Positions 1-64,000 of a DNA stretch of 64,000 bases are shown piece by piece. The position numbers and the translations under genes are program-made. The stretch is from positions 124,001 through 188,000 of IMG/VR virus record IMGVR_UViG_3300033141_006329; one strand, 5' to 3'. The notes under the pieces were generated by a model. It was not told the origin of the DNA. It saw nothing but the letters and a program-made list of their open reading frames with translations, and made no database searches. How positions within the stretch are numbered: position 1 is the stretch's first letter; each line of letters opens with the position of its first letter.

Positions 1-1
1 A

Positions 2-1387
2 CTCAGTGAAGAAACTAACCGAATGGAAGAATCCGTAGTGACAATGAGCGAAGTAGATGTAACTCTTAAGGGACATGCAATGAATGAGTTTGGAAAAGTT
101 GTGGAAGAAAGTCAATCCATGAGAATAAGACCTACCATAATCGAAGATACAAATAGTGCAAGTACAATTCCCATAGAAAATGTAAGACTGATAATCCACG
201 ATCCCAGATATATAATAAAGTTACAATCCAATAGGTTCAAAATGTGTTTAGGATATTTAGTATTACCTAGACCTAGTGATGGCGGCGGATCAAATGGTAT
301 ACCAGGTGCAAGTTGCGGTAGTTCTACAGGATCTTCAGGGTTACAATTTTATGGATCACACAGTATGCGACCAATGACAGGTATAGATAGATTATATTCA
401 GAAATAATAACATCTATAAAGAAAAAGTTAGGAACCAAAGAATTATCGATTCAGAAAAAAGAAATATTGGATATGTTAACCAGAGTTGTTAAGGAATATG
501 ATGCTCAGGAAAATCTCCAATTTAATATAAGATATGTCCCACCAGAAAGAATGGAACATTTCAATATAGAAAGTAGAAGGTTTTTTCCATACGGTGAAGG
601 AATATTTTATAAATCCTCATTCTCAGCTAAATTATTGGCAGTATTTGAAACGGCATTGGTAATAAAAAGAGTATCTGACTCTAGTGATAAAAGGGTAATA
701 TATGTAGAATCCGGTTTACCCAGAAATGTAAGGAATCTGATCGAAGAACTTAAAGAGTCAATGCAGAAGAGGAAATTTAGTATGGATACTATGGGTAATA
801 TAAGTAGTGTTGTATCAATGATTACAAGCTATGAAACCTATTATATTCCTCAAAAACAAGGCAAGCGATATGTAGAGTTTGATCAAATCCCATCCAATAT
901 AAATATAAGAGATTTACATGACGAACTAAAAACCTTTAGAGATCAATTAATATCATCATTAGATGTACCACCTGCATTTGTTAATGTTGATGAAAATACA
1001 CCAAATAAGAATGCCCTATCACACGAGTCAATGTTATTCGCAAAAACTATTGTAGGATATCAAGATCAATTGTCAAGACCAGTGCAAGGCTTATTTTCAA
1101 AAATATATAAGCTGGTGCATGATCAGAAGATACCTTTAGGTATAAATATAACCTTCTTTCCTCCAAGGATGTTGGAAATAGAGAGGGATGCGGAACATAA
1201 TGAGACTGTAGTTAGATTAATCAATGCTTTAGCTGAAGTTGGTATTGATAAAGAATATCTCAAGAGGAAGTATTTATCTATTGACTGGGTCGAACATGAA
1301 GAATATAAGACTAAATCCGAATTAGAGAATAAAACAGAGGGTGAGAAGAAGGATGAAGAAGGTGGAGGTTTTGGTGGTGGATATTAA
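2..1387 (+). CDS. gp20: Portal (head vertex) protein, T4 gp20-like; 5' end lies outside the window
   Basis: Frame is open from the window edge; PYGEGI, ALVIKRV..S.DKRVIYVESG, ETYYIPQKQG and SSLDVPP motifs resemble T4-like portals; followed by scaffold and protease genes. Confidence 0.85.
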   Translation, partial: LSEETNRMEESVVTMSEVDVTLKGHAMNEFGKVVEESQSMRIRPTIIEDTNSASTIPIENVRLIIHDPRYIIKLQSNRFKMCLGYLVLPRPSDGGGSNGIPGASCGSSTGSSGLQFYGSHSMRPMTGIDRLYSEIITSIKKKLGTKELSIQKKEILDMLTRVVKEYDAQENLQFNIRYVPPERMEHFNIESRRFFPYGEGIFYKSSFSAKLLAVFETALVIKRVSDSSDKRVIYVESGLPRNVRNLIEELKESMQKRKFSMDTMGNISSVVSMITSYETYYIPQKQGKRYVEFDQIPSNINIRDLHDELKTFRDQLISSLDVPPAFVNVDENTPNKNALSHESMLFAKTIVGYQDQLSRPVQGLFSKIYKLVHDQKIPLGINITFFPPRMLEIERDAEHNETVVRLINALAEVGIDKEYLKRKYLSIDWVEHEEYKTKSELENKTEGEKKDEEGGGFGGGY

Positions 1388-1411
1388 CAGGAAACTACTG
1401 TTAAATAAGGC

Positions 1412-1426
1412 AGGACAAACTATAAA
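1412..1426 (+). promoter_or_regulatory. Putative late promoter motif AGGACAAACTATAAA
   Basis: One of 9 near-identical intergenic copies upstream of genes. Confidence 0.7.
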
Positions 1427-1444
1427 CAATAGAAGGAGAAATAA

Positions 1445-1897
1445 ATGAGACTTTACGATCTGTTGGAAGATATCCTGCTTTACACTGAACAGGAACAAGA
1501 AGATCCACCCGAAGAACAAGAGGCTCCAGATGAGGAAGCTCAAGCGGAACCTCCTGCAGAGGAATATGAAGAAGAACCCGCAGCGGGTGGGGATGAATTT
1601 GGAGAACCAGAAGTATCTCCTGAAGAAACAATCACAATCATAGATAAGGCATATAGACTTAAGAAGATATATTCGCGGCTAATAGCCCTATCTCGTATAT
1701 TAGATTATGAAACAGATCCTAAATTAGAGGAAATTAGAGATAAGACCTTGGAAGCTATAGACCTCTTTCATATCATCGTTTCAAATTTCGATAGTTTTAA
1801 GGATAAGTTAGACAATATAATAGATGGATTTTATAAATTTTTAGAGAAAGCGACAGAAGAGCTGGATAAATTAACGAAGGAAACGAAGGAAGAATAG
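1445..1897 (+). CDS. Acidic prohead core/scaffold-like protein
   Basis: Very acidic N-half with LLE motif; between portal and prohead protease; AGGAG RBS. Confidence 0.5.
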   Translation: MRLYDLLEDILLYTEQEQEDPPEEQEAPDEEAQAEPPAEEYEEEPAAGGDEFGEPEVSPEETITIIDKAYRLKKIYSRLIALSRILDYETDPKLEEIRDKTLEAIDLFHIIVSNFDSFKDKLDNIIDGFYKFLEKATEELDKLTKETKEE

Positions 1898-1906
1898 GAG
1901 AGAGAT

Positions 1907-2593
1907 ATGTATATAATTTCTGAAGCATCAAGTGTAAGAACAATTCCTAAGAAATTAAAATCACTGAAAGAAGGTAGAATCCGATTGAAAGTTGGTCTTC
2001 AAACAGGTGATGTTATTAATAGGAATAGAAGGAGATATAGTAAAGGTTTACTAGAGAACGGAGTTAAGAGTGTCAGCGAAAGAGTTAAAGAAGGTAGTTT
2101 TTTAGGCGAGTTGGACCATCCTACAGATAAGCAAAATCCATCACGCCAAATAACAATTTTATATAAGGAAGCATCTCACAAATTCTGCGAACTCGGATGG
2201 GAGGGCAATAAGCTCGTTTCGGTTATAGAGACTTTAAGAACCCCAAATGGAACCATTCTTAAAAATTTAGCAGAAGATGGTGTACCAGTAGGCTTCTCTT
2301 TTCGGGGGATGGGGGATTTACGACAATGCCACGAAGGAGGCAAGACCTTCTATGAAGTACAAGGACCTTTACATGTAATAACCTGGGATGCTGTATCTTA
2401 CCCTTCACACGATGGAGCGCGTCTAATAGAAATTACAGAAGGTGTAACAAAAATGATATATGAATCTACAGGATTGACGGAATCCGCCGATGGGATGATT
2501 TGTACAGAAGAAGGTCATTGTTATTTTCCCAATGATTTTGACAAACTTGTAGAACAACGAATATTTAGATTAACGAATAAATTTCAAATTTAA
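1907..2593 (+). CDS. gp21: Prohead protease, T4 gp21-like
   Basis: NRNRRRY, GELDHP, ASH, TPNG.IL, GFSFRGMG and WDAVSYPS motifs. Confidence 0.92.
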   Translation: MYIISEASSVRTIPKKLKSLKEGRIRLKVGLQTGDVINRNRRRYSKGLLENGVKSVSERVKEGSFLGELDHPTDKQNPSRQITILYKEASHKFCELGWEGNKLVSVIETLRTPNGTILKNLAEDGVPVGFSFRGMGDLRQCHEGGKTFYEVQGPLHVITWDAVSYPSHDGARLIEITEGVTKMIYESTGLTESADGMICTEEGHCYFPNDFDKLVEQRIFRLTNKFQI

Positions 2594-2612
2594 GGAAAGG
2601 AGGAAATAAATT

Positions 2613-3170
2613 ATGGCTATAACTGCACCAGTACAAGAACGAGCTGTAGACCCTTATAGTTCAAATAGATATTCATCAATAATCAACAGGCTATCTAGAA
2701 TAGTTACTAGTGGGAGCGATGTGATCCTTTATCCTTTTCAATCATTCCAGTTAACACGTTTGAGTGATACAGAGATTAGCGTGGGTCCAGGAATGTGTAT
2801 TAAGGATGATGTATTGATACATATAAAGGAAACATTTGCTTTGGATTTTGAAGACAATGCTCATTATATAGATGATGATTATGCTATGGATTCTGCTGGA
2901 TATTACTATATGGTTTTACAATATTACTATGCGAGATCTTTACCTGCTCCTCGTGCATGGATTAAGATAATTAGAGATACAGCTGGATTATATAGAGCAG
3001 ACAATAAATCTGATAGTTATATTTTCTTAGGAGCTGCAAAAATAGTAGATGATGGTGGATATAAATTGGAAGATCCCGATTGTTTATATTATTCAGATCC
3101 TGACTATCCCTCTGTGATAAGATCTACCCAAAGTGGAAATTGGACATATGTTGATGGGGGGACATTATAA
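2613..3170 (+). CDS. Putative virion structural protein (paralogue of next gene)
   Basis: Shares G.C.I..V.I.IK, Y.FLG and terminal DGG with 3170..3799; late operon. Confidence 0.5.
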   Translation: MAITAPVQERAVDPYSSNRYSSIINRLSRIVTSGSDVILYPFQSFQLTRLSDTEISVGPGMCIKDDVLIHIKETFALDFEDNAHYIDDDYAMDSAGYYYMVLQYYYARSLPAPRAWIKIIRDTAGLYRADNKSDSYIFLGAAKIVDDGGYKLEDPDCLYYSDPDYPSVIRSTQSGNWTYVDGGTL

Positions 3171-3799
3171 TGTCAGAGAGAACTATAACATTGCCACCCA
3201 CAGAACAATATTCTATTATAGAGACCTTTAGTGCAAACACTGCTGATATAATAAACCAAGCAATAATTCATATGGTAGGAAATCCTCCAGTGACAGGTAG
3301 CAACTCTATATATGGAGATGTTTATGACCTAACAGAAGATATTGAATATAACCCCTGTGTATTACCAGACTCATTTATAATTACAAAAACAAGTTCCACA
3401 ATTTTGACAGTGGGATTAGGAGAATGTTTTATCAATGGTGTATATATTAAAATTAAAGCTGAAAAGTCATTATCTGCAAATAGTGCGGATTCATATATAG
3501 ATGGAGCAGTAGCACACTCTGGAGATATATATGTCGTCGTAAAATATGATCCTACAGAGATTGCACCGAATGCATATGTTGGCCTCATTAAAAAAGCTAC
3601 ATATGTTGCATTGTCAGATTCAGATAAAAAGAAATATTTGTTTCTAGGATCTTTAGATGCAACTTATATATCATCAACAGTGAGTGATATTATAACATAT
3701 TATTATGATGTAGATGATGATACACAAACCAGAAGTTACCCCCATAATTTTTTAGATGGTGGTTGGCTTGATTTGCCACCAGATCTATGGCACCCATAG
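3170..3799 (+). CDS. Putative virion structural protein
   Basis: Paralogue of 2613..3170; TAATG coupling. Confidence 0.5.
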   Translation: MSERTITLPPTEQYSIIETFSANTADIINQAIIHMVGNPPVTGSNSIYGDVYDLTEDIEYNPCVLPDSFIITKTSSTILTVGLGECFINGVYIKIKAEKSLSANSADSYIDGAVAHSGDIYVVVKYDPTEIAPNAYVGLIKKATYVALSDSDKKKYLFLGSLDATYISSTVSDIITYYYDVDDDTQTRSYPHNFLDGGWLDLPPDLWHP

Positions 3800-3810
3800 G
3801 AGAAGATAGT

Positions 3811-4512
3811 ATGGAAGGTATAAATATGGAGAGATTGAAGGATATGCAGGAAATATGGAGAGAAGCACTTGATATGATATGGGAGGAAGGTCTGGAACAA
3901 GTCAATATCAACAAAAGTGGAAGACACGGTAGTTATAAAGGAACGCCATTTCATCATTGGACTTGGAATCTCTATCATCCTGATGATCCTAAAATATTAG
4001 GTGATAGTATGCATATTCATCATAAAGATTTGAATCATTTAAATGACCATATATCTAATCTTCAAAAAATGACTAGTGCCGAACATACGAGCTTACATAT
4101 GACCGGCCATTGCCCATCAAAAGAAACCAGACAAAAAAGGTCTGAATCACAAATGGGTGAAAAAAATCACATGTACGGGCGTATAGGTAAGGATAATCCT
4201 CGAACTAATACACATCATACAATTGAATCTAAGCTATTAATGTCACAAAATAAAAAAGGTAAGTGCTGCGGAAAAGATAACCCCTTTTATAATAAACATC
4301 ACACGATAGAAAGTAGACAAGCAATGTCTATTAATCGTACTGACGTTTCGGGTAAAAATAATCCTAATGCAAAGGCTGTAGTGGCGGAATATAAAGAATA
4401 TTCCACTATGAAATCGGCTGGTGAGGCTTTAAACGTGAGTCCAGATACCATAAATCATCGCATCAAAACAAACAAACCAGGATATTCATATATTCCTAAA
4501 AACAAAAACTAA
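3811..4512 (+). CDS. HNH homing endonuclease with NUMOD3-like repeats
   Basis: HIHHKDLNHLNDHISNL...EH..LH HNH motif; GKDNPFYNKHHT repeats; start chosen from GGAG RBS. Confidence 0.85.
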   Translation: MEGINMERLKDMQEIWREALDMIWEEGLEQVNINKSGRHGSYKGTPFHHWTWNLYHPDDPKILGDSMHIHHKDLNHLNDHISNLQKMTSAEHTSLHMTGHCPSKETRQKRSESQMGEKNHMYGRIGKDNPRTNTHHTIESKLLMSQNKKGKCCGKDNPFYNKHHTIESRQAMSINRTDVSGKNNPNAKAVVAEYKEYSTMKSAGEALNVSPDTINHRIKTNKPGYSYIPKNKN

Positions 4513-4533
4513 CTCAAATAAAGGAGAACAAAT

Positions 4534-7500
4534 ATGTCAACAAAAATAAAGTTAAAACGCGGTACTAATGCTGCTGTTCTTGCATATACAGCTGATATTG
4601 GTGAGCCCATCTTGGATACAGACAATATGCAAGTCAGAATAGGAGATGGCTCCACGCCAGGTGGTATACTTCTCAGTAAATCTGATTCGCTATATCAAGT
4701 AGAAAAGAATGCAGAGCAGATGAGAGCAATTACACCTTCTGGATTTTTACCACCTCATCAAAATGCTGAGGATGCTGTAGGATTAGTAAATACTACTACT
4801 GTATTATACACTGCTACAACAGCAAGATCAACTGGGATACCTTCCCTATTAACCAAAGCTAATGCATCTGTAGTCTCAGATGATAGTAATAAATTCTATC
4901 TCCACAATGCTCCTCAGAAAGTGAATGTGAACGGATATTCTATAGTTTTGGAAAATCAACCATCAAAATATTGTAATAATATAATAGAGCTTCCTGCTGC
5001 TCCTTCCTCAGGTACACGTCAAGATCTCATCATACTAGAGGTTTGGAAGGAAATGGTCACCCCAGGCGCTTCTGATGATGCATTTTTACCTTATGGATCA
5101 GTAAATTACGATCCCAAGAATTATGAAAGTACTTATGATTCCTGCACTCTATTCTCAACAGTTCAAACAGGCGGAAATTGGCCCTTATATTTAGCAGGTA
5201 CTTATGGCAACCCCTCAGAAGATTCCTCCTATCATGGAAAATATGTGAAGGCTAATGATGCAAACATAGCAACTTTCATAGCTAATCCAGAAAATAATGT
5301 AGGAATAACAGATGATGGTAAGTTCTTTCAAATTAGGTGGAGAATTGCTACATTAGAGAATATAAATCCTGATAGGGCAATCCCTACGGGTACCCAGTGG
5401 GTATTTAATGATAATAATGGTGATAATTTTAGACCTCAAGGCCAAAAAGCCTCAAGACCAATATCTGGTTCTTCAACAGGTACTGATGGTGTATTGGGTG
5501 TGCAGCTAGGAGGATATGCAGTTAATTCTACTATTTTAGATTCTGGGTTGTATCTTGGTGGTAAATATACCAATGGCAATACACCTCTGACTGCTATATC
5601 TGGTGTTTCCTTAGATGGCTTTACTTATAATATCCCAATCTGCGCAGTCCATCGTAGAAACTCAACTGCCTATTCTCTCTCAAATCCAAACGGAGCAGGA
5701 TCAATAGCTTCTGGTATATCTGGTAGACCTGACGATAAATATTATGATGAAGTTAATAAAGATGATATACTCGATTTAAGACATAGAGTAAGCCCTAATG
5801 GATTTGATGTGAAGGCTTTACATGAAGAGACTCAGCAACAATTATTGAAGAGTGATTTGACAACTAACTGGGAAAATTTGAATTCAGATCCTGGTGGATA
5901 TGCAGTTTATTCTGATAGTGATGTGTATGGTACTAAGATATTAAGAAGTGAGGGTGTAACGGGCGAAGATAAAGTGCTCGGTGATAGTATGTTCGGAACT
6001 ACTGGAAGTGAATTAGTTACTAATGGTGATTTTACAACTGATTATTCTGGATGGACTGACGGTTCTAGTGGGTCAGGATCAGTATCAGTTATTTCTAGTC
6101 AATTAAATATTACTGGAATAGATACTAATAATAGAGGAATAGCTAAACAAAGTGTTTCTGTTACGATAGGTAAATTATATAAAGTGTCTATAGATATAAT
6201 TAATGCTGGGGTTGATGCAAGAGTAAATATGGGATCTATAAATGGTGCTTATGATTATGCTCAATTTGACTGTAAAGGAACATATAATTCTTTATTCAAA
6301 GCAACAACAAGCACTGCTTATATATATGTGTCTGAATTAGGTAATGGAACTATGATTGTAGATAATGTTTCACTTTATGAAATCGATGCAGGAACTGAAG
6401 CTGCTTTCACACAAATAGATGAAACCAACAATTCTGTACCAGCTCGTCTTGACGGTCTTCGTAATTATTTTTCTGATCGTCCAGGTGAACAAGTTATATA
6501 CGGAGTTGTAGAAGATACTTCTAATGCTGCTGAAAATCCAAACCCACAAGGATTCTTTGATTTTGGCACACCAGCAACGGGAAATATGTGGAGTTTAAGT
6601 AAGGCTCAGATGGTTATAGATATAGGTGATGAAGGCACCTATGATGTATCACATGCCTCTGCCCCATCAGTAATTCTTGATGGTAGTACTTATAAATGTT
6701 GGTATTCAGGATATGGTGTAGGTGCTTATAGAACTATTTATGCCGAAGGACCAGATGGTATAAATTGGTCAAATCATGAAATGGTTATAGATAAAGATGT
6801 GGAAGGCACTTATGATACATCATATGCCTATCAACCATCAGTAATTCTTGATGGTAGTACTTATAAATGTTGGTATACTGGATATGATGGAAGTACTTAT
6901 AGAATTCTTTATGCTGAAGGACCAGATGGTATAAATTGGTCAAATCATGAGATGGTAATAGATAAAGATGTGGAAGGCACTTATGATACATCACATGCCT
7001 ATACACCATCAGTAATTCTTGATGGTGGTACTTATAAAATGTGGTATGCTGGATTTGATGGAAGTAATAATAGAATTATTTATTGTGAAGGTACAGATGG
7101 TATAAATTGGTCAAATCATGAAATGGTTATAGATAAAGATGTGGAAGGAACTTATGATACATCATATGCCTATTCTCCATCAGTAATTAAAGATGGCAGC
7201 ACTTATAAATGTTGGTATGCTGGATTAACTGGAAGTAATTTTAGAACTCTTTATTGTGAAGGACCAGATGGCATAAACTGGTCAAATCATGAGATTGTTA
7301 TAGATATAGGGACGGAAGGTACTTATGATACAGTACGTGTCTATTCTCCATCAGTAATTCTTGATGGTAGTACTTATAAATGTTGGTATTCTGGATATGA
7401 TGGAAGTAATTATAGAATAATCTACAATGAAGCCTGCTATGGCGTCCGTCTAGATTCCCGTTCACTAAATGCCGCTGGTACTAGGCAGGATTTAGAAACA

Positions 7501-9810
7501 GATAGACCTCATTTCTCTGGAAGAACTCCTGACATATATTGGTCAGATGATGTTAATAATTCTGATTATGCTGGTAAGGGCTGTAAAGCTGATGTGAACT
7601 GGTGGACAGATGGTAGCCTGACTATGACGGGGGATATGTTGTATGGTGAAGTTTTGGAGCCTACATGGACTAAACTTACAATCAATGCAGCTTCCAGTTT
7701 AGTAGCTGGTGATACATATACTGTTGATGCTGTAGTATGTACTGTTAAATGTTGGAATACTGCTAAAACAATCTTATGGGTAACTTATGCTGGATCAACT
7801 ATTGTAGATACTACAGGTGCATCCTCTGCTCATACAGGAAGTGGTGATGCTTCTATAACTGTAACAGCAATAGTAACAGGAGAAGGTAATCTTGATATGA
7901 GTGGCAATGCCGTTTCTGGTGTTACTGATTTGGCTGGTAGTTATGTCGGAGAAGGTGAAGATCTTCATGCTGGCAAATCCCTCCTCATGAATGCTTATGT
8001 CGAATATAATGCAGGTTCTGGATTTCTAACTCGTGTTCCTTATGATGATCATACCACTACATATCCTGACGGTAGAGAAAGCATAAAAGCATGTCAATTT
8101 TATATTGATGGTACACAAGTATTACCAAATGATGGTATTGATTTTCAACCATTTGGAACACCAATAGATCCTACCACTGACGATGCTGGTGAGCCGGATA
8201 CACATTGTAAGAGTACTGGACTTATGGGATTTGTTAAGAGAGGTGCTGTGATTGATATAGGTGCGGAAGGCACTTATGATACATCACATGCCTATCAACC
8301 ATCAGTAATTCTTGATAGTGGTACTTATAAATGTTGGTATGCTGGATATGGTGCAAGCGCTTATAGGATTCTTTATGCTGAAGGACCAGATGGTATAAAT
8401 TGGTCAAACCATGAGATGGTAATAGATAAAGATGTGGAAGGCACTTATGATATATCACATGCCTATACGCCATCAGTAATTCTTGATGGTAGTACTTATA
8501 AATGTTGGTATTCAGGACATGATGGAAGTAATTATAGAACTCTTTATTGTGAAGGACCAGATGGCATAAACTGGTCAAATCATCAATTGAGTATAAATAT
8601 AGGCGATGAAGGAACTTATGATACAGGACGTGCCTATTATCCATCAGTAATTCTTGATGGTAGTACTTATAAATGTTGGTATACTGGATTTGATGGATCT
8701 TATCTTAGAATTATATATTGCGATAGTGCAGATGGTATAACTTGGACAAATCATCAAATGGTTATAGATAAAGATGTGGAAGGTACATATGATACATCAC
8801 ATGCCTATCAACATTCAGTAATTCTGGATGGTAGTACTTATAAAATGTGGTATGCTGGAGAGGCGTCAGGTATTAATAGAGTTCTTTATGCTACATCTAC
8901 AGATGGTAAGAACTGGGCTAAACCTGTATTATTTATGGATATAGGAACAGAAGGTAATCAAGATAGTGTAGATTTATCGAAAGTAAGTATAATAAAAGAT
9001 GATGCTGCATATAAGGTGTGGTATACTGGGTTTAGTGGCTCTTATTTGAGAATATTCCACTCAGTTCTCACTATGACAGATCCTGCCAATACTGGTTCCT
9101 CCACTACTGGTGTGTATTCTACTACTGGAAATATGAATTTTGCTCCAGGTAAAGATGACTCGGTATTAATTCAATATGAGCATCGTGCATTGCAATTTGA
9201 TACAAGTAGATTGGGTGGAAGTGATCCTTCTCATACCCTGACTTATACATTGAAGTATTTACCTGATACTGCTATGGTGACTACGTTGGGAACTGGTGGT
9301 AAACCAGCGGATAATACATACTATGAAGATTATAGAGATTTTACTAACGAAATTGGTTATACAGCTTATAGCGACTATATGCTTACAGGTGTAGAATTAG
9401 AGATGGACCCACAAGGTGGTAATATTGAATTTAGTTCAGCATCTTTTGATAAACCTTGGCTCACTCTCGATACACATGTCCCATATAAATTTTCTAAATA
9501 TTATGGAAGGAGCAGTTATTCATATAAAAGCTTAGAAGGGGATTATATAAGTCTGAGTAGTCTTGATATGTATAGCTTTAATGGATTATCAACTTTGGTA
9601 ACTGATATATATTATCCAGCATTTGGAAGTTTAGGCATGTTGCCACCAGTCGCAATAGCTGGTTGTGTTATTATGTTACCAGGTATAGGTGAAAAAAATA
9701 AGGAGTTATTTATTATTATGGGACTGAATCTATACGGGAATATAACAGAGACAACTAATGTAAGCTCTGTTACAATGTACAATCTAATAGGCAGACCTGT
9801 AACAAAATAG
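4534..9810 (+). CDS. Large tail fibre / receptor-binding protein with CBM-like domain and two 5-bladed beta-propellers
   Basis: N-terminal KIKLKRG...GEP..DTD...IGDG (Mtd_N-like); ELVTNGDF..W CBM-like segment; 57-aa repeats PSVILDGSTYKCWY.G...I.Y.EG.DGINW. Confidence 0.75.
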   Translation: MSTKIKLKRGTNAAVLAYTADIGEPILDTDNMQVRIGDGSTPGGILLSKSDSLYQVEKNAEQMRAITPSGFLPPHQNAEDAVGLVNTTTVLYTATTARSTGIPSLLTKANASVVSDDSNKFYLHNAPQKVNVNGYSIVLENQPSKYCNNIIELPAAPSSGTRQDLIILEVWKEMVTPGASDDAFLPYGSVNYDPKNYESTYDSCTLFSTVQTGGNWPLYLAGTYGNPSEDSSYHGKYVKANDANIATFIANPENNVGITDDGKFFQIRWRIATLENINPDRAIPTGTQWVFNDNNGDNFRPQGQKASRPISGSSTGTDGVLGVQLGGYAVNSTILDSGLYLGGKYTNGNTPLTAISGVSLDGFTYNIPICAVHRRNSTAYSLSNPNGAGSIASGISGRPDDKYYDEVNKDDILDLRHRVSPNGFDVKALHEETQQQLLKSDLTTNWENLNSDPGGYAVYSDSDVYGTKILRSEGVTGEDKVLGDSMFGTTGSELVTNGDFTTDYSGWTDGSSGSGSVSVISSQLNITGIDTNNRGIAKQSVSVTIGKLYKVSIDIINAGVDARVNMGSINGAYDYAQFDCKGTYNSLFKATTSTAYIYVSELGNGTMIVDNVSLYEIDAGTEAAFTQIDETNNSVPARLDGLRNYFSDRPGEQVIYGVVEDTSNAAENPNPQGFFDFGTPATGNMWSLSKAQMVIDIGDEGTYDVSHASAPSVILDGSTYKCWYSGYGVGAYRTIYAEGPDGINWSNHEMVIDKDVEGTYDTSYAYQPSVILDGSTYKCWYTGYDGSTYRILYAEGPDGINWSNHEMVIDKDVEGTYDTSHAYTPSVILDGGTYKMWYAGFDGSNNRIIYCEGTDGINWSNHEMVIDKDVEGTYDTSYAYSPSVIKDGSTYKCWYAGLTGSNFRTLYCEGPDGINWSNHEIVIDIGTEGTYDTVRVYSPSVILDGSTYKCWYSGYDGSNYRIIYNEACYGVRLDSRSLNAAGTRQDLETDRPHFSGRTPDIYWSDDVNNSDYAGKGCKADVNWWTDGSLTMTGDMLYGEVLEPTWTKLTINAASSLVAGDTYTVDAVVCTVKCWNTAKTILWVTYAGSTIVDTTGASSAHTGSGDASITVTAIVTGEGNLDMSGNAVSGVTDLAGSYVGEGEDLHAGKSLLMNAYVEYNAGSGFLTRVPYDDHTTTYPDGRESIKACQFYIDGTQVLPNDGIDFQPFGTPIDPTTDDAGEPDTHCKSTGLMGFVKRGAVIDIGAEGTYDTSHAYQPSVILDSGTYKCWYAGYGASAYRILYAEGPDGINWSNHEMVIDKDVEGTYDISHAYTPSVILDGSTYKCWYSGHDGSNYRTLYCEGPDGINWSNHQLSINIGDEGTYDTGRAYYPSVILDGSTYKCWYTGFDGSYLRIIYCDSADGITWTNHQMVIDKDVEGTYDTSHAYQHSVILDGSTYKMWYAGEASGINRVLYATSTDGKNWAKPVLFMDIGTEGNQDSVDLSKVSIIKDDAAYKVWYTGFSGSYLRIFHSVLTMTDPANTGSSTTGVYSTTGNMNFAPGKDDSVLIQYEHRALQFDTSRLGGSDPSHTLTYTLKYLPDTAMVTTLGTGGKPADNTYYEDYRDFTNEIGYTAYSDYMLTGVELEMDPQGGNIEFSSASFDKPWLTLDTHVPYKFSKYYGRSSYSYKSLEGDYISLSSLDMYSFNGLSTLVTDIYYPAFGSLGMLPPVAIAGCVIMLPGIGEKNKELFIIMGLNLYGNITETTNVSSVTMYNLIGRPVTK
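6610..7424 (+). repeat. Five tandem 171-bp coding repeats (propeller 1)
   Basis: Units start at 6610, 6781, 6952, 7123, 7294. Confidence 0.9.
8245..9060 (+). repeat. Five tandem ~171-bp coding repeats (propeller 2, last unit diverged)
   Basis: Units start at 8245, 8416, 8587, 8758, ~8929. Confidence 0.88.
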
Positions 9811-9822
9811 TAACAATTTTTT

Positions 9823-9850
9823 TGGGAGGAGTTCTTCTGGACTTCTCCCA
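9823..9850 (+). terminator. Hairpin after fibre gene
   Basis: TGGGAGGAGT/ACTTCTCCCA stem; weak U tract. Confidence 0.4.
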
Positions 9851-9913
9851 TTATTATAGGAACCCTAATTCTATGGCTGGATTATTTGGAAGGGATTAGG
9901 GGGTAGGTAAATA

Positions 9914-9950
9914 AATGGACGAACTCTGAATTATCAGAGTGGAAATTAAC
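9914..9950 (+). promoter_or_regulatory. Motif AATGGACGA-hairpin-GGAAATTAAC, copy 1
   Basis: Stem ACTCTGA/TCAGAGT; flanks identical to 10843-10875. Confidence 0.5.
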
Positions 9951-9973
9951 AATTTTATTTAAGGGAGAAGGAA

Positions 9974-10765
9974 ATGAGTAATTTAATTAATGGTTACAGT
10001 GATATATTGAGTAGAAATAATTTGACAACTAATGGTAGTTTCAGAATAAATCAAAGAGGGAATTTTACTGGTTGGGCACCTTGTGCTGTGAATGATTATG
10101 TGGCGGATTGTTGGCGTGTTATTTATAATGGTTTAGATTATTGTGAAGCTATACAAAACTCAGATGGTTATTTGGGATTAAAAGGATATGGTAAAAAAGG
10201 CCAATACTTTAGACTTAAAAATAAAGATATTAGTAATTTTGGACAAAATGGTAATAACTCCCTGGCGGCGATAACTGGGACAGTAGTAGCATATAACGCA
10301 GTAGGTGGGGGTCCTTTATACGTATCAGGATATCCACGATTTAACAGTAGTGGCGACACAATGATTTTTATAAAAGATACTATATTAAAATCTGGTGAAA
10401 CAACTGAAAATCTGTCTGTTTATACAACTTTATCACACAATTTTAATTACGACCCTCAAATTTTCTTATCATTGAAGGTAACAGGTCAATTTGAAGTTTA
10501 TCTTTATAATTATAGAGAACTAGCCGGTGCATTTAGAAATCCACCAAGTTTTGTTCCTGTCCCATATGCTGAGGATTTACAACGAGCTGAAAGATATTAT
10601 CAGGAAGGTTCTTTTAAAGGTGATGTTTATGTTCCATTTAGAACCAAAATGGCAGGAACCCCCTCAGTTACCTTAAGTTCGGGTAGTGCAAGTGATATAT
10701 CGGCTGATGGGTTTGTAACTGGAAGTAGTACTGGCGTTTATACTTGGACAGCAGAAATAGCATAA
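9974..10765 (+). CDS. Tail fibre-associated protein
   Basis: N...NG.F.I.QRG, Y.ADCW, YAEDLQRAERYYQ and V.F...M...P motifs typical of phage fibre modules. Confidence 0.6.
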   Translation: MSNLINGYSDILSRNNLTTNGSFRINQRGNFTGWAPCAVNDYVADCWRVIYNGLDYCEAIQNSDGYLGLKGYGKKGQYFRLKNKDISNFGQNGNNSLAAITGTVVAYNAVGGGPLYVSGYPRFNSSGDTMIFIKDTILKSGETTENLSVYTTLSHNFNYDPQIFLSLKVTGQFEVYLYNYRELAGAFRNPPSFVPVPYAEDLQRAERYYQEGSFKGDVYVPFRTKMAGTPSVTLSSGSASDISADGFVTGSSTGVYTWTAEIA

Positions 10766-10819
10766 CTTTAACAAAAATTAAAGTCCTACAAAGAGGGGTT
10801 AAAATTCCTTTAACCCCTA

Positions 10820-10834
10820 AGGACAAACTATAAA
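10820..10834 (+). promoter_or_regulatory. Putative late promoter motif AGGACAAACTATAAA
   Basis: Identical to 1412 copy; follows hairpin GGGGTTAAA/TTTAACCCC. Confidence 0.7.
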
Positions 10835-10842
10835 CAATATTG

Positions 10843-10875
10843 AATGGACGAAGGGAAGGTTCCCTGGAAATTAAC
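10843..10875 (+). promoter_or_regulatory. Motif AATGGACGA-hairpin-GGAAATTAAC, copy 2
   Basis: Stem AGGGA/TCCCT; same flanks as copy 1. Confidence 0.5.
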
Positions 10876-10910
10876 CGACTTCAATACAAATTATAAAGGA
10901 GTAAGAAGAA

Positions 10911-11990
10911 ATGAGTTTATTACATGTAACATTTGATGGAGAAACAATTTGTGCAATGAGACCAGAGGATCCCACTAAGACTTTTTCAAGTAGTGATGTT
11001 CCTAGTGGTACGGCATCTGTTATTTATAAGGCTGCCAAAATCTCATCTAAAAGTCATGGTAAAACCTTAACCACTGGTCTACCCACCCTCACATCCGCCG
11101 AAATAGCCACCAAAATATCCGATAGAGTAGATGCCCTTACAGCCGTTACACCCGGCGAAGTTATATATGATGGTACTAGTGATACAATAGGTACTATATC
11201 CACTTATGACGCCGACTTAGACGCTATAGATCAGACAAAAGTCCTAAAACCCACAGCCGCAGAAATCCAAGCAAAAATAGATGAAACAAGAGGATTCACC
11301 GAAGCAGAAGCCCAGCAACATGCTGATCAAGAAAATCATGTAAATTTATGTTCAAGCCTCACGGCAAAATCCACAGGTACTTGTACTATAGATGGTGTTA
11401 CACTTAGTGACTCATCCGCTGATTTTGTTACTGATGTAGTAGCCGCAAATGATACAGTAGTTATTGGTAGTGATATGGCATTTGTTGTAGATAGTACCAC
11501 AGATGAAATTACATTATCACATGCTATCGCTGAAGGTGATTACAACGTATATACACCAATGAGTTTATCCGACGCTATGGCTGCGATGAGGACCAAAGAT
11601 AATGATGGTGATACCATTGATGACTTAACTGATAACGAAGCAGATACAGCCCTTACAGTCGCATCTAAGACCGCTCTCGCAACACAGCAAGTTAATGTTG
11701 TTGTTGATGGTTGTTTAGAAGTTCCGACTCTTTATACAGAATTAGAATCCGGCAATTGTACAACGTCCACTACTACTCTAACTGATGGTACCGCTGACTT
11801 TGTTACTGCTGGTGTAGCTGAAGATGATTTAGTAAAAGTTGATGGTGGTATGTATAAGGTAGCCTCAGTAACTAGTGCTACGGTTTTAGAATTGAAGGTA
11901 GCCCCAGCTCCAGAACTTGCAGAAGCCACATCATATTCCGTATTGAACAGTGCATTTATGGCACAATTTGATTATATAAAATCCGCGTAG
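10911..11990 (+). CDS. Putative virion structural protein with internal duplication
   Basis: Thr/Ala/Asp-rich; TL.D..ADFVT..V...D.V occurs twice; late motif upstream. Confidence 0.5.
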   Translation: MSLLHVTFDGETICAMRPEDPTKTFSSSDVPSGTASVIYKAAKISSKSHGKTLTTGLPTLTSAEIATKISDRVDALTAVTPGEVIYDGTSDTIGTISTYDADLDAIDQTKVLKPTAAEIQAKIDETRGFTEAEAQQHADQENHVNLCSSLTAKSTGTCTIDGVTLSDSSADFVTDVVAANDTVVIGSDMAFVVDSTTDEITLSHAIAEGDYNVYTPMSLSDAMAAMRTKDNDGDTIDDLTDNEADTALTVASKTALATQQVNVVVDGCLEVPTLYTELESGNCTTSTTTLTDGTADFVTAGVAEDDLVKVDGGMYKVASVTSATVLELKVAPAPELAEATSYSVLNSAFMAQFDYIKSA

Positions 11991-12008
11991 TTTAAGAGGA
12001 GATAAAAT

Positions 12009-12341
12009 ATGCCGCCCGATGGTTTGAACCGAGATGATTTAGTCCTGCTCATGGATTCCTATAAGAAACAAGTAGAAGTAAATACTCAGTTACAGAATGC
12101 GCAATCTCATCTTTTAAGTAAGATGAATATGATAATAGATATCCAGAAAAGAACTTGTGAGATTGTAGAACAAAGTTCCAGTAGTTTTTCAATTGGAATG
12201 AATAAACTTGTAGACAGGATGGGTCGAGACAGGGTAGAAAATGTTAGAGATCATAGTGCAATTAAAAATCGTATTTATATCTCAATGATTGGTATGGTAA
12301 CAATAATTGCAACATTAATAGCTTTATTTGTAAAAGGGTAA
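12009..12341 (+). CDS. Small protein with C-terminal TM helix (possibly lysis-related)
   Basis: Coiled-coil-like region plus terminal hydrophobic helix. Confidence 0.4.
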   Translation: MPPDGLNRDDLVLLMDSYKKQVEVNTQLQNAQSHLLSKMNMIIDIQKRTCEIVEQSSSSFSIGMNKLVDRMGRDRVENVRDHSAIKNRIYISMIGMVTIIATLIALFVKG

Positions 12342-12416
12342 TAATATAATCTTTAGGGGGGAGTAAAATCATTATTCCTCTCTGAAGAATTCTAAAAAAA
12401 TCACCAGTGATGTAAC

Positions 12417-12431
12417 AGGACAAATTAAAAA
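12417..12431 (+). promoter_or_regulatory. Putative late promoter motif AGGACAAATTAAAAA
   Basis: Motif copy upstream of lysis genes. Confidence 0.65.
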
Positions 12432-12464
12432 AGAATAAAAATTTAATAAGAAGGAGGGGAAATT

Positions 12465-13025
12465 ATGATACCTATATTAGGTGCGTTGATTGGGGGCCTG
12501 ATGAAGAATGGCTTAGGATTATTGGCTAATGTAGCAAAGAAAAAGGGTAAAGAATTTATAGAAGAAAGGACAGGAATAAGTCTTGACGACACAGATAATC
12601 TTACAGAGGAACAATTGCTAAAATTGAAGCAATATGAGATGGATCATGAGGAAGAATTGCTGAAAATAGCAATAGAAGATAAAAAGCTAAGTATAGAAGA
12701 ACAGAAGATGTTCTTGGGGGATGTTCAAGACGCTCGGGGCATGCAAAAACAGGCTCTGACGGGGCAAGGAGATTTGTTCTCAAAAAGATTTGTGTATTAC
12801 TACGCCGCATTTACTACTATATTTACGTTTATTTATATCTTTTGGATTACTTTTGGAACTATACCAACTGCGAATATTCGCTTTGCTGATACAATTCTGG
12901 GATTTTTAATTGGTTCAATTATTTCGGTTATTATCAACTTTTTCTATGGCAGCAGCGAGGGGTCAAAAGAGAAATCGGAAGAGCTTAAGGATAGTATAGC
13001 TAGTAAGATTAAAGGGGGAAATTAA
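12465..13025 (+). CDS. Holin-like membrane protein
   Basis: DVQDAR.MQ motif, two C-terminal TM helices, FFYGSS; directly upstream of endolysin. Confidence 0.65.
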   Translation: MIPILGALIGGLMKNGLGLLANVAKKKGKEFIEERTGISLDDTDNLTEEQLLKLKQYEMDHEEELLKIAIEDKKLSIEEQKMFLGDVQDARGMQKQALTGQGDLFSKRFVYYYAAFTTIFTFIYIFWITFGTIPTANIRFADTILGFLIGSIISVIINFFYGSSEGSKEKSEELKDSIASKIKGGN

Positions 13026-13027
13026 AA

Positions 13028-13405
13028 ATGGGTATGGTAAGTAAACAGTGGGAATTTCTCCAAGACTTGTGTAAATTGTTAGACAGAGCTAAAGATTTAG
13101 GATTCACGGTAACCGGAGGCGAATTACAAAGACCAATTTCTCTACAGCGTCTTTATGTAAAGACGGGCCGTTCGAAGACTATGCGATCCAGCCATCTAAA
13201 CAGATTAGCTATAGATTTAAACTTCTTTTTAAAGAATGAAAAAGGTAGGTTAAGATTAACTTGGAATAGAGAAGATATCCGACCACTCGGTGATTACTGG
13301 GAAAGCCTTGATCCTAAAAACGTATGGGGAGGGTCATGGCGTGGCCTAATCGATAAAGGTAAATCCACCTTTGTAGATGTTCCTCATTTCGAGAGAAGAT
13401 TATAG
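13028..13405 (+). CDS. Endolysin, peptidase M15 family
   Basis: R...Q..LY..GRS, SSHLNRLAID, WGGSW and DVPHFE zinc motifs. Confidence 0.88.
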   Translation: MGMVSKQWEFLQDLCKLLDRAKDLGFTVTGGELQRPISLQRLYVKTGRSKTMRSSHLNRLAIDLNFFLKNEKGRLRLTWNREDIRPLGDYWESLDPKNVWGGSWRGLIDKGKSTFVDVPHFERRL

Positions 13406-13407
13406 TC

Positions 13408-13833
13408 ATGAAACACCTACAAATAAAATTAACTAAAGCTCAATCAAAATTCTTTTCAAATATATACAAAAAATATGCTTGGATGAAAATGACTACAAAA
13501 AATGATGTCGTATATTTTCCTGAAGATAATATTGTAGATGTTTGTATGTTAGTTGATAATGGAGGAACGGGTAATAGTTTTAGATCACTGAGGACAAAAT
13601 TGGATAAGGTCATTAAAACATATGATCCGCTCATACAAGCTGGTATAAAAGAAAGTATAGAAACAGGTAAGGCTTTACAATTAATCAAATTAGAAAAGGA
13701 TTTAGCTAGACTTACAAAAAAAGAAGAGCAAATAAAAGAGTTAGAGATCAAGAAGAATTTCAATGCCAAAATTACCGAAGAGAAGAAACAAGAAGGATAT
13801 AAAACAGTAACTATGGAGGTATATGAGATATAA
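13408..13833 (+). CDS. Hypothetical protein
   Basis: 141-aa ORF in operon. Confidence 0.55.
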   Translation: MKHLQIKLTKAQSKFFSNIYKKYAWMKMTTKNDVVYFPEDNIVDVCMLVDNGGTGNSFRSLRTKLDKVIKTYDPLIQAGIKESIETGKALQLIKLEKDLARLTKKEEQIKELEIKKNFNAKITEEKKQEGYKTVTMEVYEI

Positions 13834-13914
13834 TGGGTATAAGAGGTTCACAGATAAAGGGTAAAGAGGAAGAGTCCGAGATAAAAGAAAAACCAGAAGA
13901 AAAGGAGAAAGACA

Positions 13915-14439
13915 ATGAGTAAAAAGAAAAAGTTAACAACCGAAGAAATTTTAGAAGATATGAAAACTCGTATAGTGGTTAAGGATCACGAAAGAACAAA
14001 AGAGTTTAAAAGTGCTTCTAAATTATTAGAAGAAGGAACAATTTCTAAGGGTGTGTTTAAAAAGATATTGGAAGCTGACCGAAATATAAAAGTCATGACG
14101 CCACAAGAATATGATAACTTACCTACATTTGATGGACAGTTTATAAAAACCAAAACCAAAGAAGAGATTAGTAAGTATATAGAAGGACCATTTAAAATGG
14201 GTGAGAGAGCCTCAGAGAAATATGCCATGATAATGATAGGCGAGCTTGAATCGTATGGCCAACTGCATGAGTTGGATACTGAACCAGATGGCATCGAACC
14301 TCATATAAGATTTAATACTCGTATGATAGCCCTCACCGATACAAAATCTACGACAGAAGAAGCAGGTGAAGTTGTATGGTCAGATGATCCAGATATAATT
14401 GAAAACAGGATAAAAGAAATATCCAGAGATATATCTTAG
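13915..14439 (+). CDS. Hypothetical protein
   Basis: 174-aa ORF with AGGAG RBS. Confidence 0.6.
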   Translation: MSKKKKLTTEEILEDMKTRIVVKDHERTKEFKSASKLLEEGTISKGVFKKILEADRNIKVMTPQEYDNLPTFDGQFIKTKTKEEISKYIEGPFKMGERASEKYAMIMIGELESYGQLHELDTEPDGIEPHIRFNTRMIALTDTKSTTEEAGEVVWSDDPDIIENRIKEISRDIS

Positions 14440-14453
14440 TTAGGAGAAATAAA

Positions 14454-14699
14454 ATGGAACAAAAAACAGAAACGAAATCAGGAATAAAACCAGGTTGGCA
14501 ATCGACAGAATTTTGGATAACAATTGGGTCTATATTATTGGGCATACTTGTACTGACAGGAGTATTAACCCCTGCTCAATCCGCAGCAAATATGGTTATA
14601 GTAGAGAGAATAGCAGCCTCCCTAATGGTAATATTACCTCAATTGGGTTATAGTATTTCTAGAGGGAAAGTAAAATCTTTAGATGTATTGAACAAATAA
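14454..14699 (+). CDS. Small two-TM membrane protein (holin-like)
   Basis: KPGWQSTEFW then two hydrophobic helices and YSISRG. Confidence 0.5.
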   Translation: MEQKTETKSGIKPGWQSTEFWITIGSILLGILVLTGVLTPAQSAANMVIVERIAASLMVILPQLGYSISRGKVKSLDVLNK

Positions 14700-14740
14700 T
14701 AGGCGCGTCTCAGAGGGGTGACGATTCCTCTGTTTATCAT

Positions 14741-14777
14741 AGGGAGGAGGAAGATTTTATACTCCTCCCCTTTTTTC
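14741..14777 (+). terminator. Intrinsic terminator
   Basis: GGGAGGAG/CTCCTCCC stem followed by T6. Confidence 0.7.
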
Positions 14778-14803
14778 ATATATATAGGACCAATCATCTT
14801 AAA

Positions 14804-14818
14804 AGGACAAACTAAAAA
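14804..14818 (+). promoter_or_regulatory. Putative late promoter motif AGGACAAACTAAAAA
   Basis: Motif copy. Confidence 0.65.
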
Positions 14819-14830
14819 TAGGAGGTGATA

Positions 14831-15013
14831 AATATGGCAGTAGCAGAAGAATATATTAATAATTTACTTAAGAACATTATAAACCAAAGAGAAGTACCCG
14901 TAAGAGCTGCAAAATTTATGGTTGGAAAAATTGGAAATGATGATGATCCGAATACTAAATTAATACAGAATAGATGTGATTGCAAACAGGCCGATGTAAA
15001 GGATAAGGAATAA
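14831..15013 (+). CDS. Hypothetical protein
   Basis: Short ORF after GGAGGTGA RBS; exact start uncertain. Confidence 0.45.
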   Translation, partial: NMAVAEEYINNLLKNIINQREVPVRAAKFMVGKIGNDDDPNTKLIQNRCDCKQADVKDKE

Positions 15014-15035
15014 TCTATAATTAACGAGGGGCGAA

Positions 15036-15329
15036 ATGAGGATAGATAAAATTAGACAAAAAAAAGAAAACAAACCTATCAATGAAGGATTTATAACTGA
15101 CGCTATAAATAACTATATTGATAAAGTCATATTCCCAAAAAATTTGGTATTTAGAAAACTTGCCCTTATAGAGAGTAAGTTTAATAAAGAATATGAAGAT
15201 GTCACTAAGTTAATAGTTCAAGGAAATAAATCTATCAACGAACTTATAGGCAAATCAGAGGTTTTAAACAACCGTTGCAATAGTTTGTTATACAGATTGC
15301 GAATGGAATTTTCTGGTAGTGAACATTAG
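15036..15329 (+). CDS. Hypothetical head-associated protein
   Basis: INE motif; upstream of capsid gene. Confidence 0.45.
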   Translation: MRIDKIRQKKENKPINEGFITDAINNYIDKVIFPKNLVFRKLALIESKFNKEYEDVTKLIVQGNKSINELIGKSEVLNNRCNSLLYRLRMEFSGSEH

Positions 15330-15365
15330 TGAAAATCCATATCCCGACGGCAATGACATTTACAA

Positions 15366-15380
15366 AGGACAAACTAAAAA
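15366..15380 (+). promoter_or_regulatory. Putative late promoter motif AGGACAAACTAAAAA (capsid operon)
   Basis: Motif copy followed by AGGAGG RBS. Confidence 0.7.
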
Positions 15381-15399
15381 ACAAGGAGGATATTTCCTG

Positions 15400-15807
15400 A
15401 TGGAAATTTCGAAACTTATAGAATGTAACGGACACAATACATCTACCGAAGATTTATTATCATACTTGTCTCAAATAGTTCTCACTCAGACAGATGAAAA
15501 GATTGAACAGAAGAGAAGAACTTTGGACACTGTTAAGGAGTCAGTCTCTGAGTCAAAGGATGATTTAAAAATCTTAAAGGAGAGATTAATACGTGTGAGG
15601 TCTGAACAACGACGATTAGATGCGCTTTATAAGGTACTCAAATTAATCGACAACCTAAAACAAGAGGGTGTCATGATTGGAGCCAATAAAGCAAAGATCT
15701 CAAATTTATTGTACAAGGTTCAGGATCAAGATGTGAAGAGTTTGATTAAATTAAAATCTAGGCTCTCTACATATATTCCCGATCACAGCAAAATAACTAT
15801 GTCCTAA
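15400..15807 (+). CDS. Coiled-coil protein, possible scaffold
   Basis: Start moved to ATG 15400 (RBS and promoter motif lie upstream); immediately before capsid gene. Confidence 0.55.
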   Translation: MEISKLIECNGHNTSTEDLLSYLSQIVLTQTDEKIEQKRRTLDTVKESVSESKDDLKILKERLIRVRSEQRRLDALYKVLKLIDNLKQEGVMIGANKAKISNLLYKVQDQDVKSLIKLKSRLSTYIPDHSKITMS

Positions 15808-15821
15808 AGGAGGATAACTTA

Positions 15822-17282
15822 ATGAAACATTTATTGAAAGAAACTTACGACCGAACCAAAAGGATGACTGGTATTGATGTACGGTCTCCACAGGGGTTCA
15901 AACAAACTTTAGCAGATCCTAATGCATTTAAGGTTTATGCAAAATCATTATCCGAAGGTCTTGACAAACAAGATCAAGAGGATTTCATGCTGTTAGCAGA
16001 GTGTACTCGTCAGGCATTGATGGAAAATTCTATGTTCCAACTCAATCCTTATGAGACATTAACTATGCCTGTATTACGTAACTTTTATCCCCGCCTTATA
16101 GCTAGGGAATTAGTAAACGTTATGCCTATTGATAAACCTGATGTAATTAAGGGTTTTATTCATGCGAAATTTAAGAAACATGGCGAATCCGCTTTTGATC
16201 ATAATTTCCCAAGTACAGCTACAGATATTTCTCGTGGTCCTTCTGTTGGTATTAATGTAACTAAGACTGCCAATATTGGTACTACTGATATTCTAGCTGA
16301 AGCTGGACTAAGTTCAAGTCAGAGTCATGTGGAACACGATTTTCATATCACTGGTATTTATGATGCAACATCTGGTAGCCCAGCGGTTGTTGATATTATT
16401 CCTACTGTCGATGGTATGTTTTCAGAGACGGTTACTACAGCAAGTCATGAGACTGATGTAATTTCTGGTCACATCGACTTTTTGAATGGAACAATTACGT
16501 GGTCTTCTGCTAATGGTGCGGTTACAGCTATTCGTTATACTGCTGTATGTTCATTAGAAGAGAATCAAATTAATCCTACTGTGAAATTTGAAGTAGAAAA
16601 AATTAGATTTACGACCGTAGATCGAAGAATATCTGCTGAATGGACAATCAACATGGAGCAGGATGTGAAGGCTCTGTGGGATCTGTCATTACAGGGAGAA
16701 TTCGTTAATATAATTGGTGAGCAGATTGCATTGGATATCGATCGTGAGATCATTAATGCTCTCGTGGCTGCTAATGCTGCTTTAAACCCAGCATCTCATA
16801 CACAAACATTTAACCTTTATCCGCCTACAGCTTTTACGTGGGGAAGGAAAATGTGGTATGAGAATGTTATTCCTACACTCAATAACTTAAGTGCACAAAT
16901 TTATAATAGTACATTAATGGGTCCTGCTAATACTTTAGCATGTAATCCTCTTGATGCTGCTGTATTTGAGTCTTTAAATAGTTTTGAGTATACTGGTAAT
17001 AGTGTTGACGGTGGTGATGTTGGATATAGAAGTGCAACTGTAACTGGTGGAAAATGGAAAATACTGGTAAGCTCTATTGTACCACAAGGTAAAGTAATAG
17101 CTAAATATCGTAGTTCTGATTTATCTCGTGCGGCATACGTGTATGCCCCATACGTGCCAGCCCTACTTTCGCCGTATCCTTTGGGAAATATTCCCTCATT
17201 GACAATTTTAACTCGCTATTCGAGTAAAGTTATTCGTCATAAGGCTCTTGGTGTTCTTAATATTACTGATGTTGCTCCTTAA
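15822..17282 (+). CDS. gp23: Major capsid protein, T4 gp23-like
   Basis: P.LIARELVNV.P, R.ISAEWT...EQD..A, IA..IDREII, YVYAPYVP and LTRY motifs. Confidence 0.93.
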   Translation: MKHLLKETYDRTKRMTGIDVRSPQGFKQTLADPNAFKVYAKSLSEGLDKQDQEDFMLLAECTRQALMENSMFQLNPYETLTMPVLRNFYPRLIARELVNVMPIDKPDVIKGFIHAKFKKHGESAFDHNFPSTATDISRGPSVGINVTKTANIGTTDILAEAGLSSSQSHVEHDFHITGIYDATSGSPAVVDIIPTVDGMFSETVTTASHETDVISGHIDFLNGTITWSSANGAVTAIRYTAVCSLEENQINPTVKFEVEKIRFTTVDRRISAEWTINMEQDVKALWDLSLQGEFVNIIGEQIALDIDREIINALVAANAALNPASHTQTFNLYPPTAFTWGRKMWYENVIPTLNNLSAQIYNSTLMGPANTLACNPLDAAVFESLNSFEYTGNSVDGGDVGYRSATVTGGKWKILVSSIVPQGKVIAKYRSSDLSRAAYVYAPYVPALLSPYPLGNIPSLTILTRYSSKVIRHKALGVLNITDVAP

Positions 17283-17324
17283 TAAATCAAAAAATAATTT
17301 TGGCTAATATGCCTAATTAAAAAT

Positions 17325-17360
17325 AAAGTCCCTAGATCATTTCTGGTATAGGGACTTTTT
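17325..17360. terminator. Intrinsic terminator between convergent genes
   Basis: AAAGTCCCTA/TAGGGACTTT stem with T tract. Confidence 0.75.
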
Positions 17361-17384
17361 CTTTCAAAAACCTAATTTAAATAA

Positions 17385-18830
17385 TTATTCTATCATTATT
17401 ACATTTTGATCTGAACTCTTAAAAAGTTCAATATTATGTATAACGATATCATCAATGGGTACACTACTAACATTATCCATATTTTTAAATCTTATAACTC
17501 TCCAACCTATCTGATTAAACTGAAAATCTCTATAATCATCTCTATCTTTATCTTGATGATATCTTGATCCATCTGACTCAACAATTATATTTAAACTTGA
17601 AATCACTATATCAGCAGTTCTGTTTATTTCAAAAAACGGTACTTCTAACTCTGCGTCTGGATAATATTTCTTAATAATCTTATATAAAGCTTTTTGGGGC
17701 TTGGTGGTGTTTGTAGTGTTAAATGAATTTACATATGTTGCAAATCCGCTTAAAAACTTCAAACTCTGCTTTTTTCTATATTCATCACTCCCAGTATAAC
17801 CTTCATATTTGACCCCCTCCCTTTTGCACTGTGGGCACCGGGTAAAACTATCTGCACATAATCTTGATTTAAATACTACATTACAATGTCTACAAGTCAT
17901 AAATTTAAAACCAATCGGATGACCCAACGAACCACCAATAATGCCACCAATTCTTGACATTTCTATAAAATGTTTACTAAAAAGAGGAGCATTTGAATAT
18001 TTTAATTTATATTCACTTAATGTCATATCATGTTTAGCCAGATGTTTATGATCTATTCGACCATAAGCTTTCCAACAAACCTGACAAACTATTCGTTTAT
18101 CATCAACCTCCAGTTGATTGGGATATGTCATATTATTACAATCTGGGCATATTTCATTTTCATAGTTTATAGCAACTCTAACCTCTCTATCACATACTGT
18201 GCATTGAATAGTTTTATTTTTAAATTTCTCAATATGCATAGCGTTTTCATTATCATATTCGTTTAACATGGTTCTCCTAGTTTTATCTCCAGAAGACCCA
18301 GCCATACCTATACCGCCATATCTTATAGTACAGGTTTCTAAAATTTTATCATTGACCCCATCTATACCACGGGCATTTGTTACATCCTCACCATATCTTT
18401 TTTGTAACGTTTCTATACGAGCTACATTAGCATGTTCATGAGTTCTCCCATCAGGATCTTCTTTTCCAGCCCTTTTACAATGATCACAAAATCCAAATTT
18501 TCCATGATTGCCATTAACTGTTAAATCATCATCGGGACAATCATCATCTTCATGATAAAAACATTTTACTATTTTGGATGCAACTGCACTATTCTTTCCC
18601 CTCATAACTCTTTTTTGTTGCTGTTCATACGTCATTGTTATCCAATCAGGAAATTCTGTCCTTACATCCTCTAATGTTTTTCCATGCTTTCTTACATGCT
18701 TCCCATCTAAAATTTGTTTACCTTTCCCATCCAATTCCTTACAATAAGGACAGGTTATAGCTTCCGCAACACCAATTAAATTCTTTCCTTTTGCAAATGG
18801 TATCATACTTCTTTTCCTCTCTTCTCTCAT
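17385..18830 (-). CDS. Free-standing homing endonuclease: zinc fingers plus C-terminal Vsr/DUF559-like nuclease
   Basis: Multiple CxxC; ADIV.....IIVESDG..YH...D..RD...GWRVIRF; start may be 18806. Confidence 0.75.
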   Translation of the reverse strand: MREERKRSMIPFAKGKNLIGVAEAITCPYCKELDGKGKQILDGKHVRKHGKTLEDVRTEFPDWITMTYEQQQKRVMRGKNSAVASKIVKCFYHEDDDCPDDDLTVNGNHGKFGFCDHCKRAGKEDPDGRTHEHANVARIETLQKRYGEDVTNARGIDGVNDKILETCTIRYGGIGMAGSSGDKTRRTMLNEYDNENAMHIEKFKNKTIQCTVCDREVRVAINYENEICPDCNNMTYPNQLEVDDKRIVCQVCWKAYGRIDHKHLAKHDMTLSEYKLKYSNAPLFSKHFIEMSRIGGIIGGSLGHPIGFKFMTCRHCNVVFKSRLCADSFTRCPQCKREGVKYEGYTGSDEYRKKQSLKFLSGFATYVNSFNTTNTTKPQKALYKIIKKYYPDAELEVPFFEINRTADIVISSLNIIVESDGSRYHQDKDRDDYRDFQFNQIGWRVIRFKNMDNVSSVPIDDIVIHNIELFKSSDQNVIMIE

Positions 18831-18956
18831 TTAAAATTATACTTTAAAACCTACCATTCTTTAACCTTCTTATTTTTAACATTCATCACACCTCTCTTAA
18901 ATTTGTCCACACCATCATGTGGGATTTTATCCACTCAAAGCAATTTCCTCCTTATA

Positions 18957-19310
18957 TCAGATAATCACTCCTAAGTTAAATAGATCCATAAGACAATCAT
19001 CCAAATCAATTGTTAAATAATAATTAGACTTTATATTTATAATTAATATATATAAATCCTCAATAGAGTTCAACAACAAAAATTTATCAACTATATTAAT
19101 TAGTTCTAATATCATTCTTCTATCTCTCGTAATAATGTAAATATCTATATATTGCATTATTCGTATAGTTGAAATAATCCCGACTGTTAATGTAACATCA
19201 TTATAATCATAGAGCGCATCGATTCTATCGTAAACATAAACAACATGACCATATTCATCATGTAGTTCTTGCCTGTGTATCTGACAATCCCATTTCCACT
19301 TGCTATTCAT
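18957..19310 (-). CDS. Array family protein
   Basis: Ends IDLDDCLMDLFNLGVII. Confidence 0.6.
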   Translation of the reverse strand: MNSKWKWDCQIHRQELHDEYGHVVYVYDRIDALYDYNDVTLTVGIISTIRIMQYIDIYIITRDRRMILELINIVDKFLLLNSIEDLYILIINIKSNYYLTIDLDDCLMDLFNLGVII

Positions 19311-19322
19311 AAAAATATCTCC

Positions 19323-19757
19323 TTATAATTCAGCTCCTTCCTCAAGTAATATATCAAGTGCATTGTGAACATTTATATGATTGGACGATTGCTCTCGCAC
19401 TAATCCAAAAAGAAGTTCAAAACCATAATGCTCAATATATTTTTCTGCTATTTCCATTAGTACTAAAGAAAATCTATCATCAGAAATTTCAAACCATATT
19501 CCATCAGAACTCCTATTAGAACATTTCCAAATAATTATAGCCCACAAAAATCTTCCAGTACTCATAAATTTATATTTTTTTACAATAATCCAGTTATCCC
19601 CTATATTTTTACTTATACCACCTTTATAAATGTCTCCAATATTTTTATTTATATCATACTTAAATTTTTCATCAAAACATTTTATCACATCATACCCTAA
19701 GAGTGACATCAAATATAGTTCCCAACCAAGTTTTTCATAATCTCCTATATCTACCAT
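19323..19757 (-). CDS. Array family protein (YEKLGW subfamily)
   Basis: DYEKLGW...WFEIS.D.F..VL; ends LDILLEEGAEL. Confidence 0.7.
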   Translation of the reverse strand: MVDIGDYEKLGWELYLMSLLGYDVIKCFDEKFKYDINKNIGDIYKGGISKNIGDNWIIVKKYKFMSTGRFLWAIIIWKCSNRSSDGIWFEISDDRFSLVLMEIAEKYIEHYGFELLFGLVREQSSNHINVHNALDILLEEGAEL

Positions 19758-19759
19758 AA

Positions 19760-20152
19760 TTATAATTCAGCTCCTTCCTCAAGTAATATATCAAGTGTAT
19801 TGTAAACCCTTATACGGTAGGATGATCGTTTTCGCAGTAACTCAAAAAGAAGTTTAAAATTATAAGGTTCAATGTAGTTCTCCATAACATCCACTAGTAC
19901 CAAAGAAAAATCATCATTAGAAACTTCAAACCATATTGTACTAGAATGTTTTCTAATGCGGTCCCAAATAATTATGCCCCAACAATGTTTTCCGGTATCC
20001 CTAAATTTATATTTTCTTATAATAACCCTAAAGTGCTCGGTGTACGCACTTCCTTTTTCAAAATGCCCACCGTAACATTTTTCTAGATCGATTAAATCAT
20101 TAAACGATTTTTTTCTCCAGCCAAGTTTTTCATAATCTCCTAAATTTATCAA
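19760..20152 (-). CDS. Array family protein (YEKLGW subfamily)
   Basis: Close paralogue of 19323..19757 with identical 38-bp 3' end. Confidence 0.7.
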   Translation of the reverse strand: MINLGDYEKLGWRKKSFNDLIDLEKCYGGHFEKGSAYTEHFRVIIRKYKFRDTGKHCWGIIIWDRIRKHSSTIWFEVSNDDFSLVLVDVMENYIEPYNFKLLFELLRKRSSYRIRVYNTLDILLEEGAEL

Positions 20153-20200
20153 AACTACCCCCTTCCTCAGTTCACAGTAGGATTAAATATCCTTTATGAT

Positions 20201-20515
20201 TTACATAATTTGCCCTTCATCTACCACACTTATCAATAATTCATCCTCATTTGTAGTTACCTCCCCTAGATTTAATATAACATCTATCATACTAGGACCA
20301 TATCGATTTATAGCTTCTGATATAATTATTTTCAATTCTTCTCTAAAGGATGATGTAGTATACAAACGAGTAGTTCCATCATAATAATGATTTAAAATAC
20401 CCCAAAAACCTTCATTATAAAATGTATGAAACAACTCTCTAAAGTCATTATGATATTCATCTAAATTGTCCCAACAATTCTCCCTAAAATTATGCACAGT
20501 AATCCATTTATTCAT
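20201..20515 (-). CDS. Array family protein
   Basis: Paralogue of 24562..24894 (LDEY....ELFHTFY, SFREELKII). Confidence 0.65.
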   Translation of the reverse strand: MNKWITVHNFRENCWDNLDEYHNDFRELFHTFYNEGFWGILNHYYDGTTRLYTTSSFREELKIIISEAINRYGPSMIDVILNLGEVTTNEDELLISVVDEGQIM

Positions 20516-20901
20516 AAGATAATCCCTTCCTCAAGTAATATATTAAGAGCATCGAGAGTAGTTACATGAGGGCTTATATTATAATCATTGTCCATTGGGA
20601 TATTTCGTATTGTATGCACAAGAGATTTGAAACCATAAATATCAATATAGCTTTCCACTAATTCCAGTAGTACTAAAGCAAAATTATCTTTTGATATTTT
20701 AAACCATACGGCATCATTATTTTTTGTAACATTAGTTATAACTATACCCCAACAAATATTATACTCAGGTCCATATCGAAAGCCCCATTTTCTTACAGTA
20801 ATTTTTCTATCATTGTTAAATTTTTTCACTGTATCAACATACGATGAATAATCATTATATACAGCAACCCAGCCTAAATTCTTATAATCTCCTATATTCA
20901 T
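20512..20901 (-). CDS. Array family protein (YEKLGW subfamily)
   Basis: MNIGDYKNLGW; ends LNILLEEGIIL. Confidence 0.7.
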   Translation of the reverse strand: MNIGDYKNLGWVAVYNDYSSYVDTVKKFNNDRKITVRKWGFRYGPEYNICWGIVITNVTKNNDAVWFKISKDNFALVLLELVESYIDIYGFKSLVHTIRNIPMDNDYNISPHVTTLDALNILLEEGIIL

Positions 20902-20921
20902 AAAAACTATCCTTCCATAAT

Positions 20922-21164
20922 TTACCCATCCAAATCTGCATCCAGGTAATCGCCAACCCACCCAATTATAAATACAAGAACAATTGCAAATACCGTAAAG
21001 AAAATACGGTTTGTCATCAGATCCTGAATCATATATCTTTCATAACCACTCTCTACCATATATACAAAGCGACTATAATGCCAAGGAACCCACCAACATA
21101 ATAACCCTATATCTACAAACAATGCTCCCAACTTCCCCTTATGTCTATTTAGAAATTTTATCAT
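20922..21164 (-). CDS. Small membrane protein
   Basis: Two hydrophobic segments. Confidence 0.5.
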   Translation of the reverse strand: MIKFLNRHKGKLGALFVDIGLLCWWVPWHYSRFVYMVESGYERYMIQDLMTNRIFFTVFAIVLVFIIGWVGDYLDADLDG

Positions 21165-21499
21165 TAGTTTTCCTCCAATATTTCATACCAACCACACACC
21201 TCAGCTCTTTCTTGAGCCACAGTTTGTGACATGTCCTCTAACTCCTCATTTGTTATACTATCATCAATCTCAACATCTTCATATTCTTTTTGGTGACCTC
21301 TCCAAGAATACCAATATCTTACTTTCATCTTAATTATCTCCTTACATATGTCCAAGTGCGTAAAATATCCCTGACAATACTGTGGCAATCAAAGCAATAA
21401 ACAACCCATCAATATCCTGTGTCCCTATAGAAGCAATAGCTCCACACATCAAACACCCTATATTTAACATTACCCAATTATTCATTATTTTTCCTCCAG

Positions 21500-21961
21500 T
21501 TAAATAATCATACCACTCAAATCTCCCAATAACATATCAATATCCAGCCTCATAATATTATCGTCGCAACCTATAATATCAGAAACACAATCAGCATTCT
21601 CCATCTTCCTATCTATATAATTCATGATGTCATTTCCTAGTTTTTCCTTCAACGGGAAATGAGAAAGGGTTAATATGTTATCTAAAAATATATTAATCAT
21701 AGCATAAGAGGAGGAGTGATAATAGATACCATTCCTATGTATACAGATATGTACCCCACCTCCTTTTCGTCTTTCTTCTTCTAAAAAGAATATACCCACG
21801 CCGTAGATATTTATAGTGATATACCAATGTTGTGAGATACAAGCTTCCCACACACCAACACGGATATTTTTCCACTCTAATTTATCACGCCGTTTCCTAT
21901 GTACAAATTCATTATCCATAAATTTTCCATCCCTAACTACAGGGAATTCCATCTTCTTCAT
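21500..21961 (-). CDS. Array family protein
   Basis: Ends LDIDMLLGDLSGMII. Confidence 0.55.
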   Translation of the reverse strand: MKKMEFPVVRDGKFMDNEFVHRKRRDKLEWKNIRVGVWEACISQHWYITINIYGVGIFFLEEERRKGGGVHICIHRNGIYYHSSSYAMINIFLDNILTLSHFPLKEKLGNDIMNYIDRKMENADCVSDIIGCDDNIMRLDIDMLLGDLSGMII

Positions 21962-22254
21962 GATTTATTTTCCTTATAGTAATTCTCGATTCTTCTTTTC
22001 TCATCTCTTTCTTTTTCCTCTTCCAAAAATACCTTATCAATAACAGCATCTATACCCTTCTCGATTATACTTCTGACCATTTCGCTATCCTGTCCTTCTA
22101 TTTCTATTATAGACTGTTCTCTTAAAGTTGCCAGCCATCTTTTTCTTTCTTCATATGCACCTGCATCCCAAGCGTCCTGCGCTATTGCCTCTGATCCTCG
22201 AAATCTCCAAGTTAAATTACCTATCCATTTATTCCACCATTCTTTAAATTTCAT
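21958..22254 (-). CDS. Hypothetical protein (not array family)
   Basis: FKEWW...AQDAWDAG; coupled ORF. Confidence 0.55.
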   Translation of the reverse strand: MKFKEWWNKWIGNLTWRFRGSEAIAQDAWDAGAYEERKRWLATLREQSIIEIEGQDSEMVRSIIEKGIDAVIDKVFLEEEKERDEKRRIENYYKENKS

Positions 22255-22619
22255 AATTCTACCCCTCCCTCAATCATAGAGTCCAGAAAGTTATCTTCTA
22301 TCATCTTATGTATAAACTTGAATATGTTTTTTGTTGGTATAAGGTAGATATTATAATCATCTCCTTCAATATATAAAACTCTGTTTAACATATCCAAACA
22401 TTGGACCAAAGCTTCACTGAGTGGAGTATATTCTGGAGAACAACCATTTGTCAATTGGTCAAATAAACCTTCAACTGTTCCAATTATATGATCCTCAATT
22501 TCCTTCACGTGTCCATCTTCAACATAATATTCAATCTCCACCTTAATAATTTCGTTCGCAAGCAATAGAGGTATCAATTCTTCAAAGTCTAATCCTTCAA
22601 CATTAACTATTGTTGGCAT
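22251..22619 (-). CDS. Hypothetical protein with array-type tail
   Basis: Ends FLDSMIEGGVEL. Confidence 0.55.
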   Translation of the reverse strand: MPTIVNVEGLDFEELIPLLLANEIIKVEIEYYVEDGHVKEIEDHIIGTVEGLFDQLTNGCSPEYTPLSEALVQCLDMLNRVLYIEGDDYNIYLIPTKNIFKFIHKMIEDNFLDSMIEGGVEL

Positions 22620-22685
22620 ATTATCTCCTTTTCTTTTTTGAAAACATCACCTGAAAAGTCAAACCAACCTAACGTTCTGTATTTT

Positions 22686-23054
22686 TCAAGATTCATAACC
22701 AACTCCTTGTTCATTATACATACTAAAGATATATTCCACATCGCACCTACTTATAAGAAATTTCTCACTTGCTATATCATAATGTTTTAATATTTTTAAG
22801 AGTGCGTTGAACCCTTTGTTTCTTATAACATGATCTGCTATTTTCATTAATTCCAATCTAAATTCATTACTAAAAATATCAAACCATATTGCTCTACCTT
22901 GGCATGTATGTGATTTCTCGCCTACAATTCCTATATATTTTTGAAGAGCAGATTTTCTTATCCACATCCAATCAGTTGTTGTGCGAAATGATAAATCTTC
23001 AAAACCACATTGTTCCCAACCCCTCATTCTATATTTTTCAAAGTCCACAACCAA
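22686..23054 (-). CDS. Array family protein (FEKY..GW subfamily)
   Basis: DFEKYRMRGW...AIWFDIF. Confidence 0.65.
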   Translation of the reverse strand: MVVDFEKYRMRGWEQCGFEDLSFRTTTDWMWIRKSALQKYIGIVGEKSHTCQGRAIWFDIFSNEFRLELMKIADHVIRNKGFNALLKILKHYDIASEKFLISRCDVEYIFSMYNEQGVGYES

Positions 23055-23427
23055 ACCCCCCCCACATTATATTGATTAATAGATCAATATTAATATCGAC
23101 ATTGTTATACCTTTGCATATAATGATCTAGTATATCTGTAACCATTTTTATATTTCCTCTCTTCTCAGACTCTTCGATAATATCTAATAAAACCAAACCA
23201 AACTTATCAGTTCCAATATCAAACCACATGGAACCAGTTGTCGGCCCATCACTTTTCCCGCTAAGAATACCCCATTCCGGAATGTTGTTCAATTTAAATT
23301 TTCGCAGTAGTATCCAATGATTACCAATTACTTTTATCGCATTTATCCTCTGAGATGCTGTTTTGAAATTACTTAGAGCCCAGCCTTTCTTAGCATACTG
23401 TTCAGATATTATATCCTCTAAATCCAT
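23038..23427 (-). CDS. Array family protein
   Basis: YAKKGW...HWI...WGI...WFDI. Confidence 0.65.
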   Translation of the reverse strand: MDLEDIISEQYAKKGWALSNFKTASQRINAIKVIGNHWILLRKFKLNNIPEWGILSGKSDGPTTGSMWFDIGTDKFGLVLLDIIEESEKRGNIKMVTDILDHYMQRYNNVDINIDLLINIMWGGFGCGL

Positions 23428-23822
23428 ATCGTACCCTCCTCTAAAATTATATCACATACTTTTTCTGCACATACTTTGATAGGATTTGTTGGTATACATC
23501 CTTCTTGTTTGGGATTTTTATTGCGATTCCATATTAAACCTACAACCTCTGAAGTATTATTCTTCTGTTCAGCATCATCTACTATATCCATCAGGATATG
23601 AGGAAAGTCATTATTACTCATATCAAACCATATTGCATTACCATTATACTCGTCGTATAATGGACCTACAATGATGCCCCAATTTGGTATATTTCTTACA
23701 ACAAACCAATGATGACCAGTTTCTTTTACCATATCTAGATTATCAGGATTATATTCTTCAGGGTCATCTTCATTAAGTTTGTTTATTTCCCACCCCTTTT
23801 TCTCATATTTTTCAAAGTTCAT
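23418..23822 (-). CDS. Array family protein (FEKY..GW subfamily)
   Basis: MNFEKYEKKGW; ends IILEEGTIWI. Confidence 0.7.
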   Translation of the reverse strand: MNFEKYEKKGWEINKLNEDDPEEYNPDNLDMVKETGHHWFVVRNIPNWGIIVGPLYDEYNGNAIWFDMSNNDFPHILMDIVDDAEQKNNTSEVVGLIWNRNKNPKQEGCIPTNPIKVCAEKVCDIILEEGTIWI

Positions 23823-24204
23823 TGCAACCCCCTTCAAATATTATATTGATTGTTTTGTTTAGGTCACTATTTATATTGCAAACCTTTATATTATAAGTCT
23901 TTTTATTATAATGAGTTTGAATATAATCTATTAGTGTTTTAATATCTTTAACATTGTAATCAACAACAATATTAAATAAAACTGAAATAAAATCCTCTGT
24001 TAATATATTAAACCATATTGTGACAGTAGTATCCTCTTTAATTTTTCCAATAATAATACCATATTTATAATGTCCATCTAATCTTCCATTTAATTTTCTT
24101 GCAATAACCCAATGCTCTCCAATTATGGTTGATATGTCTATACTATTAATAAACTTATTTTTGCACCCATCCCAACCCTTCTCAATGTATTTTTCAAAGT
24201 TCAT
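23812..24204 (-). CDS. Array family protein (FEKY..GW subfamily)
   Basis: MNFEKYIEKGW; ends IIFEGGCNEL. Confidence 0.7.
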   Translation of the reverse strand: MNFEKYIEKGWDGCKNKFINSIDISTIIGEHWVIARKLNGRLDGHYKYGIIIGKIKEDTTVTIWFNILTEDFISVLFNIVVDYNVKDIKTLIDYIQTHYNKKTYNIKVCNINSDLNKTINIIFEGGCNEL

Positions 24205-24565
24205 AACCATCTCCTTCGAATATTAGATCACACAATTCATCTGTATTTATATCGATACAATGAAGAGAACTACTCATAGAAACTAAGTCTATCAGCCCCC
24301 TAAGAGTATTTTCTTCCTCATGATCTATAATTATATCCAACAAAACAGTGAGGAAATTTTCAGAAGAAATCTTAAACCATATCGATCTTCCAGATCCTAC
24401 ACCTGTCCTACCTATAATTATACCACACTCATCTCCAGTACTAATTCCCCATATCTTTCTTACAATAACCCAATGACTTTCAATTGTTTTTGATATGGTT
24501 ACTGTATTACTGGTAATGTAATCCCGACTGTTCCACCCTAATTTCTCATATTTTTCAAAGTTCAT
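24194..24565 (-). CDS. Array family protein (FEKY..GW subfamily)
   Basis: MNFEKYEKLGW; ends LIFEGDGYEL. Confidence 0.7.
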   Translation of the reverse strand: MNFEKYEKLGWNSRDYITSNTVTISKTIESHWVIVRKIWGISTGDECGIIIGRTGVGSGRSIWFKISSENFLTVLLDIIIDHEEENTLRGLIDLVSMSSSLHCIDINTDELCDLIFEGDGYEL

Positions 24566-24894
24566 AATTGATAACCTCCTTCTAATATCCTCATAAGAGT
24601 ATCATCAATATCTAATTCTATAAATAACTCACATCCAGATAAAAATTCTATGGGGAAATCGTCTAGTTTTTCCACCATTTCAGATAAAATTATCTTTAGT
24701 TCTTCTCTGAATGATAATGGTGCTACTATACATAAATTACCACTATAATTATAATCCTTTACACCCCAGCATAATTTGGTTTTCCACCTACTATAAAATG
24801 TGTGAAACAATTCTTTATGATCCTTATAATATTCATCTAAATTTCTACAGTTTCCACAATAATCATTTATTTTCATCCACCCATTCATTTTCAC
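24562..24894 (-). CDS. Array family protein
   Basis: Ends LDIDDTLMRILEGGYQL. Confidence 0.65.
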   Translation of the reverse strand: MKMNGWMKINDYCGNCRNLDEYYKDHKELFHTFYSRWKTKLCWGVKDYNYSGNLCIVAPLSFREELKIILSEMVEKLDDFPIEFLSGCELFIELDIDDTLMRILEGGYQL

Positions 24895-24897
24895 CTC

Positions 24898-25263
24898 CTA
24901 TAGATTTATTCCTTTATTATATGACTCCACACAAAATCTATCTATATCAAAATTGATATAATTATAAAAATATTTTCCAGATGATATGAAATCGCACCCT
25001 GACAATTGTATAGGATTATTAATGATATTGTATAACTTATGTAATACTCCTTTATCAACATAATCTTGAACTAACCTCTTTAAAACCTTTTCAAAATTCA
25101 AACCATATCCATCAAACACAATAGAAGGAGATAGTGGATTCCAATTCCCCTTACATATAGATATATCCCAATATTCAAAATGAGATGCCCAACAAATACG
25201 AATCCCATATTCCTTGTAATTTGTTTCATGCCACAAATATCTAGTATTTGTCCAGACTAACAA
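24898..25263 (-). CDS. Array family protein
   Basis: W.I.I...IVFD....F..VL core. Confidence 0.6.
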   Translation of the reverse strand: MLVWTNTRYLWHETNYKEYGIRICWASHFEYWDISICKGNWNPLSPSIVFDGYGLNFEKVLKRLVQDYVDKGVLHKLYNIINNPIQLSGCDFISSGKYFYNYINFDIDRFCVESYNKGINL

Positions 25264-25604
25264 TTTGCACCCCCCTCCAATATAATATCCAATGTATCTC
25301 GCATGCTCATCCTAGTGTAACCATAATCGTCATGTAGGTTCACATAGTGAATCCGGTTCAGTAATTCGGCACACCCAAATCTCTCGATATAATCACTTAA
25401 TACATCAAGTAAAATATATTTGAGTTTGTTACCAGTATCCATAAAAATCATAGCTTCCCCACCCATAGATATTTTTCCAATAGATAATATCCAACCATTC
25501 CAACAAGAAGCTTTGGAAATACATATCCAATATTCATCTTTTTTGATATGAGTCCCTGCATAATCCGTAATCCAAGTTAATCCTATATCCTCATTTGATA
25601 TCAT
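25257..25604 (-). CDS. Array family protein
   Basis: Ends LDIILEGGANC. Confidence 0.6.
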   Translation of the reverse strand: MISNEDIGLTWITDYAGTHIKKDEYWICISKASCWNGWILSIGKISMGGEAMIFMDTGNKLKYILLDVLSDYIERFGCAELLNRIHYVNLHDDYGYTRMSMRDTLDIILEGGANC

Positions 25605-25999
25605 AATATTAATCCTCCCATATCGAACATACTATTTAGTATATCTTCCTCAGCCTCAATATTAATATATTGCGCATTGTTGGAGTTGAGATCGCTAATC
25701 ATCTCAAAAAGCTCTTCGAGCTGATTATTTGTTATACACTTGTCCACGATATTCATGAGAGTATCAAAAAAGTTTTTACAACACAACATGAAAGTTATAG
25801 TATTGGTGGAGTTGGTCTGCCACTGATCTTTATATAATGTTAATCTCCAAGCGTCCTTTCCCATATACCATCCAATCTGCATAATATATCTTCCGTGTAT
25901 TTTGTTATAATTCCCTGCACACTCATTCCAACGATCTGTCATATTTCTTATCACTTCTTCGCCCAAATTCTTAAATAAACCCTTCTTTCGAATAATCAT
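25601..25999 (-). CDS. Array family protein
   Basis: Ends ILNSMFDMGGLIL. Confidence 0.6.
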   Translation of the reverse strand: MIIRKKGLFKNLGEEVIRNMTDRWNECAGNYNKIHGRYIMQIGWYMGKDAWRLTLYKDQWQTNSTNTITFMLCCKNFFDTLMNIVDKCITNNQLEELFEMISDLNSNNAQYINIEAEEDILNSMFDMGGLIL

Positions 26000-26220
26000 A
26001 ATATTAATCCTCCCGCAGTAAGTAAATCTAATAGATCCTCAATATGAATACCTATGAAATGTGTTCCACCATTCTTTACGAATTCCGTTCTTTTAGTACG
26101 ATCCGAATTCAATATATCTTTAATCTTTTCTGAGTTTTCAGGTGTAGTTGTCATATCAAAATGCAATGTAGTACCACCATAAAAAACGAAGGTCATATCT
26201 TTAACCCATTTTTTAAACAT
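25996..26220 (-). CDS. Short array family protein
   Basis: Ends IEDLLDLLTAGGLIL. Confidence 0.55.
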   Translation of the reverse strand: MFKKWVKDMTFVFYGGTTLHFDMTTTPENSEKIKDILNSDRTKRTEFVKNGGTHFIGIHIEDLLDLLTAGGLIL

Positions 26221-26539
26221 CCATATTTCCTCCCATAAATTGATTCAAAAGATCATCTATATCAAGCGCGACAGTATCATCACATGCTTGTATTGTTTTC
26301 TTAAAGGTTTCTGAAAAATCATCATATATTTTCTCAATGCATTCGATTATAACATCTCTAAAATTATGGCCAATAATATCAAATATAATATGACCATCAT
26401 TATCTCCGCCGGGCCATTTGATTAATTCCACCCCACTATAAGGATCTCCATCGTCCCAAACTGCAATATCACAACCATGTGTACTATGTATCAGGGCACC
26501 ACATACATCCCAGCCCCAATGAAGTTTTTGCTTATACAT
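26213..26539 (-). CDS. Array family protein (DI.VWD subfamily)
   Basis: Paralogue of next two ORFs; C...V.LDIDD.LN. Confidence 0.7.
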   Translation of the reverse strand: MYKQKLHWGWDVCGALIHSTHGCDIAVWDDGDPYSGVELIKWPGGDNDGHIIFDIIGHNFRDVIIECIEKIYDDFSETFKKTIQACDDTVALDIDDLLNQFMGGNMDV

Positions 26540-26541
26540 GT

Positions 26542-26880
26542 TTATATCCCTCTTCCAATCATGATATTCAAAATATCATCTATATCAAGAGTAACAACAT
26601 TATCACAACTACAAATCAAATCCCTAAATTTATCAATATTACCATCAAATACTTTTTTGATACATTCAATTATAACCTTATCAAAATGTTGGCCGGCAAT
26701 ATCGAATAAAATAAAAGCATCAGTATATTTGTTCCAGTTACCATCATCTATCTCCATGCCACTAACCATTCCGTCAATAGCATAAAAACTATTTTCATTA
26801 TCCCAAACCACTATATCACAATCTGGGAATTCGCAAATAAAATCACCATCTTCTTTAGTCCATTTAAAATTTCTAGTCAT
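26542..26880 (-). CDS. Array family protein (DI.VWD subfamily)
   Basis: FDKVIIECIKKVFD...LDIDDILNIMIGRGI. Confidence 0.7.
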   Translation of the reverse strand: MTRNFKWTKEDGDFICEFPDCDIVVWDNENSFYAIDGMVSGMEIDDGNWNKYTDAFILFDIAGQHFDKVIIECIKKVFDGNIDKFRDLICSCDNVVTLDIDDILNIMIGRGI

Positions 26881-27202
26881 CGCACCCTTCCTCCATCAAA
26901 TCATTTAACACATTATCTATATCAATTATAACTTGAGTATCACATTTTCCTATATGCTGTTGAAATGTATACGCAGAATCAAATATTTCCTCAATACAAC
27001 TGATTAATACTTTATCAAAATTGGGATTATTGATATAAAATTCAATATAATCTATTGTATCAGCAGATTTTCTACATACTAATTCTAGTCCCATGCGGTC
27101 AATACCATCGTTCCATATGATAATATCATAATGTTCTGTAGTATGAGTAAGACGATCATCACCCCATATATCGTTATACCAACTAAGTTTCCTCATACAC
27201 AA
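26873..27202 (-). CDS. Array family protein (DI.VWD subfamily)
   Basis: FDKVLISCIEEIFD...LNDLMEEGCDD. Confidence 0.7.
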   Translation of the reverse strand: MCMRKLSWYNDIWGDDRLTHTTEHYDIIIWNDGIDRMGLELVCRKSADTIDYIEFYINNPNFDKVLISCIEEIFDSAYTFQQHIGKCDTQVIIDIDNVLNDLMEEGCDD

Positions 27203-27350
27203 TCCCGCCCACTACAAAATAATCCAACATAATATCTACGTTATCCTTTATAAAACAATGACAAGGCGTGATTTGTGCTATATATGTACGAGACATCCCT
27301 GCAAATCTATATAAAGGCGTCAGCACCACCTTCTCATTACAATTTTTCAT
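27183..27350 (-). CDS. 55-aa ORF with array-type tail (not in ORF track)
   Basis: AGGAG RBS; MKNCNEKV...VDIMLDYFVVGGIVYEET. Confidence 0.45.
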   Translation of the reverse strand: MKNCNEKVVLTPLYRFAGMSRTYIAQITPCHCFIKDNVDIMLDYFVVGGIVYEET

Positions 27351-27487
27351 AATTTCTCCTCAATAAATCTCACCTTTATTATTAATCAACTGTATCATTG
27401 TCTCTAATTTATATGGAAAATCTACCATATCCTTTCGTGCTAAACCGTCCCAAATTCTATTTTCTTCTTTCCTCCATTCTTTTTCGG

Positions 27488-27823
27488 TCATAATATATTA
27501 TATCCCTCCTCCATAAATTGATTTAAAATATTATATTGACTTATCTGTATATTCAATTCATAAATCTCTTTGACTAACTTTTTAAATTTTTGCAAATTAT
27601 ATTCCTCGTCGCGAGATTTGATAATAACCATTAACTCTTTTCTGAACGATGAAGATTTAATGCAGAAACGGATATGACCAAAACCCGAAGCTGAGATGAT
27701 CCAATCCTTCTCGCTAGGAAACAATCGAAATAATTCAATGTGCTCTTCTCTATAGACTGCATCTGTAGTAATATAACTAGGGTAATGTTTACGGTTCTCA
27801 AAGCTAATCCACCGGCTGCTCAT
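27488..27823 (-). CDS. Array family protein (Y.TTD subfamily)
   Basis: Ends ILNQFMEEGYNIL. Confidence 0.65.
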   Translation of the reverse strand: MSSRWISFENRKHYPSYITTDAVYREEHIELFRLFPSEKDWIISASGFGHIRFCIKSSSFRKELMVIIKSRDEEYNLQKFKKLVKEIYELNIQISQYNILNQFMEEGYNIL

Positions 27824-28151
27824 AACGACATCCCTCCTCCATAAATTTCATCAATAAATCATTGTCATATATTTTCACATTCACTGTTTTATTAATACTT
27901 TTCCGCACTACATATTTAAAAAATTCGACACTCTGACTTATATTCGATTTGGTAATAACTGATTTTAAACACTCTCTAAATAATAATGAAGTGGTATAAA
28001 ATTTAATAACACCTCTTCCAGAACCCGAAAGGATCCAATAATAAGTACCTTGATATATACGTAGTTGATCCCGGCCATTTATCCTAAATGTATCCGTAGT
28101 ATAATAACTTTTGGGAGGACCTTCTTTTTCCTCATTCCAACCATCTATCAT
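27804..28151 (-). CDS. Array family protein (Y.TTD subfamily)
   Basis: Ends LLMKFMEEGCRYEQPVD. Confidence 0.65.
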   Translation of the reverse strand: MIDGWNEEKEGPPKSYYTTDTFRINGRDQLRIYQGTYYWILSGSGRGVIKFYTTSLLFRECLKSVITKSNISQSVEFFKYVVRKSINKTVNVKIYDNDLLMKFMEEGCRYEQPVD

Positions 28152-28461
28152 CTCCTACTCCTTTCACTAATAATATTTCTAATATATCGTCTTTTACTTC
28201 TATATATTTACAAGACTCATCATTCACAATAGGTTCAATTCCGCACTTATTAAAAAATTCAGATAATACTGTTTTTATAACAACTTTTATCTTAGGTGAA
28301 AATATTTTAAATACAAGAATACAATAATTATTGTGTGGAGTTACAACATTCCAACCATCATTATCTGGAAAGAGATTAAATTGTTTTACATCATCCTTAT
28401 AATATCGATCCGTTGTATTATAAGAACAAATAGTATTAGTAATAGATTTCCAACCTGTCAT
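28132..28461 (-). CDS. Array family protein (Y.TTD subfamily)
   Basis: GW......SYNTTD; ILEILLVKG tail. Confidence 0.65.
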   Translation of the reverse strand: MTGWKSITNTICSYNTTDRYYKDDVKQFNLFPDNDGWNVVTPHNNYCILVFKIFSPKIKVVIKTVLSEFFNKCGIEPIVNDESCKYIEVKDDILEILLVKGVGDDRWLE

Positions 28462-28781
28462 AATTCTTCTCCCTCATTTATAATTGTGATTAGTATATCT
28501 AGTTCCAATTTTATACTTGGATAACTATTCATAAACAGATATAGGCTGTCTAATCCATGTTTTTCAATATATTCTGATATAATTGTTTTTATCACTTCTC
28601 TAAAAGATAATAGACCAGTATAAAATTTAATATTGCCTAAGTTTATATGTTTTGATAACAACCAACGATATTCGGTAACATATAGGTATAGAAAATATTT
28701 TTCACCGATCCAATATTTATCACAAGCCGTGTATCTAAAAACTTTATCTGTTAATTCGAGCCAACCGTTGCTATAACTCAT
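28458..28781 (-). CDS. Array family protein
   Basis: Ends LDILITIINEGEEL. Confidence 0.65.
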   Translation of the reverse strand: MSYSNGWLELTDKVFRYTACDKYWIGEKYFLYLYVTEYRWLLSKHINLGNIKFYTGLLSFREVIKTIISEYIEKHGLDSLYLFMNSYPSIKLELDILITIINEGEEL

Positions 28782-29094
28782 ATCCTTTCTCCATCAAACT
28801 GTTTATATTCTCATCGATATTGATTTTCACAACAATTTTATGCAGATTTCTCATCATCATTGTTACACCTTTAAAATCATGAAAAATTTGATCCCCTATA
28901 GCATCACGTATTTCATACTTAAAATCTATGGATGATTTGGGAGGAATCTTGAACCAGAAAAGATTTATAATACAACCGCCTCCTCTAAATACTTCACGTA
29001 GGCTCACACACCAGTAAACATAATCAACCGCAGAGATAGATAGGGTGTGGTCGCCATAATTAAAGCGTATACCATTCTCACATTTTTTCCACAT
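28771..29094 (-). CDS. Array family protein
   Basis: MWKK..NG; paralogue of 30207..30554 (E.RD.IG.QI..DF). Confidence 0.65.
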   Translation of the reverse strand: MWKKCENGIRFNYGDHTLSISAVDYVYWCVSLREVFRGGGCIINLFWFKIPPKSSIDFKYEIRDAIGDQIFHDFKGVTMMMRNLHKIVVKINIDENINSLMEKGYEL

Positions 29095-29455
29095 ATTGCG
29101 CCCCTTCCTCTGACATATTATAAAATAAAGATTCCACACTCATGTCGATATTAATAATAATACCATTGGGATTATGTGTTTTTACAATATTTAACATTTT
29201 TGCACGGAATGTTTCGACTGATTTTGATTTCAAATTCTCATATATAATATCCAACAAAATAGGAATAAAATCATCATTTATATTTTTGAATATAATAGCA
29301 ACGCCACTATAATCTTCGTATCCAATAGCTATTCCCCAACCAGATCCTAATCCATACCTGATTGCTATCCAATATGCCCCTACTCTTGTGCCCATCCCAG
29401 TATGCCCATATTCTACAGACCAGCCTTCCCTTACATAACACGAAATATCATTCAT
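29078..29455 (-). CDS. Array family protein
   Basis: GWGIA.GY.D..G.AIIF shared with 30555..30917. Confidence 0.65.
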   Translation of the reverse strand: MNDISCYVREGWSVEYGHTGMGTRVGAYWIAIRYGLGSGWGIAIGYEDYSGVAIIFKNINDDFIPILLDIIYENLKSKSVETFRAKMLNIVKTHNPNGIIINIDMSVESLFYNMSEEGAQYVEKM

Positions 29456-29844
29456 GTCCTTCTTTCCCTCCCCAATAAAATGTTTCCAATGTATCCTCCA
29501 ATCTCACAGCAATAAAATCTTTATTATTTTTTATAAAGTTATAAAATTTATCATAATTTTTTTCAATAGCCTTCTCAACAATAAGTATTATTTCGCCAGG
29601 AAATTTATCATCTGAAATTTCAAAATCAATACCACCAATAAAAGTGTTACCATTGTCTAATTTCAAACGAAGGGATCCATCAGAATTACTTTCCTCCCAA
29701 AAATCTAAAAAAATACCACCCATCCGTCCACATGATGCAATAATTATTCCCCTCATAAACAAGATCATCACCCTCAGCAGGGCTCATCTGCGCTTTTCCT
29801 TCCTTTATATGAGCATAATATTCATACATCTCATTTGAGTCCAT
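29448..29844 (-). pseudogene. Array family gene apparently split by a frameshift in a T7 run
   Basis: Removing one base from 29707-29713 joins MDSNEMY...DGWY to LDFWEE...FYWGG in one 131-aa ORF. Confidence 0.45.
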
Positions 29845-30220
29845 AACAACCTCCCTCAAAAAATTCTTGTATAACCAAATCAAATACATCATATTTGTAA
29901 TCATAAGATGTATAAGGAGCAATTGTCTCATATAAATCCTCTACAGATCCAGACCTTAAAAATTCTGTCATTAGATCCAATAATATATACATGAAATCAT
30001 AATCATTTGTATTAAATACGATATATTTGCAACCAAAAGCGAATTCAGATCCTCGTATAGTCCTCTTAATATTTGATGTCATTATAGCAATCTTGGTGGG
30101 ACCAAAACTATTGACATCATACATGACCCCTATAGTATATGGATTTTTTTCATAAAAGAATCTTTCTCCATGATCCTTAACGGACCAACCAAAATCAATA
30201 TAATGTTTAACATTGTTCAT
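29831..30220 (-). CDS. Array family protein
   Basis: HYIDFGW; ends IQEFFEGGCYGLK. Confidence 0.65.
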   Translation of the reverse strand: MNNVKHYIDFGWSVKDHGERFFYEKNPYTIGVMYDVNSFGPTKIAIMTSNIKRTIRGSEFAFGCKYIVFNTNDYDFMYILLDLMTEFLRSGSVEDLYETIAPYTSYDYKYDVFDLVIQEFFEGGCYGLK

Positions 30221-30554
30221 ATGACCCTCCCTTCAATAACTCATTCAAACAATTATAGATATCAACATGTATAACCTCATTATAATTATCCTTCATAATA
30301 TCTAGAACACTTTCAAAATCCTGATAAATCTGTTTCCCTATAATATCTCGTAATTCGCATTGAAAAGAATTAGTCATATAAGAAGGCATTACAAATTTTA
30401 TATAAACCATCATCGAGCAACTACCCCTACTATACCAATGCCGATGTTCCAGATATACGCTCTCTTTATATCTATCTTTTTCATATGTTTGCGATATGAC
30501 TATCTCATCTTTATCATATGCGAACCACATGCCATTATAGAATTTTTCCCACAT
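30207..30554 (-). CDS. Array family protein
   Basis: Ends LNELLKGGSYEQC. Confidence 0.65.
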   Translation of the reverse strand: MWEKFYNGMWFAYDKDEIVISQTYEKDRYKESVYLEHRHWYSRGSCSMMVYIKFVMPSYMTNSFQCELRDIIGKQIYQDFESVLDIMKDNYNEVIHVDIYNCLNELLKGGSYEQC

Positions 30555-30917
30555 TTATCTTCCCCTCTCTAATATATCAAAAAGAAATTTATCTATATCA
30601 ATTTTTATATAAACAGTACTACCTATACAAAGATCATTTAGAACTATATCTATCAATGTGGATTCTAACTTATGTAGTGTATTTGTCTGTATATATTGTT
30701 CTACAATATCCAATAATAGAGGAATGAAATCAGTACCAACTTTCTCAAATATTATAGCAAGTCCTTTACAGTCTGTATATCCCATAGCAATTCCCCAGCC
30801 ACAACAATTAACTCCACATATCACAGCCACCCATATATCATCAATATTTTTATACATACCCACCCCATGCCTACTATCAAATATCCAATCATTTCTGCGA
30901 TATTGTTCTAGATTCAC
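30555..30917 (-). CDS. Array family protein
   Basis: Ends IDIDKFLFDILERGR. Confidence 0.65.
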   Translation of the reverse strand: MNLEQYRRNDWIFDSRHGVGMYKNIDDIWVAVICGVNCCGWGIAMGYTDCKGLAIIFEKVGTDFIPLLLDIVEQYIQTNTLHKLESTLIDIVLNDLCIGSTVYIKIDIDKFLFDILERGR

Positions 30918-31216
30918 AATTCACCTCCCTCAGCCATAAAATTCAAAATACTTTCATCGTCCATAAACAGACCACCACCATCATAATTCATAATATTGTT
31001 GATATTCAAATTCACATCATCTATAGCCTTGCGTAAAATATTTTCAAGTATATACATAAAATCATTGTGATATTCTTCATTCATAAGAAAAACAAAACGT
31101 ACTAAAAACGTAATACCATCAGATATATCCAAACCAGGATAATAACCAGTGAAACAATTCCTCAATCCTATATTTATCTGATATTTTTTATAAGGTGTAT
31201 ATATGTTACTAATCAT
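30914..31216 (-). CDS. Array family protein (YPG subfamily)
   Basis: YPG..I.DGI, M.EEYH..FM.IL and MDDESILN shared with next ORF. Confidence 0.7.
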   Translation of the reverse strand: MISNIYTPYKKYQINIGLRNCFTGYYPGLDISDGITFLVRFVFLMNEEYHNDFMYILENILRKAIDDVNLNINNIMNYDGGGLFMDDESILNFMAEGGEL

Positions 31217-31560
31217 TATAATTTCTCCCAATATCCTTCACTCATTATACAATTTAAAATACTTTCATCATCCATCCACATTTTACACAACTCTTTACTA
31301 TTCATCTCATGGATCAAAATCTTCATATTAATATCTATAGAATTAATAGCTTTTTGTAGAGTTGAATTGAGTATATCCATAAATTCAGGATGATATTCCT
31401 CATCCATATAGAAGACAGGAGTAGCTATAATTTCAATACCATCATCTATATACATTCCAGGATATTCAGGACCAGCACAATCTTTCATACATATGTGTAT
31501 ATTGTATTTGCCATATTTTTTACTTTCGTATTTTTCTATCTCATATTCGTACGATCTCAT
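31216..31560 (-). CDS. Array family protein (YPG subfamily)
   Basis: Tandem paralogue of 30914..31216. Confidence 0.7.
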   Translation of the reverse strand: MRSYEYEIEKYESKKYGKYNIHICMKDCAGPEYPGMYIDDGIEIIATPVFYMDEEYHPEFMDILNSTLQKAINSIDINMKILIHEMNSKELCKMWMDDESILNCIMSEGYWEKL

Positions 31561-32308
31561 TATAATCCTCCTTCTTAGGATACCAATTCCATATAGCTTC
31601 TTCTCCCGATCTCTCAGGCAGATATATACCATCCCTTTTATCCAGCCTAACATATTTACATAAAAAATCAACTACCCATCTTCTATCACCTCTCTTATTT
31701 ATTACCTTATTCCGTTCAACTCGCCATACGGCCCCCTCCACCTCATCAATGGCTCCATGGAATCCATACTTACCTAATCTTACCATTATATCAGCCACAG
31801 ATATAGCCCCACCAACATGAAGGATATGAGGAGTTATGAAATCGAATTGTCCTACTCTTGATTTTAAATCATTAAAAAGAATGCGCTTATAATTGGAAAA
31901 TAAATCAAATGTAACAAATGGTTCATGCGTTAGATTATATCTTGTACTATGAGCTTGTGCTAACCACTCTCCGCAAATCCTCTCATCATTATTAAGAAGC
32001 TCATCAAAGCGAGTTCTATTCCTCTCAACCCAATCAGCAAAAAATCGATGTTGTTTATAATCAGAGCTAACGGCTAAATAACCTGCTCTTATGAGAGGGT
32101 ATATTATTCCATCCTTTTTTGCTACACCGACATTTGTTCCGTCCAATTTTTCCAGGACAGTTATTAAATCATGTTCGTCTCTGGTCTTTTTTATAGCTAT
32201 ATTTCCTTGTCTCTCAGGACAATGATGATCACCGTATCCTGTTCTACTGTTGGGTAGATGCGGAATGTGACCATAACATTTAATTCCTAACGGTTTTTTA
32301 GGTCTCAT
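31541..32308 (-). CDS. ATP-dependent RNA ligase family protein
   Basis: Nucleotidyltransferase motifs EKLDGTN, ICGEW, FVTFD, EGAVWR, CKYVR. Confidence 0.8.
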   Translation of the reverse strand: MRPKKPLGIKCYGHIPHLPNSRTGYGDHHCPERQGNIAIKKTRDEHDLITVLEKLDGTNVGVAKKDGIIYPLIRAGYLAVSSDYKQHRFFADWVERNRTRFDELLNNDERICGEWLAQAHSTRYNLTHEPFVTFDLFSNYKRILFNDLKSRVGQFDFITPHILHVGGAISVADIMVRLGKYGFHGAIDEVEGAVWRVERNKVINKRGDRRWVVDFLCKYVRLDKRDGIYLPERSGEEAIWNWYPKKEDYNEIVRI

Positions 32309-32600
32309 ATTGTTTCCCTTCATACATAAAATCAATATCATGATATTCAAAGTAACTATATTTTTCCAATACATTTAAAAATCCACTCTTATCACCCACA
32401 TCAACCAGAGCCTCAATAAATTCTTCCGCCTCCTTAACATCAAAGTTTTTTAACATACCAATGTGTGTTTCGGTCGTTTCTCTCATATCATGATATATAA
32501 TATAACAACCAGGATGATTACATAAAATAACAGATAATTCCGAATTCTCCTGACACGATACCTTATCTTCCCAATGACTATTGATAATATTTGAGTTCAT
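32298..32600 (-). CDS. Array family protein (PGC...LKNFD subfamily)
   Basis: Ends LEKYSYFEYHDIDFMYEG. Confidence 0.7.
   Translation of the reverse strand: MNSNIINSHWEDKVSCQENSELSVILCNHPGCYIIYHDMRETTETHIGMLKNFDVKEAEEFIEALVDVGDKSGFLNVLEKYSYFEYHDIDFMYEGKQYET
32317..32366. repeat. 50-bp repeat, copy 1 of 3 (others 32610-32659, 33919-33968)
   Basis: CCTTCATACATAAAATCAATATCATGATATTCRAAGTAACTATATTTTTC. Confidence 0.9.
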
Positions 32601-33094
32601 AATTCAACTCCTTCATACATAAAATCAATATCATGATATTCGAAGTAACTATATTTTTCCAATATATATTGAAATCCTCCTCTACTGCACCCATTGATTA
32701 ATATCGTGATAAATTCTTCCGCTTCCTCAACATCAAAGTTTTTAAGTATACAAATATGTCTTTTCCCTGAGTATAAAATATAATGAGTCAATAACCAGCA
32801 ACCAGGATATTTGTTCAAGAAGACAGATAATTCTTTGTTCTCACAATACATTTTGTGAGTTTTCCAACTACCAAATCCTACCGCTTTCATAATAACTTCC
32901 CCCTCATTCATAATAATCTCAAATAACTTCTCATAATCAATATTCACAGAATGCATTTGATAATTAGTATTATTAAAATCATCTCGTTCTATAGTGAACA
33001 TCATCTTTACTGCACCACTACCGACTTTCCAATTTCGAATAACCATATCAAATCTCCCTTCAATAATATCATTAACTAATGTAACATTACACAA
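32597..33094 (-). CDS. Array family protein, apparent in-frame fusion of modules
   Basis: Internal tails DIIEGRFD and IIMNEGEVI precede a PGC...LKNFD module. Confidence 0.6.
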   Translation of the reverse strand: MCNVTLVNDIIEGRFDMVIRNWKVGSGAVKMMFTIERDDFNNTNYQMHSVNIDYEKLFEIIMNEGEVIMKAVGFGSWKTHKMYCENKELSVFLNKYPGCWLLTHYILYSGKRHICILKNFDVEEAEEFITILINGCSRGGFQYILEKYSYFEYHDIDFMYEGVEL

Positions 33095-33476
33095 GTTGAT
33101 ATCCCTTCCCCGAAAACCCTTCTAATAACTCATAGATTTTTATCCTTACTGTATGTGGTGATACAGGATGGTGATCATATATTAGGTTGTCAGTTTCGTA
33201 AGGTTTTAAAGTCTGTTCAGACATTAGAAATATAAGATGCTCGTTAAAAGCTTTGTATTTTTTATCCGATAACAATATATCAAATACCAATACCTTACGA
33301 GGGAGGGTATTATGATTAGTATAAAATCTAATTGTTGGAAATGTGTTATTAACCATCATCCAAATCTCATAATATAAATCCTGTAATACATAAGCACCTA
33401 TAGGGCAATATTTCCATGTTACACCATTAATATTAATACTCTTCTCACAGTTATCAGATCCCGATCGATTAATCAT
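33087..33476 (-). CDS. Array family protein
   Basis: INGVTW; ends IYELLEGFSGKGYQLV. Confidence 0.6.
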   Translation of the reverse strand: MINRSGSDNCEKSININGVTWKYCPIGAYVLQDLYYEIWMMVNNTFPTIRFYTNHNTLPRKVLVFDILLSDKKYKAFNEHLIFLMSEQTLKPYETDNLIYDHHPVSPHTVRIKIYELLEGFSGKGYQLV

Positions 33477-33909
33477 ACTGACATCCTCCCTTATAAAAAA
33501 TATCAAAAAGAATATGTAGAGAAGTATGTGCATTATATACTTTTCTGACCCCAGTAAAATCAAAACGATCTATAGGAAATCTATCAATATGCACTAATGC
33601 ACTTCGGCCTATTTCCAATATTTCCCCATGAAACTTGTCATTAATTGGTTTGAATAATATGGACAATATTGTAGTTCTTGGAGATGGCTCATCTTGATTA
33701 TAACCCCATTTTCTTGTAGGATTTACCTTAGAGATATCCAACATCGATATGAATATATACACTATATGTGGTCTGCATACAATACCTGCCTCTAATGTGT
33801 AACCATTGTATTTTCTCTGATATCTGCCAGAAGTTTTGTTCCATTTTATCTCACCCTCTTTTAAGGTCAGATAAGAATAATCAAATATATCAACATACAA
33901 ACTTTTCAT
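33469..33909 (-). CDS. Array family protein
   Basis: Ends ILFDIFYKGGCQYD. Confidence 0.6.
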   Translation of the reverse strand: MKSLYVDIFDYSYLTLKEGEIKWNKTSGRYQRKYNGYTLEAGIVCRPHIVYIFISMLDISKVNPTRKWGYNQDEPSPRTTILSILFKPINDKFHGEILEIGRSALVHIDRFPIDRFDFTGVRKVYNAHTSLHILFDIFYKGGCQYD

Positions 33910-34880
33910 AATTCAACTCCTTCATACATAAAATCAATATCATGATATTCAAAGTAACTATATTTTTCTAGTGTGCGCATGAATTGTTGTTCACCACCGA
34001 CTGCAAACAATGCTACAACGAAATCCTTTGCTGTTCTGATGTCAAAGTTTTTTAACACAGCAATATTTAAAAGAGATGTTGAACTTAGTCGCTTGGTATA
34101 TGTCAACTCAAAACAGCCAGGATATTTGTATAAATTAATAGATAATACGCGATGGTCGTAACTCGTGCAATTATCATACCACTCATCGCCAAATGCCGTG
34201 CCCCCGACACTCTTAAGCTTTTGAAGTTTACCTTCCTTAGTCAAAGATAATAATTTGGCAAATGTATTTACATCGTACCGACCATTAAACGTTTCTATAT
34301 TTTTTAATTTCGAAAGAGGTTCATAAGGAATATCTAATCTCTTATTGAAATCAACACTAAGATATTCTAAATTTTCTAACTTGCCTAGAGTATTCACAGA
34401 AGTTGCCGCACCACCATACAAATAAAGATGTTTTAACGACCTAAGATTTTTTAAGAAAGACATATCCATAATCTCACCGTTATTTAAAGATAAATATAGC
34501 GATTGTAATTGATTCAATTTCCCAATGTGCGACACACAACCAGAACAATTTGTAATTTTCAAAAAAGTCAGATTTGGAAGTAAAGATAAGAAAGGTTTAT
34601 CCCCTAAATCGAAATTTCTCATGGTGAGAGATTTTAAATTACTTAAAGTATTTATATTACTGAGATCCCATTTATCAATGCAATAATTTGCCCCTGATAT
34701 ACTCAATTCTGTCAGAGATTTAAAATATGGTAATATATTCGATAAATCTCTATTATTGCATAATCCAATGCTATCTATATGTTTCAAATGAATAGGTAGG
34801 ATGGTTCCATTTTTTGATAACCCGTTCTTTTTTCTTATCAACCTTCTTGCACTAAGTCCTTCAATGTTTAAACTCTTCAC
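33906..34880 (-). CDS. Leucine-rich repeat protein fused to array-family module
   Basis: LxxLxxLxL repeats, then YPGC...LKNFD...YHDIDFMYEGVEL. Confidence 0.8.
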   Translation of the reverse strand: MKSLNIEGLSARRLIRKKNGLSKNGTILPIHLKHIDSIGLCNNRDLSNILPYFKSLTELSISGANYCIDKWDLSNINTLSNLKSLTMRNFDLGDKPFLSLLPNLTFLKITNCSGCVSHIGKLNQLQSLYLSLNNGEIMDMSFLKNLRSLKHLYLYGGAATSVNTLGKLENLEYLSVDFNKRLDIPYEPLSKLKNIETFNGRYDVNTFAKLLSLTKEGKLQKLKSVGGTAFGDEWYDNCTSYDHRVLSINLYKYPGCFELTYTKRLSSTSLLNIAVLKNFDIRTAKDFVVALFAVGGEQQFMRTLEKYSYFEYHDIDFMYEGVEL

Positions 34881-35200
34881 AATTCAAATCCTCCCTCATT
34901 CATAATCTCTAATACGTCATATAGATCATAATGATCCCCGTTTTTCCTGTTCATGACATCAACCAAATTCTTTATGCTTCTTGTTTCCATAAATGAGGAT
35001 AATATTTTGGCTAATTCGTTGTCAAATCTTTTCGGCATATTGTAAAAATATAGTTTAAGAAATCTTCCACCCCTACTCAGATATACAAGTCTATGATTTG
35101 AAAATGTAAATGACCCAACCCATAAAGAACTTTTCCGATTATTACTTGATATCATATCAGAATGTTTTCCCACACTGCTTTCCTTCCAAATCAATTTCAT
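34877..35200 (-). CDS. Array family protein
   Basis: Ends LYDVLEIMNEGGFEL. Confidence 0.6.
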   Translation of the reverse strand: MKLIWKESSVGKHSDMISSNNRKSSLWVGSFTFSNHRLVYLSRGGRFLKLYFYNMPKRFDNELAKILSSFMETRSIKNLVDVMNRKNGDHYDLYDVLEIMNEGGFEL

Positions 35201-35565
35201 ACCCAGACTCCCTCAAAATAAAATTGTTGTACAAGATGTTCTACAATACATACAGATATTCTTGTATTTGTTTTAATATTTTTTATTAACTCAAGATTCT
35301 CCTCGATAATTATAAAAGGTTGTAGTATATCCATTATCTCACAGTAGAATATATCATTTCCAATATCAAATAAGAAGTATGCACTAGTACTACCATCATA
35401 ACTTATTCTTGCCCACCATGTTTCAGGGGATATTGTACTTAAAGATATGGTAGCATTTACATTAAATTTAGAATTGGTTCTATATGTAATATAACGTTTC
35501 CTGCTATTGTTATTACTATAAGATTTGATTGTCCATGTTATACCATTTCGTTTGAAACGATTCAT
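35197..35565 (-). CDS. Array family protein (first of array)
   Basis: NGITW...WW..I...FDIGND.F; ends QQFYFEGVWV. Confidence 0.6.
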   Translation of the reverse strand: MNRFKRNGITWTIKSYSNNNSRKRYITYRTNSKFNVNATISLSTISPETWWARISYDGSTSAYFLFDIGNDIFYCEIMDILQPFIIIEENLELIKNIKTNTRISVCIVEHLVQQFYFEGVWV

Positions 35566-35722
35566 AAGGTCTCCCAAAAAAATTAAAACTAATAATCCGT
35601 AATTTCTCATTAAAAGAAATTCCCCGCCACGATAATGACAGGGAAATAATATATTATCACATGATATGATATAAAAGGGCTCTACCCCTGAATAGAACCC
35701 TGATTATAAACAGATTGAAATA

Positions 35723-37516
35723 CTAACCAATCATTTCCATAAATGCATCCAGCGTCACTACAGGCACATTATATTTTATAGCCTTATCAATTTTACCCGA
35801 TGTAAAATCTGAGTCGGGTTTAACTAATAATGATAGAGTCTTAGTAACAGATTTAGAAGGTGACCATCCCCACACCTCTGCTAATTTGTGATAATGCGCT
35901 TTCTTTTTAGGAAATGTTCCTGTAAAACAAATTGTTTTTACTTCCATGTTTATTTCCTCCTTTTTGCGAATTTTTAATATGCTTTTTAACGCATCGATAT
36001 AATTCCCTAATATATTTAAACTCAGGAAAATTTCCCCTGAGCGTTCTATACCAATGCCCTCAATTTCCATTAATTCATCTGTTGACATTTTCCTCAGATC
36101 CGATAAAGAACGAGTTTTGAGGACAGATTCACTCATTCTTATCCCAACGCCCTCAATATTAAGAGAGGCGAGGATTTGCCATTCATATACTCCATTGTCT
36201 ATAACCTTATGTATTTCATCATATAGGTTTTGAGCCGAACTATTTGCAAATCCATCCAGCTCCAAAATATCTTCTTTAGTGAGATTAAAAATATCAATCA
36301 GACTGTTACAGTCCTTATTGTCTATTAATTTTTTCAGGGTGGGTTCTCCTAATCTCTCTATGCCTATACGAACAACAGAATCAGAGAGGCATTGTAATAG
36401 CTTACCAGTACACTCATCGTTACTACATCTCAATACAGGCTCGTCATATATGACTTTTTCACCACAAGCAGGACACATGTCCAGTTTTATCTCAATTCTA
36501 TTCTTGCCTGGAATAACTTTTTGGACATCAGGAATTATATCACCACATCGTTCGACTATGATCTCATCCCCTATATGTATATCGTTATCCAATACATACT
36601 TATAGTTATGAAGATTGACATTAGATACTATGACTCCACTAATCTCTACAGGCTCAACTTTGCCTACGGGGGTAATAACATTCTTTCCCGAACTCCAGAA
36701 TATATCTATCAACTTAGTTCTACCTGTAGGGTTTTTGAATTTTAGTGCCATCTGCCCTTTTGGATGATGAGAGGTTGCGCCTAAAGATTTAGAATATTCC
36801 TCATCATGCAATTTAATGACCAGACCATCTGTGGGATATTTATTCATGATAGCTTTTTGTATCAAAGTATTCCAATCTAATTTGGCCATGTGTTTATATT
36901 TCACAGATAGATTGACATGATTAAATGGAACAAAGGTTAATATTTTTCCTAAAGAATCATCTATATCATCTCTATTAAACAAACCAGCACACGCGTTCCT
37001 AGGAGTCTTATATGCCTCACCATTTTTTCTACAGATCTTATCTCGTATTCGATCAAAATCTTTAAGGGTCATAACAATCTCACCGACAACATATTTGGGA
37101 TTTTCATTGCCCTCAAATTTGATTATTGGTAATTTATCGGATATATTCACACCTATATATCCGTTACCTCTTGTCGATAAAACACCAGCATTAAACTCAC
37201 CAGTTGCTCCATCCAATTTTAATTGAATGTCAAATAATTCATTATCGGTCCTCGCTGTTTTTCCACACCATTCTAATATTTCATTTACAGAATATTTTTT
37301 GGCTAATGATAGCATAGGATTTTTATGTGTAATCTTACCTGCTGGTATGGATACAGGTGTATTAATCTCATTTAATAGAGGATGTTTTGGATCAATTGCT
37401 CGCAACTCTTCTACCAGTACATCATACTCTGAATCAGATATGTTCGAGTCATCATCCTCCCAATATAGGCGATCGTGATAGGTAATTAATCTTTCTAATT
37501 CTTCTTTTCTATTCAT
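35723..37516 (-). CDS. ligA: NAD-dependent DNA ligase
   Basis: ISDSEYD, H..PMLSL.K, KLDG, TRGNG..G, PRNA.AG, DGLVIK, ALKF, R.GDIIP, Zn finger, HhH and BRCT. Confidence 0.95.
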   Translation of the reverse strand: MNRKEELERLITYHDRLYWEDDDSNISDSEYDVLVEELRAIDPKHPLLNEINTPVSIPAGKITHKNPMLSLAKKYSVNEILEWCGKTARTDNELFDIQLKLDGATGEFNAGVLSTRGNGYIGVNISDKLPIIKFEGNENPKYVVGEIVMTLKDFDRIRDKICRKNGEAYKTPRNACAGLFNRDDIDDSLGKILTFVPFNHVNLSVKYKHMAKLDWNTLIQKAIMNKYPTDGLVIKLHDEEYSKSLGATSHHPKGQMALKFKNPTGRTKLIDIFWSSGKNVITPVGKVEPVEISGVIVSNVNLHNYKYVLDNDIHIGDEIIVERCGDIIPDVQKVIPGKNRIEIKLDMCPACGEKVIYDEPVLRCSNDECTGKLLQCLSDSVVRIGIERLGEPTLKKLIDNKDCNSLIDIFNLTKEDILELDGFANSSAQNLYDEIHKVIDNGVYEWQILASLNIEGVGIRMSESVLKTRSLSDLRKMSTDELMEIEGIGIERSGEIFLSLNILGNYIDALKSILKIRKKEEINMEVKTICFTGTFPKKKAHYHKLAEVWGWSPSKSVTKTLSLLVKPDSDFTSGKIDKAIKYNVPVVTLDAFMEMIG

Positions 37517-37528
37517 ATTTTTCTCCTT

Positions 37529-37798
37529 TTAATCAGGGTATTTCCCTTTTTGTATGTCCTCAACACTTCTAGACTTTTCTTTTTCCTTAGCCTCACATTC
37601 TTTTTTAGAACAACCTTTCTTAGCATAGTCGTTGCAATAAAACCCTGCCCCTTTAAAAATTATACCTGTACCACCTGTAATAATCCTTCTTATTTCCTCA
37701 CCACATTTTGGACAAATTGTTAGAGGTTCTTCAACCATTTTTTGGAATATCTCAAATTGGTATCCGCATCCTTCACATTTATAATCATAATTTGGCAT
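37529..37798 (-). CDS. FmdB-family zinc ribbon protein
   Basis: MPNYDYKC..CG..FE......CP.CG......FKG.GFY.NDY. Confidence 0.85.
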   Translation of the reverse strand: MPNYDYKCEGCGYQFEIFQKMVEEPLTICPKCGEEIRRIITGGTGIIFKGAGFYCNDYAKKGCSKKECEAKEKEKSRSVEDIQKGKYPD

Positions 37799-38027
37799 TC
37801 GATTTCTCCTTATTGATAATTGAACCTACAATGGCTCCATATGTAACACAGCATAAACATGCTACTATGAAAGGAAACCAAGGTATGCCATTGTTCTTCG
37901 TGGTACATAGCCACCCAATATATATGGGCGCACCTATAGCAGCAGGTATAAAAAGGTATCTATCCTTTCCTGTAGTTTTGTATTTTCTTGCGGGCCAAAT
38001 AACAATATCCTTTAATTTTTTAAGCAT
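37785..38027 (-). CDS. Small two-TM membrane protein
   Basis: AGGAG RBS before MLKKLKD; two hydrophobic segments. Confidence 0.45.
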   Translation of the reverse strand: MLKKLKDIVIWPARKYKTTGKDRYLFIPAAIGAPIYIGWLCTTKNNGIPWFPFIVACLCCVTYGAIVGSIINKEKSNAKL

Positions 38028-38251
38028 TTTCTTTCTCCTTATTGATAAGATATTTGCACATTTGCGGGTAAAAGAATGCAAATACATACCATATCCCCAT
38101 AAACGAAATGGAAAATAATCTTTCATCAAATATACCAAATATCACAAACACACAAATAGGCGGGACAAAGACAAATATTAAAAATAATAATATCTCTATG
38201 TAAGTGGTTCTGGCCCCTGTAAATTTTCTCCAATACCAAGTAAACATCTTT

Positions 38252-38782
38252 TTAAACATTCTGCTCCTCCTTTATTTTTTGAATATATGGTTTTAATTCC
38301 TCAAACGATACGGGTTTATAATCCCAAACATCTACTCCCACATTTATTACATTTTTTTGAATTTTAAACAGATCGTGTACATGGGCACATATAAAAATCT
38401 TAGATCTGTCAATACAACTCAAGGCAGGATCATGACACAATATTAAATCAATACCATCAATAGTAATTTCTAAACTTGTATGTACACTCCGAAACCCTAT
38501 ATTATTTACATATGAAAAAGGTTTAAGGGTATCATGATTTCCCAATATTAAAATTTTTATTCCTTTTAATTTTCTAATAACCGACTGATAATAATTCATA
38601 TGTTGGTTTGATCTGAGACTTAAATCACCAACAATATAAACAGTATCATCTTTTCCAACGACCTCATTATGATTTTTTATTAAAGCTTTGTCCATCTCTT
38701 CGCTGGTTTTGTATGGGCGATTACAATACAGAATTGCATTGTAATGACCATAGTGTGGATCCGCCGTAAAGTATATACTCAT
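38252..38782 (-). CDS. Calcineurin-like metallophosphoesterase
   Basis: DPHYGH, GD, GNHD, H and HVH motifs; INVGVD. Confidence 0.9.
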   Translation of the reverse strand: MSIYFTADPHYGHYNAILYCNRPYKTSEEMDKALIKNHNEVVGKDDTVYIVGDLSLRSNQHMNYYQSVIRKLKGIKILILGNHDTLKPFSYVNNIGFRSVHTSLEITIDGIDLILCHDPALSCIDRSKIFICAHVHDLFKIQKNVINVGVDVWDYKPVSFEELKPYIQKIKEEQNV

Positions 38783-38870
38783 TATCCTCTCTCCTTTCTT
38801 TAAAAATAAAATTAGCAAACAAGGTTCTTCATTCATAATTTAATATATATAGTTGAACCGCATATTAGGT

Positions 38871-38885
38871 AGGACAAACTATAAA
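38871..38885 (+). promoter_or_regulatory. Putative late promoter motif AGGACAAACTATAAA
   Basis: Motif copy at divergent junction. Confidence 0.7.
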
Positions 38886-38916
38886 GAAAACATTGAATTA
38901 GGAGGGTATATGTATT

Positions 38917-40164
38917 ATGGGGTTTTGTCCTTTTTTATCATTGAGAAAAATAATACAAGTGAATGTTGCACCAAGGACAATTGGTGGTAGCATCACAAGA
39001 GATAATGGGAGTACGGTAACGTCGTGGATTCCAGGAACAGAAGAAGCTGTTTATAAACCCACATCTATTTCTGCTGCTATAGACACAGTAGATTACAATT
39101 CGGCTATAACATATGAACCTTGTCAAACTACAGCATGTCAATTATGGGATGATAAAAATAGTAGATGTGGCGCAAGAAGTTCAGATTTTATATACAATGG
39201 CAACACAGTTGAATCTGATGCAATAGTTAATATTATAAAAGCTGTAGTAGGTTCATACAGTCAAATAACTTCAGGTAATACATTGGTCCAAGAATTTCAA
39301 GATGTTGTAGGAAAAAGCACAGAGCAAGATAATTCAAGTAGTTTATATAAATATCTTCAGGATGTTATAGGAACACATGCTGAGAAAGATGGTATTAATA
39401 ATTCAACTAGTCTAATAAACTATCTACAGGATGTTGTAGGAAAAAATGCAGATAAGGATAATGATAAAAGTCTGTTATCATTCCTATCATCAATATTAGG
39501 GGCAAATACAGATAAGGATTCTGGTAATTCTTTTCTTAAACAGTTTACAGAAATAGTAGGATCAATAACAGACAAAGATGTAGCATCAGCTGATTGGGGA
39601 ATTTTAACCAGTCTCCTGAGTACATTCAGATTAACACATGTACCATCTGGAGAAGCACCCGCACCCTCAACACTGATAATGGAATTTTTAAATAAAACAG
39701 ATGCAGATAAGGTGGATTTTAGTTCATTGGGAGTTTCGGGTAGTATATATGGTCACGAGTTTATGATATATGAATCAAACCCGGATGATTTACCACCCAT
39801 ACTTAAAACGATACAGGAACATCCAGATTTTAAAACAGATGATATAGTAGATTTAGCAAATAGTAATTGTTCAGTGACTAATACTGTACCAGGGCATGAT
39901 AGTACTGATGAATGGGAATATACAATAGAAGCGACTGATGGTACAACAGATTTTGTAGTTGATGGTATAACTACGGATATGTATGTATTCGTTGAAAGCA
40001 TAAATAAAGTGGGAACCATAACTGAAGTTGCTCCGGATAGTGTTGCTACAAAATTAAAAATAAATATGGGCGTATATGATATTGATCCTTTACCAAACCT
40101 GTCATATTTCTTTATAGCAGGTAGGAAAAGAATATCATTTGCAGAATATGAATCCATGTTTTGA
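38917..40164 (+). CDS. Putative virion (baseplate/spike-associated) protein with internal repeats
   Basis: FCPF...C....CQLW motif; QDVVG...D...SL repeats; next to PAAR-like gene. Confidence 0.45.
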   Translation: MGFCPFLSLRKIIQVNVAPRTIGGSITRDNGSTVTSWIPGTEEAVYKPTSISAAIDTVDYNSAITYEPCQTTACQLWDDKNSRCGARSSDFIYNGNTVESDAIVNIIKAVVGSYSQITSGNTLVQEFQDVVGKSTEQDNSSSLYKYLQDVIGTHAEKDGINNSTSLINYLQDVVGKNADKDNDKSLLSFLSSILGANTDKDSGNSFLKQFTEIVGSITDKDVASADWGILTSLLSTFRLTHVPSGEAPAPSTLIMEFLNKTDADKVDFSSLGVSGSIYGHEFMIYESNPDDLPPILKTIQEHPDFKTDDIVDLANSNCSVTNTVPGHDSTDEWEYTIEATDGTTDFVVDGITTDMYVFVESINKVGTITEVAPDSVATKLKINMGVYDIDPLPNLSYFFIAGRKRISFAEYESMF

Positions 40165-40179
40165 TAAGGATAATATAAT

Positions 40180-40494
40180 ATGCCAGCAAATAGTAGATTG
40201 TTCGATCTATATGCAGGGGTAACACCATTACCTCCCCATCCACCAATCCCGCCTCCACCAATGGTCGGAGCAATAATAGCATTATGTTCAGGCGATCATA
40301 CAGTAGAATCTTTTAGTCAAGCCACTATCGGAAGTATGGGGTTGGACAACTGTATGATTCATGTGACATTCATAGTAGCAGGAAGCGGGACATCTAAAAC
40401 AAACGGGAAAGCAAAAGCTCGTGTTGGAGATCCTGTTGTCGGTGGTACTATAGGGGTAATGGTAACAGGCGCAGGGACAGAACAGACAGGATGA
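40180..40494 (+). CDS. PAAR-like spike tip protein
   Basis: MPANSRLFD...H; GS....NG...ARVGD.V. Confidence 0.7.
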   Translation: MPANSRLFDLYAGVTPLPPHPPIPPPPMVGAIIALCSGDHTVESFSQATIGSMGLDNCMIHVTFIVAGSGTSKTNGKAKARVGDPVVGGTIGVMVTGAGTEQTG

Positions 40495-40514
40495 TGATAA
40501 TCATCTCAGCCACA
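40494..40514. repeat. Left arm of long-range inverted repeat (partner 41392-41411)
   Basis: ATGATAATCATCTCAGCCACA pairs with TGTGGCTGAGGTATTATTAT. Confidence 0.6.
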
Positions 40515-40531
40515 CATATTAACAAACCAAT

Positions 40532-40569
40532 CTATCTTTAAAAATAATAAGCGTTTAGATAGTGCGCTT
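40532..40569. promoter_or_regulatory. Pseudoknot-like element upstream of RBS
   Basis: Interlocked pairings CTATCT/AGATAG and AAGCG(T)/(G)CGCTT. Confidence 0.45.
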
Positions 40570-40582
40570 TGAGAGGAAAGTT

Positions 40583-41383
40583 ATGAACATGTATCAAGAA
40601 AAATTTGTAGCAGTGGTTAAATGTAATGGAAAAATTATGAGAGAAAGGGATGGAGTTATATCCTTACCATTTGGATCAGAATATTCTATATTATTAAAAA
40701 ATCTTAATACAGTAAAAGCATCTGTAGATATATCTGTAGATAGTATGGATGTGGTTGATGGTCATTCTATTTTAATAGAACCTGAAAAATCTGTAGAGTT
40801 AGAAGGATTTATGAGAGGATCTGTTGCGAGGAATAGATTCAAATTTATAAATAAAACTAAGGAAATATCTGAATATAGGGGTGATAGAATAGATGATGGG
40901 TTAATACGAGTAGAGGTTACATTTGAGAAGAAAATAGAAAAAACAATTACAATATCAGATGGTACTTATTATACTTATTATCCTCCAGTTTATAATCATT
41001 TTACATGGACAGATGGTGGAAGTGGCAGTACTGGTGGTTTATTATCAGAAATGGATTTTTCGATCTCTAATACATGTAGTACCAAATTGGGATCAGGTCA
41101 TGTATCATGTAGTGCCGCCCAGAGTGACATGAGCGAGCCATTATCAGATGAGGGTATAACAGTTAAAGGATCTTCTTGTAATCAAGCATTCGCCCCGGCA
41201 TCAATAGGAATGTTGGAAGATAATTCCTCAGTTATAATATTACAGTTGAGTGGTTATAATGCTGAGGGTATTAAAGTAAAAAGTCCTATAACAGTTAACA
41301 CCAAGATAACATGTGAAACCTGCGGTAAGGGTTCCAAATCTAATTTAAAATTTTGTGGGAATTGTGGAACCTCACTAATATAG
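40583..41383 (+). CDS. Hypothetical protein, beta-rich N-domain and C-terminal zinc ribbon
   Basis: LPFGSEYSILLKN...DGLIRVE...EGITVKGS...C.TCG......FC.NCG; start from GAGAGG RBS. Confidence 0.75.
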   Translation: MNMYQEKFVAVVKCNGKIMRERDGVISLPFGSEYSILLKNLNTVKASVDISVDSMDVVDGHSILIEPEKSVELEGFMRGSVARNRFKFINKTKEISEYRGDRIDDGLIRVEVTFEKKIEKTITISDGTYYTYYPPVYNHFTWTDGGSGSTGGLLSEMDFSISNTCSTKLGSGHVSCSAAQSDMSEPLSDEGITVKGSSCNQAFAPASIGMLEDNSSVIILQLSGYNAEGIKVKSPITVNTKITCETCGKGSKSNLKFCGNCGTSLI

Positions 41384-41459
41384 TACAATCTTGTGGCTGA
41401 GGTATTATTATATTTTTTGAGGATATTATTTTTTATAGTTAATTATCGGAGGATTAAAA

Positions 41460-41738
41460 ATGAAAGAACAAACCGTTAAACAATCTGAGGAATTAAAACA
41501 AGCAATAGAATCAAGGGATAAATTTTTACAAAGACATCCTAACCTAAAAATATTTCAAATGGAAATCGACAATGCTTTAGATAGGGTAAAGGACCCCTTA
41601 GAGAGATTGAGAATTCTATTCAAGTTAATAACTAAAAGAAATAATGAGCTACAGGAGGCAATAAACGAATACAAAATTGAATATACTTCATTACCTGAGG
41701 ATGTCAAGAAAGAAGTAGAACCTGTAACAATGTTGTGA
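41460..41738 (+). CDS. Hypothetical helical protein; stop codon supplied by IS end
   Basis: GGAGG RBS; TGA lies inside the IS right end. Confidence 0.6.
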   Translation: MKEQTVKQSEELKQAIESRDKFLQRHPNLKIFQMEIDNALDRVKDPLERLRILFKLITKRNNELQEAINEYKIEYTSLPEDVKKEVEPVTML

Positions 41739-41880
41739 ACTACCACAACTTCAAGTTGCAGCTTCCTGCTTCGCTGAAATCCACTTGACAAGGTTCTATA
41801 CAAGCAACCAAGTTAGAGGTTGATCTCTCAGCAGGCGTTGAACTGATGCGTCCCGCACCAGTTTGATTTAACCCTTTATA
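41735..41880 (-). ncRNA. Predicted omegaRNA/reRNA scaffold overlapping tnpB 3' end
   Basis: Position at right end as known for TnpB; 5' boundary approximate; guide would start at 41734 (AACAUUGUUACAGGUUCUAC). Confidence 0.55.
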
Positions 41881-42990
41881 GAGGATGTTCTTTGCAGCAT
41901 GAATGTCACGATCTTTTCTATAACCACAGTCGCAGACGAACATCCTATCTTTTAAGGTTAGTGATTTGTTAATTGCGTTACACGCAGGACATAATTTAGT
42001 GGAGGGATAGTATCTATCTACGAGCCTTAGAGTATGTGACTTTTTCTTTAAGTCACTCATTATTCCTCCAAGGATTGAATGTTGAACTGATTTTCCAAAC
42101 CACTTCTCGCTCCACCCTTTAATATTCTCGTCTTGCACACAGACAATTTTATACTTCTTTGTGATATGCGAAACAATTTTGTTTTTCGCATCTTTCTTCT
42201 GATTAGTTAACTTGTTGTATTTCTTAGCTATCTTCGAATTGAGTTTCCTATTATTCTTAGAGCCTTTCTTCTTGTGTTTCTTCTTTCGTTGAAGACGTTT
42301 TAGACTTTCTGGTATTGGGAATGAGAAGCTATGCTTCTCACCATTATCAAAAGTAAGAGAAGTCTTGATGCCGAAGTCAATGCCTATAGCTTCCTGTTCA
42401 AACACTTTCTCTTCCTTCGGTAAATAGCAAGTGACATGTAAGAAATAATCTTCGCATTTTCGTACGAGGTTCGCTGTTGCAATCTCTGCATTTGAAGGGA
42501 TTTGTTTCAAACCTATCAGTTTGAAACTACCCTTAAATCCTTGCAGCTTGAGATACTTGCCTCGCAGCTTATGCGTACTATTGAATTGCTTCAGATAAAT
42601 GCTATTCGATCTACTCTTGAACTTCAATCTACCTACTTTCTTACCTTTCTTCTTCTTAGCAGATAGTCCACAAATGTTGTGAAACAACCTCTCTCGAACG
42701 CCCTGCTTCATCTGAGAAGAAATCGCTTCAAGCGAACGAGTTTCGGCGATTTTATCTTTTCCGCAAATTGAGATCTCGTTCACTTTAGTATTAAAATTTA
42801 CCGGGTTATCTGTACCTAACATACAATTATACAACCACTTAGCTTCTAAGAATAAACGATCCAGGTACTCTCGTTTTTTCTTGGAGAGATGTGATTTATC
42901 AAACTTCAGCTCGTAAACTTTACAAATCAAAGACTTACGTCTTTCTCTTGTAGCCTTACCAGCCAGTTTGATTCTTTCGTTTTTTGTCAT
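41740..42990 (-). CDS. tnpB: TnpB RNA-guided endonuclease
   Basis: AIGIDFGIK (RuvC-I), YYPSTKLC.AC, C.CG...DRDIHAAKNI (RuvC-III). Confidence 0.93.
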   Translation of the reverse strand: MTKNERIKLAGKATRERRKSLICKVYELKFDKSHLSKKKREYLDRLFLEAKWLYNCMLGTDNPVNFNTKVNEISICGKDKIAETRSLEAISSQMKQGVRERLFHNICGLSAKKKKGKKVGRLKFKSRSNSIYLKQFNSTHKLRGKYLKLQGFKGSFKLIGLKQIPSNAEIATANLVRKCEDYFLHVTCYLPKEEKVFEQEAIGIDFGIKTSLTFDNGEKHSFSFPIPESLKRLQRKKKHKKKGSKNNRKLNSKIAKKYNKLTNQKKDAKNKIVSHITKKYKIVCVQDENIKGWSEKWFGKSVQHSILGGIMSDLKKKSHTLRLVDRYYPSTKLCPACNAINKSLTLKDRMFVCDCGYRKDRDIHAAKNILYKGLNQTGAGRISSTPAERSTSNLVACIEPCQVDFSEAGSCNLKLW

Positions 42991-43008
42991 TTACAGATTT
43001 CCTCTTTA

Positions 43009-43023
43009 TTTGTAGTTTGTCCT
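43009..43023 (-). promoter_or_regulatory. Late promoter motif AGGACAAACTACAAA inside the IS, upstream of tnpB
   Basis: Reverse complement of TTTGTAGTTTGTCCT, followed by GAGG RBS and ATG. Confidence 0.65.
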
Positions 43024-43133
43024 CTGAGAAGGCTGGGAAAAAACAACAGAATTCATCCACAGCTTCAGGTTGTGGTATTCTTCTTGGATGGGAGGAATAA
43101 TATCCTTAGATAAAAATGTGTCTGATTTTATAA

Positions 43134-43148
43134 AGGACAAACTGTAAA
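43134..43148 (+). promoter_or_regulatory. Putative late promoter motif AGGACAAACTGTAAA
   Basis: Motif copy. Confidence 0.65.
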
Positions 43149-43235
43149 GAAGAATTTAAATTTTATTTCTTGTGAGGAAATAGAAATTAAGAGTTAGTTT
43201 TATAAGGAACTCAAAAAATTGAAAGGAGAATTAAA

Positions 43236-44273
43236 ATGAGTTTTGAATTATTAGATGATGTTTTGTTAGAGTCTGGGTATAAAACTCCAGATGAAGAGAA
43301 AAAAGAAGAGGAAGTTGTCAATACTGAAGATAATGATATATTCGAGGAATTAGATGGAATGATCGAAGGGGCTATGAGAGAATCCCTGAGAAATACTGTT
43401 TTTTGTAGTGAAAATGATAGTGATGTTAAATTAGAGCATCTCGAAGTAGTTGAGAGTGCTGAATTTACCGAAGAGCAAATGACTAAGTTTATGGATACTA
43501 CGATATATCCTATATTGGAGATGTCTGGTTCATTAGAAGATAATGATAATGAAACTGTATCGTTGCCAATATTTGAAATAGTTGGTCTCTTAGAGGATTT
43601 AGGTTCAGATGAAATAACTGAGGAAAATGCTGATATAGAATTAGAAGCAATATGCGAATTCTATGGTATAAATGATGAAGATAGGGAAACTATCATTGCA
43701 GAGGCTACAGAATTGTTAGAATCACATGGTATAGATAAGCTTGATCCTTCAATGCAGGATGTTAGTCTTTTAGTATGTGAGACTATAGTTATTTTAGGCG
43801 AAGTTGATACGAGTGAAAATTTGGAAGAAGCAAAGAAGAAGGGTGGACGACCTACAAAGAAACAGGTTCAAATGAGAATACTCAGAGGACGCATAAAAGA
43901 TGCACCTGGAAAGGCTTTGGCTTATAGTAAAGAAAAAGGAAAAGAAGTTGGAAGTTGGGTTGCTGCTAAAGGTAAGGCAGGTTTGGCTAAAGGAAAAGAA
44001 GCTTTGGGTACGAAAAAAGGTAAGATTATAGCTGGTGCTATTACAATGGCTGCTGTAGCTGCTGCTGCTGCTCTTGCATATAGACGTAAGGGAGATAAAT
44101 GTAAAGGTCTTGATGGCGATGCGAAATCTAAATGTAAAGCCGCCGCTGTTAATGATGCAATCAAAGCATTGAACCAACAGAAATCACAATGTAAAAAAGC
44201 AAAAAATCCCGCCAAGTGTGCTGCTGGTGTTGATAAACAAATAGCAAAATGGAAAGGCCGCATGGCTGCATAA
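43236..44273 (+). CDS. Putative internal head protein: acidic N-half, basic C-half with hydrophobic helix
   Basis: Charge switch at LEEAKKK; many L-x-E sites; late motif upstream and terminator downstream. Confidence 0.55.
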   Translation: MSFELLDDVLLESGYKTPDEEKKEEEVVNTEDNDIFEELDGMIEGAMRESLRNTVFCSENDSDVKLEHLEVVESAEFTEEQMTKFMDTTIYPILEMSGSLEDNDNETVSLPIFEIVGLLEDLGSDEITEENADIELEAICEFYGINDEDRETIIAEATELLESHGIDKLDPSMQDVSLLVCETIVILGEVDTSENLEEAKKKGGRPTKKQVQMRILRGRIKDAPGKALAYSKEKGKEVGSWVAAKGKAGLAKGKEALGTKKGKIIAGAITMAAVAAAAALAYRRKGDKCKGLDGDAKSKCKAAAVNDAIKALNQQKSQCKKAKNPAKCAAGVDKQIAKWKGRMAA

Positions 44274-44303
44274 GTAAGGATAAATATATTTTATAGGATA
44301 GAA

Positions 44304-44336
44304 GGGGTCGGGTTTTAAATCCTGACCCCGCTTTTT
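44304..44336 (+). terminator. Intrinsic terminator
   Basis: GGGGTCGGG/CCTGACCCC stem followed by T5. Confidence 0.7.
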
Positions 44337-44356
44337 CTTAAGAGGAGTTTTGAAAG

Positions 44357-44746
44357 ATGCATTATTTAAAAAGATGGTTCGAGGAGTTAGGTAGTGGTAA
44401 TTGCTCACAATCCGTATCCACATATGAGACTCCTGCCAAACCCATTTTGAGACCCGAAACTGAAGATGAAATTACAACCGAAGAAGATGATGAACAAGAA
44501 GATATAAATGAAGGCACCACAGATAGGATAGATAAAAAAATACATGGGAGAAAAGATTATTGGGACCGACGAATAGAATATATTAGCAAGTTAATGGATG
44601 ATATAAAGACAGAGAGTAGGAAATGCAGAGATATGGGAGACCCCAAGAAATCTAGAGATTGTGTAGAGAAATGGAGAAAGGAAATGATTAGGGCTAGAGA
44701 GAGTATGGATAAAGCACAGACTGCATTGAGAAAGACAGAAGACTAG
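44357..44746 (+). CDS. Hypothetical protein (acidic then basic)
   Basis: GAGGAG RBS; charge switch at DINEG. Confidence 0.55.
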   Translation: MHYLKRWFEELGSGNCSQSVSTYETPAKPILRPETEDEITTEEDDEQEDINEGTTDRIDKKIHGRKDYWDRRIEYISKLMDDIKTESRKCRDMGDPKKSRDCVEKWRKEMIRARESMDKAQTALRKTED

Positions 44747-45432
44747 TGTCAATACCAAAACATCTCAATACAGTAGTGGTAAAAAATAAATACTACCCTG
44801 GAGGTTTAACCGAAGGTCAAGTTTGGTCACATTATCTAAAAAATAAACCTGAGATATTAAAGGAGATAAATAGAAAACCCGTAACTCTATTTATATTTAC
44901 AGATATAAATGAATGGATCGTCAAAAGAAAATTATTTAATTCTCCGTTCACATTAGATAATAGTAATTTTTCCTCAGTTCTTACGGGTCGCACTGTTTCA
45001 ATATCCGCCGAACAAGGAAAGATGACAGAATTTTGGATAATAGATATAGACCCCGGTCCAAGTGCAAATGAGATGTTGTTGAAGGATTGTATAACAGATT
45101 TAATATCCTCAACTATTTTTAAGATCCCTACAGTAAAGGGTATGAGAATAATTTCTACTTCTAAAGGATATCATTTTTATGTTTTATTAAAAAAGAAAAT
45201 GAATATCGATGTATCTAGAAGGATATTATTTAAAATGCTGACCTCAGAATTCACCGGCAAATATCTAATCAATAAAAAAAGTCCTAAAGGTCCAGAAATT
45301 AATTTGGATTTATCTCCCACTTCTTTTAGAGGATCTCATGTAGTTCCTGGTGCCCTTACAAGAAATGGTTTAGTGGCAGTAGATTGTACAAGAAATTGGG
45401 AATCCTTTACCAGACAAAGGGCGATAATATAA
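44746..45432 (+). CDS. Archaeo-eukaryotic primase domain, LigD polymerase-like
   Basis: YYP.GLT...V..HY, IIDIDPG (DxD), TSKGYHFYV motifs; GTG start. Confidence 0.7.
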   Translation: MSIPKHLNTVVVKNKYYPGGLTEGQVWSHYLKNKPEILKEINRKPVTLFIFTDINEWIVKRKLFNSPFTLDNSNFSSVLTGRTVSISAEQGKMTEFWIIDIDPGPSANEMLLKDCITDLISSTIFKIPTVKGMRIISTSKGYHFYVLLKKKMNIDVSRRILFKMLTSEFTGKYLINKKSPKGPEINLDLSPTSFRGSHVVPGALTRNGLVAVDCTRNWESFTRQRAII

Positions 45433-46373
45433 TGAAACAATATATACCTGAGCTGGATTATCATTTCGATCAATATTGGTCAACCAGAGGTGAGATACGT
45501 ATTAATAATGTGTTTCTTCCCGAAGTCGAAACTGAAGAAAACAATATCCCGACTGGATCATTTATAGAATTATTATTTAGTCAGGCATTTGTATATGATG
45601 ATTACAAGTATCGATTTGAGGAAATTGCATATACTTTATTTACTAAACCCATACGAGAAAGATTACAAAATAGTTCCACCCTGATAAATTGTTATATATC
45701 CACAGACTCGACATCTGAAACTAATTTATTTTCCTTAGAAACAACCGACCTTATTCTATTGGATAAACTTAAGGATTATAGACAAGATGTTGAGGGTTTA
45801 AATTTAGATGATGTAATTTATGATGACCTCACCACAGCATTATCAAAACTAATTTATATATATTTGGATATAATGCTACACAATTCATACGAACGATTTA
45901 ATACAATTGATACCTTAAGTACTGAGGATAATCTATTGTGTAACTTGTTTGAAACATATGTAGTTAACGAAGCATACAAGGCTATGAAAAACTGGTCATT
46001 CTTAATAGATGCTAATTTATTGGAATTAAGATTGGTACATGACGCAGTTGTTTTGAATGAGGAGCAGATAGAAAACGAACAAGCTCCAATGTCAACCTCT
46101 ACATATGATTTGGATATTTGGGTTTGGTGGAATGGTAGAAAATTAACATATGAAGAGGAGTATGATTTGTATAGGATATGGGATGGTCAAGATGGCCGCT
46201 TCTATACGCGAGTTGGTTGGCACGATAAGGGATTGGATATAAAATTAGGACATACTATAACTATGGAATATTATGTTGTTGTTCAACCATTGGATGCAGA
46301 AAAAGATCCTTTTGTTGATGGTGAAGAATATTCAGAAATAATGACCTGGTTACTAGATGGAGGTCTTTTTTAG
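45432..46373 (+). CDS. Putative baseplate/virion protein
   Basis: Acidic; V.WNG.KL....Y domain; terminal DGG; start by TAATG coupling. Confidence 0.45.
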   Translation: MKQYIPELDYHFDQYWSTRGEIRINNVFLPEVETEENNIPTGSFIELLFSQAFVYDDYKYRFEEIAYTLFTKPIRERLQNSSTLINCYISTDSTSETNLFSLETTDLILLDKLKDYRQDVEGLNLDDVIYDDLTTALSKLIYIYLDIMLHNSYERFNTIDTLSTEDNLLCNLFETYVVNEAYKAMKNWSFLIDANLLELRLVHDAVVLNEEQIENEQAPMSTSTYDLDIWVWWNGRKLTYEEEYDLYRIWDGQDGRFYTRVGWHDKGLDIKLGHTITMEYYVVVQPLDAEKDPFVDGEEYSEIMTWLLDGGLF

Positions 46374-48785
46374 ATGGCTAATGAACATGAGAGAATAGAT
46401 CAATTTTTCGAACTATTGGAATGGTTAAAACAGACTGACAGTATACCAGAAGAAGATATAGAAACATGGTTACACAGAAGTCCTGAACTCGAATATAAAC
46501 AAAAGCAACTGGCATATGATGATAAACAAAAAACAGTAGAATTTTTTGAAACAATTATAGATCAACCCGCATTCTCCTCCAACGATCATAAAAGATTAAG
46601 AAAATTCCTCATAGATTGGTATGCGAGTCATAGGTCATATGTAACCCAAATGTTTAAAAGTACTGATCCATTCAGTATGAGTTCAGAAGCCTTAAATGAA
46701 ATAATCCTAAGTTTTGGTTTTCCTTACCCTCAGAAAATAATATCAACCTCAAGAAAAGCTCAGTTTATATTAGATCTTATAAACATGTATCAAAAGAAAG
46801 GCACACCATCAGTTCTAGTAAAAGCACTACAAACGTATTTTGGTTTAAGCAATGTTATTTTATCTGAGTGGTGGATAAATAGAAGACCTAACGGTGAATT
46901 TTATGCTGTATCTGAACCAATATTTCCTGTAGGTTTGCAAGGGAATCCTTTATATAGAACAGAAATAAGTTATAGTGCATTTGCAGATGTCGATCCACTC
47001 TGGCATTTGAGTGAAGCAGAGTTGATATCAACTTATGCCAGTGCTAAAATTAAATTACCATCTATAACCTCACATATATCATTACAAGCAACAGTTAGTA
47101 TATTTGGAGTAAATGCAGCTCTGGCAATATTAAATAGAAAATTACAGGAATCATATGAATATTGGTCAGGGACAGGAGACCTTAATAGAGATATATCGTT
47201 ATCAAAATATGCGTGGACAATATCTCCTTTAGAATTAACCTTACTGATTGATTATGTTTTTAACAGCACAACTGATACTGCGGATAAGAGATTTATATTT
47301 TATAATGGTAGACATACACCCTTAGACATACCCGAATTAGATGAATCACGGGACGATATCGATGATGTGGAATTTAGTCTCATCATAGATGAATATAATC
47401 AAATAGTAAGGAAACCCGGAACCAGAGCAGAACGAGATGAATTATTAGCATTAAAAAAAGAAAGTTTTTCAGGAGTTATATCAGAACAATCTGTAACTGA
47501 TACCCTTAGAGATTCGGGTACCGTGTTAAATAGTATAAATCCAGAACTCAAAAGTGAATTTGATATATTGCTTGCAGCTGTAGGTAGTAATAGAAGAGAT
47601 ATATTAGATTCTCTATTGAGAGATTTGGAATATTATTTAATGGATACTTTAGGTGTCATGGAATATCCTATAAGTTATCTCATAACAGGATCTCCTATAC
47701 AAGATACATTAAAGGATGTTATGGATTTCTTTAAACCTTATAGAGCAAGAATAAGAGAATTTATAAGTTCTATGGCATTTGATGATCCTTTGGAAGATTC
47801 ACAGAGGGTTGATGATAGTCACTTTTATAATATGTATCTTCAAATGGTTGATAAAGGATATCTATCAGATTTAACGTTTGAACAATGTATGGTGGAAGAT
47901 CGTTTATACTTAGCATTGAATATGCCTTTCCATGAATATCTACTCAGTATGGGTGGGATTAAAGATTACCTATTTACAACAATTACTCACATGGCATCAT
48001 CTGTATCAGAAGTAGAAGATAGTAAACTCATAACACTAGATCAATGGTTTGTGGAACAGAATTATAACAAATTTGATTGGGGTATAGTTGAAGATAATTT
48101 GAGACATACCTTGATAACACAGAGATTGGGGTCTATATTACATATTCCTTACGACGCCACAACTGAAAATTATGGAGAGCAATTAGAAGATAATTTAGAG
48201 GCAATAATATATCACACAGAGAGATCTCACCTAGAAGATTTGCGTGATTCAAAAATAATTTCAATAGGTAATTCATTTCTAGAAACTAAACAGTTTGGAT
48301 TCAATTGTGGTTTCAATAAGGACAAACTCTTGATAGAACAAAATCAATTGATATACGATAGAGTTATTTATCCTGATGGATCTATAGGAACAATTAAGTG
48401 TGGAACAGATAGTTTAGGTTTATCTATTATTAGATTCTCCAACATAACTGATAATATTACACTTTCTGAAAATAGAATATATACTATTAATCAGCAATTC
48501 GTTGAAGAAGATAATAGAGGCTGGTGGGAAGATGGATTCTATTATGATAACATGATACCCGCAGTTAACAACATAGTTCATGATGATGCTTTTAGAAACG
48601 GACTCGATGAAGGTGGTTTGGATTATTTTATAGAGCATATGGCGCAAAGGTTATCAGATACTTATAATCCAACTGAACAACCAATAATAGGAACACATAT
48701 ACGTTTAATAGAGCCCTCAAATAATGACTTCTTAGATATGTCTCATGTTGAGGATTCTATTGAAATAGAGATTATAGATTTATAA
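46374..48785 (+). CDS. Putative baseplate wedge protein
   Basis: L......GF, YQKKGT...L and FFKPYRAR motifs seen in wedge/tail-I-like proteins. Confidence 0.55.
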   Translation: MANEHERIDQFFELLEWLKQTDSIPEEDIETWLHRSPELEYKQKQLAYDDKQKTVEFFETIIDQPAFSSNDHKRLRKFLIDWYASHRSYVTQMFKSTDPFSMSSEALNEIILSFGFPYPQKIISTSRKAQFILDLINMYQKKGTPSVLVKALQTYFGLSNVILSEWWINRRPNGEFYAVSEPIFPVGLQGNPLYRTEISYSAFADVDPLWHLSEAELISTYASAKIKLPSITSHISLQATVSIFGVNAALAILNRKLQESYEYWSGTGDLNRDISLSKYAWTISPLELTLLIDYVFNSTTDTADKRFIFYNGRHTPLDIPELDESRDDIDDVEFSLIIDEYNQIVRKPGTRAERDELLALKKESFSGVISEQSVTDTLRDSGTVLNSINPELKSEFDILLAAVGSNRRDILDSLLRDLEYYLMDTLGVMEYPISYLITGSPIQDTLKDVMDFFKPYRARIREFISSMAFDDPLEDSQRVDDSHFYNMYLQMVDKGYLSDLTFEQCMVEDRLYLALNMPFHEYLLSMGGIKDYLFTTITHMASSVSEVEDSKLITLDQWFVEQNYNKFDWGIVEDNLRHTLITQRLGSILHIPYDATTENYGEQLEDNLEAIIYHTERSHLEDLRDSKIISIGNSFLETKQFGFNCGFNKDKLLIEQNQLIYDRVIYPDGSIGTIKCGTDSLGLSIIRFSNITDNITLSENRIYTINQQFVEEDNRGWWEDGFYYDNMIPAVNNIVHDDAFRNGLDEGGLDYFIEHMAQRLSDTYNPTEQPIIGTHIRLIEPSNNDFLDMSHVEDSIEIEIIDL

Positions 48786-48976
48786 GGAGAGGGGCTAATG
48801 GGTAAAGTTAAAAGGATTCCAATAATAATTGGAGACAATCAAAGGAAAAATATCAGAGATGAGTTTATTTCTGGGGATATTAAACCAAAAATAAATGTCA
48901 TTAAAAAAGATATAGAAAAAAATGATGGAACAAAGGATAGTTTATACATTGTCAAGGAAAAGAGGAGGATTGAATA

Positions 48977-49708
48977 ATGGGTAGTAAATATGAGACCCCT
49001 ATAGTCGTGCCTAAAGATTATATTGTAAATCCCAAAGAACGTGGAATGTTTGGAAGGACTAATCTTGTTAATATTAAGGTTCGAAATATTGTAACAGGGG
49101 AAATAGAAAGTGATCAAAATAGTAACCTTATAGTATACAGAGGAAGAGACTGGCTATTACAAAGGGCTTATAATGCTGGATTTGGAAGCGGCACTAGAGA
49201 TGGTGAACAATGGGAAGCTATGTGGATAAATTGGTTAGCAGTAGGTACGGGTGGGTCAGTAGGTGGAAATCCATTGACTCCTACAAGTCCTGCATTACCA
49301 GATTATGTATTAAATACGCATGGAACTGTTGATGTGGGAAGTAATTATATTACAGTTGGCGGAAAGGAATATCATACATTTGATTCTGGATTCCCAAAAT
49401 TCTTACACGATACGGATGTAACGGAGACTGTATATGGTCCTTCTTTTACTGATTATAACGGTACAACTAATCCTAGTGACAGCGTATTGATAGGGCTGGT
49501 TAAAGTGACGCTCTCATCTGAAGAATGTAATGGTGGGGCACTGGATACAGATTATCAGGATATTTCTGAGGCAGGTTTATTTATAAGCAGCTCGGCTAGT
49601 GTTGGATCTCCTCCTACTCAGTTGGAATTATTTGCAAGAGTGTGCTTTTCAACAGTAAGAAAGAACAACGAAAGGGAAATTATCCTAAGTTGGTTCACGT
49701 ATTTCTAA
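48977..49708 (+). CDS. Baseplate / tail-fibre attachment protein
   Basis: NLIV..GR..L, AVGTGG, ISEAGLF, LFARV.F....K motifs. Confidence 0.65.
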   Translation: MGSKYETPIVVPKDYIVNPKERGMFGRTNLVNIKVRNIVTGEIESDQNSNLIVYRGRDWLLQRAYNAGFGSGTRDGEQWEAMWINWLAVGTGGSVGGNPLTPTSPALPDYVLNTHGTVDVGSNYITVGGKEYHTFDSGFPKFLHDTDVTETVYGPSFTDYNGTTNPSDSVLIGLVKVTLSSEECNGGALDTDYQDISEAGLFISSSASVGSPPTQLELFARVCFSTVRKNNEREIILSWFTYF

Positions 49709-49759
49709 TGATTTCAATGAGTTGGAATATATCAACTCATTTCATGGTAAAAATCAAAC

Positions 49760-49804
49760 AGGACAAACTCTAAACTTAAACAATTTAAGAGAGGGGTTTG
49801 TCCT
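49760..49804 (+). promoter_or_regulatory. Late promoter motif forming an RBS-sequestering hairpin
   Basis: AGGACAAACTCT pairs with GGGGTTTGTCCT directly before ATG; inner stem CTTAAA/TTTAAG. Confidence 0.65.
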
Positions 49805-50998
49805 ATGGTTAGTTGTAAATTATGCGGTAAAAAATTTGAAACTTTAAGAGGTGTTGCTACGCATCTAAGATTTTGTAAAAAGAATCTGAATGAAATGAAA
49901 ATTGTAGATTATTATAATCAATTTATAAAACAAGGTATTGAAGGAAAGTGTGTACTGTGTGGAAAATATACTAGATTTAACGGATTAGATATAGGTTTTT
50001 CTACGTATTGTGGGAGTCGATGTGCAGCACTTGGTGTAAATAAAGGATTAAAGGCAAATCCCAGAATAAATGAACCAAAAAAGAAATCGGTTATCTGCAA
50101 AATGTGTAATAAAAAATTAAACAATATAAATAGCTTGGGGAACCATCTTAAATATTGTAAATCTAATATTGATAGATTAAATTCAAACCAATATTATAAT
50201 AAATATATAAAGAAAGATGATGAAGAATTATGTAAAACATGTGGAAATGTTACTAAATTCAAAGGTCTGGAGAAAGGTTATGATGCATATTGTAGTAAGA
50301 TTTGTTCAAACAGAGATAGACCGATTTCAGAAAAATTAAATAATACTATTATGTATACAGATAGATTACAAAAAATTGGACTTGAACCTATATATGAAGG
50401 TGAATATTTTACCGGACGCCAAGAGATAGAATTCAAGTGTTCAAAATGTAGTCGTATATTTAAAAATTATACATTTAATATATTAAAAATTAGAAACAAA
50501 TGTCCATTTTGTACAGATAAAAGTAGATCAATATCTGAAAGATTAATATATTCATATCTAAAACATAAATTTCATAAATATAATGTTTATAACAATTATA
50601 AAAAATTATTATATCCATTTGAAATAGATATAATAATGCCTTCTCTTAATATATCTTTAGAATATAATGGTCTTTATTATCATTCAAGTCAAAATTCTCA
50701 AAATAGAGATTTGTGGAAATCACATGGATGCATCAAAAATAATTTCAAGCATGTGGTTATATGGGAAGACGAGTTTAATATACATAATAAAGATTATAAA
50801 TTTATAGATACCATAATAAAAAATGCTATGGAATGTGATGTTAAAAAATACATGAAAAATACAAAATATTTTACAACATTTCCTATCAGTATAGCCGATA
50901 TAGACAACTTCGATAAAACTAAAAGATTTAAACTTTTACAGTTGAGTGAATGTAATAAAAACTTTAAAAGACCTCCAAGATCATTATTCGTCCCATAA
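49805..50998 (+). CDS. Free-standing homing endonuclease: duplicated zinc-finger module plus Vsr-like nuclease
   Basis: Two C..C...HL..C...C..CG....F.GL..G...YC modules; EIDI......LEYNGLYYH...IWED. Confidence 0.75.
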   Translation: MVSCKLCGKKFETLRGVATHLRFCKKNLNEMKIVDYYNQFIKQGIEGKCVLCGKYTRFNGLDIGFSTYCGSRCAALGVNKGLKANPRINEPKKKSVICKMCNKKLNNINSLGNHLKYCKSNIDRLNSNQYYNKYIKKDDEELCKTCGNVTKFKGLEKGYDAYCSKICSNRDRPISEKLNNTIMYTDRLQKIGLEPIYEGEYFTGRQEIEFKCSKCSRIFKNYTFNILKIRNKCPFCTDKSRSISERLIYSYLKHKFHKYNVYNNYKKLLYPFEIDIIMPSLNISLEYNGLYYHSSQNSQNRDLWKSHGCIKNNFKHVVIWEDEFNIHNKDYKFIDTIIKNAMECDVKKYMKNTKYFTTFPISIADIDNFDKTKRFKLLQLSECNKNFKRPPRSLFVP

Positions 50999-51024
50999 TT
51001 TCTAAAAATAATCAAAAAGATATT

Positions 51025-51052
51025 AGGGAGGGGCTTTCGCCCCTTCCTTTTT
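51025..51052. terminator. Intrinsic terminator
   Basis: AGGGAGGGGC-TTTC-GCCCCTTCCT followed by T tract, between convergent genes. Confidence 0.75.
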
Positions 51053-51791
51053 ATCCAACCATTTCTCCGGATCCTAACCGTATATCCCAAGAATACTTCC
51101 CACTTATATCCGATAGTTCATCGCTTATTTGATCTTTACTTTTAACCACAACTCCGCTAAAACATCCTAACGCAGTGTCTTGAAAACAACCTCTAATATG
51201 TTCGAATTGTGTCATATAGATCTCCTCTTGTATTGACTTGTTAATAGATAAATCGTTAAATATATCAATCAATGATGGTTTCTTAAAATCTATCCATACA
51301 TAATTTATGATACTTTCTGCTTCACCTTTAGTCGCACAATACTCATCCTCAAGAAGTTTCTCCTGAAGATCTTTCCTAGTAACTAGACATAAATCTCTAT
51401 CATTTGAACCACAGATATTAGATATAAGTTCTCTGGGATTTATACTTATATTAAATTTCTTCACCAACTCATGTAAAATAATACACATAGTCTCTGCTTT
51501 ATCGTATTCTATTCTACGCAATAACCCAATTGCTCTCTGCCCTGGTTTTATTATCAATGCCTCTATACCTTCCGCCGATATAAATTTAATGGAAGGAATA
51601 ATATTAATATTCAAATTATTACCTAAAACTTTTAAAGGATATTTAGTATACAAATCAAAATTTTCCGGAACATTAAAACTGACGGTTATAGGTGAATTAT
51701 TATATTTTATTGAACACACCTTCAGCCAATCAGCAACAGCAGAATAATTAGGAGAAGTTAAGCATACATTAAAGTCCTCTAAACATGTCAT
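51051..51791 (-). CDS. Hypothetical protein
   Basis: 246-aa ORF overlapping end of LRR gene. Confidence 0.55.
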   Translation of the reverse strand: MTCLEDFNVCLTSPNYSAVADWLKVCSIKYNNSPITVSFNVPENFDLYTKYPLKVLGNNLNINIIPSIKFISAEGIEALIIKPGQRAIGLLRRIEYDKAETMCIILHELVKKFNISINPRELISNICGSNDRDLCLVTRKDLQEKLLEDEYCATKGEAESIINYVWIDFKKPSLIDIFNDLSINKSIQEEIYMTQFEHIRGCFQDTALGCFSGVVVKSKDQISDELSDISGKYSWDIRLGSGEMVG

Positions 51792-52584
51792 CTTTGTCCT
51801 CCTCTTCTACTAGTTCTGTCCCTAATAAATTTTCATCTACTCCTAAATTAAAATATTCAGGACAAGATGTAATAAACTCTTTTTGTATAACTTCTTTGGT
51901 TTTGAATAAACCTTCAGTCATTAACATTTCCTCTACTATTGTGATAGCATCATTTATAGATATATTCTTAATATGAGATACTCTGGGTAGAAGACTGAAT
52001 ACAATGCGATCAGAACTATGCCTAGTGTGAGTTTTTATTTCAACTCCACCAAAAACTGCCATTATGAAAATATCACCACCTACTAAATTTACTACAAATT
52101 CATCATCCAACCAAGTGTATCTTTTAGATATAAAGGGTTTACCATTGAAGGTTTTTAAATTTGGTAGAGCTTTTAAAATATAGGATTGATGAAAAGGTAT
52201 ATCTGCATAGAGATGAACTAAATTTTTCAAATTACATAATGGAAGATAATTGTTGATACTATTGTTAGATATGTTTAGATATTGTAGAGTAGTCATATCT
52301 TTTAAGGGTGCTATATCACCTATACAGTTACTATACAAATCAATATGTTCTAAAGGAAGATTTTCTAAGGGTGTTAAATCACAAGCATACCCATTCTGCA
52401 TCCTAAGAGATATTAAATTTCTACATTTATGTAATCCTGTAAGATTAGTAATATTATCCTTTATTATTAATGATTTAACTTTTAAAAAATCCTCTTTAGT
52501 CAGTTTATGCATACAACTTAAACCAAGCATATGTTGTATACAACGCTTCATTACAGGATTAAGTGTTTTATATTTGTGTGTCAT
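51769..52584 (-). CDS. Leucine-rich repeat protein
   Basis: ITNLTGL..C.NL..L, DLTPL..L.L..IDL..N.I.DI.PL repeats; start from GGAGG RBS. Confidence 0.8.
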   Translation of the reverse strand: MTHKYKTLNPVMKRCIQHMLGLSCMHKLTKEDFLKVKSLIIKDNITNLTGLHKCRNLISLRMQNGYACDLTPLENLPLEHIDLYSNCIGDIAPLKDMTTLQYLNISNNSINNYLPLCNLKNLVHLYADIPFHQSYILKALPNLKTFNGKPFISKRYTWLDDEFVVNLVGGDIFIMAVFGGVEIKTHTRHSSDRIVFSLLPRVSHIKNISINDAITIVEEMLMTEGLFKTKEVIQKEFITSCPEYFNLGVDENLLGTELVEEEDKDDMFRGL

Positions 52585-52676
52585 TTTTATTTCCTCCATT
52601 TTTAAATTTTTTAAAACCACCTTTATATATCTGTTTTTTAATGAGTTCCTCCTATTCAATCCAAACCCTTTTATAA

Positions 52677-52691
52677 AGGACAAATTAAAAA
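52677..52691 (+). promoter_or_regulatory. Putative late promoter motif AGGACAAATTAAAAA
   Basis: Motif copy upstream of sheath gene. Confidence 0.65.
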
Positions 52692-52753
52692 GACTAGGAT
52701 AAACGTTTAGGATGATAATCCTATTTAAAACACTCATAAAAAAGGAGATTATA

Positions 52754-54448
52754 ATGGCTCATGTAGCACCCGGTGTATACACCAAGATAATTGACCTTTC
52801 CGAATATGTTGCAGGAATTCCCTCTACTATAGGGTTCCTACCAATCATATGCGAACAAGGTCCAGACAATCAGTTAATTCAAACTAATGCTAAGGATTTC
52901 TATGTTGATTTTGGCGAACCTAACATTAGTTATGCAGGAAAAGCAGCAGGACAAGGTCCTTATATTGCAGGATCTTATCTAAGAGAAAGTGATTCTCTTT
53001 ATGTAATCAGGTGTTTACCTGAAGATGCTAATTTTTCGAACTTAAGTATTTTAGCGGAAGCAGAAGGCGGCTATGGGGCGGATTCCACATCAGATGTAAC
53101 CATTGATAGTGATACTGGTATTAACACAACTGGTGAGCTAGAAACATTACTAACGAGCGGTGACGCATGTATAGTTTTTTACGGAGTAGGAAGAGGAGAT
53201 TTTTATAATAATTTCCAAGTTAGTATAAGCAAACATTCTAATCCACAACTATCTGATCCTGCAATTATGGGTCATTATGATATGGTTTATGTGCTGGATT
53301 TATATAAGAGACAATCTGAGGATGATGAGGATGGTTTACCACAGTATGAAATCATATCTTCCTTTGAGGTATCATTTAATCCTGTCCGGCTAGATGCGAG
53401 TGGAGAAAGTATGTTCATCGGGGATATCATAGATAGATATAGTCGATATGTAAAATGCGTTGTTGATAGAGATAAATGTGGCGTAGCCGTTAATGCTGGA
53501 CATGCCGATTTTTCTCAACCATTTGTATCAGGTGCTATTAATCTGGACAATGGCGATGTGGGTAGCCTTTTTACTGCGACTGGTATTGACCTTGATGTTG
53601 CGAAGCAAATATTAGGTAAGGCTTATACAGGTACTTTACCTAAGACTCAGACAGGACTTTACGTTGACGAAGTTTTGGATACAGAAGATGTCTATTTTAC
53701 TATCGTTTTGGATGGTGGATATGCAACGGATGTAAAGAGTCAGATATATACGCTAGTCCAAACTAGGAAGGATTGTGTTGCCCTGATTGATAACGGCGAC
53801 AATACAACTCCTGCTAATGCTATAGTAGCTCGTGATGATAACCATACTTATAATACTAAGTATATGGCATTATATGAGAGCTACAGTAAAATATACGATA
53901 CTTATACCGGACGTGATATATGGGTCAGCCCAATATATCATATGGCTAATATCGTTCCTTATACTGATAATGTAGCTGAGGTTTGGTGGGCACCTGCAGG
54001 ATTTAATAGAGCCACTATCGGAACTATTAAGGAACTGCGTTATAGCCCCCGTCTAGGAGAGAGAGATAATTTTTACTTAAAACAAATAAATCCAATCGTG
54101 AAATTTAATGTTGGGTATACAGTGTTTTCACAATTAACCACACAGAAGAGACCAAGTGCATTACAAGATTTAAATATCATACGTTTAGTGCTATATTGCA
54201 AAAGGGCCATAGAACAATTTGCCAAATTTTTTATTTTTGAGCAAAATGATGCCCTCACATGGTCATCAATTTCTATACAAGTAAATAAATTCTTAAAAGT
54301 TATACAAGATAAGAGAGGTTTGTATAGTTACAGTGTTGATGTTGGGGCCTCAGAATATGAGTTAAAAAGCAAGCAAATACATCTGAACGTTACCCTTGAA
54401 CCTACCCGCGTGGTGGAACAAATTTATCTAAATTTCTTCATTAAGTAA
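52754..54448 (+). CDS. gp18: Tail sheath protein, T4 gp18-like
   Basis: APGVYTKIIDLS, FGEP, RKDCVALID, WWAPAGFNR, INPI, FEQND..T motifs. Confidence 0.93.
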   Translation: MAHVAPGVYTKIIDLSEYVAGIPSTIGFLPIICEQGPDNQLIQTNAKDFYVDFGEPNISYAGKAAGQGPYIAGSYLRESDSLYVIRCLPEDANFSNLSILAEAEGGYGADSTSDVTIDSDTGINTTGELETLLTSGDACIVFYGVGRGDFYNNFQVSISKHSNPQLSDPAIMGHYDMVYVLDLYKRQSEDDEDGLPQYEIISSFEVSFNPVRLDASGESMFIGDIIDRYSRYVKCVVDRDKCGVAVNAGHADFSQPFVSGAINLDNGDVGSLFTATGIDLDVAKQILGKAYTGTLPKTQTGLYVDEVLDTEDVYFTIVLDGGYATDVKSQIYTLVQTRKDCVALIDNGDNTTPANAIVARDDNHTYNTKYMALYESYSKIYDTYTGRDIWVSPIYHMANIVPYTDNVAEVWWAPAGFNRATIGTIKELRYSPRLGERDNFYLKQINPIVKFNVGYTVFSQLTTQKRPSALQDLNIIRLVLYCKRAIEQFAKFFIFEQNDALTWSSISIQVNKFLKVIQDKRGLYSYSVDVGASEYELKSKQIHLNVTLEPTRVVEQIYLNFFIK

Positions 54449-54465
54449 AATAATCAAAATTTAAT

Positions 54466-54498
54466 AAAAAGGGAGAGCAATATTACTCTCCCTTTTTT
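54466..54498. terminator. Bidirectional intrinsic terminator
   Basis: AAAAAGGGAGAG/CTCTCCCTTTTT. Confidence 0.8.
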
Positions 54499-54534
54499 CT
54501 TCGTTATAAAATTACATTCTCTTTCAAAAACCTA

Positions 54535-55644
54535 TTATTCCATTAAAATCTTTTTAAATTCTTTATCATTTATATCTAAAATACTACCTTTTTTATTAAC
54601 TTTAATTCTAATAAATCTACAACCCAACTCTTTAATTATTTCTTTCTGTCTTCTAACATCTTCAAGTTTGAGACACCCTCCCAGATAATGGTGAGACTCG
54701 TCTATTTCTATAGCAATATTTCTTTTCTTATCATACCCATCTAGAAAATACCCAATGACTCTATATTCACCACCCCTCTCAGCATGCTGAAAATCAAATC
54801 CTTTATCATTTAGAATTTCTATTATATGGCAACCCTTAGAATTATAATAGGGAGTCACTTGACCATTACAATTTTCAATTTTAGATAATGTCATTTCCCT
54901 TCTCTGTAGTCGAAATTCTTTTGTTTTTGAATAACTGTCTACACCATATTTTTTTAAACAAGTTTGTTTTCTATTAATTATTGCTTCGGGACTAAGTAAT
55001 ATTGCAGCCGCATCTCTATCTAAAGAAGCACAACTAATATTACAATAACTATCAACTGCAAAACCCTTAATAAGACTAATAAATTTGGTAGCATTATTAC
55101 AACTGTCTCTTTTACATTTTGAAGGTTTACCTCCTAAATATTTGATATGATATTCTTCCAGCTCTTTGTCACCAAATCGATGTATACCATTATGAATAGA
55201 AAGATGTTTAGATAAATCATATTTATTTTCAAATCTTTTCTCAATACTATTCTCTAAACAAATCATACAAACTTCTGGTAGTTCATAATATCCTTCCTCT
55301 ATTTTCTTATGTTCTGCTTTATCCTTCCAGTTTTTAGATCTAATTTTCTTGGAGTCAGGGTTTAGATTTCTACAATGTTTACAATATTGATTACCGCTAT
55401 TGCTTTTATTTGCCCGGTAACCATTATTTGTCTCATAAAAACTCATCTCCCCACCACAAACACAACAATATTTTTCTTTCTTTAATTCATTAGGGTTATC
55501 TATAATATAAACATCAAAATATTTATTTTTTATATTTTTCAAACCCTGAATATTATGTGCATTTCTTAAATGTTGTGCCAAACCATTTGCATTTGCAACC
55601 AGTTTTCCACATATTGCACATTTAGTTTTAAATTCTTCTCTCAT
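54535..55644 (-). CDS. Free-standing homing endonuclease (C2H2 fingers plus Vsr/EDxHD-like nuclease)
   Basis: QHAE.GGEY...GYFLDGYD...IAIEIDE.HH. Confidence 0.75.
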   Translation of the reverse strand: MREEFKTKCAICGKLVANANGLAQHLRNAHNIQGLKNIKNKYFDVYIIDNPNELKKEKYCCVCGGEMSFYETNNGYRANKSNSGNQYCKHCRNLNPDSKKIRSKNWKDKAEHKKIEEGYYELPEVCMICLENSIEKRFENKYDLSKHLSIHNGIHRFGDKELEEYHIKYLGGKPSKCKRDSCNNATKFISLIKGFAVDSYCNISCASLDRDAAAILLSPEAIINRKQTCLKKYGVDSYSKTKEFRLQRREMTLSKIENCNGQVTPYYNSKGCHIIEILNDKGFDFQHAERGGEYRVIGYFLDGYDKKRNIAIEIDESHHYLGGCLKLEDVRRQKEIIKELGCRFIRIKVNKKGSILDINDKEFKKILME

Positions 55645-56639
55645 ATACTACTTCCTTTAAACAACTCACTCTCAAAATCAAAACTAATAACAGGATTATC
55701 CTTAAGATAAGTCTTGAGTTTACATCTGCTCATACCTAAAATAAGAACCTTTAAAAAATCAAATAATTCATATAAATTCACATCTTTGATGGTTGAATGT
55801 ATATTTTCATCATTATCCTCAGGAGAATATAAAATTTCCCAATATAATTTCGACATAGGATAAATTGTCAATATAGAATAAATCTCACCATAATATTCAT
55901 GTGTTTCTTCCAACCACCATCTCTTCAAATTAGGTTGTGTGGCCCACACTACTCCATTTATAAATACATTATCATAGTTTATACGGTTTAGCCCAGAAAC
56001 ATTATATAATTTTTTAACGATGTCATTTGAAATTCCACTGCCTTCATAATCAATATCCAATTCAGTCAGCTTTGGTAACTGTTCTAATATACTTAAATCT
56101 AAGGAAGAATTATTTGGAATACCTAAATAACTCAATTTATCTAAATTAGAAATAGGATATACATTTTTTAATAATTCACAATATTGCAAATCCAATCTCC
56201 TCAATTTTAATAACCCACTGATTGGACATATATCAGTAATTGGATTATTGCTTAAATTCAATTCTTCTAAATTTAATAGATTTTCAATCCCGCATATTGT
56301 GGGAATTTTATTATCAGCAATGTATAAGTATTTTAAATTATATAGACATACTAACGGGGATATGTCCATAATTCTATTTGAAAATAAATCCAGTTTCTTC
56401 AGACTGATAAGATTTTTTAAAGGCTTTAAATCTGTTATTGTATTGTTAAACAAATCCAACTCTACCAAATTAATAAAATATTCTAATCCACCTATCGATT
56501 CTAATTTCTTTTCAGATAAATCTAATTTTGTTATACTCTCTACTTCATCCTTATATACAGGATCATCAGATCTTTTATTTAAAATTTCTTTTATAATATC
56601 TCTTAATTTTCCATATTCAAATTTCAATTCTTCTCTCAT
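55641..56639 (-). CDS. Internalin-like leucine-rich repeat protein
   Basis: About 7 LxxLxxLxLxxNxIxDLxPL repeats; C-domain INGVVW...W.I.Y. Confidence 0.85.
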   Translation of the reverse strand: MREELKFEYGKLRDIIKEILNKRSDDPVYKDEVESITKLDLSEKKLESIGGLEYFINLVELDLFNNTITDLKPLKNLISLKKLDLFSNRIMDISPLVCLYNLKYLYIADNKIPTICGIENLLNLEELNLSNNPITDICPISGLLKLRRLDLQYCELLKNVYPISNLDKLSYLGIPNNSSLDLSILEQLPKLTELDIDYEGSGISNDIVKKLYNVSGLNRINYDNVFINGVVWATQPNLKRWWLEETHEYYGEIYSILTIYPMSKLYWEILYSPEDNDENIHSTIKDVNLYELFDFLKVLILGMSRCKLKTYLKDNPVISFDFESELFKGSSI

Positions 56640-56749
56640 AACCCAACTTTATTCCTTCCTCTCTATTTAACCTCTTGTTTTCTTTAGTATGTCCTCTTCC
56701 TACTATGGTTTTCCATTCATTCTATCCTTTTTAATAGATTTTTTGGATA

Positions 56750-57136
56750 TCATGGGTGAATATCTACAAATGTTAGGCTATCTCCCGGCCGACCATGATA
56801 CCAAAACTGGTCACGTGTAGAATATTGATCTTTTTTGTATACAGCTTTGACGTGGTTGCGGAATTCCATATAGGTTTCGGGTTTATCATCTTCCCATTTA
56901 TATTTTATGTCATGTAAATCAGTAAAAAAGTATACTTTCCATGTTTTGTCAGTAACAACCTTACTTAGAATTTGGGCCAAACAATGATGACAATCTAGTA
57001 TAGATGGTGTAACATATATATTTTGAATTGTCCCACCAAATCTTGACCAAGTTATTCCTTCTACATATGCACATTGCCCCAAACTACTATATAGTAATAT
57101 AATTCCCAATAATATAATTATTATTTTTTCTTTCAT
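56750..57136 (-). CDS. Secreted or membrane-anchored hypothetical protein
   Basis: N-terminal signal-like MKEKIIIILLGIILL. Confidence 0.55.
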   Translation of the reverse strand: MKEKIIIILLGIILLYSSLGQCAYVEGITWSRFGGTIQNIYVTPSILDCHHCLAQILSKVVTDKTWKVYFFTDLHDIKYKWEDDKPETYMEFRNHVKAVYKKDQYSTRDQFWYHGRPGDSLTFVDIHP

Positions 57137-57236
57137 TTTAAATCTCCTATTATGTTATGATTTTTATTTGCAATTTTCTTTCTCATCCATTCTTATTTTT
57201 TAATACATTTCACCATTATTTTAAAGATCCAGCATC

Positions 57237-57596
57237 TTATCTTTTCCGACACTTCTCTTTAATTTTCATTCTTAACTCTGGAGATGGGAATGGGTTTTCT
57301 ATACCATATTTTAGAGCTGTTGCTTTAATCTTCTCCTGAACCATATTCTTCTCCTTTTCAACCTTCAGTTCTTCCTGCTCCTTCTCATGTCCCCCACCAA
57401 ACCAATATTCATGCAGTTCTGTTTTTGCCTTTTCTACTGCTTTATTATATTCCTTAAGTTTATATTTATATATACTACTGCCCTTATCATCTCCAACAAA
57501 TTTATGGGTTGAAAAATCATATTCTTTTCCATAATGCTCTGATATGTATTCTTTTATTTTCTTCTGTGTTTTTGATCCATAGTCGTCACCTAACAT
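57237..57596 (-). CDS. Hypothetical protein with one KYG.ENP endonuclease-type repeat
   Basis: KYGIENPFPSPELRMKIKE. Confidence 0.45.
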   Translation of the reverse strand: MLGDDYGSKTQKKIKEYISEHYGKEYDFSTHKFVGDDKGSSIYKYKLKEYNKAVEKAKTELHEYWFGGGHEKEQEELKVEKEKNMVQEKIKATALKYGIENPFPSPELRMKIKEKCRKR

Positions 57597-57610
57597 TTTA
57601 AATTCTCCTT

Positions 57611-58621
57611 TTATTGTTTATAATTTTCCATCAAAATATTTTTAAATTCTTCATCGTCTACATCCAAGATATTATTATCTTTATCAACCTTAACTCTCAC
57701 AAATCTACACCCTAACTCCTCAGTTATCTCTTGTTGTCTTCTGATATCTTTCTTTTGACGATAATTATAAGAATGTTCGGGTTCATCTATCTCTATAGCT
57801 ATATTCTTTTCCTCATCATAACCATCCAAAAAGTATCCTATAACTCTATACTCACCACCATTTTCAGCATGTTGAAAATTAAAACCATTATCATTCAAAT
57901 TTTCAATTATGTTGCAACCGCTTGGATTGTAGAGAGGTAAAATCTGACCATGACAATTTTTTATCCTTCTTAAATAACTATCACGGGCTCGTTGACGATT
58001 TTCTTTTGTTTTGGCGTAACAAACTTCACCATATTTTCTTAAACAAGTTTTTATAATTTTTTCTTTAATCATTTCTGATTGTAGTGAACACCCCACACCA
58101 TATTTTTTAAAACAAGTTTTTTTTACTTTCAATTTGAACCATATTGTCTGAGAGGGGTGTTCTACGTTATATTTTTTCAAACAAGTCTTTTTTATTTTAT
58201 CCTGTATTTCATCATATTTTTCTAAACAAGTTTGTCTAAGTTTTTCTCTTACCTCTTCGATTTGTAACGGACAACATACGCCATGGTTTTTAAAACAAGT
58301 CTTTTTCTTTTTTTCTTTTATTTCCTTAGACTGTGACGGATTTTCTACACCTCTATTTCTCATATTAGTTTGTTTCTTTTTTTCTTTTATTTCTTTAGAC
58401 TGTGAGGGATGTTCTACATTATGATTTTCTAAACAAGTTTGTCTACGGTTTTCTCTTACCTCTTTTGTCCATGCTCTTTGTTTTATTTTTTTTCTTGTTT
58501 CTGGACATTTACTTTGATTGGTTTCACAACACCACTTACCATTCTTAAACCTATGCTTCGCTTCCCTGCCACATCCATACTCACACAACCTTACATTCTC
58601 TTTAACCTTAACTTCTTCCAT
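57611..58621 (-). CDS. Free-standing homing endonuclease (TC..KYGV repeats plus Vsr/EDxHD-like nuclease)
   Basis: CEYGCG N-terminus, about 7 basic repeats, nuclease closely similar to 54535..55644. Confidence 0.78.
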   Translation of the reverse strand: MEEVKVKENVRLCEYGCGREAKHRFKNGKWCCETNQSKCPETRKKIKQRAWTKEVRENRRQTCLENHNVEHPSQSKEIKEKKKQTNMRNRGVENPSQSKEIKEKKKKTCFKNHGVCCPLQIEEVREKLRQTCLEKYDEIQDKIKKTCLKKYNVEHPSQTIWFKLKVKKTCFKKYGVGCSLQSEMIKEKIIKTCLRKYGEVCYAKTKENRQRARDSYLRRIKNCHGQILPLYNPSGCNIIENLNDNGFNFQHAENGGEYRVIGYFLDGYDEEKNIAIEIDEPEHSYNYRQKKDIRRQQEITEELGCRFVRVKVDKDNNILDVDDEEFKNILMENYKQ

Positions 58622-58676
58622 AATTTATTCCTCTCTATTCTTCCTCTCGTATCCTTCCTACAAAATTAGATTTTCC

Positions 58677-59081
58677 TTATATCTTCTCATATTTATTTTC
58701 AGCCACCTCTAATAATTCAGGAACTGTCCTTATCATCCTTAATAAAGTTACTCCGGCAGCTGGTATTAAATCACCCTCCATCCACACTGTTAAAGTCCGT
58801 TGAGGTAAATCTAAAATTCTTTCCATAGTCGATAAGCTAACACCGGCCTCAACAAAATAATTTAATATATTTATTACCGCTCTTTTTCTTTGTCTGATAA
58901 TGACAACATTAATTTTTTCATCATTTTCACCGAAGAAATCGCCCTCTGTAAGACAAGTATTACATTTATAATTAACAATAGTAATATATTCCTCATCAGA
59001 ATAAGGTAATGAAATTAATTTTTTTTCTTCGGATTTTATAATATGCCCTGAACCACATGCTGGACAAATATTGTTAGTCAT
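58677..59081 (-). CDS. MqsA-like zinc-ribbon plus HTH protein
   Basis: CPACG...CNTC; LS..ER.L.L...TL..W..G.....TLLRMI...PELL. Confidence 0.7.
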   Translation of the reverse strand: MTNNICPACGSGHIIKSEEKKLISLPYSDEEYITIVNYKCNTCLTEGDFFGENDEKINVVIIRQRKRAVINILNYFVEAGVSLSTMERILDLPQRTLTVWMEGDLIPAAGVTLLRMIRTVPELLEVAENKYEKI

Positions 59082-59343
59082 TTTTTCTCCTCCAATCTTT
59101 TATTCACTAATTCCCCATCCACCCATCTACTATAGATTTTGCTTTAGTATATTGTACCATTTTTTCTATTTCATCTCTAAAAGCATACTTAAGTGCTTCT
59201 AAGAATTTTTGGTCTAATTTTAGCTTAGCATATTCTTCTTCACTTATTGTTATTGTTTTTTTATTATCCAATTTATTTCTTCCCATTATCTGTTTAACTT
59301 ATTTATATTTTTTAATTTGTTCAACCATCTCACTGGATTTCTC

Positions 59344-59667
59344 TCATTCATATTCTCCTCCTACCTCATAAAACGTTGTCAATAAATCCCCCACAATTAT
59401 TTGACATCTATTAGTATATTCATTATTTTCATTTTGAAAGTCTCTAGGATTACATTTACTTAAATAATTATGCACTATCATTTTTAATTCTGCTTCAAAT
59501 CTTTCATTTGGTTCTTCAAATATACAATCCCAGCAACAATTGTCCCACTTACCAACTATCAGATACAAAAAACCAGATGCTTGCCCTCTGAAGGTACTCA
59601 TAATACAGTTGTCAGTACAATCATTACACATCATATCCATCATCAGTATTCCTCCCCCTCCTCCCAA
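59344..59667 (-). CDS. Array family protein (second cluster)
   Basis: FE.P.ERF...L..IV.NYL; ends LLTTFYEVGGEYE; true start probably near 59646. Confidence 0.55.
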   Translation of the reverse strand: MGGGGGILMMDMMCNDCTDNCIMSTFRGQASGFLYLIVGKWDNCCWDCIFEEPNERFEAELKMIVHNYLSKCNPRDFQNENNEYTNRCQIIVGDLLTTFYEVGGEYE

Positions 59668-59933
59668 AATATCCTAAATAAATTATCCTCAATATTTATA
59701 AATACGTCATCATTATATAAGTTGATCCGATATTTAAGTTCTTTACATGTATGATCCTTCAAATAATTAGAAACAATATTTCCCAACACATTTTTGAACT
59801 TTTCACTTCTCGTCTCAAAAGGATAAGAGGAATAAACCGAACCTCCACTATCCATCATTAAATACCAATAATTACTGATTGGACCTCTGACAATAGATAT
59901 GGTCCAACTATCTATATGAATTAATTTGTTCAT
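59643..59933 (-). CDS. Array family protein (second cluster)
   Basis: WYL...FE...EKF...L..IV.NYL; ends LFRIFWEEGEEY. Confidence 0.6.
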   Translation of the reverse strand: MNKLIHIDSWTISIVRGPISNYWYLMMDSGGSVYSSYPFETRSEKFKNVLGNIVSNYLKDHTCKELKYRINLYNDDVFINIEDNLFRIFWEEGEEY

Positions 59934-59945
59934 TTTTCCTTTACC

Positions 59946-60242
59946 TCAATATAACCCCACACTTGTCTTTTTCCCTCTAAACTTTTTATTGTTGACTTTA
60001 GAAGGTTTAGTAATATATTTTCTAACTTCTGGTCTATTTTTAATAATGTCACAATAAGTTTTAGCCCAATATGAATTAGTTATTCTTCTCCACATTTCCT
60101 CTATATCATTTATATGTCTACAATATAAAAAAGCATCATTACTCTCGGTGATTAGTTTTCTTAGTTGTTCTGTCTCGACTCCTCTCAGACATTCGTTCAC
60201 TGCCCAGTGACTCTTTTCATATTTGTTTGTTAATTTATTCAT
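59946..60242 (-). CDS. Small helical-repeat protein
   Basis: IT.S..A..YC..I repeats. Confidence 0.5.
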   Translation of the reverse strand: MNKLTNKYEKSHWAVNECLRGVETEQLRKLITESNDAFLYCRHINDIEEMWRRITNSYWAKTYCDIIKNRPEVRKYITKPSKVNNKKFRGKKTSVGLY

Positions 60243-60250
60243 AGTGCCCC

Positions 60251-60523
60251 CTAAAATGGATCCTTCCTCACACTTATAAAATTTTCTGCATATCCTGAAA
60301 AATTCATTTCATAAACATCATCCACATCCGCCATCTCCTCTATAAAACCTTTCTCAATCATCCATGCAATCAATGGTACACTGTAAGGATCTTTCCCAGT
60401 ATCATCAGTATAATCAGTCTGGATAGAATTTTTATCTATTTCCTTTAGTGTCCTATATAATCCAAATATTACAGAATCAGCACCCGCAGACGTTACAAAT
60501 AATTTTCCTTTAGGTATTTTCAT
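60251..60523 (-). CDS. Hypothetical protein
   Basis: Coupled ORF. Confidence 0.5.
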   Translation of the reverse strand: MKIPKGKLFVTSAGADSVIFGLYRTLKEIDKNSIQTDYTDDTGKDPYSVPLIAWMIEKGFIEEMADVDDVYEMNFSGYAENFISVRKDPF

Positions 60524-60963
60524 TTTATTTCCCTTACCATATAACGTTTTTGCTCTACTAAATTTAGTTTCTTCCCTCTAATAACTGCTTCGGGGCGATC
60601 ATCGATATAATCTCCTTCATCATCTTTTTCAAATTCCTGTAAAAACTTTAAAACTTTATCTTCATCATCAACCCCAAATTCTTCAATCCTATAATAATTT
60701 TCATCGGGTCTATCTATACAACACGCCACATAAATCTTATCTGATTTTCTTGGCTTACTGTTTCCAAAATCTAAAATATATTGATCTAACACCATAGGAT
60801 TGGATTCTATTCCTCTAATCACACCGATAACATCTCCATCTTCATTGTCAATTTCATTTGCCCAATCCTCTGCTTTTTTTATTGTATCACACGATCCCGA
60901 TTGTTGATAATGATGAGGATCTTGAAATATTACATATATTTTTTCACTATTTTCTTTTTTCAT
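60520..60963 (-). CDS. Hypothetical protein with internal duplication
   Basis: S.KIYV...VIRG occurs twice. Confidence 0.55.
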   Translation of the reverse strand: MKKENSEKIYVIFQDPHHYQQSGSCDTIKKAEDWANEIDNEDGDVIGVIRGIESNPMVLDQYILDFGNSKPRKSDKIYVACCIDRPDENYYRIEEFGVDDEDKVLKFLQEFEKDDEGDYIDDRPEAVIRGKKLNLVEQKRYMVREIK

Positions 60964-61373
60964 TTTAATTCTCCTTCATAAAATATTCCTAATAAATTGT
61001 CTAAATCTATGTCTACTGGTTTCAATCCAACACGCCTAAAACTAACATTAGGCTCTCCACATCCCAATGTTGTAGATATTATTCTTGCTATGCTACCTTT
61101 TGATTTAAGATCCGTTTCACTAGATATCAATTCAGAAATTACCCTTGCCAAAACATAACCAAACTTAAAGTCATTGGTATCAAATCTTTGAGTATATAAA
61201 CAACGACTACTAATATATTCAATGCACCATGCCTCTGGAAATCTTTGTAGAATAATACGAATATTATAGGATACTTTTGGTGTAAAATAATCTACAACTA
61301 ATCCTTTATGCTTCTCCCATATTATTCCTTCAAATTGTCTACATGTGGGTAATTCTTTTTCGAGGTTGCTCAT
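60960..61373 (-). CDS. Array family protein (second cluster)
   Basis: Ends IDLDNLLGIFYEGELK. Confidence 0.6.
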   Translation of the reverse strand: MSNLEKELPTCRQFEGIIWEKHKGLVVDYFTPKVSYNIRIILQRFPEAWCIEYISSRCLYTQRFDTNDFKFGYVLARVISELISSETDLKSKGSIARIISTTLGCGEPNVSFRRVGLKPVDIDLDNLLGIFYEGELK

Positions 61374-61675
61374 CTTAATTCTCCTCCACCATTAAATATT
61401 TCTCCCAACAAATTATTGGTAACATAATCATCAGTTCCGATATCTAATGCGCGATGAATCATGGGATCAACATTAAAATAGCTATTGTAGTGAGATTTTA
61501 CGTTTACATGCCAACCCTTATCATCCATAGATATACTATGAAATATCAAATACTCGAACTCATAGATTAGAGAATTTGCATTTGTACTATAACCAGTATA
61601 TACATTTTCTTCCCCACAATTATGATCCAGCCAGAGTTCATTTTTTGTAAATCTTGCTTTTGCAAATTCTATCAA
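61370..61675 (-). CDS. Array-tail protein (LIF...M...GW subfamily)
   Basis: Ends LLGEIFNGGGELR. Confidence 0.6.
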   Translation of the reverse strand: MIEFAKARFTKNELWLDHNCGEENVYTGYSTNANSLIYEFEYLIFHSISMDDKGWHVNVKSHYNSYFNVDPMIHRALDIGTDDYVTNNLLGEIFNGGGELR

Positions 61676-62010
61676 TACGTTCCTCCCTCATAATAAACTC
61701 CCTCTATCAGTTTATCGATCCCTATATGTTTATCAACCGCAGTATCCAATGCTCGAAATAAAAATGCAGGAATAGTAGAATGTTCATAAGATGCTGACAT
61801 TTGAGCCTGCCAACCTTTTTGAGTCATAAACAATCTATCAAAAATTAAATCCTTCTCGTAAAAATAATAAGTGAGAGGCTCTATGCGTTCCAAACGACCT
61901 CTACTTTGATGATAATTTTGATTTCCAAAATCATAATCCATGATAATCCCGGTTTCGTTGAAGTTCGCTTCTATAATATACATCAATATTTTTCTCCCTA
62001 TATCATCCAT
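61672..62010 (-). CDS. Array-tail protein (LIF...M...GW subfamily)
   Basis: Ends LIEGVYYEGGTY. Confidence 0.6.
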   Translation of the reverse strand: MDDIGRKILMYIIEANFNETGIIMDYDFGNQNYHQSRGRLERIEPLTYYFYEKDLIFDRLFMTQKGWQAQMSASYEHSTIPAFLFRALDTAVDKHIGIDKLIEGVYYEGGTY

Positions 62011-62318
62011 CTCACTACAGTTACCTTTAAATCATCTCCGGTCCCAGGATACATTATCTTAAAGAAGTTTAACATTTGTTCCCTGCCGGCAAAGCCATGA
62101 TCAATACTGTCCCTTCTTTCTACTTCTCCTATAGTGATATGCTTAACAGAAATTATCCTTCTTATAACTGCCCAGCTGGGATCCTCATTTCCTATCAGGA
62201 CAGTTCCTAGTTCATAATGACGATGACCTTTTCTTATAACCGTACTTTTCTTTTTATTTTGAACATCATCTCGCATATGATGTCCTCCTATTAATATTGC
62301 TTGTACTGGTGGTTTCAT
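61998..62318 (-). CDS. ASCH/PUA domain protein
   Basis: KK.TVIRKG...G...I...D....GF......FF..MYP. Confidence 0.7.
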   Translation of the reverse strand: MKPPVQAILIGGHHMRDDVQNKKKSTVIRKGHRHYELGTVLIGNEDPSWAVIRRIISVKHITIGEVERRDSIDHGFAGREQMLNFFKIMYPGTGDDLKVTVVRWMI

Positions 62319-62737
62319 TTTTCTTCCTCCTTTCCTATCTCCATAAATTGTGTCAATAATTTATCTATAGTTATTTCATAATCTTCATCCTTTAAAATCT
62401 CATTCTTCAAAATTTGGATCCCACCCTTCTTCTTTGTAAGATCTGAAACAATTTGAAATAATATCTCACCAAAATTAAAATTACGAACGACAAAGAACAA
62501 CCAACCTTGATTAACGAAACGAGTTGAAGAAAGATCGATAATATAGTTACCATCTATATTGGGAAATAATTCAAACTTACACTTATTTTCATAATATAAA
62601 ACCCAGCAATCATAATTACCATGTCTCTGATTCTTTATTTTATGCCATTTCAAATTATTCTCCCTCCTTTTCCCATTCATCCAAAAGATTTGCTGCATCA
62701 CTACATCCTTCCCAATTATCAAGTCCAGATTGTTCAA
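62315..62737 (-). CDS. Array family protein (second cluster)
   Basis: ELFP...F..IL..IV; ends IDKLLTQFMEIGKEEEK; start uncertain. Confidence 0.55.
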   Translation of the reverse strand: MNNLDLIIGKDVVMQQIFWMNGKRRENNLKWHKIKNQRHGNYDCWVLYYENKCKFELFPNIDGNYIIDLSSTRFVNQGWLFFVVRNFNFGEILFQIVSDLTKKKGGIQILKNEILKDEDYEITIDKLLTQFMEIGKEEEK

Positions 62738-62822
62738 GTGCTTGTAACCATAGTCGATCCTTCAATAATTCATCATATTCTTTTTTGCTTATAGTTATTT
62801 GTTCTTCCATGATCTTCTCCTT

Positions 62823-63323
62823 CTAATATCTCAACTTATATAATCTGTTAAATTCATTACTCGGTTTAGCCCCTTCTATAATATCAATTAGTTCTTTCAA
62901 TTGTTTAAGATATCTCATATTATAACCTTCCCATATATTTCGTTCCTTAAACTCACCATATCCCCTAACTATACTAAAATCGATACCTAAACCAAAACGT
63001 ATTTCAATGATAGCTGGTAGATTATACTTATTAGAGAAATAGTTTTTCCATCCCTCACAGGGTGTTCCATAAAAATTATAATGATTGTTTTTTAATACAT
63101 AATCAGATAGGTTGATATAAGTAAAACTATATTTATTTTCTGGATCTTTTCCTAATGGACCATATTTATAACGTTTTGCCCAACTCTGTAATTTTTCTTC
63201 TGTTTTCTTTCTTTTTTCACAGTATAAAAAATGATATTCTGCATCATTGTTGTTTTCAAATGTATTTTTACAAATGGGACATTCGTATTCAGTTAAGATA
63301 GTTTTTATCTGTTTGATTTTCAT
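62823..63323 (-). CDS. Hypothetical protein with N-terminal zinc finger
   Basis: YECPIC...F.....A..H...C. Confidence 0.55.
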   Translation of the reverse strand: MKIKQIKTILTEYECPICKNTFENNNDAEYHFLYCEKRKKTEEKLQSWAKRYKYGPLGKDPENKYSFTYINLSDYVLKNNHYNFYGTPCEGWKNYFSNKYNLPAIIEIRFGLGIDFSIVRGYGEFKERNIWEGYNMRYLKQLKELIDIIEGAKPSNEFNRLYKLRY

Positions 63324-63350
63324 TATTCTCCTTATTCAACTTAAAATTGT

Positions 63351-63575
63351 TCACCAAAACTTAAGGTCATGTTTTGTTGCACTCACCATAAATAATGTAA
63401 ATAATGTTATAGGTCCAAACAAACTCAGAAATAAAGATATTTTCATATTTGTCCAATAGTTTCGTTTTGCAAAGATGGGCCATTCTCCTTGGCACCAAGC
63501 AAAGTAAAAGCCGTGAGATAAAACACTACATATTAACCATCCTAAAATTATTACTATTATTATAATCTCTTTCAT
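63351..63575 (-). CDS. Small membrane protein (paralogue of next)
   Basis: W....V.S.G..FA; ends LKFW. Confidence 0.6.
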   Translation of the reverse strand: MKEIIIIVIILGWLICSVLSHGFYFAWCQGEWPIFAKRNYWTNMKISLFLSLFGPITLFTLFMVSATKHDLKFW

Positions 63576-63591
63576 AAGTCAACTCCTTTCT

Positions 63592-63813
63592 CTACCAAAA
63601 TTTTAAACCATACTTAAGCCTGTGCATTAAAAAACTAATTACCAATCCTGGAAATCCAAAACCAAACCCTATAATCATAGAACCAATCATATATCTATAA
63701 TAATCTTTTTCAAAATATCCTGTAGGTTCTCTTATGAAATAGGCAAAGTTAATACCGTAAGAAATCACACCACTCACAATCCATATAATAATAATTACCA
63801 TATTCTCACTCAT
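63592..63813 (-). CDS. Small membrane protein
   Basis: W...VISYG..FA; ends LKFW. Confidence 0.6.
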   Translation of the reverse strand: MSENMVIIIIWIVSGVISYGINFAYFIREPTGYFEKDYYRYMIGSMIIGFGFGFPGLVISFLMHRLKYGLKFW

Positions 63814-64000
63814 ATTTTATACCTCTCTCCCATATCTCCTCTAATAAATTATCAGTTACATATTCATCAACAGCATTTGATACAAGATTTAACAATTGTT
63901 CACACCGACTTACTAAGTTTTCGTTCTGATACATATCGAAATGCCAACCATTCTTAGTCATAATCAAACCACTGAATACTAAGTCGTGAAATCTATAATA
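63806..64000 (-). CDS. Partial array-tail protein (LIF...M...GW subfamily), cut by window edge
   Basis: Manual translation YYRFHDLVFSGLIMTKNGWH...DEYVTDNLLEEIWERGIKYE. Confidence 0.6.
   Translation of the reverse strand, partial: YYRFHDLVFSGLIMTKNGWHFDMYQNENLVSRCEQLLNLVSNAVDEYVTDNLLEEIWERGIKYE

What the first reader, a model, noticed from the sequence alone, without database searches (positions are those of the whole stretch)
40494..41411. Hypothetical gene enclosed by a long-range inverted repeat
Seen: ATGATAATC-ATCTCAGCCACA (40494-40514) pairs with TGTGGCTGAGGT-ATTATTAT (41392-41411): a perfect 10-bp core and about 20 bp with one bulge and two G-U pairs. The arms sit at the upstream stop and 8 nt after this gene's stop, bracketing only this gene and its structured leader. 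G-U pairs favour pairing in the + strand RNA. Inference: the mRNA is looped out as a panhandle (RNase III-type excision, circularisation or self-packaging), or this is a small mobile cassette. The protein has no recognisable transposase or nuclease motif.
Basis: partly seen in the sequence, partly recalled or inferred. Interest (0 to 1): 0.75.

Follow-up and report, generated by a model that had tools for sequence, protein, structure and literature searches.

The report
Phage mRNA closed by end-to-end pairing
The inverted repeat around this phage gene is real and conserved: it most likely lets the two untranslated ends of the gene's messenger RNA pair with each other, next to a previously uncatalogued pseudoknot in the leader. 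This makes it a new regulatory RNA architecture for one conserved tail-region gene of large phages.

Summary

On its own the match is borderline; about 0.4% of random segment pairs score as well. Comparison makes it significant.
- The gene (266 aa: beta-sandwich domains plus a C-terminal zinc ribbon, function unknown) is a single-copy gene of the tail module in a large clade of tailed phages.
- In two independent sets of homologous loci (65 and 68), each 5' flank fits its own 3' flank better than those of other loci (p<=1e-4).
- The geometry is fixed and the sequences differ.
- G:U-type mismatches outnumber A:C-type 16 to 3, which points to pairing in the sense-strand RNA.

The "structured leader" is an H-type pseudoknot with strong covariation. 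It occurs once per genome, always before this gene, also in cultured jumbo phages (XacN1, RAS14, Xoo-sp13), and is not in Rfam.

A sister clade has a local hairpin where the 5' arm sits. The long-range helix therefore looks like a split 5'-terminal hairpin.

Operon-embedded copies such as this window's have the longest helices (17-25 bp), long enough for RNase III. The mobile-cassette reading is rejected. No transcript data could be found.

The parts
40494..40514 (+). 5' arm of the long-range helix. Weaker pairing may extend out to 40488. It starts on the last base of the upstream PAAR-like gene's stop codon.
   Evidence: The homologous arm in L110 carries compensatory changes.
40532..40562 (+). 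Pseudoknot stem S1: CTATCT (40532-40537) pairs with AGATAG (40557-40562).
   Evidence: Alignment A2 of 64 leaders. Helix 1 is 96% paired and 5 of its 7 pairs show changes on both sides. The covariance model R1 matches 40517-40591 at E=6e-8.
40549..40569 (+). Pseudoknot stem S2: AAGCGT (40549-40554) pairs with GCGCTT (40564-40569). It crosses S1, giving an H-type topology.
   Evidence: Helix 2 is 99% paired and all 5 pairs show changes on both sides.
40571..40578 (+). Shine-Dalgarno region (GAGAGGAA), 4-5 nt before the ATG and just 3' of the pseudoknot.
   Evidence: Sequence. AAGGAG is conserved at this position in A2.
40583..41383 (+). Coding sequence of 266 aa. It has an N-terminal beta-sandwich domain, a variable linker, a second conserved beta domain and a C-terminal zinc ribbon. 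It is a conserved phage protein of unknown function.
41392..41411 (+). 3' arm of the long-range helix. Weaker pairing may extend to 41416.
   Evidence: The helix is kept in both the minimum-energy and the centroid fold of the 940-nt RNA.
41413..41418 (+). T run directly after the 3' arm. No local terminator hairpin follows the gene in this window.

Best explanation
The two arms are the 5'-UTR and 3'-UTR strands of one helix in the sense-strand mRNA of a conserved tail-module gene of large myoviruses.

Shown:
- The helix closes the whole message into a panhandle. Just inside it, next to the ribosome-binding site, sits a gene-specific H-type pseudoknot.
- The pairing is conserved by compensatory change at a fixed geometry. 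The 5' arm ends about 55-70 nt before the ATG. The 3' arm starts about 5-16 nt after the stop.
- The pairing is selected at the RNA level on the + strand.
- The pairing is specific to this gene.
- In a sister clade and in cultured relatives, a local hairpin fills the same slot.

Inferred:
- The helix does the job of a 5'-terminal stem, with its second strand supplied by the 3' UTR. It keeps the message's ends base-paired and so shields them from end-dependent and leader-cutting ribonucleases.
- It also ties that protection to completion of the transcript.
- In loci like this window's, the gene sits inside a run of same-strand genes with no promoter motif or terminator of its own. There the helix is 17-25 bp, long enough to be cut by the host's RNase III. 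That cut would release a monocistronic message that still ends in a short closing helix.
- The pseudoknot is most likely the operator of a gene-specific translational control, possibly by the zinc-ribbon protein itself.
For: Recurrence and co-evolution:
- In 65 non-redundant homologous loci, a locus's own 3' flank fits its own 5' flank better than other loci's 3' flanks do (score 24.6 against 17.4, permutation p<5e-5).
- This was replicated on 68 further loci found through a DNA pattern rather than through the protein (22.4 against 17.1, p=1e-4).
- The flanks of this gene pair far better than those of 360 neighbouring genes (Mann-Whitney p=1e-11).
- The geometry is fixed while the sequences differ, and the helix is flipped in L029 and L069.
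- L110, which has the window-like context and homologous flanks, carries a perfect 17-bp helix with compensatory changes.

RNA level:
- With symmetric mismatch scoring there are 16 G:U-type and 3 A:C-type mismatches. The control ratio is 0.50, giving p=0.002.
- The panhandle is present in both the minimum-energy and the centroid fold.

Slot equivalence:
- In the 'MMY' clade, 36 of 41 loci have a strong local hairpin and 1 of 41 has a long-range helix.
- In the window's clade, 25 of 46 have a long-range helix and 7 of 46 a local hairpin (p=2e-6 and p=1e-10).
- The cultured phages XacN1 and Xoo-sp13 have a local hairpin plus an ordinary terminator.

Context and length:
- 4 of 6 operon-embedded loci have the strongest helices, against 2 of 60 other loci (Fisher p=3e-4).

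Pseudoknot:
- 97.3% of cells are paired. There are 136 double-change cells against 26 in shuffles, reached by 0 of 500 shuffles.
- It occurs once per genome, always before this gene.

Precedent:
Against: - No transcript data exist for this or any related locus, so it is not shown that both arms lie on one RNA or where the RNA ends are.
- A sigma-70-like match (TTAACA-18-AATAAT, 40519-40548) would start transcription inside the leader and leave out the 5' arm. It is only a consensus match.
- Most helices are 8-15 bp, too short for RNase III, so processing cannot be the general function.
- About a third of loci in the window's clade show neither a clear long-range helix nor a clear local hairpin.
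- Within the first set of 66 loci, local-hairpin strength and long-range score were not anticorrelated (Spearman 0.09). The either/or pattern appears only between clades.
- The phage record encodes no RNase III.
- Protein binding to the pseudoknot is pure inference.
Confidence: 0.6

Rival explanations
1. Chance complementarity. The window's repeat is a coincidence in AT-rich intergenic DNA.
For: A helix this good occurs in 0.4% of random segment pairs, so about 0.36 are expected among the window's 89 genes. 10-mer inverted pairs are common, 240 at spacings of 200-1500 nt in the window.
Against: The same bracket recurs at the same geometry in dozens of homologous loci with different sequences. 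It is also absent from neighbouring genes.
Confidence: 0.03
2. DNA-level element. The arms are terminal inverted repeats of a small mobile cassette, or the recombination sites of an invertible segment.
For: The repeats bracket exactly one gene. A TnpB gene lies 360 nt downstream.
Against: - The gene is single copy, and the arm 12-mer is not a dispersed repeat.
- The gene lies immediately upstream of the virion-protein and tail-sheath genes in 63 of 81 loci and always has the same orientation.
- The arms differ in sequence between genomes, which is unlike transposase- or invertase-recognised ends.
- The mismatch asymmetry (16 G:U-type against 3 A:C-type) is not expected for DNA duplex sites.
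- TnpB is absent from the relatives' loci.
Confidence: 0.03
3. Translational switch of the hok or icaR type. The 5'-3' pairing holds the message in an inactive form, or the 3' UTR masks the ribosome-binding site, until processing or a trans-acting factor releases it.
For: 5'/3' pairing is the core of both known systems (icaR: PMC3868564; hok: my own knowledge). The helix lies next to a structured leader and the ribosome-binding site.
Against: - The arms do not touch the Shine-Dalgarno sequence or the start codon.
- The 3' flank shows no co-evolving complementarity with the ribosome-binding region (matched 17.5 against 17.4, p=0.37).
- The 5' arm shows only a marginal one with the ribosome-binding region (16.0 against 15.5, p=0.05).
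- A sister clade replaces the helix with a plain local hairpin.
Confidence: 0.12
4. Long-range intrinsic terminator. The 3' arm pairs back to the 5' arm as RNA polymerase reaches the T run, and this ends transcription after the gene.
For: In the window the 3' arm is followed at once by TTTTTT (41413-41418), and there is no local terminator hairpin.
Against: In relatives the 3' arm is followed either by a separate canonical terminator hairpin or directly by the next gene's ribosome-binding site without a T run. A stem whose partner was made about 900 nt earlier is kinetically unfavourable; this last point is inference.
Confidence: 0.05

Closest known systems
B. subtilis hbs mRNA 5'/3'-UTR interaction (Braun, Durand and Condon 2017, PMC5737220)
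   Same: [quoted passage not shown] In hbs it limits endonuclease (RNase Y) access to the leader and so affects mRNA fate.
   Different: The hbs case is a single cellular gene. Here the pairing is conserved by covariation across well over a hundred phage lineages. It is combined with a leader pseudoknot, and it alternates evolutionarily with a local 5' hairpin. Any effect on nucleases is untested here.
S. aureus icaR 5'-3' UTR pairing (PMC3868564)
   Same: The 3' UTR of a bacterial mRNA pairs with its own 5' UTR, and the duplex is an RNase III substrate.
   Different: In icaR the 3' UTR masks the Shine-Dalgarno sequence. Here the helix lies about 55-70 nt upstream of the start and shows no co-evolving pairing with the ribosome-binding site.
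Processing stems of rRNA operons and RNase III sites of phage T7 early mRNAs (own knowledge)
   Same: Flanking complementary sequences form a stem at the base of a long RNA. RNase III cuts the stem to release the unit from a polycistronic precursor. This fits the 17-25 bp helices of the operon-embedded loci (WIN, L110, L021, L002, L001).
   Different: The unit here is a protein-coding gene. T7 sites are local hairpins between genes. Most members of this family have helices too short for RNase III, together with their own promoter motif and terminator.
5'-terminal stem-loop stabilisers such as the ompA leader (own knowledge)
   Same: A base-paired 5' end protects a message. The sister clade and XacN1 carry exactly such a local hairpin in the same slot.
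   Different: In the window's clade the second strand of the stem has moved about 900 nt away, into the 3' UTR.
Pseudoknot translational operators: T4 gene 32 leader, E. coli rpsO (S15), L20 long-range pseudoknot (own knowledge)
   Same: A gene-specific pseudoknot lies just upstream of the ribosome-binding site and is conserved together with the gene it precedes.
   Different: There is no sequence or Rfam match. The topology is unusual: a long first loop, a 2-nt second loop, and the 3' strands of the two stems adjoining (one base apart in the window). Binding by the gene product is untested.

Membership tests
5'/3'-UTR interaction within one bacterial or phage mRNA (hbs type) | Complementarity between the 5' and 3' untranslated flanks of the same gene, maintained in evolution | tested here: met
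   Matched flanks score higher than mismatched flanks in two independent sets. Compensatory changes are seen between WIN and L110.
5'/3'-UTR interaction within one bacterial or phage mRNA (hbs type) | Both strands lie on one transcript | not testable with these tools
   No RNA run was listed for the window.
5'/3'-UTR interaction within one bacterial or phage mRNA (hbs type) | Selection acts on the RNA of the sense strand | tested here: met
   16 G:U-type mismatches against 3 A:C-type; null ratio 0.50; p=0.002.
RNase III processing stem | About two helical turns (roughly 20 bp or more) of double-stranded RNA | tested here: inconclusive
   Met or nearly met in the window (20-25 pairs), L021, L002, L001 and L110 (17-25 pairs). 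Not met in most relatives (8-15 bp).
RNase III processing stem | Cleavage within the stem | not testable with these tools
   This needs end mapping or an in vitro cleavage assay. The phage record itself has no RNase III gene.
hok/sok-type fold-back inhibition | An alternative, mutually exclusive pairing of an arm with the translation initiation region | tested here: not met
   There is no co-evolving complementarity of the 3' flank with the ribosome-binding region (p=0.37), and only a marginal one for the 5' arm (p=0.05).
Transposon, MITE or gene cassette with terminal inverted repeats | Several copies or variable genomic positions, with ends conserved in sequence | tested here: not met
   Single copy. 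The arm is not a dispersed repeat. The gene is syntenic with the sheath module in most loci. The arms differ in sequence between genomes.
Invertible DNA segment (Gin/Hin type) | Both orientations occur, and a site-specific recombinase is nearby | tested here: not met
   The orientation relative to the downstream virion-protein gene is the same in all 63 loci that show it. No recombinase was found among the neighbours scanned.
H-type pseudoknot leader or operator | Two crossing helices, each supported by covariation, next to the ribosome-binding site | tested here: met
   12 pairs, 97.3% paired, 10 pairs with changes on both sides, 0 of 500 shuffles as high, and slid controls at 26-39% paired.
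H-type pseudoknot leader or operator | Binding of a regulatory protein or ligand | not testable with these tools
   This needs gel-shift, toeprint or in-line probing assays.
Any curated Rfam family | A match to a covariance model | tested here: not met
   There was no relevant match at E<=10 in the window's locus and none at E<=1 in ten related loci.

The most novel reading that the evidence does not exclude
The pseudoknot plus the end-to-end helix (or its local-hairpin equivalent) is the operator of an autogenous control. In this reading the zinc-ribbon protein binds its own closed-loop message to set its dosage during tail assembly. That would be a new and widespread class of post-transcriptional autoregulation of a structural-module gene in jumbo phages, directly testable in the cultured phage XacN1.
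Probability: 0.3. Interest if true: 0.75.

Novelty: new variant of a known kind. Interest (0 to 1): 0.6.

Why it matters
Pairing between the two untranslated ends of a bacterial message is known from only a handful of single-gene case studies. Here the same architecture is conserved by covariation across well over a hundred phage lineages. It also comes with a built-in natural experiment: a sister clade uses a local 5' hairpin in the same slot, which says what the helix is for.

The finding also delivers a strongly supported, uncatalogued pseudoknot motif. It is tied to one conserved gene of unknown function, and it is present in cultured jumbo phages of Xanthomonas and Stenotrophomonas, where it can be tested at the bench.

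Tried and rejected
- **Loose duplex energy as a statistic.** It was not discriminating: 11% of random pairs do as well. I replaced it with a compact-helix score.
- **DNA similarity to known phages.** No match.
- **Rfam.** No relevant match.
- **RNA-seq support.** Only two DNA runs from marine sediment were listed, and no RNA run.
- **Closer relatives of the window's gene.** The JGI metagenome scan returned nothing nearer than about 43% identity over the full length.
- **Structure-blind alignment of the 3' flanks.** MAFFT could not put the 3' arms in register, because a run of A's of variable length precedes them. RNAalifold on the joined flanks found nothing. I therefore used matched-versus-mismatched permutation tests instead of a column-wise covariation count for the long-range helix.
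- **Anticorrelation of local hairpin and long-range helix within the first 66 loci.** Not significant. The either/or pattern appears only when the two clades are compared.
- **Switch hypothesis (arms against the ribosome-binding site).** No convincing signal.
- **A 'GAACA' box upstream of the 5' arm.** It is enriched in relatives (52 of 66). In the window, however, it is just the coding end of the upstream gene (L110 has AGAAGA there), so I do not count it as a part here.
- **Protein function.** Pfam, PHROGs, NCBIfam, PDB sequence and fold searches, BFVD, AlphaFold DB and the ESM Atlas gave only uncharacterised viral beta-sandwich proteins. The XacN1 paper lists its homologue, ORF366, only as hypothetical.
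- **Phage-encoded RNase III or RtcB.** None found in the 223-kb record, which is estimated 71% complete.

Full report
**1. The observation**

- The arms are at 40494-40514 and 41392-41411.
- The core is a perfect 10 bp, CTCAGCCACA with TGTGGCTGAG.
- There are 20 pairs in all, with one bulged C and two G-U pairs.
- The left arm begins on the last base of the upstream gene's stop codon. The right arm begins 8 nt after this gene's stop.

As RNA the + strand duplex is worth -24.9 kcal/mol, against -19.8 for the minus strand.

Taken alone this is only suggestive. A loose duplex energy of this size is reached by 11% of random segment pairs. As a compact helix it is reached by 0.4%. It is the best of the window's 89 genes, which means about 0.36 such cases are expected per window.

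**2. The gene and its setting**

The window is part of a large AT-rich phage genome. It is a 223-kb IMG/VR record, estimated 71% complete.

The gene at 40583-41383 encodes 266 aa:
- a conserved N-terminal beta-sandwich domain;
- a variable linker, often rich in histidine in relatives;
- a second conserved beta domain;
- a C-terminal zinc ribbon.

The family is very large. More than 1,500 proteins were found at about 45-53% identity, and 452 stretches in IMG/VR. Every library returns only uncharacterised viral beta-sandwich proteins.

In 63 of the 81 related loci the gene lies directly upstream of a virion structural protein (phrog_19418), usually followed by the tail sheath gene, and always in the same orientation. 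In the window those two genes are at 48977-49708 and 52712-54448. A TnpB gene, an HNH endonuclease and other genes are inserted in between. The gene is single copy in its genome.

Cultured relatives exist at 29-36% identity: the jumbo phages XacN1, RAS14, CM1 and Xoo-sp13 of Xanthomonas and Stenotrophomonas. In XacN1 and Xoo-sp13 the gene sits next to the tail sheath gene.

**3. The flanking complementarity is conserved, gene-specific and at the RNA level**

In 80 homologous loci from IMG/VR the flanks again pair with each other, but with different sequences. Examples are AAGACTTGCCCCAAA with TTTGGGGCAAGTCTT, AAATGGCTCGTTACC with GGTAACGAGCCATTT, and GGCGGCTGCTC with GAGCAGCCGCC.

The geometry is nearly constant. 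The 5' arm ends 55-70 nt before the ATG, and the 3' arm starts 5-16 nt after the stop.

The statistical tests agree:
- The flanks of this gene pair much better than those of 360 other genes in the same loci (Mann-Whitney p=1e-11).
- Each 5' flank fits its own 3' flank better than the 3' flanks of other loci (24.6 against 17.4, permutation p<5e-5). The own partner is the single best in 13 of 65 loci.
- The result was replicated on 68 further loci fetched by a DNA pattern for the leader rather than by the protein (22.4 against 17.1, p=1e-4). These include 17-30 bp helices in L146, L204, L122, L168, L135, L144 and L142.
- In L029 and L069 the helix is flipped, with GTAGGGCA upstream and TGCCCTAC downstream.
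- L110 has the window-like gene context and visibly homologous flanks. It carries a perfect 17-bp helix, TATCAATCATACTTCCA with TGGAAGTATGATTGATA. Its inner part differs from the window's on both strands.

With a scoring that treats all mismatches alike, G:U-type mismatches outnumber A:C-type by 16 to 3. In helices between unrelated loci the ratio is 0.50, so p=0.002. That asymmetry is what pairing in the sense-strand RNA predicts, and what a DNA-level site does not.

The panhandle is part of both the minimum-energy and the centroid structure of the 940-nt RNA.

**4. The structured leader is a pseudoknot**

The roughly 55 nt between the 5' arm and the Shine-Dalgarno sequence align well across 64 loci. 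They contain two crossing helices:
- S1: consensus CAGACT with AGTCTG; in the window CTATCT (40532-40537) with AGATAG (40557-40562).
- S2: consensus AGGTC with GACCT; in the window AAGCGT (40549-40554) with GCGCTT (40564-40569).

On the alignment 97.3% of cells are paired. Ten of the 12 pairs show changes on both sides. There are 136 double-change cells against 26 in shuffles, reached by 0 of 500 shuffles. Slid controls drop to 26-39% paired.

A covariance model of the leader hits once in the window, once in the whole phage record and, with one weak exception, once per related locus, always directly before this gene.

The model also finds the leader in XacN1, RAS14 and Xoo-sp13. There both stems have changed completely, to CCACCT with AGGTGG and AGGCTC with GAGCCT.

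A collection-wide scan with the commonest S1 sequence gave 120 stretches. At least 100 of them are followed at once by a family gene.

Nothing in Rfam matches.

**5. What the long-range helix is for**

The key comparison is the slot just 5' of the pseudoknot.

| Clade | Loci | Strong local hairpin in the slot | Long-range helix |
|---|---|---|---|
| Proteins starting MMY... | 41 | 36 | 1 |
| The window's clade | 46 | 7 | 25 |

The differences are significant (p=1e-10 for the local hairpin and p=2e-6 for the long-range helix).

XacN1 and Xoo-sp13 also have a local hairpin there, and an ordinary terminator directly after the stop codon.

The local hairpins often read TTGTAGG...CCTACAA. That is the same CCTACA strand which, as CCTACATG, forms the commonest 5' arm in the window's clade. 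The long-range helix therefore looks like a split version of a hairpin at the start of the leader, with one strand relocated to the 3' UTR. This last step is inference.

In both clades a promoter-like AT-rich motif precedes the slot by a few bases. So the hairpin or the 5' arm probably lies at or near the 5' end of the message. No start site has been mapped.

By established knowledge a base-paired 5' end protects bacterial messages. The closest precedent is the 14-bp 5'/3'-UTR helix that limits RNase Y cleavage in the B. subtilis hbs leader (PMC5737220).

I found no sign of a switch. The 3' flank does not co-evolve with the ribosome-binding region, and the 5' arm does so only marginally.

**6. 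Why the window's helix is long**

Helix strength tracks context. In four loci the gene is packed between same-strand genes, has no promoter motif, and has no terminator hairpin. These are the window, L021, L002 and L001, and they have the four strongest helices, with 21-25 pairs. Loci with their own promoter motif and terminator mostly have 8-20 pairs (Fisher p=3e-4). L110, fetched afterwards, has the same context and a perfect 17-bp helix.

The window has no local terminator after the gene.

Helices of 17-25 bp are in, or just short of, the range that RNase III accepts. Cutting such a stem would release a monocistronic message that still ends in a short closing helix. That would be the same end state that the promoter-and-terminator loci reach directly. 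The phage record has no RNase III gene of its own, so the host's enzyme would have to act.

**7. Rejected readings**

- A mobile cassette or an invertible segment is contradicted on several counts. The gene is single copy, syntenic with the sheath module in most loci, and constant in orientation. The arms are genome-specific in sequence and are not a repeat family. The mismatch asymmetry points to RNA.
- A long-range terminator fits the T run at 41413-41418, but it does not fit the relatives.
- Circularisation and packaging of the RNA have no support.

**8. Verdict**

- The RNA panhandle reading is supported by strong comparative evidence, but there are no transcript data.
- The function is inferred: protection of the paired ends and, in this operon-embedded locus, probably processing, together with a gene-specific pseudoknot operator.
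- It is a new variant of a known kind (5'/3'-UTR interaction), plus an uncatalogued pseudoknot motif conserved from sediment phages to cultured jumbo phages.

Noticed in passing
41740-42990 (- strand): A TnpB (IS605 OrfB / Cas12f-like) gene with no TnpA next to it. It converges on the 92-aa ORF at 41460-41738, so its expected guide-RNA region would overlap that ORF in antisense. The relatives' loci have nothing equivalent here.
   Followed up: partly
49805-50998 (+ strand): A gene for an HNH / homing-type endonuclease with an N-terminal zinc finger. It is inserted between the virion structural protein gene (48977-49708) and the tail sheath gene (52712-54448).
   Followed up: partly
L002:2613-2906, and the equivalent genes in L001, L021 and L060: In this subgroup, which has the longest flanking helices, the gene directly upstream of the target encodes a cold-shock-domain protein (Pfam CSD, E=4e-20). 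Such proteins are RNA chaperones, so the neighbourhood may not be accidental.
   Followed up: no
Related loci, e.g. L023:3624, L038:4175, L048:2190: The motif TTAATATATATAG recurs upstream of several structural genes. Before the virion-protein gene it is followed about 27 nt later by TAGAACAAAATATAAAG. This is probably the promoter system for the clade's structural (probably late) genes. The window lacks it before the target gene.
   Followed up: partly
51001-51029 and 51819-51847 (gene 51051-51791, - strand): The second-best flanking complementarity in the window (score 36). It is AU-rich and gapped, and its upstream arm lies inside the neighbouring ORF, so it is probably chance.
   Followed up: partly
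Alignment A1, linker region (about residues 120-185 of the window's protein): Many relatives carry histidine runs (HHHHH) and serine/glycine-rich low-complexity sequence between the two conserved domains. The window's protein has a shorter linker without histidine runs.
   Followed up: no
Proteins P0004 and P0012: NCBI records file some family members under Asgard archaeal bins (Thorarchaeota, Heimdallarchaeaceae). Elsewhere the family's loci show strong Shine-Dalgarno sequences, bacterial-type intrinsic terminators, tail sheath genes and Xanthomonas phage relatives. That suggests phage contigs binned with the wrong organism, but the contigs of these two proteins were not examined.
   Followed up: no
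35723-37516, 37529-37798 and 38252-38836 (- strand); 40180-40494 (+ strand): The neighbours are an NAD-dependent DNA ligase, a small Zn_ribbon_8 protein, a metallophosphoesterase and a weak PAAR-like protein directly upstream of the target. A ligase and a phosphoesterase also flank the homologue in L111, so this neighbourhood is partly conserved.
   Followed up: partly
55641-56639 (- strand): A leucine-rich-repeat protein (LRR_4, E=3e-22) encoded in the phage genome downstream of the tail sheath gene.
   Followed up: no

What the first reader, a model, noticed from the sequence alone, without database searches (positions are those of the whole stretch)
40532..40576. Pseudoknot-like leader abutting the RBS of the same gene
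Seen: CTATCT(40532-37)/AGATAG(40557-62) interlocks with AAGCGT(40549-54)/GCGCTT(40564-69), ending just before GAGAGG. Read on the - strand (AAGCGCACTATCTAAACGCTT...AGATAG) the loops fit the usual H-type geometry of short L1 and long L3. Known: T4 gene 32 autoregulates through a leader pseudoknot bound by a zinc protein. Inference: an autoregulatory operator or an RNA/ssDNA recognition site for this zinc-ribbon protein; with the inverted repeat it suggests a self-contained protein plus structured nucleic acid module.
Basis: partly seen in the sequence, partly recalled or inferred. Interest (0 to 1): 0.65.

Follow-up and report, generated by a model that had tools for sequence, protein, structure and literature searches.

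The report
Conserved leader pseudoknot of jumbo-phage gene
The two interlocked stems in front of this phage gene are a real RNA pseudoknot, kept by compensating mutations in front of the same zinc-ribbon gene in well over a hundred large phages; it is an undescribed mRNA leader element that probably controls how much of that protein is made.

Summary
S1 is 40532-37/40557-62. S2 is 40549-54/40564-69 and includes one U.G. The Shine-Dalgarno GAGAGG lies at 40571-76 and the ATG at 40583.

In this one sequence the pattern is not beyond chance: about 124 such interlocks occur per strand in the window, against 129 in shuffles, and folding z-scores are nil.

Comparison changes the picture. The gene encodes a 266-aa Ig-like/zinc-ribbon protein with over 1500 homologues in jumbo phages, XacN1 among them. 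The same interlocked arrangement precedes it in about 130 distinct upstream regions. About 93% of cells are paired against 27-41% in slid controls, and 12 of 13 pairs show double changes.

G.U far outnumbers A.C, so the sense (mRNA) strand folds, not the minus strand.

The architecture is strict: S1 7 bp, S2 5-7 bp, a 2-nt UU linker, S1b flush with S2b, and a long A/U-rich L1. It ends 1-5 nt before the SD.

A gene-blind DNA pattern scan finds the full element only in front of this gene (68/68). Rfam has no match.

The most likely function is a translational operator or control element of the gene. Autoregulation by its own product is plausible but untested.

The parts
40527..40573 (+). Whole conserved leader element, as matched by covariance model R1
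   Evidence: cmsearch gives 40 bits, E 1.2e-7. It is the only match in the window; the next best scores 15 bits. It is also the only match in the 223-kb record that holds the window.
40532..40537 (+). S1a, 5' arm of stem 1 (CTATCT). In most relatives a 7th pair is added at the position of 40531; here that position is T.T with 40563.
   Evidence: Sequence. Stem 1 is 96-99% paired, with 6 of 7 pairs showing double changes.
40538..40548 (+). L1, 11-nt A/U-rich connector starting with the conserved TTAAA
   Evidence: TTAAA(C/G) is nearly invariant. L1 is at least 8 nt in 123 of 132 relatives, mode 13. It tolerates a 50-nt insertion in L149.
40549..40554 (+). S2a, 5' arm of stem 2 (AAGCGT)
   Evidence: The five inner pairs of stem 2 are about 97% paired with many double changes. 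This also holds in an alignment whose model did not include stem 2.
40555..40556 (+). L2, the 2-nt TT linker. With the next two bases it reads TTAG, a YUNR-like U-turn signature (named from my own knowledge).
   Evidence: TT in 54 of 69 sequences, and the second T in 66 of 69. L2 is 2 nt in 109 of 132.
40557..40562 (+). S1b, 3' arm of stem 1 (AGATAG)
40563..40563 (+). L3, 1 nt here. In 120 of 132 relatives this base pairs as the 7th pair of S1, so that S1b is flush with S2b.
40564..40569 (+). S2b, 3' arm of stem 2 (GCGCTT). G40564 pairs with T40554 as U.G.
40571..40576 (+). Shine-Dalgarno sequence GAGAGG, 1 nt after S2b and 6 nt before the ATG
   Evidence: Relatives carry AGGAG 3-5 nt after S2b, and the distance from the end of S2b to the start codon has a mode of 17-19 nt.
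40583..41383 (+). Gene of the 266-aa Ig-like beta-sandwich / zinc-ribbon protein (P0001), the only gene the element is found with

Best explanation
SHOWN. The 5' untranslated leader of the mRNA of the zinc-ribbon gene (40583-41383, + strand) folds into a small pseudoknot that selection maintains. Stem 2 is a 5-7 bp hairpin whose loop is 9 nt in the relatives and 8-9 nt here. After a UU turn, the remaining loop bases (seven in most relatives, six here) pair with a segment further upstream to form stem 1. The 3' strands of the two stems are contiguous, or 1 nt apart here. A long A/U-rich L1 leads back from the top of stem 1 to the foot of stem 2. The element ends 1-5 nt before the Shine-Dalgarno sequence, is single-copy, and occurs only with this gene family.

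INFERRED. The two helices stack on the continuous 3' strand, giving a compact fold with a conserved face: the CU/AG closing pairs of stem 1, the UUAAA start of L1, and the UU of L2. Sitting directly on the 5' side of the SD, it acts in cis on translation initiation of this gene. The most likely mode is as an operator for a protein that, once bound, keeps the 30S subunit off the adjacent SD. The gene's own product is the prime candidate, which would make this negative autoregulation as for T4 gene 32, S15 or ThrRS. This last step is a hypothesis, not a result.
For: Covariation: in 69 distinct upstream regions, 92.6% of cells are paired against 27-41% when partners are slid. Twelve of 13 pairs have changes on both sides, and 0 of 500 shuffles reach the observed values.

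An independent set from metagenome contigs gives 92.9% against 30-37%. There stem 2 was not part of the search model and still covaries.

An alignment-free parse of 137 unique regions finds at least 12 perfect pairs in 108 of them, against 0 of 70 shuffles. It records 48 different S1a and 65 different S2a sequences.

Strand: G.U against A.C is 20:4, 16:2 and 43:12.

Strict geometry: S1 is 7 bp in 114 of 132, L2 is 2 nt in 109, L3 is 0 in 120, and L1 is at least 8 nt in 123.

Exclusive association: there is one copy per locus, always just upstream of the gene. A gene-blind DNA pattern scan gave 70 hits with stem 2 in place. Of these, 68 have the homologue starting within 120 nt downstream and the other 2 sit at a contig end. 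The 10 hits without stem 2 have no such gene.

Upstream neighbours differ (63 clusters in 106 loci) and about half lie on the opposite strand, so the element belongs to this gene's own leader.

The family reaches cultured phages XacN1, Xoo-sp13, RAS14 and CM1, whose leaders keep the fold with entirely different stem sequences.

For a protein operator: loop and apex bases are conserved while the stems vary freely, the element lies next to the SD, and the product carries a conserved C4 zinc ribbon with a basic tail.
Against: No experiment or RNA-seq bears on it; no RNA run holds this sequence. The transcription start is unknown.

The protein shows no RNA-binding family or fold. It is a generic Ig-like sandwich (best Z 7.6), with no Pfam, PHROG or NCBIfam family beyond a sub-threshold zinc-ribbon match. 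Its pI is 5.5 and the family median is 7.

With L3 = 0 the classical coaxial H-type arrangement is sterically impossible. The alternative stacking proposed here is my geometric inference and was not modelled.

In a few loci a mobile endonuclease-like ORF sits behind its own copy of the element. The leader therefore works, or is at least tolerated, with an unrelated coding sequence. That fits a generic translation element as well as an operator.
Confidence: 0.4

Rival explanations
1. A protein-independent cis element. The compact 5' pseudoknot stabilises the mRNA against 5'-end-dependent decay, or insulates the SD from upstream pairing, or serves as a ribosome standby or enhancer site with its exposed A/U-rich L1. 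It would set a constitutive translation level rather than a feedback loop.
For: The element lies immediately 5' of the SD without pairing with it. L1 is A/U-rich. Inserted endonuclease-like ORFs in L015/L070, L088 and L108 carry their own copy of the element in front of their own SD and start, as if it were a portable expression leader. The protein shows no RNA-binding signature.
Against: A mere stabiliser or insulator would not need invariant loop bases, a fixed 2-nt linker and flush stems. It would also not be restricted to one gene out of some hundreds in each genome.
Confidence: 0.3
2. The two stems are not formed together. They are alternative hairpins of a conformational switch: the S1 hairpin versus the S2 hairpin.
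For: With L3 = 0 and L2 = 2 nt the classical H-type stacking cannot form (geometry). Each hairpin is moderately stable alone: S1 mean -6.5 and S2 mean -4.5 kcal/mol (window: -3.3 and -5.5).
Against: The stems share no nucleotides, so nothing but topology makes them exclusive. The strict contiguity of S1b and S2b, the fixed UU and the always long L1 are what a stacked loop-to-upstream-strand helix requires, and they are unexplained by a switch. Neither hairpin covers the SD or the start codon.
Confidence: 0.12
3. A small pseudoknot riboswitch that senses a metabolite or ion and tunes translation of the gene.
For: Its size and position resemble the small pseudoknot riboswitches next to an SD, such as preQ1-I and SAM-II (from my own knowledge). 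About a dozen positions are at least 90% conserved, several of them unpaired.
Against: There is no match to any Rfam family, even at E up to 10. The SD is not part of either stem. The gene lies beside tail genes in some relatives, has no metabolic link, and shows no plausible ligand.
Confidence: 0.07
4. The structure is formed by the - strand, as an antisense RNA or as single-stranded DNA, as the first reader suggested from the loop lengths.
For: Read on the - strand, the loops (0-1 nt, 2 nt, 8-20 nt) fit the classical H-type rule of a short L1 and a long L3.
Against: Wobble positions are G.U on the + strand and would be A.C mismatches on the - strand: 20:4, 16:2 and 43:12. The element keeps a fixed distance to the SD and start of a + strand gene while upstream neighbours vary in identity and strand.
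Confidence: 0.03
5. A chance pair of short complementary words in AT-rich DNA.
For: Such interlocks occur about 124 times per strand in this window, the same as in shuffles. MFE z-scores are nil.
Against: Covariation in about 130 independent homologous leaders, and exclusive linkage to the gene.
Confidence: 0.01

Closest known systems
T4/T2/RB69 gene 32 mRNA leader pseudoknot (autoregulatory operator; from my own knowledge of the literature)
   Same: It is a phage mRNA leader with a small H-type pseudoknot upstream of the RBS of the very gene it accompanies, and the product is a zinc-binding protein.
   Different: The gene 32 pseudoknot has the classical short L1 and long L3. It lies about 40 nt upstream of the RBS and nucleates cooperative binding of gp32 to an unstructured A/U-rich stretch. 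Here the knot ends 1-5 nt from the SD, has L3 = 0 and a long L1. The protein is an Ig-like sandwich plus zinc ribbon with no similarity to gp32. No binding has been shown.
E. coli rpsO (S15) and alpha-operon (S4) leader pseudoknots, and the thrS operator (from my own knowledge)
   Same: They are structured leader elements at or next to the SD. The gene's own product binds them and blocks or traps the 30S subunit.
   Different: Those elements include or overlap the SD or AUG (S15, S4) or mimic a tRNA anticodon arm (thrS). This one stops just short of the SD and mimics nothing recognisable. There is no sequence or model similarity (Rfam).
Small pseudoknot riboswitches (preQ1-I, preQ1-II, SAM-II, guanidine-III)
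   Same: They are elements of about 40 nt with two interlocked short helices, conserved loop bases and a position next to the SD.
   Different: They have the classical loop geometry with an A-rich L3 in the minor groove, and the SD is sequestered in a stem. No Rfam model matches, and this gene has no metabolic context.
YUNR U-turn loops of antisense RNAs and loop-loop 'kissing' helices (CopA/CopT, RNA I/RNA II; from my own knowledge)
   Same: The stem-2 loop begins with a conserved UU followed by AG (YUNR-like). It presents its remaining seven bases (six here) for a helix that would stack on the 3' strand of the stem.
   Different: Here the partner strand is in the same molecule, upstream, and tied back by L1. 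It is an intramolecular pseudoknot, not a bimolecular antisense contact.
T4 gene e / soc / 49 type RBS-sequestering hairpins (from my own knowledge)
   Same: In roughly a fifth of the relatives a segment 3-12 nt upstream of S1a (CAUGAU and variants) is complementary to the six bases ending in the start codon. That pairing would hide the AUG in longer transcripts.
   Different: This applies to only part of the family and is not clear in the window. The support is a modest excess over control registers, with few independent covariation events.

Membership tests
RNA pseudoknot (H-type topology) | Two helices whose strands alternate (S1a, S2a, S1b, S2b), each supported as a real helix | tested here: met
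   Both helices covary. About 93% of cells are paired against 27-41% in slid controls, and 12 of 13 pairs show double changes, in two alignments. The alignment-free parse agrees.
RNA pseudoknot (H-type topology) | Classical loop geometry: short L1 across the deep groove of S2, near-zero L2, and a longer L3 across the shallow groove of S1 | tested here: not met
   On the folded (+) strand L1 is 8-20 nt, L2 is 2 nt and L3 is 0 (1 nt in the window). The classical rule would fit only the - strand, which the G.U counts exclude.
RNA pseudoknot (H-type topology) | Both helices present in the same molecule at the same time | not testable with these tools
   No pseudoknot-capable folding or 3D modelling, and no probing data, were available. 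It is inferred from the fixed UU linker, the flush 3' strands and the long L1.
T4 gene 32-type autoregulatory operator | The pseudoknot lies in the leader of the regulator's own mRNA | tested here: met
   The element is always within about 20 nt of the start codon of this gene family and nowhere else.
T4 gene 32-type autoregulatory operator | The product is a gp32-like single-stranded nucleic-acid-binding protein | tested here: not met
   No Pfam, PHROG or NCBIfam match other than a weak zinc ribbon. The fold is an Ig-like sandwich.
T4 gene 32-type autoregulatory operator | A long unstructured A/U-rich tract between the pseudoknot and the RBS, for cooperative binding | tested here: not met
   Only 1-5 nt separate S2b from the SD.
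T4 gene 32-type autoregulatory operator | The product binds the leader and represses its own translation | not testable with these tools
   This needs EMSA, reporter assays or toeprinting.
Any Rfam 15 family (riboswitches, leaders, phage RNAs) | A match to the family covariance model at or near its gathering score | tested here: not met
   No match at gathering thresholds in the window. Nothing relevant appears at E up to 10 over 40400-40700, or at E up to 1 in six typical related loci.
Riboswitch (generic) | Ligand-dependent structure controlling the expression platform | not testable with these tools
   No ligand candidate. The SD is not within a stem.

The most novel reading that the evidence does not exclude
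This is a previously undescribed, self-contained ribonucleoprotein feedback module spread through a large clade of jumbo phages. In it, an Ig-like/zinc-ribbon protein of unknown function recognises a non-classical pseudoknot in its own leader and shuts off its own translation. The knot has a U-turn hairpin loop paired to an upstream strand, zero L3 and a long L1. Alternatively, the same knot is a new class of small riboswitch.
Probability: 0.3. Interest if true: 0.75.

Novelty: new member of a known kind. Interest (0 to 1): 0.62.

Why it matters
This is a clean RNA motif, strongly supported by covariation, that is absent from Rfam and from the papers I could search. It marks one gene family with over 1500 members, in phages from marine sediment to Xanthomonas and Stenotrophomonas phages. 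No function is known for that family.

The strict coupling of RNA and gene gives a direct handle on the protein: does it bind the knot? It also gives a compact, portable translation-control element of about 40 nt.

The loop arrangement (UU turn, flush 3' strands, long L1) is the mirror of the textbook H-type rule. A structure would therefore be informative for pseudoknot prediction rules.

Cultured hosts exist (XacN1, Xoo-sp13, RAS14, CM1), so the hypothesis can be tested at once.

Tried and rejected
1. Single-sequence statistics cannot support the feature. MFE z-scores are +0.2 to +1.0, and interlocked 6+6 stems number 124 against 129 in shuffles. Only comparison does.
2. Rfam gave nothing at gathering or permissive thresholds, in the window or in six related loci.
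3. DNA-level search of cultured phages found no near relative. Only tblastn found XacN1, CM1, RAS14 and Xoo-sp13.
4. Public sequencing runs yielded one DNA run with a small share of the words and no RNA run. Read laying was therefore not used, and the transcription start remains unknown.
5. The sigma-70 promoter and terminator scan around the gene gave 17 sites against 16.3 expected. One candidate would place its -10 box inside L1 and start transcription inside the knot. I rejected it because S1a covaries with S1b.
6. The promoter-like motif seen in relatives (TAGAACAWATATA / ATATATAGNNAGAACA) is not enriched in the window: 19 matches against 18.3 expected.
7. A generic search for an outer helix between the far leader and the start region did not beat shuffles (68 against 48). 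Only the register ending on the AUG shows an excess.
8. The - strand reading was rejected on the G.U against A.C counts.
9. Leader peptide: an ATG in CATGAT opens short frames in some relatives. The frame is not kept, and many relatives have CACGAT instead. Rejected.
10. The UUUAAAC in L1 resembles a -1 frameshift slippery site. However, TTAAGC variants are common, upstream neighbours differ and are often on the other strand, and the gene has its own SD and ATG. Rejected.
11. Protein function is left open. PDB Foldseek has no match at E <= 0.001. VIA-align gives only generic Ig-like folds with Z <= 7.6. PDB sequence profile matches touch only zinc ribbons of L32/L37e type, at E about 0.015 or weaker. 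The ESM Atlas returns only unnamed viral clusters.
12. The large profile search (search of protein representatives) was not used, because the word search already gave more than 1500 relatives.

Full report
**What is in the window**

- CTATCT at 40532-37 pairs with AGATAG at 40557-62.
- AAGCGT at 40549-54 pairs with GCGCTT at 40564-69. The last pair, T40554.G40564, is a wobble only on the + strand.
- The arms alternate (S1a, S2a, S1b, S2b).
- GAGAGG follows at 40571-76. The ATG of a 266-aa ORF is at 40583 and the ORF runs to 41383.

The window is 33% G+C phage DNA. It carries an NAD-dependent ligase, a phosphoesterase, a PAAR-like protein directly upstream (40180-40494) and a TnpB-like gene downstream. 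It lies in a 223-kb viral record.

**Is it more than chance in this one sequence? No**

- Two interlocked 6-bp stems (at most one G.U each, span 45 nt or less) occur at 124 distinct places on the + strand and 122 on the - strand of the window.
- Twelve dinucleotide shuffles give 110-154, mean 129.
- Nested folding energies of the region are no better than shuffles on either strand, with z from +0.2 to +1.0.
- Rfam finds nothing.

On this evidence alone the finding would be noise.

**The gene and its relatives**

- The protein has no Pfam, PHROG or NCBIfam family apart from a sub-threshold double zinc ribbon at its C-terminus.
- It has over 1500 relatives at 40-53% identity in metagenomic phage contigs.
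- It has 29-36% relatives in cultured jumbo phages XacN1, Xoo-sp13, RAS14 and CM1. In XacN1 and Xoo-sp13 the gene follows the tail sheath gene.
- The family alignment shows a conserved N-terminal domain, a variable low-complexity linker, a second conserved block and an invariant C4 zinc ribbon.
- An AlphaFold model (pLDDT 76) joins the two conserved blocks into one Ig-like beta-sandwich.
- The PDB gives only generic Ig-like matches, with Z of 7.6 or less. BFVD gives uncharacterised proteins of large eukaryotic DNA viruses.
- The protein is not basic: pI 5.5, family median 7. Only the zinc-ribbon tail is basic.
- Its function is unknown.

**The comparative test**

I fetched 80 loci from IMG/VR and 80 from metagenome contigs with the family alignment and cut out the DNA in front of each start codon. 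The same interlocked arrangement is there, with different letters. One example pairs CAGACT with AGTCTG around GAGGTC and GACCT. In XacN1, CCACCT pairs with AGGTGG around AGGCTC and GAGCCT.

| Measure | A2: 69 distinct sequences | A4: 61 distinct metagenome sequences |
|---|---|---|
| Cells forming a standard pair | 92.6% | 92.9% |
| Same, with 3' partners slid 1-3 columns | 27-41% | 30-37% |
| Pairs with changes on both sides | 12 of 13 | 12 of 13 |
| Covariation score (slid control) | 0.53 (about 0.08) | 0.585 (about 0.06-0.09) |
| Shuffles reaching the observed paired %, double-change counts and covariation score | 0 of 500 | 0 of 500 |

- A4 was gathered with a covariance model that contained stem 1 only. 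Stem 2 was therefore free to fail, and its five inner pairs are about 97% paired with up to five pair types per position.
- An alignment-free parse of 137 unique leaders finds at least 12 perfect pairs in 108 of them. None of 70 shuffled leaders reaches that.
- The parse records 48 different S1a and 65 different S2a sequences.

The structure is real.

**Which strand folds**

Wobble cells are G.U or U.G on the + strand and would be A.C on the - strand. The counts are 20 against 4 in A2, 16 against 2 in A4 and 43 against 12 in the parse, which treated both kinds alike. The window's own T40554.G40564 is one of them.

The sense strand, the mRNA, folds.

**Architecture** (132 leaders)

- S1 is 7 bp in 114. 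In the window it is 6 bp plus a T.T.
- S2 is 5-7 bp.
- L2 is 2 nt in 109, and reads TT in 54 of 69.
- L3 is 0 in 120, so S1b and S2b form one continuous 12-nt strand.
- L1 is at least 8 nt in 123, with a mode of 13. It begins with the nearly invariant TTAAA.
- In one locus (L149) L1 carries a 50-nt insertion with its own hairpin.
- The SD starts 3-5 nt after S2b (1 nt in the window). The distance from the end of S2b to the start codon has a mode of 17-19 nt.
- Conserved letters cluster at the top of S1 (the CU/AG closing pairs), the start of L1 and the UU. The lower part of S1 and all of S2 vary freely.

**How the fold can exist (inference)**

With L3 = 0 the classical stacking cannot form. 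In that stacking S2a continues into S1b, and L3 has to cross seven pairs of S1.

The data instead fit a hairpin (S2) with a 9-nt loop. After a UU turn the seven 3' loop bases stack on the 3' strand of the stem and pair with the upstream S1a. UUAG is a YUNR-type U-turn signature, which I name from my own knowledge. Two nucleotides can bridge the deep groove of 6-7 pairs, as L1 does in classical knots. The long L1 then has to run the length of about 12 stacked pairs, which explains why it is never short.

I could not model this in 3D.

The rival reading is two alternative hairpins. Alone, the S1 hairpin averages -6.5 and the S2 hairpin -4.5 kcal/mol. This reading is not excluded, but it leaves the fixed spacing unexplained.

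**Linkage to the gene**

- The model finds one copy in the window and one in the whole 223-kb record. The gene is single-copy too.
- In the related loci there is one copy each, always directly upstream of the gene.
- A gene-blind scan of IMG/VR used a DNA pattern made only of the commonest S1 letters and the two loop motifs. It returned 80 loci. Seventy of them have a complementary S2 in place. Sixty-eight of those have the homologue starting within 120 nt downstream, and the other two end at the contig edge. The ten hits without S2 have no such gene.
- Upstream neighbours fall into 63 clusters in 106 loci, and about half lie on the other strand.

The element therefore belongs to this gene's own leader, not to an operon junction.

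**Function**

Nothing here shows function.

The position is that of known translational operators: flush against the 5' side of the SD without pairing with it. The loop bases are conserved and the element is restricted to one gene family. Together these make a cis-acting control element of translation initiation the best reading. A bound protein is the likeliest effector, and the gene's own product is the first candidate.

Against the own-product idea, the protein shows no RNA-binding signature.

A protein-independent role, as a 5' stabiliser, standby site or enhancer, is nearly as likely. It is favoured by the natural 'transplants'. In L015/L070, L088 and L108, an inserted endonuclease-like ORF of about 215-250 aa sits behind its own copy of the knot and SD, followed by a second copy in front of the zinc-ribbon gene.

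A riboswitch is possible but has no support beyond size and position.

**Other leader features**

- Forty related loci carry one exact copy of a promoter-like motif (ATATATAGNNAGAACA); where I checked its position it lies about 30 nt upstream of S1a. The window lacks it.
- In about a fifth of the family, a segment 3-12 nt upstream of S1a is perfectly complementary to the six bases ending in the start codon. Variants covary: CATGAT with ATCATG, CATGGT with ACCATG, and others. The count is 26 of 132, against 3-8 in other registers. In the window this pairing is only 4-5 of 6.

**Novelty**

I found no Rfam family and no paper in the searchable library describing the element. The jumbo-phage overview and the XacN1 paper do not mention the protein.

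I file it as a new member of a known kind, a leader pseudoknot that controls translation, with an unusual loop arrangement.

Noticed in passing
L015:1634-1679 and 2439-2486; L070:1654-1699 and 2439-2485; L088:294-339 and about 1050-1100; L108:670-717 and 1438-1485: Some relatives carry two copies of the pseudoknot. The first, behind the promoter-like motif, precedes an inserted ORF of about 215-250 aa. That ORF has an N-terminal Cys/His motif and weak DUF559/Vsr-like and Ros/MucR matches, so it may be a free-standing homing endonuclease. The second copy precedes the zinc-ribbon gene. The ORFs of L015/L070 and L088 are related (36-40% identity); that of L108 is not.
   Followed up: partly
Related loci, e.g. 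L006:2392-2407, L064:2403-2418 (40 loci): The composite motif ATATATAGNNAGAACA occurs exactly once per locus; in the loci I checked it lies about 30 nt upstream of S1a (L124 has it far upstream). It is probably the promoter of this gene in that clade. It is absent from the window, where TAGAACAWATATA is not enriched.
   Followed up: partly
Related loci, 3-12 nt upstream of S1a and the start codon; window 40515-40520 versus 40580-40585: An outer helix is possible. CAUGAU(A) and its variants pair with the six or seven bases ending in the AUG, with covarying variants. It is a perfect 6 bp in 26 of 132 leaders against 3-8 in control registers. In the window, CATATT against GTTATG pairs at only 5 of 6 positions. 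It could hide the start codon in long transcripts.
   Followed up: partly
L149:1362-1453: L1 of the pseudoknot carries an insertion of about 50 nt with its own hairpin, while both stems are kept. This shows that L1 is an external, length-tolerant connector.
   Followed up: no
window 40583-41383 (protein P0001, model m78ae624c08ef): The two conserved blocks (residues 1-115 and 186-230) form one split Ig-like beta-sandwich around a disordered, low-complexity linker that is His/Tyr-rich in relatives. The best structural look-alikes are uncharacterised proteins of large eukaryotic DNA viruses: mimivirus-like viruses, marseillevirus, pithovirus, iridovirus ICP-18/ISKNV ORF098, nudivirus, baculovirus P22.2 and WSSV wsv390 (BFVD E down to 1.6e-11). 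Some phage relatives carry a SHOCT domain in place of the zinc ribbon.
   Followed up: partly
window 41740-42990 (-) and 41460-41738 (+): A TnpB-like gene (OrfB_IS605 plus Cas12f1-like TNB; phrog_506, E 1.8e-56) has no tnpA next to it. Its stop abuts the stop of a 92-aa ORF on the other strand. The region where a guide (omega) RNA and the right end of the element would be expected therefore overlaps that ORF. Inverted repeats lie at 41533-47/41691-705 and 41611-26/41674-89.
   Followed up: no
window 38917-40164 (+) and 40180-40494 (+): A 415-aa protein with several tandem copies of a motif of about 22-24 aa (..L..F/YLQDVVGK..DKD..) is followed by a PAAR-like protein (Pfam E 6e-4, phrog_281). 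This looks like a tail-tip or spike module directly upstream of the zinc-ribbon gene. In XacN1 and Xoo-sp13 the gene instead follows the tail sheath gene.
   Followed up: no
window 40534-40541 and relatives (S1a/L1 junction): The conserved ACUUUAA(G) at the S1a/L1 junction is identical to the core of the T7 gene 10 'epsilon' translational enhancer, as it stands in pET leaders. That is recalled from memory and is not a tool result. Here its first bases are paired in S1. It is a lead only.
   Followed up: no
window 17385-35610 (-): There is a long run of some 45 small ORFs (about 100-160 aa) on the - strand, packed end to end, next to an NAD-dependent DNA ligase (35723-37516) and a phosphoesterase (38252-38836). 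This is typical of an early or accessory region of a jumbo phage and was not examined.
   Followed up: no
G000 (whole record): IMG/VR labels the 223-kb record a 'provirus' at 71% completeness. The protein database lists the same protein on a contig of 306 kb. The record is probably an incomplete free jumbo-phage genome rather than a prophage.
   Followed up: no

What the first reader, a model, noticed from the sequence alone, without database searches (positions are those of the whole stretch)
41735..43087. tnpB-only element with reconstructable empty site, TAM and guide
Seen: right end ...GTAGTTCAC at 41735 and a related left-end hairpin. Joining 41734 to 43088 gives ATG TTA TGG GAG GAA TAA, extending ORF 41460 in frame to PVTMLWEE-stop; the insertion supplies TGA and removes only 3 residues. 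Known: TnpB cuts TAM plus right-flank sequence at element-free alleles. Inference: TAM is (C)CCAT and guide AACAUUGUUACAGGUUCUAC, so the target is the empty allele in a related phage.
Basis: partly seen in the sequence, partly recalled or inferred. Interest (0 to 1): 0.6.

Follow-up and report, generated by a model that had tools for sequence, protein, structure and literature searches.

The report
TnpB-only transposon in a jumbo phage

Summary
Window 41735-43096 (minus strand) is a non-autonomous IS200/IS605 (IS1341-type) element. It has a 416-aa TnpB, matching subterminal hairpins at both ends and a conserved structured omega-RNA over the last ~40 codons of tnpB.

- **Right end:** the boundary at 41735 (...GTAGTTCAC|) recurs in about 45 related elements.
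- **Empty allele:** a Logan contig (L074) from a ~93%-identical phage reads ...ACAATGTT|ATAATA.... The insertion therefore runs to 43096, not 43087.
- **TAM:** it is (A)TTAT, not CCCAT. Close relatives show TTAT|TCC at their left ends. The wider family shows TTTAT or TTTAC. This matches the tested ISGst2 pattern (TAM TTTAT, end motif TTCAC).
- **ORF 41460:** it is 92 aa in both alleles (TTA TAA becomes TTG TGA), so no residues are lost.
- **Guide:** The empty allele carries ATTAT plus an 18/20 match.

L074 carries a second, related element about 0.8 kb away, and the window is the empty site for that one. The canonical RuvC-II glutamate is Gln across the clade, with an invariant Glu two residues later, so nuclease activity is inferred, not shown.

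This is a new member of a known kind. It is a useful natural filled/empty pair for testing TnpB homing between phages.

The parts
41735..43096 (-). Whole non-autonomous IS200/IS605 (IS1341-type, tnpB-only) element, 1,362 bp
   Evidence: This is the insertion relative to the empty allele L074: blastn breakpoints at 41734/43097 and a gap-free junction alignment. Ends are conserved in relatives.
41740..42990 (-). tnpB, 416 aa plus stop. D205, Q286/E288 and D362 occupy the RuvC motifs; C334, C337, C353 and C355 form the zinc ribbon.
   Evidence: Pfam OrfB_IS605 plus Cas12f1-like_TNB. PDB matches to ISDra2 and ISFba1 TnpB. Motif conservation across 120 homologues. AlphaFold2 mean pLDDT 80.6.
41735..41863 (-). 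Conserved structured core of the omega-RNA scaffold (5' end not mapped). It overlaps the last ~40 codons of tnpB and ends at the RE boundary.
   Evidence: RNAalifold on 14 relatives gave 22 pairs, 15 of them with compensatory changes. 92.9% of cells are paired against 34-49% when partners are slid. Residues 377-416 of TnpB, encoded here, have pLDDT below 50. Single-sequence fold z = -2.6.
41743..41761 (-). RE subterminal hairpin (CTGCAACTTGAAGTTGTGG), also the last stem of the omega-RNA
   Evidence: The stem covaries across about 45 loci while the flanking CAGGAAGC and GTAGTTCAC stay fixed.
41735..41739 (-). Transposon-encoded end motif (TEM) TTCAC, the last 5 nt of the element
   Evidence: Conserved terminus in relatives. 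It is the same TEM as ISGst2 (PMC10055086).
41715..41734 (-). Predicted 20-nt guide template (AACATTGTTACAGGTTCTAC on the tnpB strand), inside the 3' end of ORF 41460
   Evidence: It lies directly 3' of the RE boundary. L074 has ATTAT followed by an 18/20 match, with mismatches at positions 11-12. Its use as a guide is inferred from how TnpB works.
43097..43101 (-). TAM: ATTAT on the tnpB strand (core TTAT, 43097-43100). On the plus strand it reads A+TAA, the last base of the Leu codon plus the original stop codon of ORF 41460.
   Evidence: Empty allele junction. TTAT|TCC at the left ends of L075 and L076. NTTAY in 21 of 23 family left ends.
43040..43096 (-). Left end. In order: TCCTCCCATC, the CAAGAAGA box, the hairpin CCACAACCTGAAGCTGTGG (43057-43075), then ATGAATTC.
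   Evidence: Aligns with the left ends of L075 and L076 and with the family architecture. Hairpin reported.
41460..41738 (+). Host ORF of 92 aa. Its last sense-codon base and its stop codon are supplied by the element (TTG TGA).
   Evidence: The L074 homologue P0002 is also 92 aa, 95% identical, and ends TTA TAA.
40917..40940 (+). Empty site for the second, related element carried by L074: TTAC followed by ATTTGAGAAGAAAATAGAAA, inside the 273-aa ORF
   Evidence: L074:1-65 is a right end (86% identical to this one) that abuts ATTTGAGAAAAAATAGAG. The window reads GGTTAC|ATTTGAGAAG at 40915-40930.

Best explanation
Window 41735-43096 is a non-autonomous IS200/IS605-family element of the tnpB-only (IS1341-like) kind, of the same end type as ISGst2. 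It is inserted 3' of a TTAT motif that overlaps the stop codon of a 92-aa phage gene.

It encodes TnpB and, over the 3' end of tnpB, an omega-RNA. The scaffold of that RNA ends at the right end, and its guide is read from the 20 nt of phage DNA beyond it.

The TnpB-omega-RNA complex should recognise (A)TTAT followed by AACATTGTTACAGGTTCTAC. That combination exists only where the element is absent: in a precisely excised copy, or in the genome of a co-infecting relative such as L074. The complex would cut there. Repair from an element-bearing genome then restores or spreads the element. The occupied allele is protected because TTCAC, not TTAT, precedes the target.

Shown here: the boundaries, the TAM position, the absence of a target duplication, the end architecture, the RNA covariation, and the filled/empty polymorphism. 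Inferred: expression, cleavage activity, guide length and homing.
For: - **Empty allele.** L074 gives exact breakpoints at 41734|43097 and no duplication.
- **Right end.** CAGGAAGC, a covarying hairpin and GTAGTTCAC| are conserved in about 45 loci, and the flanks diverge immediately afterwards.
- **Left end.** The order is TAM, 10-14 nt, CAAGAA box, hairpin, ATGAATT in 21 of 23 family left ends. TAM position 5 covaries with the box: T goes with AAGA/AATA in 13 of 13 cases, and C goes with AAAG/AAAT in 7 of 7.
- **Omega-RNA.** 15 of 22 pairs show compensatory changes; 92.9% of cells are paired against 34-49% in slid controls. The protein tail encoded there is predicted to be disordered.
- **TnpB identity.** Sequence and fold both match TnpB. 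D205, E288, D362 and the four zinc-ribbon cysteines are invariant or nearly so in 120 homologues.
- **Related elements.** They sit at different sites in related phages (L074, L077, L080), and Spirochaete MAGs carry several copies each, so the lineage is mobile.
- **Published mechanism.** ISGst2 has TAM TTTAT and TEM TTCAC, and its donor joints are cut by TnpB (PMC10055086).
Against: - The canonical RuvC-II glutamate (ISDra2 E278) aligns with Gln286. Activity depends on E288 substituting for it, which I could not test.
- No tnpA was found in the 64-kb window. The other ~240 kb of the contig and the host were not examined, so the source of transposase is unknown.
- Only one empty allele was found, and its target differs from the guide at positions 11-12.
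- There are no RNA or cleavage data, and no Rfam family matched.
- The empty allele could reflect precise excision, or a site that was never occupied. The sequence cannot tell these apart.
Confidence: 0.8

Rival explanations
1. One reading: the element spans 41735-43087, the TAM is (C)CCAT, and the uninterrupted ORF ends ...PVTMLWEE.
For: Joining 41734 to 43088 stays in frame and reaches a TAA.
Against: - The empty allele L074 lacks the 9 bases 43088-43096 and ends ...ML-stop.
- Those 9 bases align with the left ends of L075 and L076, which are each preceded by TTAT.
- No family member shows CCCAT at the left-end boundary.
- An exact-match search of viral contigs for the predicted junction found nothing.
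Confidence: 0.02
2. A nuclease-dead or domesticated TnpB: with Gln at the canonical RuvC-II glutamate position, the protein only binds DNA under RNA guidance, for example as a repressor (as in TldR), or is a decaying relic.
For: - Q286 aligns with ISDra2 E278 in both single-sequence and profile alignments.
- At least one close relative (L077) has lost its left end and looks immobilised.
Against: - Q-[D/N]-E is invariant across 120 homologues, with E288 in 119 of 120, alongside intact D205, D362 and the zinc ribbon. That pattern points to conservation of an altered active site, not to decay.
- Conserved RuvC-II rearrangements of this general sort are catalogued and interpreted as active (PMC10691335).
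- This copy keeps both transposon ends.
- The clade is multi-copy in genomes.
- The protein is full length, not C-terminally truncated.
Confidence: 0.12
3. A plain passenger IS: the element hopped in from the host through a host TnpA acting in trans. TnpB serves only the ordinary retention after excision, with no role in phage-phage interaction.
For: - There is no tnpA in the window.
- Both ends are intact.
- The family is abundant in bacterial MAGs.
- A relative with tnpA exists (L023).
Against: - This does not really conflict with the best explanation; it differs only in where the empty target arises.
- The nearest relatives (72-79% aa) are all on phage-like contigs, while bacterial copies are about 40% identical.
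- Two ~93%-identical phages carry different related elements 0.8 kb apart. Both points suggest a phage-resident lineage.
Confidence: 0.35

Closest known systems
ISGst2 and GstTnpB2 of Geobacillus stearothermophilus (Meers et al. 2023; PMC10055086)
   Same: - IS605-family element with subterminal hairpins.
- TAM TTTAT and end motif TTCAC, differing at positions 3 and 5. Here they are ATTAT and TTCAC, with TTTAT or TTTAC in the wider family.
- The omega-RNA overlaps the 3' end of tnpB.
- Most copies lack tnpA.
- Hairpin-only mini-elements accompany the family (see L077:799-858).
   Different: - This one lives in a jumbo phage.
- This clade has Q-x-E in place of the canonical RuvC-II Glu.
- Nothing here has been tested experimentally.
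ISDra2 TnpB (PDB 8EXA, 8H1J, 8BF8)
   Same: - Same domain order and fold: E 8e-27 with a clade profile, TM 0.69-0.75 normalised to the target.
- D of RuvC-I, D of RuvC-III and the CxxC...CxC zinc ribbon are all present.
   Different: - About 17-19% identity.
- ISDra2 E278 aligns with Gln286.
- Per my recollection of the literature, the ISDra2 TAM is TTGAT; here it is TTAT.
- RuvC-III reads DRDIH rather than DRDxN.
IS608 of Helicobacter pylori (the mechanistic model for IS200/IS605)
   Same: - Insertion 3' of a TTAC-like tetranucleotide with no duplication, and seamless excision.
- A DNA 'guide' tetranucleotide 5' of each hairpin. Family left ends with TTTAC carry AAAG, and those with TTTAT carry AAGA, as the IS608 rule would predict. 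That rule is from my memory of Barabas et al. 2008 and is not re-derived here.
   Different: IS608 carries tnpA. This element does not.
Free-standing homing endonuclease genes of T4-like phages (SegF, SegB, mob) and 'non-restorative transposon homing' as proposed in PMC13565253
   Same: A selfish nuclease gene in a phage whose target exists only in relatives that lack it. The expected result is gene conversion or marker exclusion during co-infection.
   Different: Here target recognition would be RNA-guided, with self and non-self told apart by whether the element is present. No experiment has yet shown this in phages.

Membership tests
IS200/IS605 family, tnpB-only (IS1341-type) element | Encodes a TnpB (OrfB_IS605 domain plus zinc-ribbon/TNB domain, RuvC fold) | tested here: met
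   Pfam E 4e-13 and 4e-12, both above the curated cut-offs. PDB profile hit to ISDra2 TnpB at E 8e-27. Foldseek top hits are TnpB structures.
IS200/IS605 family, tnpB-only (IS1341-type) element | Related imperfect subterminal hairpins at the left and right ends, in the same orientation, with no terminal inverted repeats | tested here: met
   The LE hairpin (43057-43075) and the RE hairpin (41743-41761) align with each other and with relatives. The stems covary across the family.
IS200/IS605 family, tnpB-only (IS1341-type) element | Insertion 3' of a short AT-rich motif (TAM) with no target-site duplication | tested here: met
   The empty allele reads ...ATGTT|ATAATA.... Removing 41735-43096 restores colinearity with no gap or duplication. 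The TAM is ATTAT on the element strand.
IS200/IS605 family, tnpB-only (IS1341-type) element | Y1 (HUH) transposase TnpA in the element (defines autonomous members) | tested here: not met
   The element holds only tnpB. tblastn with the TnpA of relative L023 found nothing below E = 1 in the window. The element is therefore non-autonomous. The rest of the 306-kb contig and the host were not searched.
Active RNA-guided TnpB nuclease | RuvC D-E-D catalytic triad | tested here: inconclusive
   D205 and D362 are invariant. The position aligned to ISDra2 E278 is Gln286, invariant in 120 of 120 homologues. E288 is present in 119 of 120 and lies just past the end of the same strand, E280-286.
Active RNA-guided TnpB nuclease | Structured omega-RNA that overlaps the tnpB 3' end and stops at the RE boundary, followed by the guide | tested here: met
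   Covariation in 15 of 22 pairs; slid controls are far lower. The boundary is conserved. Transcription itself was not tested.
Active RNA-guided TnpB nuclease | TAM-dependent, guide-dependent DNA cleavage | not testable with these tools
   This needs a plasmid-interference or in vitro assay.
ISGst2-type ends (Meers et al. 2023) | TAM TTTAT paired with end motif TTCAC | tested here: met
   TEM TTCAC lies at 41735-41739. The TAM is ATTAT here, TTTAT or GTTAT in close relatives, and TTTAT or TTTAC family-wide. The published values are in PMC10055086.
Nuclease-dead TnpB derivatives (TldR-like repressors) | Loss of catalytic motifs or C-terminal truncation, and loss of the transposon ends | tested here: not met
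   The protein is full length with RuvC-I and RuvC-III and the zinc ribbon intact, and both ends are present. Only the RuvC-II position is unusual.
Homing-type selfish nuclease in phages | Presence/absence polymorphism at the nuclease's own target site among related genomes | tested here: met
   The window is filled and L074 is empty, at ~93% overall identity. L074 carries ATTAT plus an 18/20 guide match.
Homing-type selfish nuclease in phages | Cleavage of the empty allele and copying of the element by recombination during co-infection | not testable with these tools
   No culture or host is known. Identity in 100-nt windows around the junction shows no obvious conversion tract.

The most novel reading that the evidence does not exclude
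In this group of jumbo phages, TnpB elements act as RNA-guided homing or exclusion nucleases between co-infecting phages, independently of TnpA. Two ~93%-identical phages each carry a different related element about 0.8 kb apart, and each is the empty target allele for the other's element. During mixed infection each would therefore cut the other and convert or exclude the neighbouring markers. This would be a natural case of the 'non-restorative transposon homing' that has so far only been proposed for phages.
Probability: 0.3. Interest if true: 0.65.

Novelty: new member of a known kind. Interest (0 to 1): 0.42.

Why it matters
- **Testable reagents.** The corrected boundaries give a concrete set: a 416-aa phage TnpB, an omega-RNA scaffold of at least ~130 nt, TAM NTTAT, a 20-nt guide, and a natural target allele.
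- **A natural test case.** The filled/empty pair, plus the reciprocal second element in the relative, is a ready-made case for asking whether TnpB elements spread between phages by RNA-guided homing. That has been proposed but not shown.
- **Active-site variant.** The clade-wide Q-x-E in RuvC-II adds a compact, apparently mobile lineage in which to test how the TnpB active site tolerates a moved glutamate.
- **A caution on method.** An in-frame reconstruction of an interrupted ORF is not sufficient evidence for a transposon boundary.

Tried and rejected
- Megablast of 39000-46000 against GenBank phages found no match. tblastn of TnpB there found only distant relatives; the best was Thermus phage phiLo at 39%.
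- Relatives found through the neighbouring 273-aa gene (L002-L016, 36-48% aa) are not syntenic downstream, so they give no empty site.
- Exact-protein look-ups of TnpB and the 345-aa neighbour returned only the source contig.
- Both metagenome-contig scans (left-flank DNA pattern; 345-aa protein) found nothing. One search failed because the machine was busy.
- The homologue search with the 345-aa protein added no further usable allele.
- Rfam found no family at E <= 1 in 41000-44000.
- Promoter and terminator scans were at chance level.
- Default DNA folding does not pick out the LE hairpin on the tnpB strand, because it has A-C mismatches. The hairpin is supported by comparison with relatives instead.
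- A second GGTAGTTCAT at 55277 has no hairpin in front of it and is at chance expectation.
I did not repeat it.
- I did not attempt complex prediction; no protein-protein claim is made.

Full report
**What the window is.** The 64-kb window belongs to a 306-kb metagenomic contig (JGI 3300033141, Ga0366833_1000001; also IMG/VR UViG_3300033141_006329). It encodes a portal protein, a major head protein, a tail sheath and an NAD-dependent ligase. It is therefore a jumbo myovirus-like phage. It has no close relative among GenBank phages.

**The gene.** ORF 41740-42990 on the minus strand encodes 416 aa.
- It matches Pfam OrfB_IS605 and Cas12f1-like_TNB above their curated cut-offs.
- It matches solved TnpB structures by sequence.
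- An AlphaFold2 model (mean pLDDT 80.6) matches them by fold. The top hits are ISFba1 and ISDra2 TnpB.
- tblastn with the TnpA of relative L023 found no tnpA in the window. The element is the non-autonomous, tnpB-only kind.

**Right end.** On the tnpB strand the element ends ...CAGGAAGC, then a hairpin, then GTAGTTCAC. This is 5 nt past the tnpB stop codon, at window 41735.
- The same architecture appears in about 45 related loci from phage contigs and bacterial and archaeal MAGs.
- The hairpin stems differ but stay complementary, and the flanks diverge immediately after TTCAC.

**Empty allele.** A homologue search with the 92-aa ORF next to the right end found one relative, P0002. It is 95% identical and also 92 aa long.
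- Its contig L074 (Logan SRR3715733, 9.3 kb) aligns to window 41309-41734 at 93.4% and resumes at 43097-51792 at 92.8%.
- L074 reads ...GAACCCATAACAATGTT|ATAATACCCTTAG....
- When 41735-43096 is removed from the window, the two sequences align with no gap at the junction.
- The insertion is therefore 1,362 bp, ending at 43096 rather than 43087, and there is no target duplication.

**Consequences of the corrected boundary.**
- *TAM.* On the tnpB strand the left flank is ...GGATATTAT|TCCTCCCATCCAAGAAG.... The TAM is ATTAT (core TTAT), not CCCAT.
- *The 92-aa ORF.* It ends ATG TTA TAA in the empty allele and ATG TTG TGA in the filled one. The protein is unchanged. The TAM overlaps the original stop codon, and the complement of the end motif happens to supply G+TGA.

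**Independent support for TTAT.**
- The closest TnpB relatives with a left end, L075 (79% aa) and L076 (77% aa), lie in unrelated flanks. They read ...GGTTAT|TCCATCC... and ...ATTTAT|TCCTCAT....
- Pairs of copies within single Spirochaete MAGs fix the boundaries of more distant members at TTTAT| or TTTAC|.
- Across the family, 21 of 23 informative left ends have NTTAY 10-14 nt upstream of a CAAGAA box that precedes the hairpin.
- TAM position 5 covaries with that box. T goes with AAGA or AATA in 13 of 13 cases, and C goes with AAAG or AAAT in 7 of 7. These counts share ancestry and are not independent events. The pattern is what the DNA-guide rule known from IS608 would predict (recalled from the literature).
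- The experimentally characterised ISGst2 has TAM TTTAT and end motif TTCAC, differing at positions 3 and 5 (PMC10055086). That is the pattern seen here.

**Omega-RNA.** The last ~130 nt of the element (41735-41863) fold into a conserved structure.
- In 14 relatives RNAalifold predicts 22 pairs, 15 of them with compensatory changes.
- 92.9% of cells are paired, against 34-49% when partners are slid by 1-3 columns.
- The TnpB residues encoded here (377-416) are not conserved and have pLDDT below 50. This stretch appears to be constrained as RNA rather than as protein.
- The 5' end of the RNA is not mapped, and no Rfam family matches.
- L074 carries ATTAT followed by an 18/20 match, with mismatches at positions 11-12.

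**Catalytic site.** D205 (RuvC-I), D362 (RuvC-III) and the four zinc-ribbon cysteines are invariant in 120 homologues.
- The residue aligned to ISDra2 E278 is an invariant Gln286.
- E288 follows two residues later and is present in 119 of 120 homologues.
- In the model, Q286 ends strand 280-286 and E288 lies just beyond it.
- Conserved RuvC-II rearrangements have been catalogued and interpreted as active (PMC10691335). I could not assign this clade to a named branch, and I could not measure the active-site geometry. Nuclease activity is likely but inferred.

**Mechanism.** The TnpB-omega-RNA complex should cut DNA carrying TTAT next to the guide match. That combination exists only in element-free copies: a scarless excision product, or the genome of a co-infecting relative. 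Recombination with an element-bearing genome then restores or spreads the element. The occupied allele escapes because TTCAC replaces the TAM. This is the published TnpB logic (PMC10055086). Its extension to co-infecting phages has been proposed in a review (PMC13565253) but not demonstrated.

**Context that raises interest.**
- L074 begins with the right end of a second, related element (86% identical, with compensatory changes in its hairpin) in the opposite orientation. It is inserted in the homologue of the 273-aa gene.
- The window is the empty allele for that element, reading GGTTAC|ATTTGAGAAG at 40915-40930.
- Downstream of that insertion, the L074 gene has a frameshift and a ~300-nt deletion (my reading).
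- The nearest TnpB relatives (72-79% aa) all lie on phage-like contigs, whereas bacterial copies are about 40% identical. One of those contigs, L077, encodes a sheath protein ~80% identical to the window's.
- This suggests a lineage that circulates among related jumbo phages.

**Verdict.** The feature is real and is an ordinary kind of element in an uncommon host.

Noticed in passing
L074:1-65, with window 40917-40940 as the matching empty site: The related phage carries a second TnpB-element right end (86% identical, opposite orientation) inside the homologue of the 273-aa gene. The window has TTAC|ATTTGAG... at that spot, so each phage is the empty allele for the other's element. The L074 guide flank differs from the window by one mismatch and a 1-nt indel within 20 nt.
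   Followed up: partly
L074:66-246 compared with window 40921-41383: Downstream of that second insertion, the 273-aa gene homologue in L074 looks decayed: an in-frame stop, a frame change and a ~300-nt deletion, with only the C-terminal zinc ribbon still colinear. The gene therefore appears dispensable.
   Followed up: partly
window 41843-41851 (tnpB codons 286-288) and 120 homologues: The whole clade has Q-[D/N]-E where ISDra2 has its catalytic E278, and DRDIH instead of DRDxN in RuvC-III. This is a conserved RuvC-II variant whose activity is untested.
   Followed up: partly
L077:3700-5262: The 74%-identical tnpB in a related phage (sheath ~80% aa identical) keeps the right end (TTCAT) but has no recognisable left-end hairpin or TAM upstream. 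It is probably an immobilised copy sitting next to the sheath gene.
   Followed up: partly
L077:799-858 (minus strand): A ~60-nt gene-less mini-element lies in an intergenic gap: TTTAT, a short spacer, AGGAAGAA, a hairpin, then GTAGTTCAC. It resembles the PATE-like elements described alongside ISGst.
   Followed up: no
window 41400-52700, compared with L003-L013: In more distant relatives the 273-aa gene is followed almost directly by a 228-aa gene and the tail sheath. Here about 11 kb of extra genes lie between them, including the TnpB element and an HNH/homing-endonuclease-like gene (49805-50998). This looks like an accessory hot spot.
   Followed up: no
window 49805-50998: A 397-aa ORF matches PHROG homing-endonuclease and HNH families (E 4e-18 and 2e-16). 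It is also present in L074. It is a second selfish nuclease about 7 kb from the TnpB element.
   Followed up: no
Family left ends (loci L017-L076): TAM position 5 covaries with the tetranucleotide in the CAAGAA box (T with AAGA, C with AAAG). The right ends carry CAGGAAGC with TTCAC. This is consistent with IS608-style DNA guides.
   Followed up: partly
L023:2543-2968: One phage-contig relative (45% aa TnpB) has a 141-aa Y1 TnpA immediately upstream, so autonomous members of this family do exist on viral contigs.
   Followed up: partly
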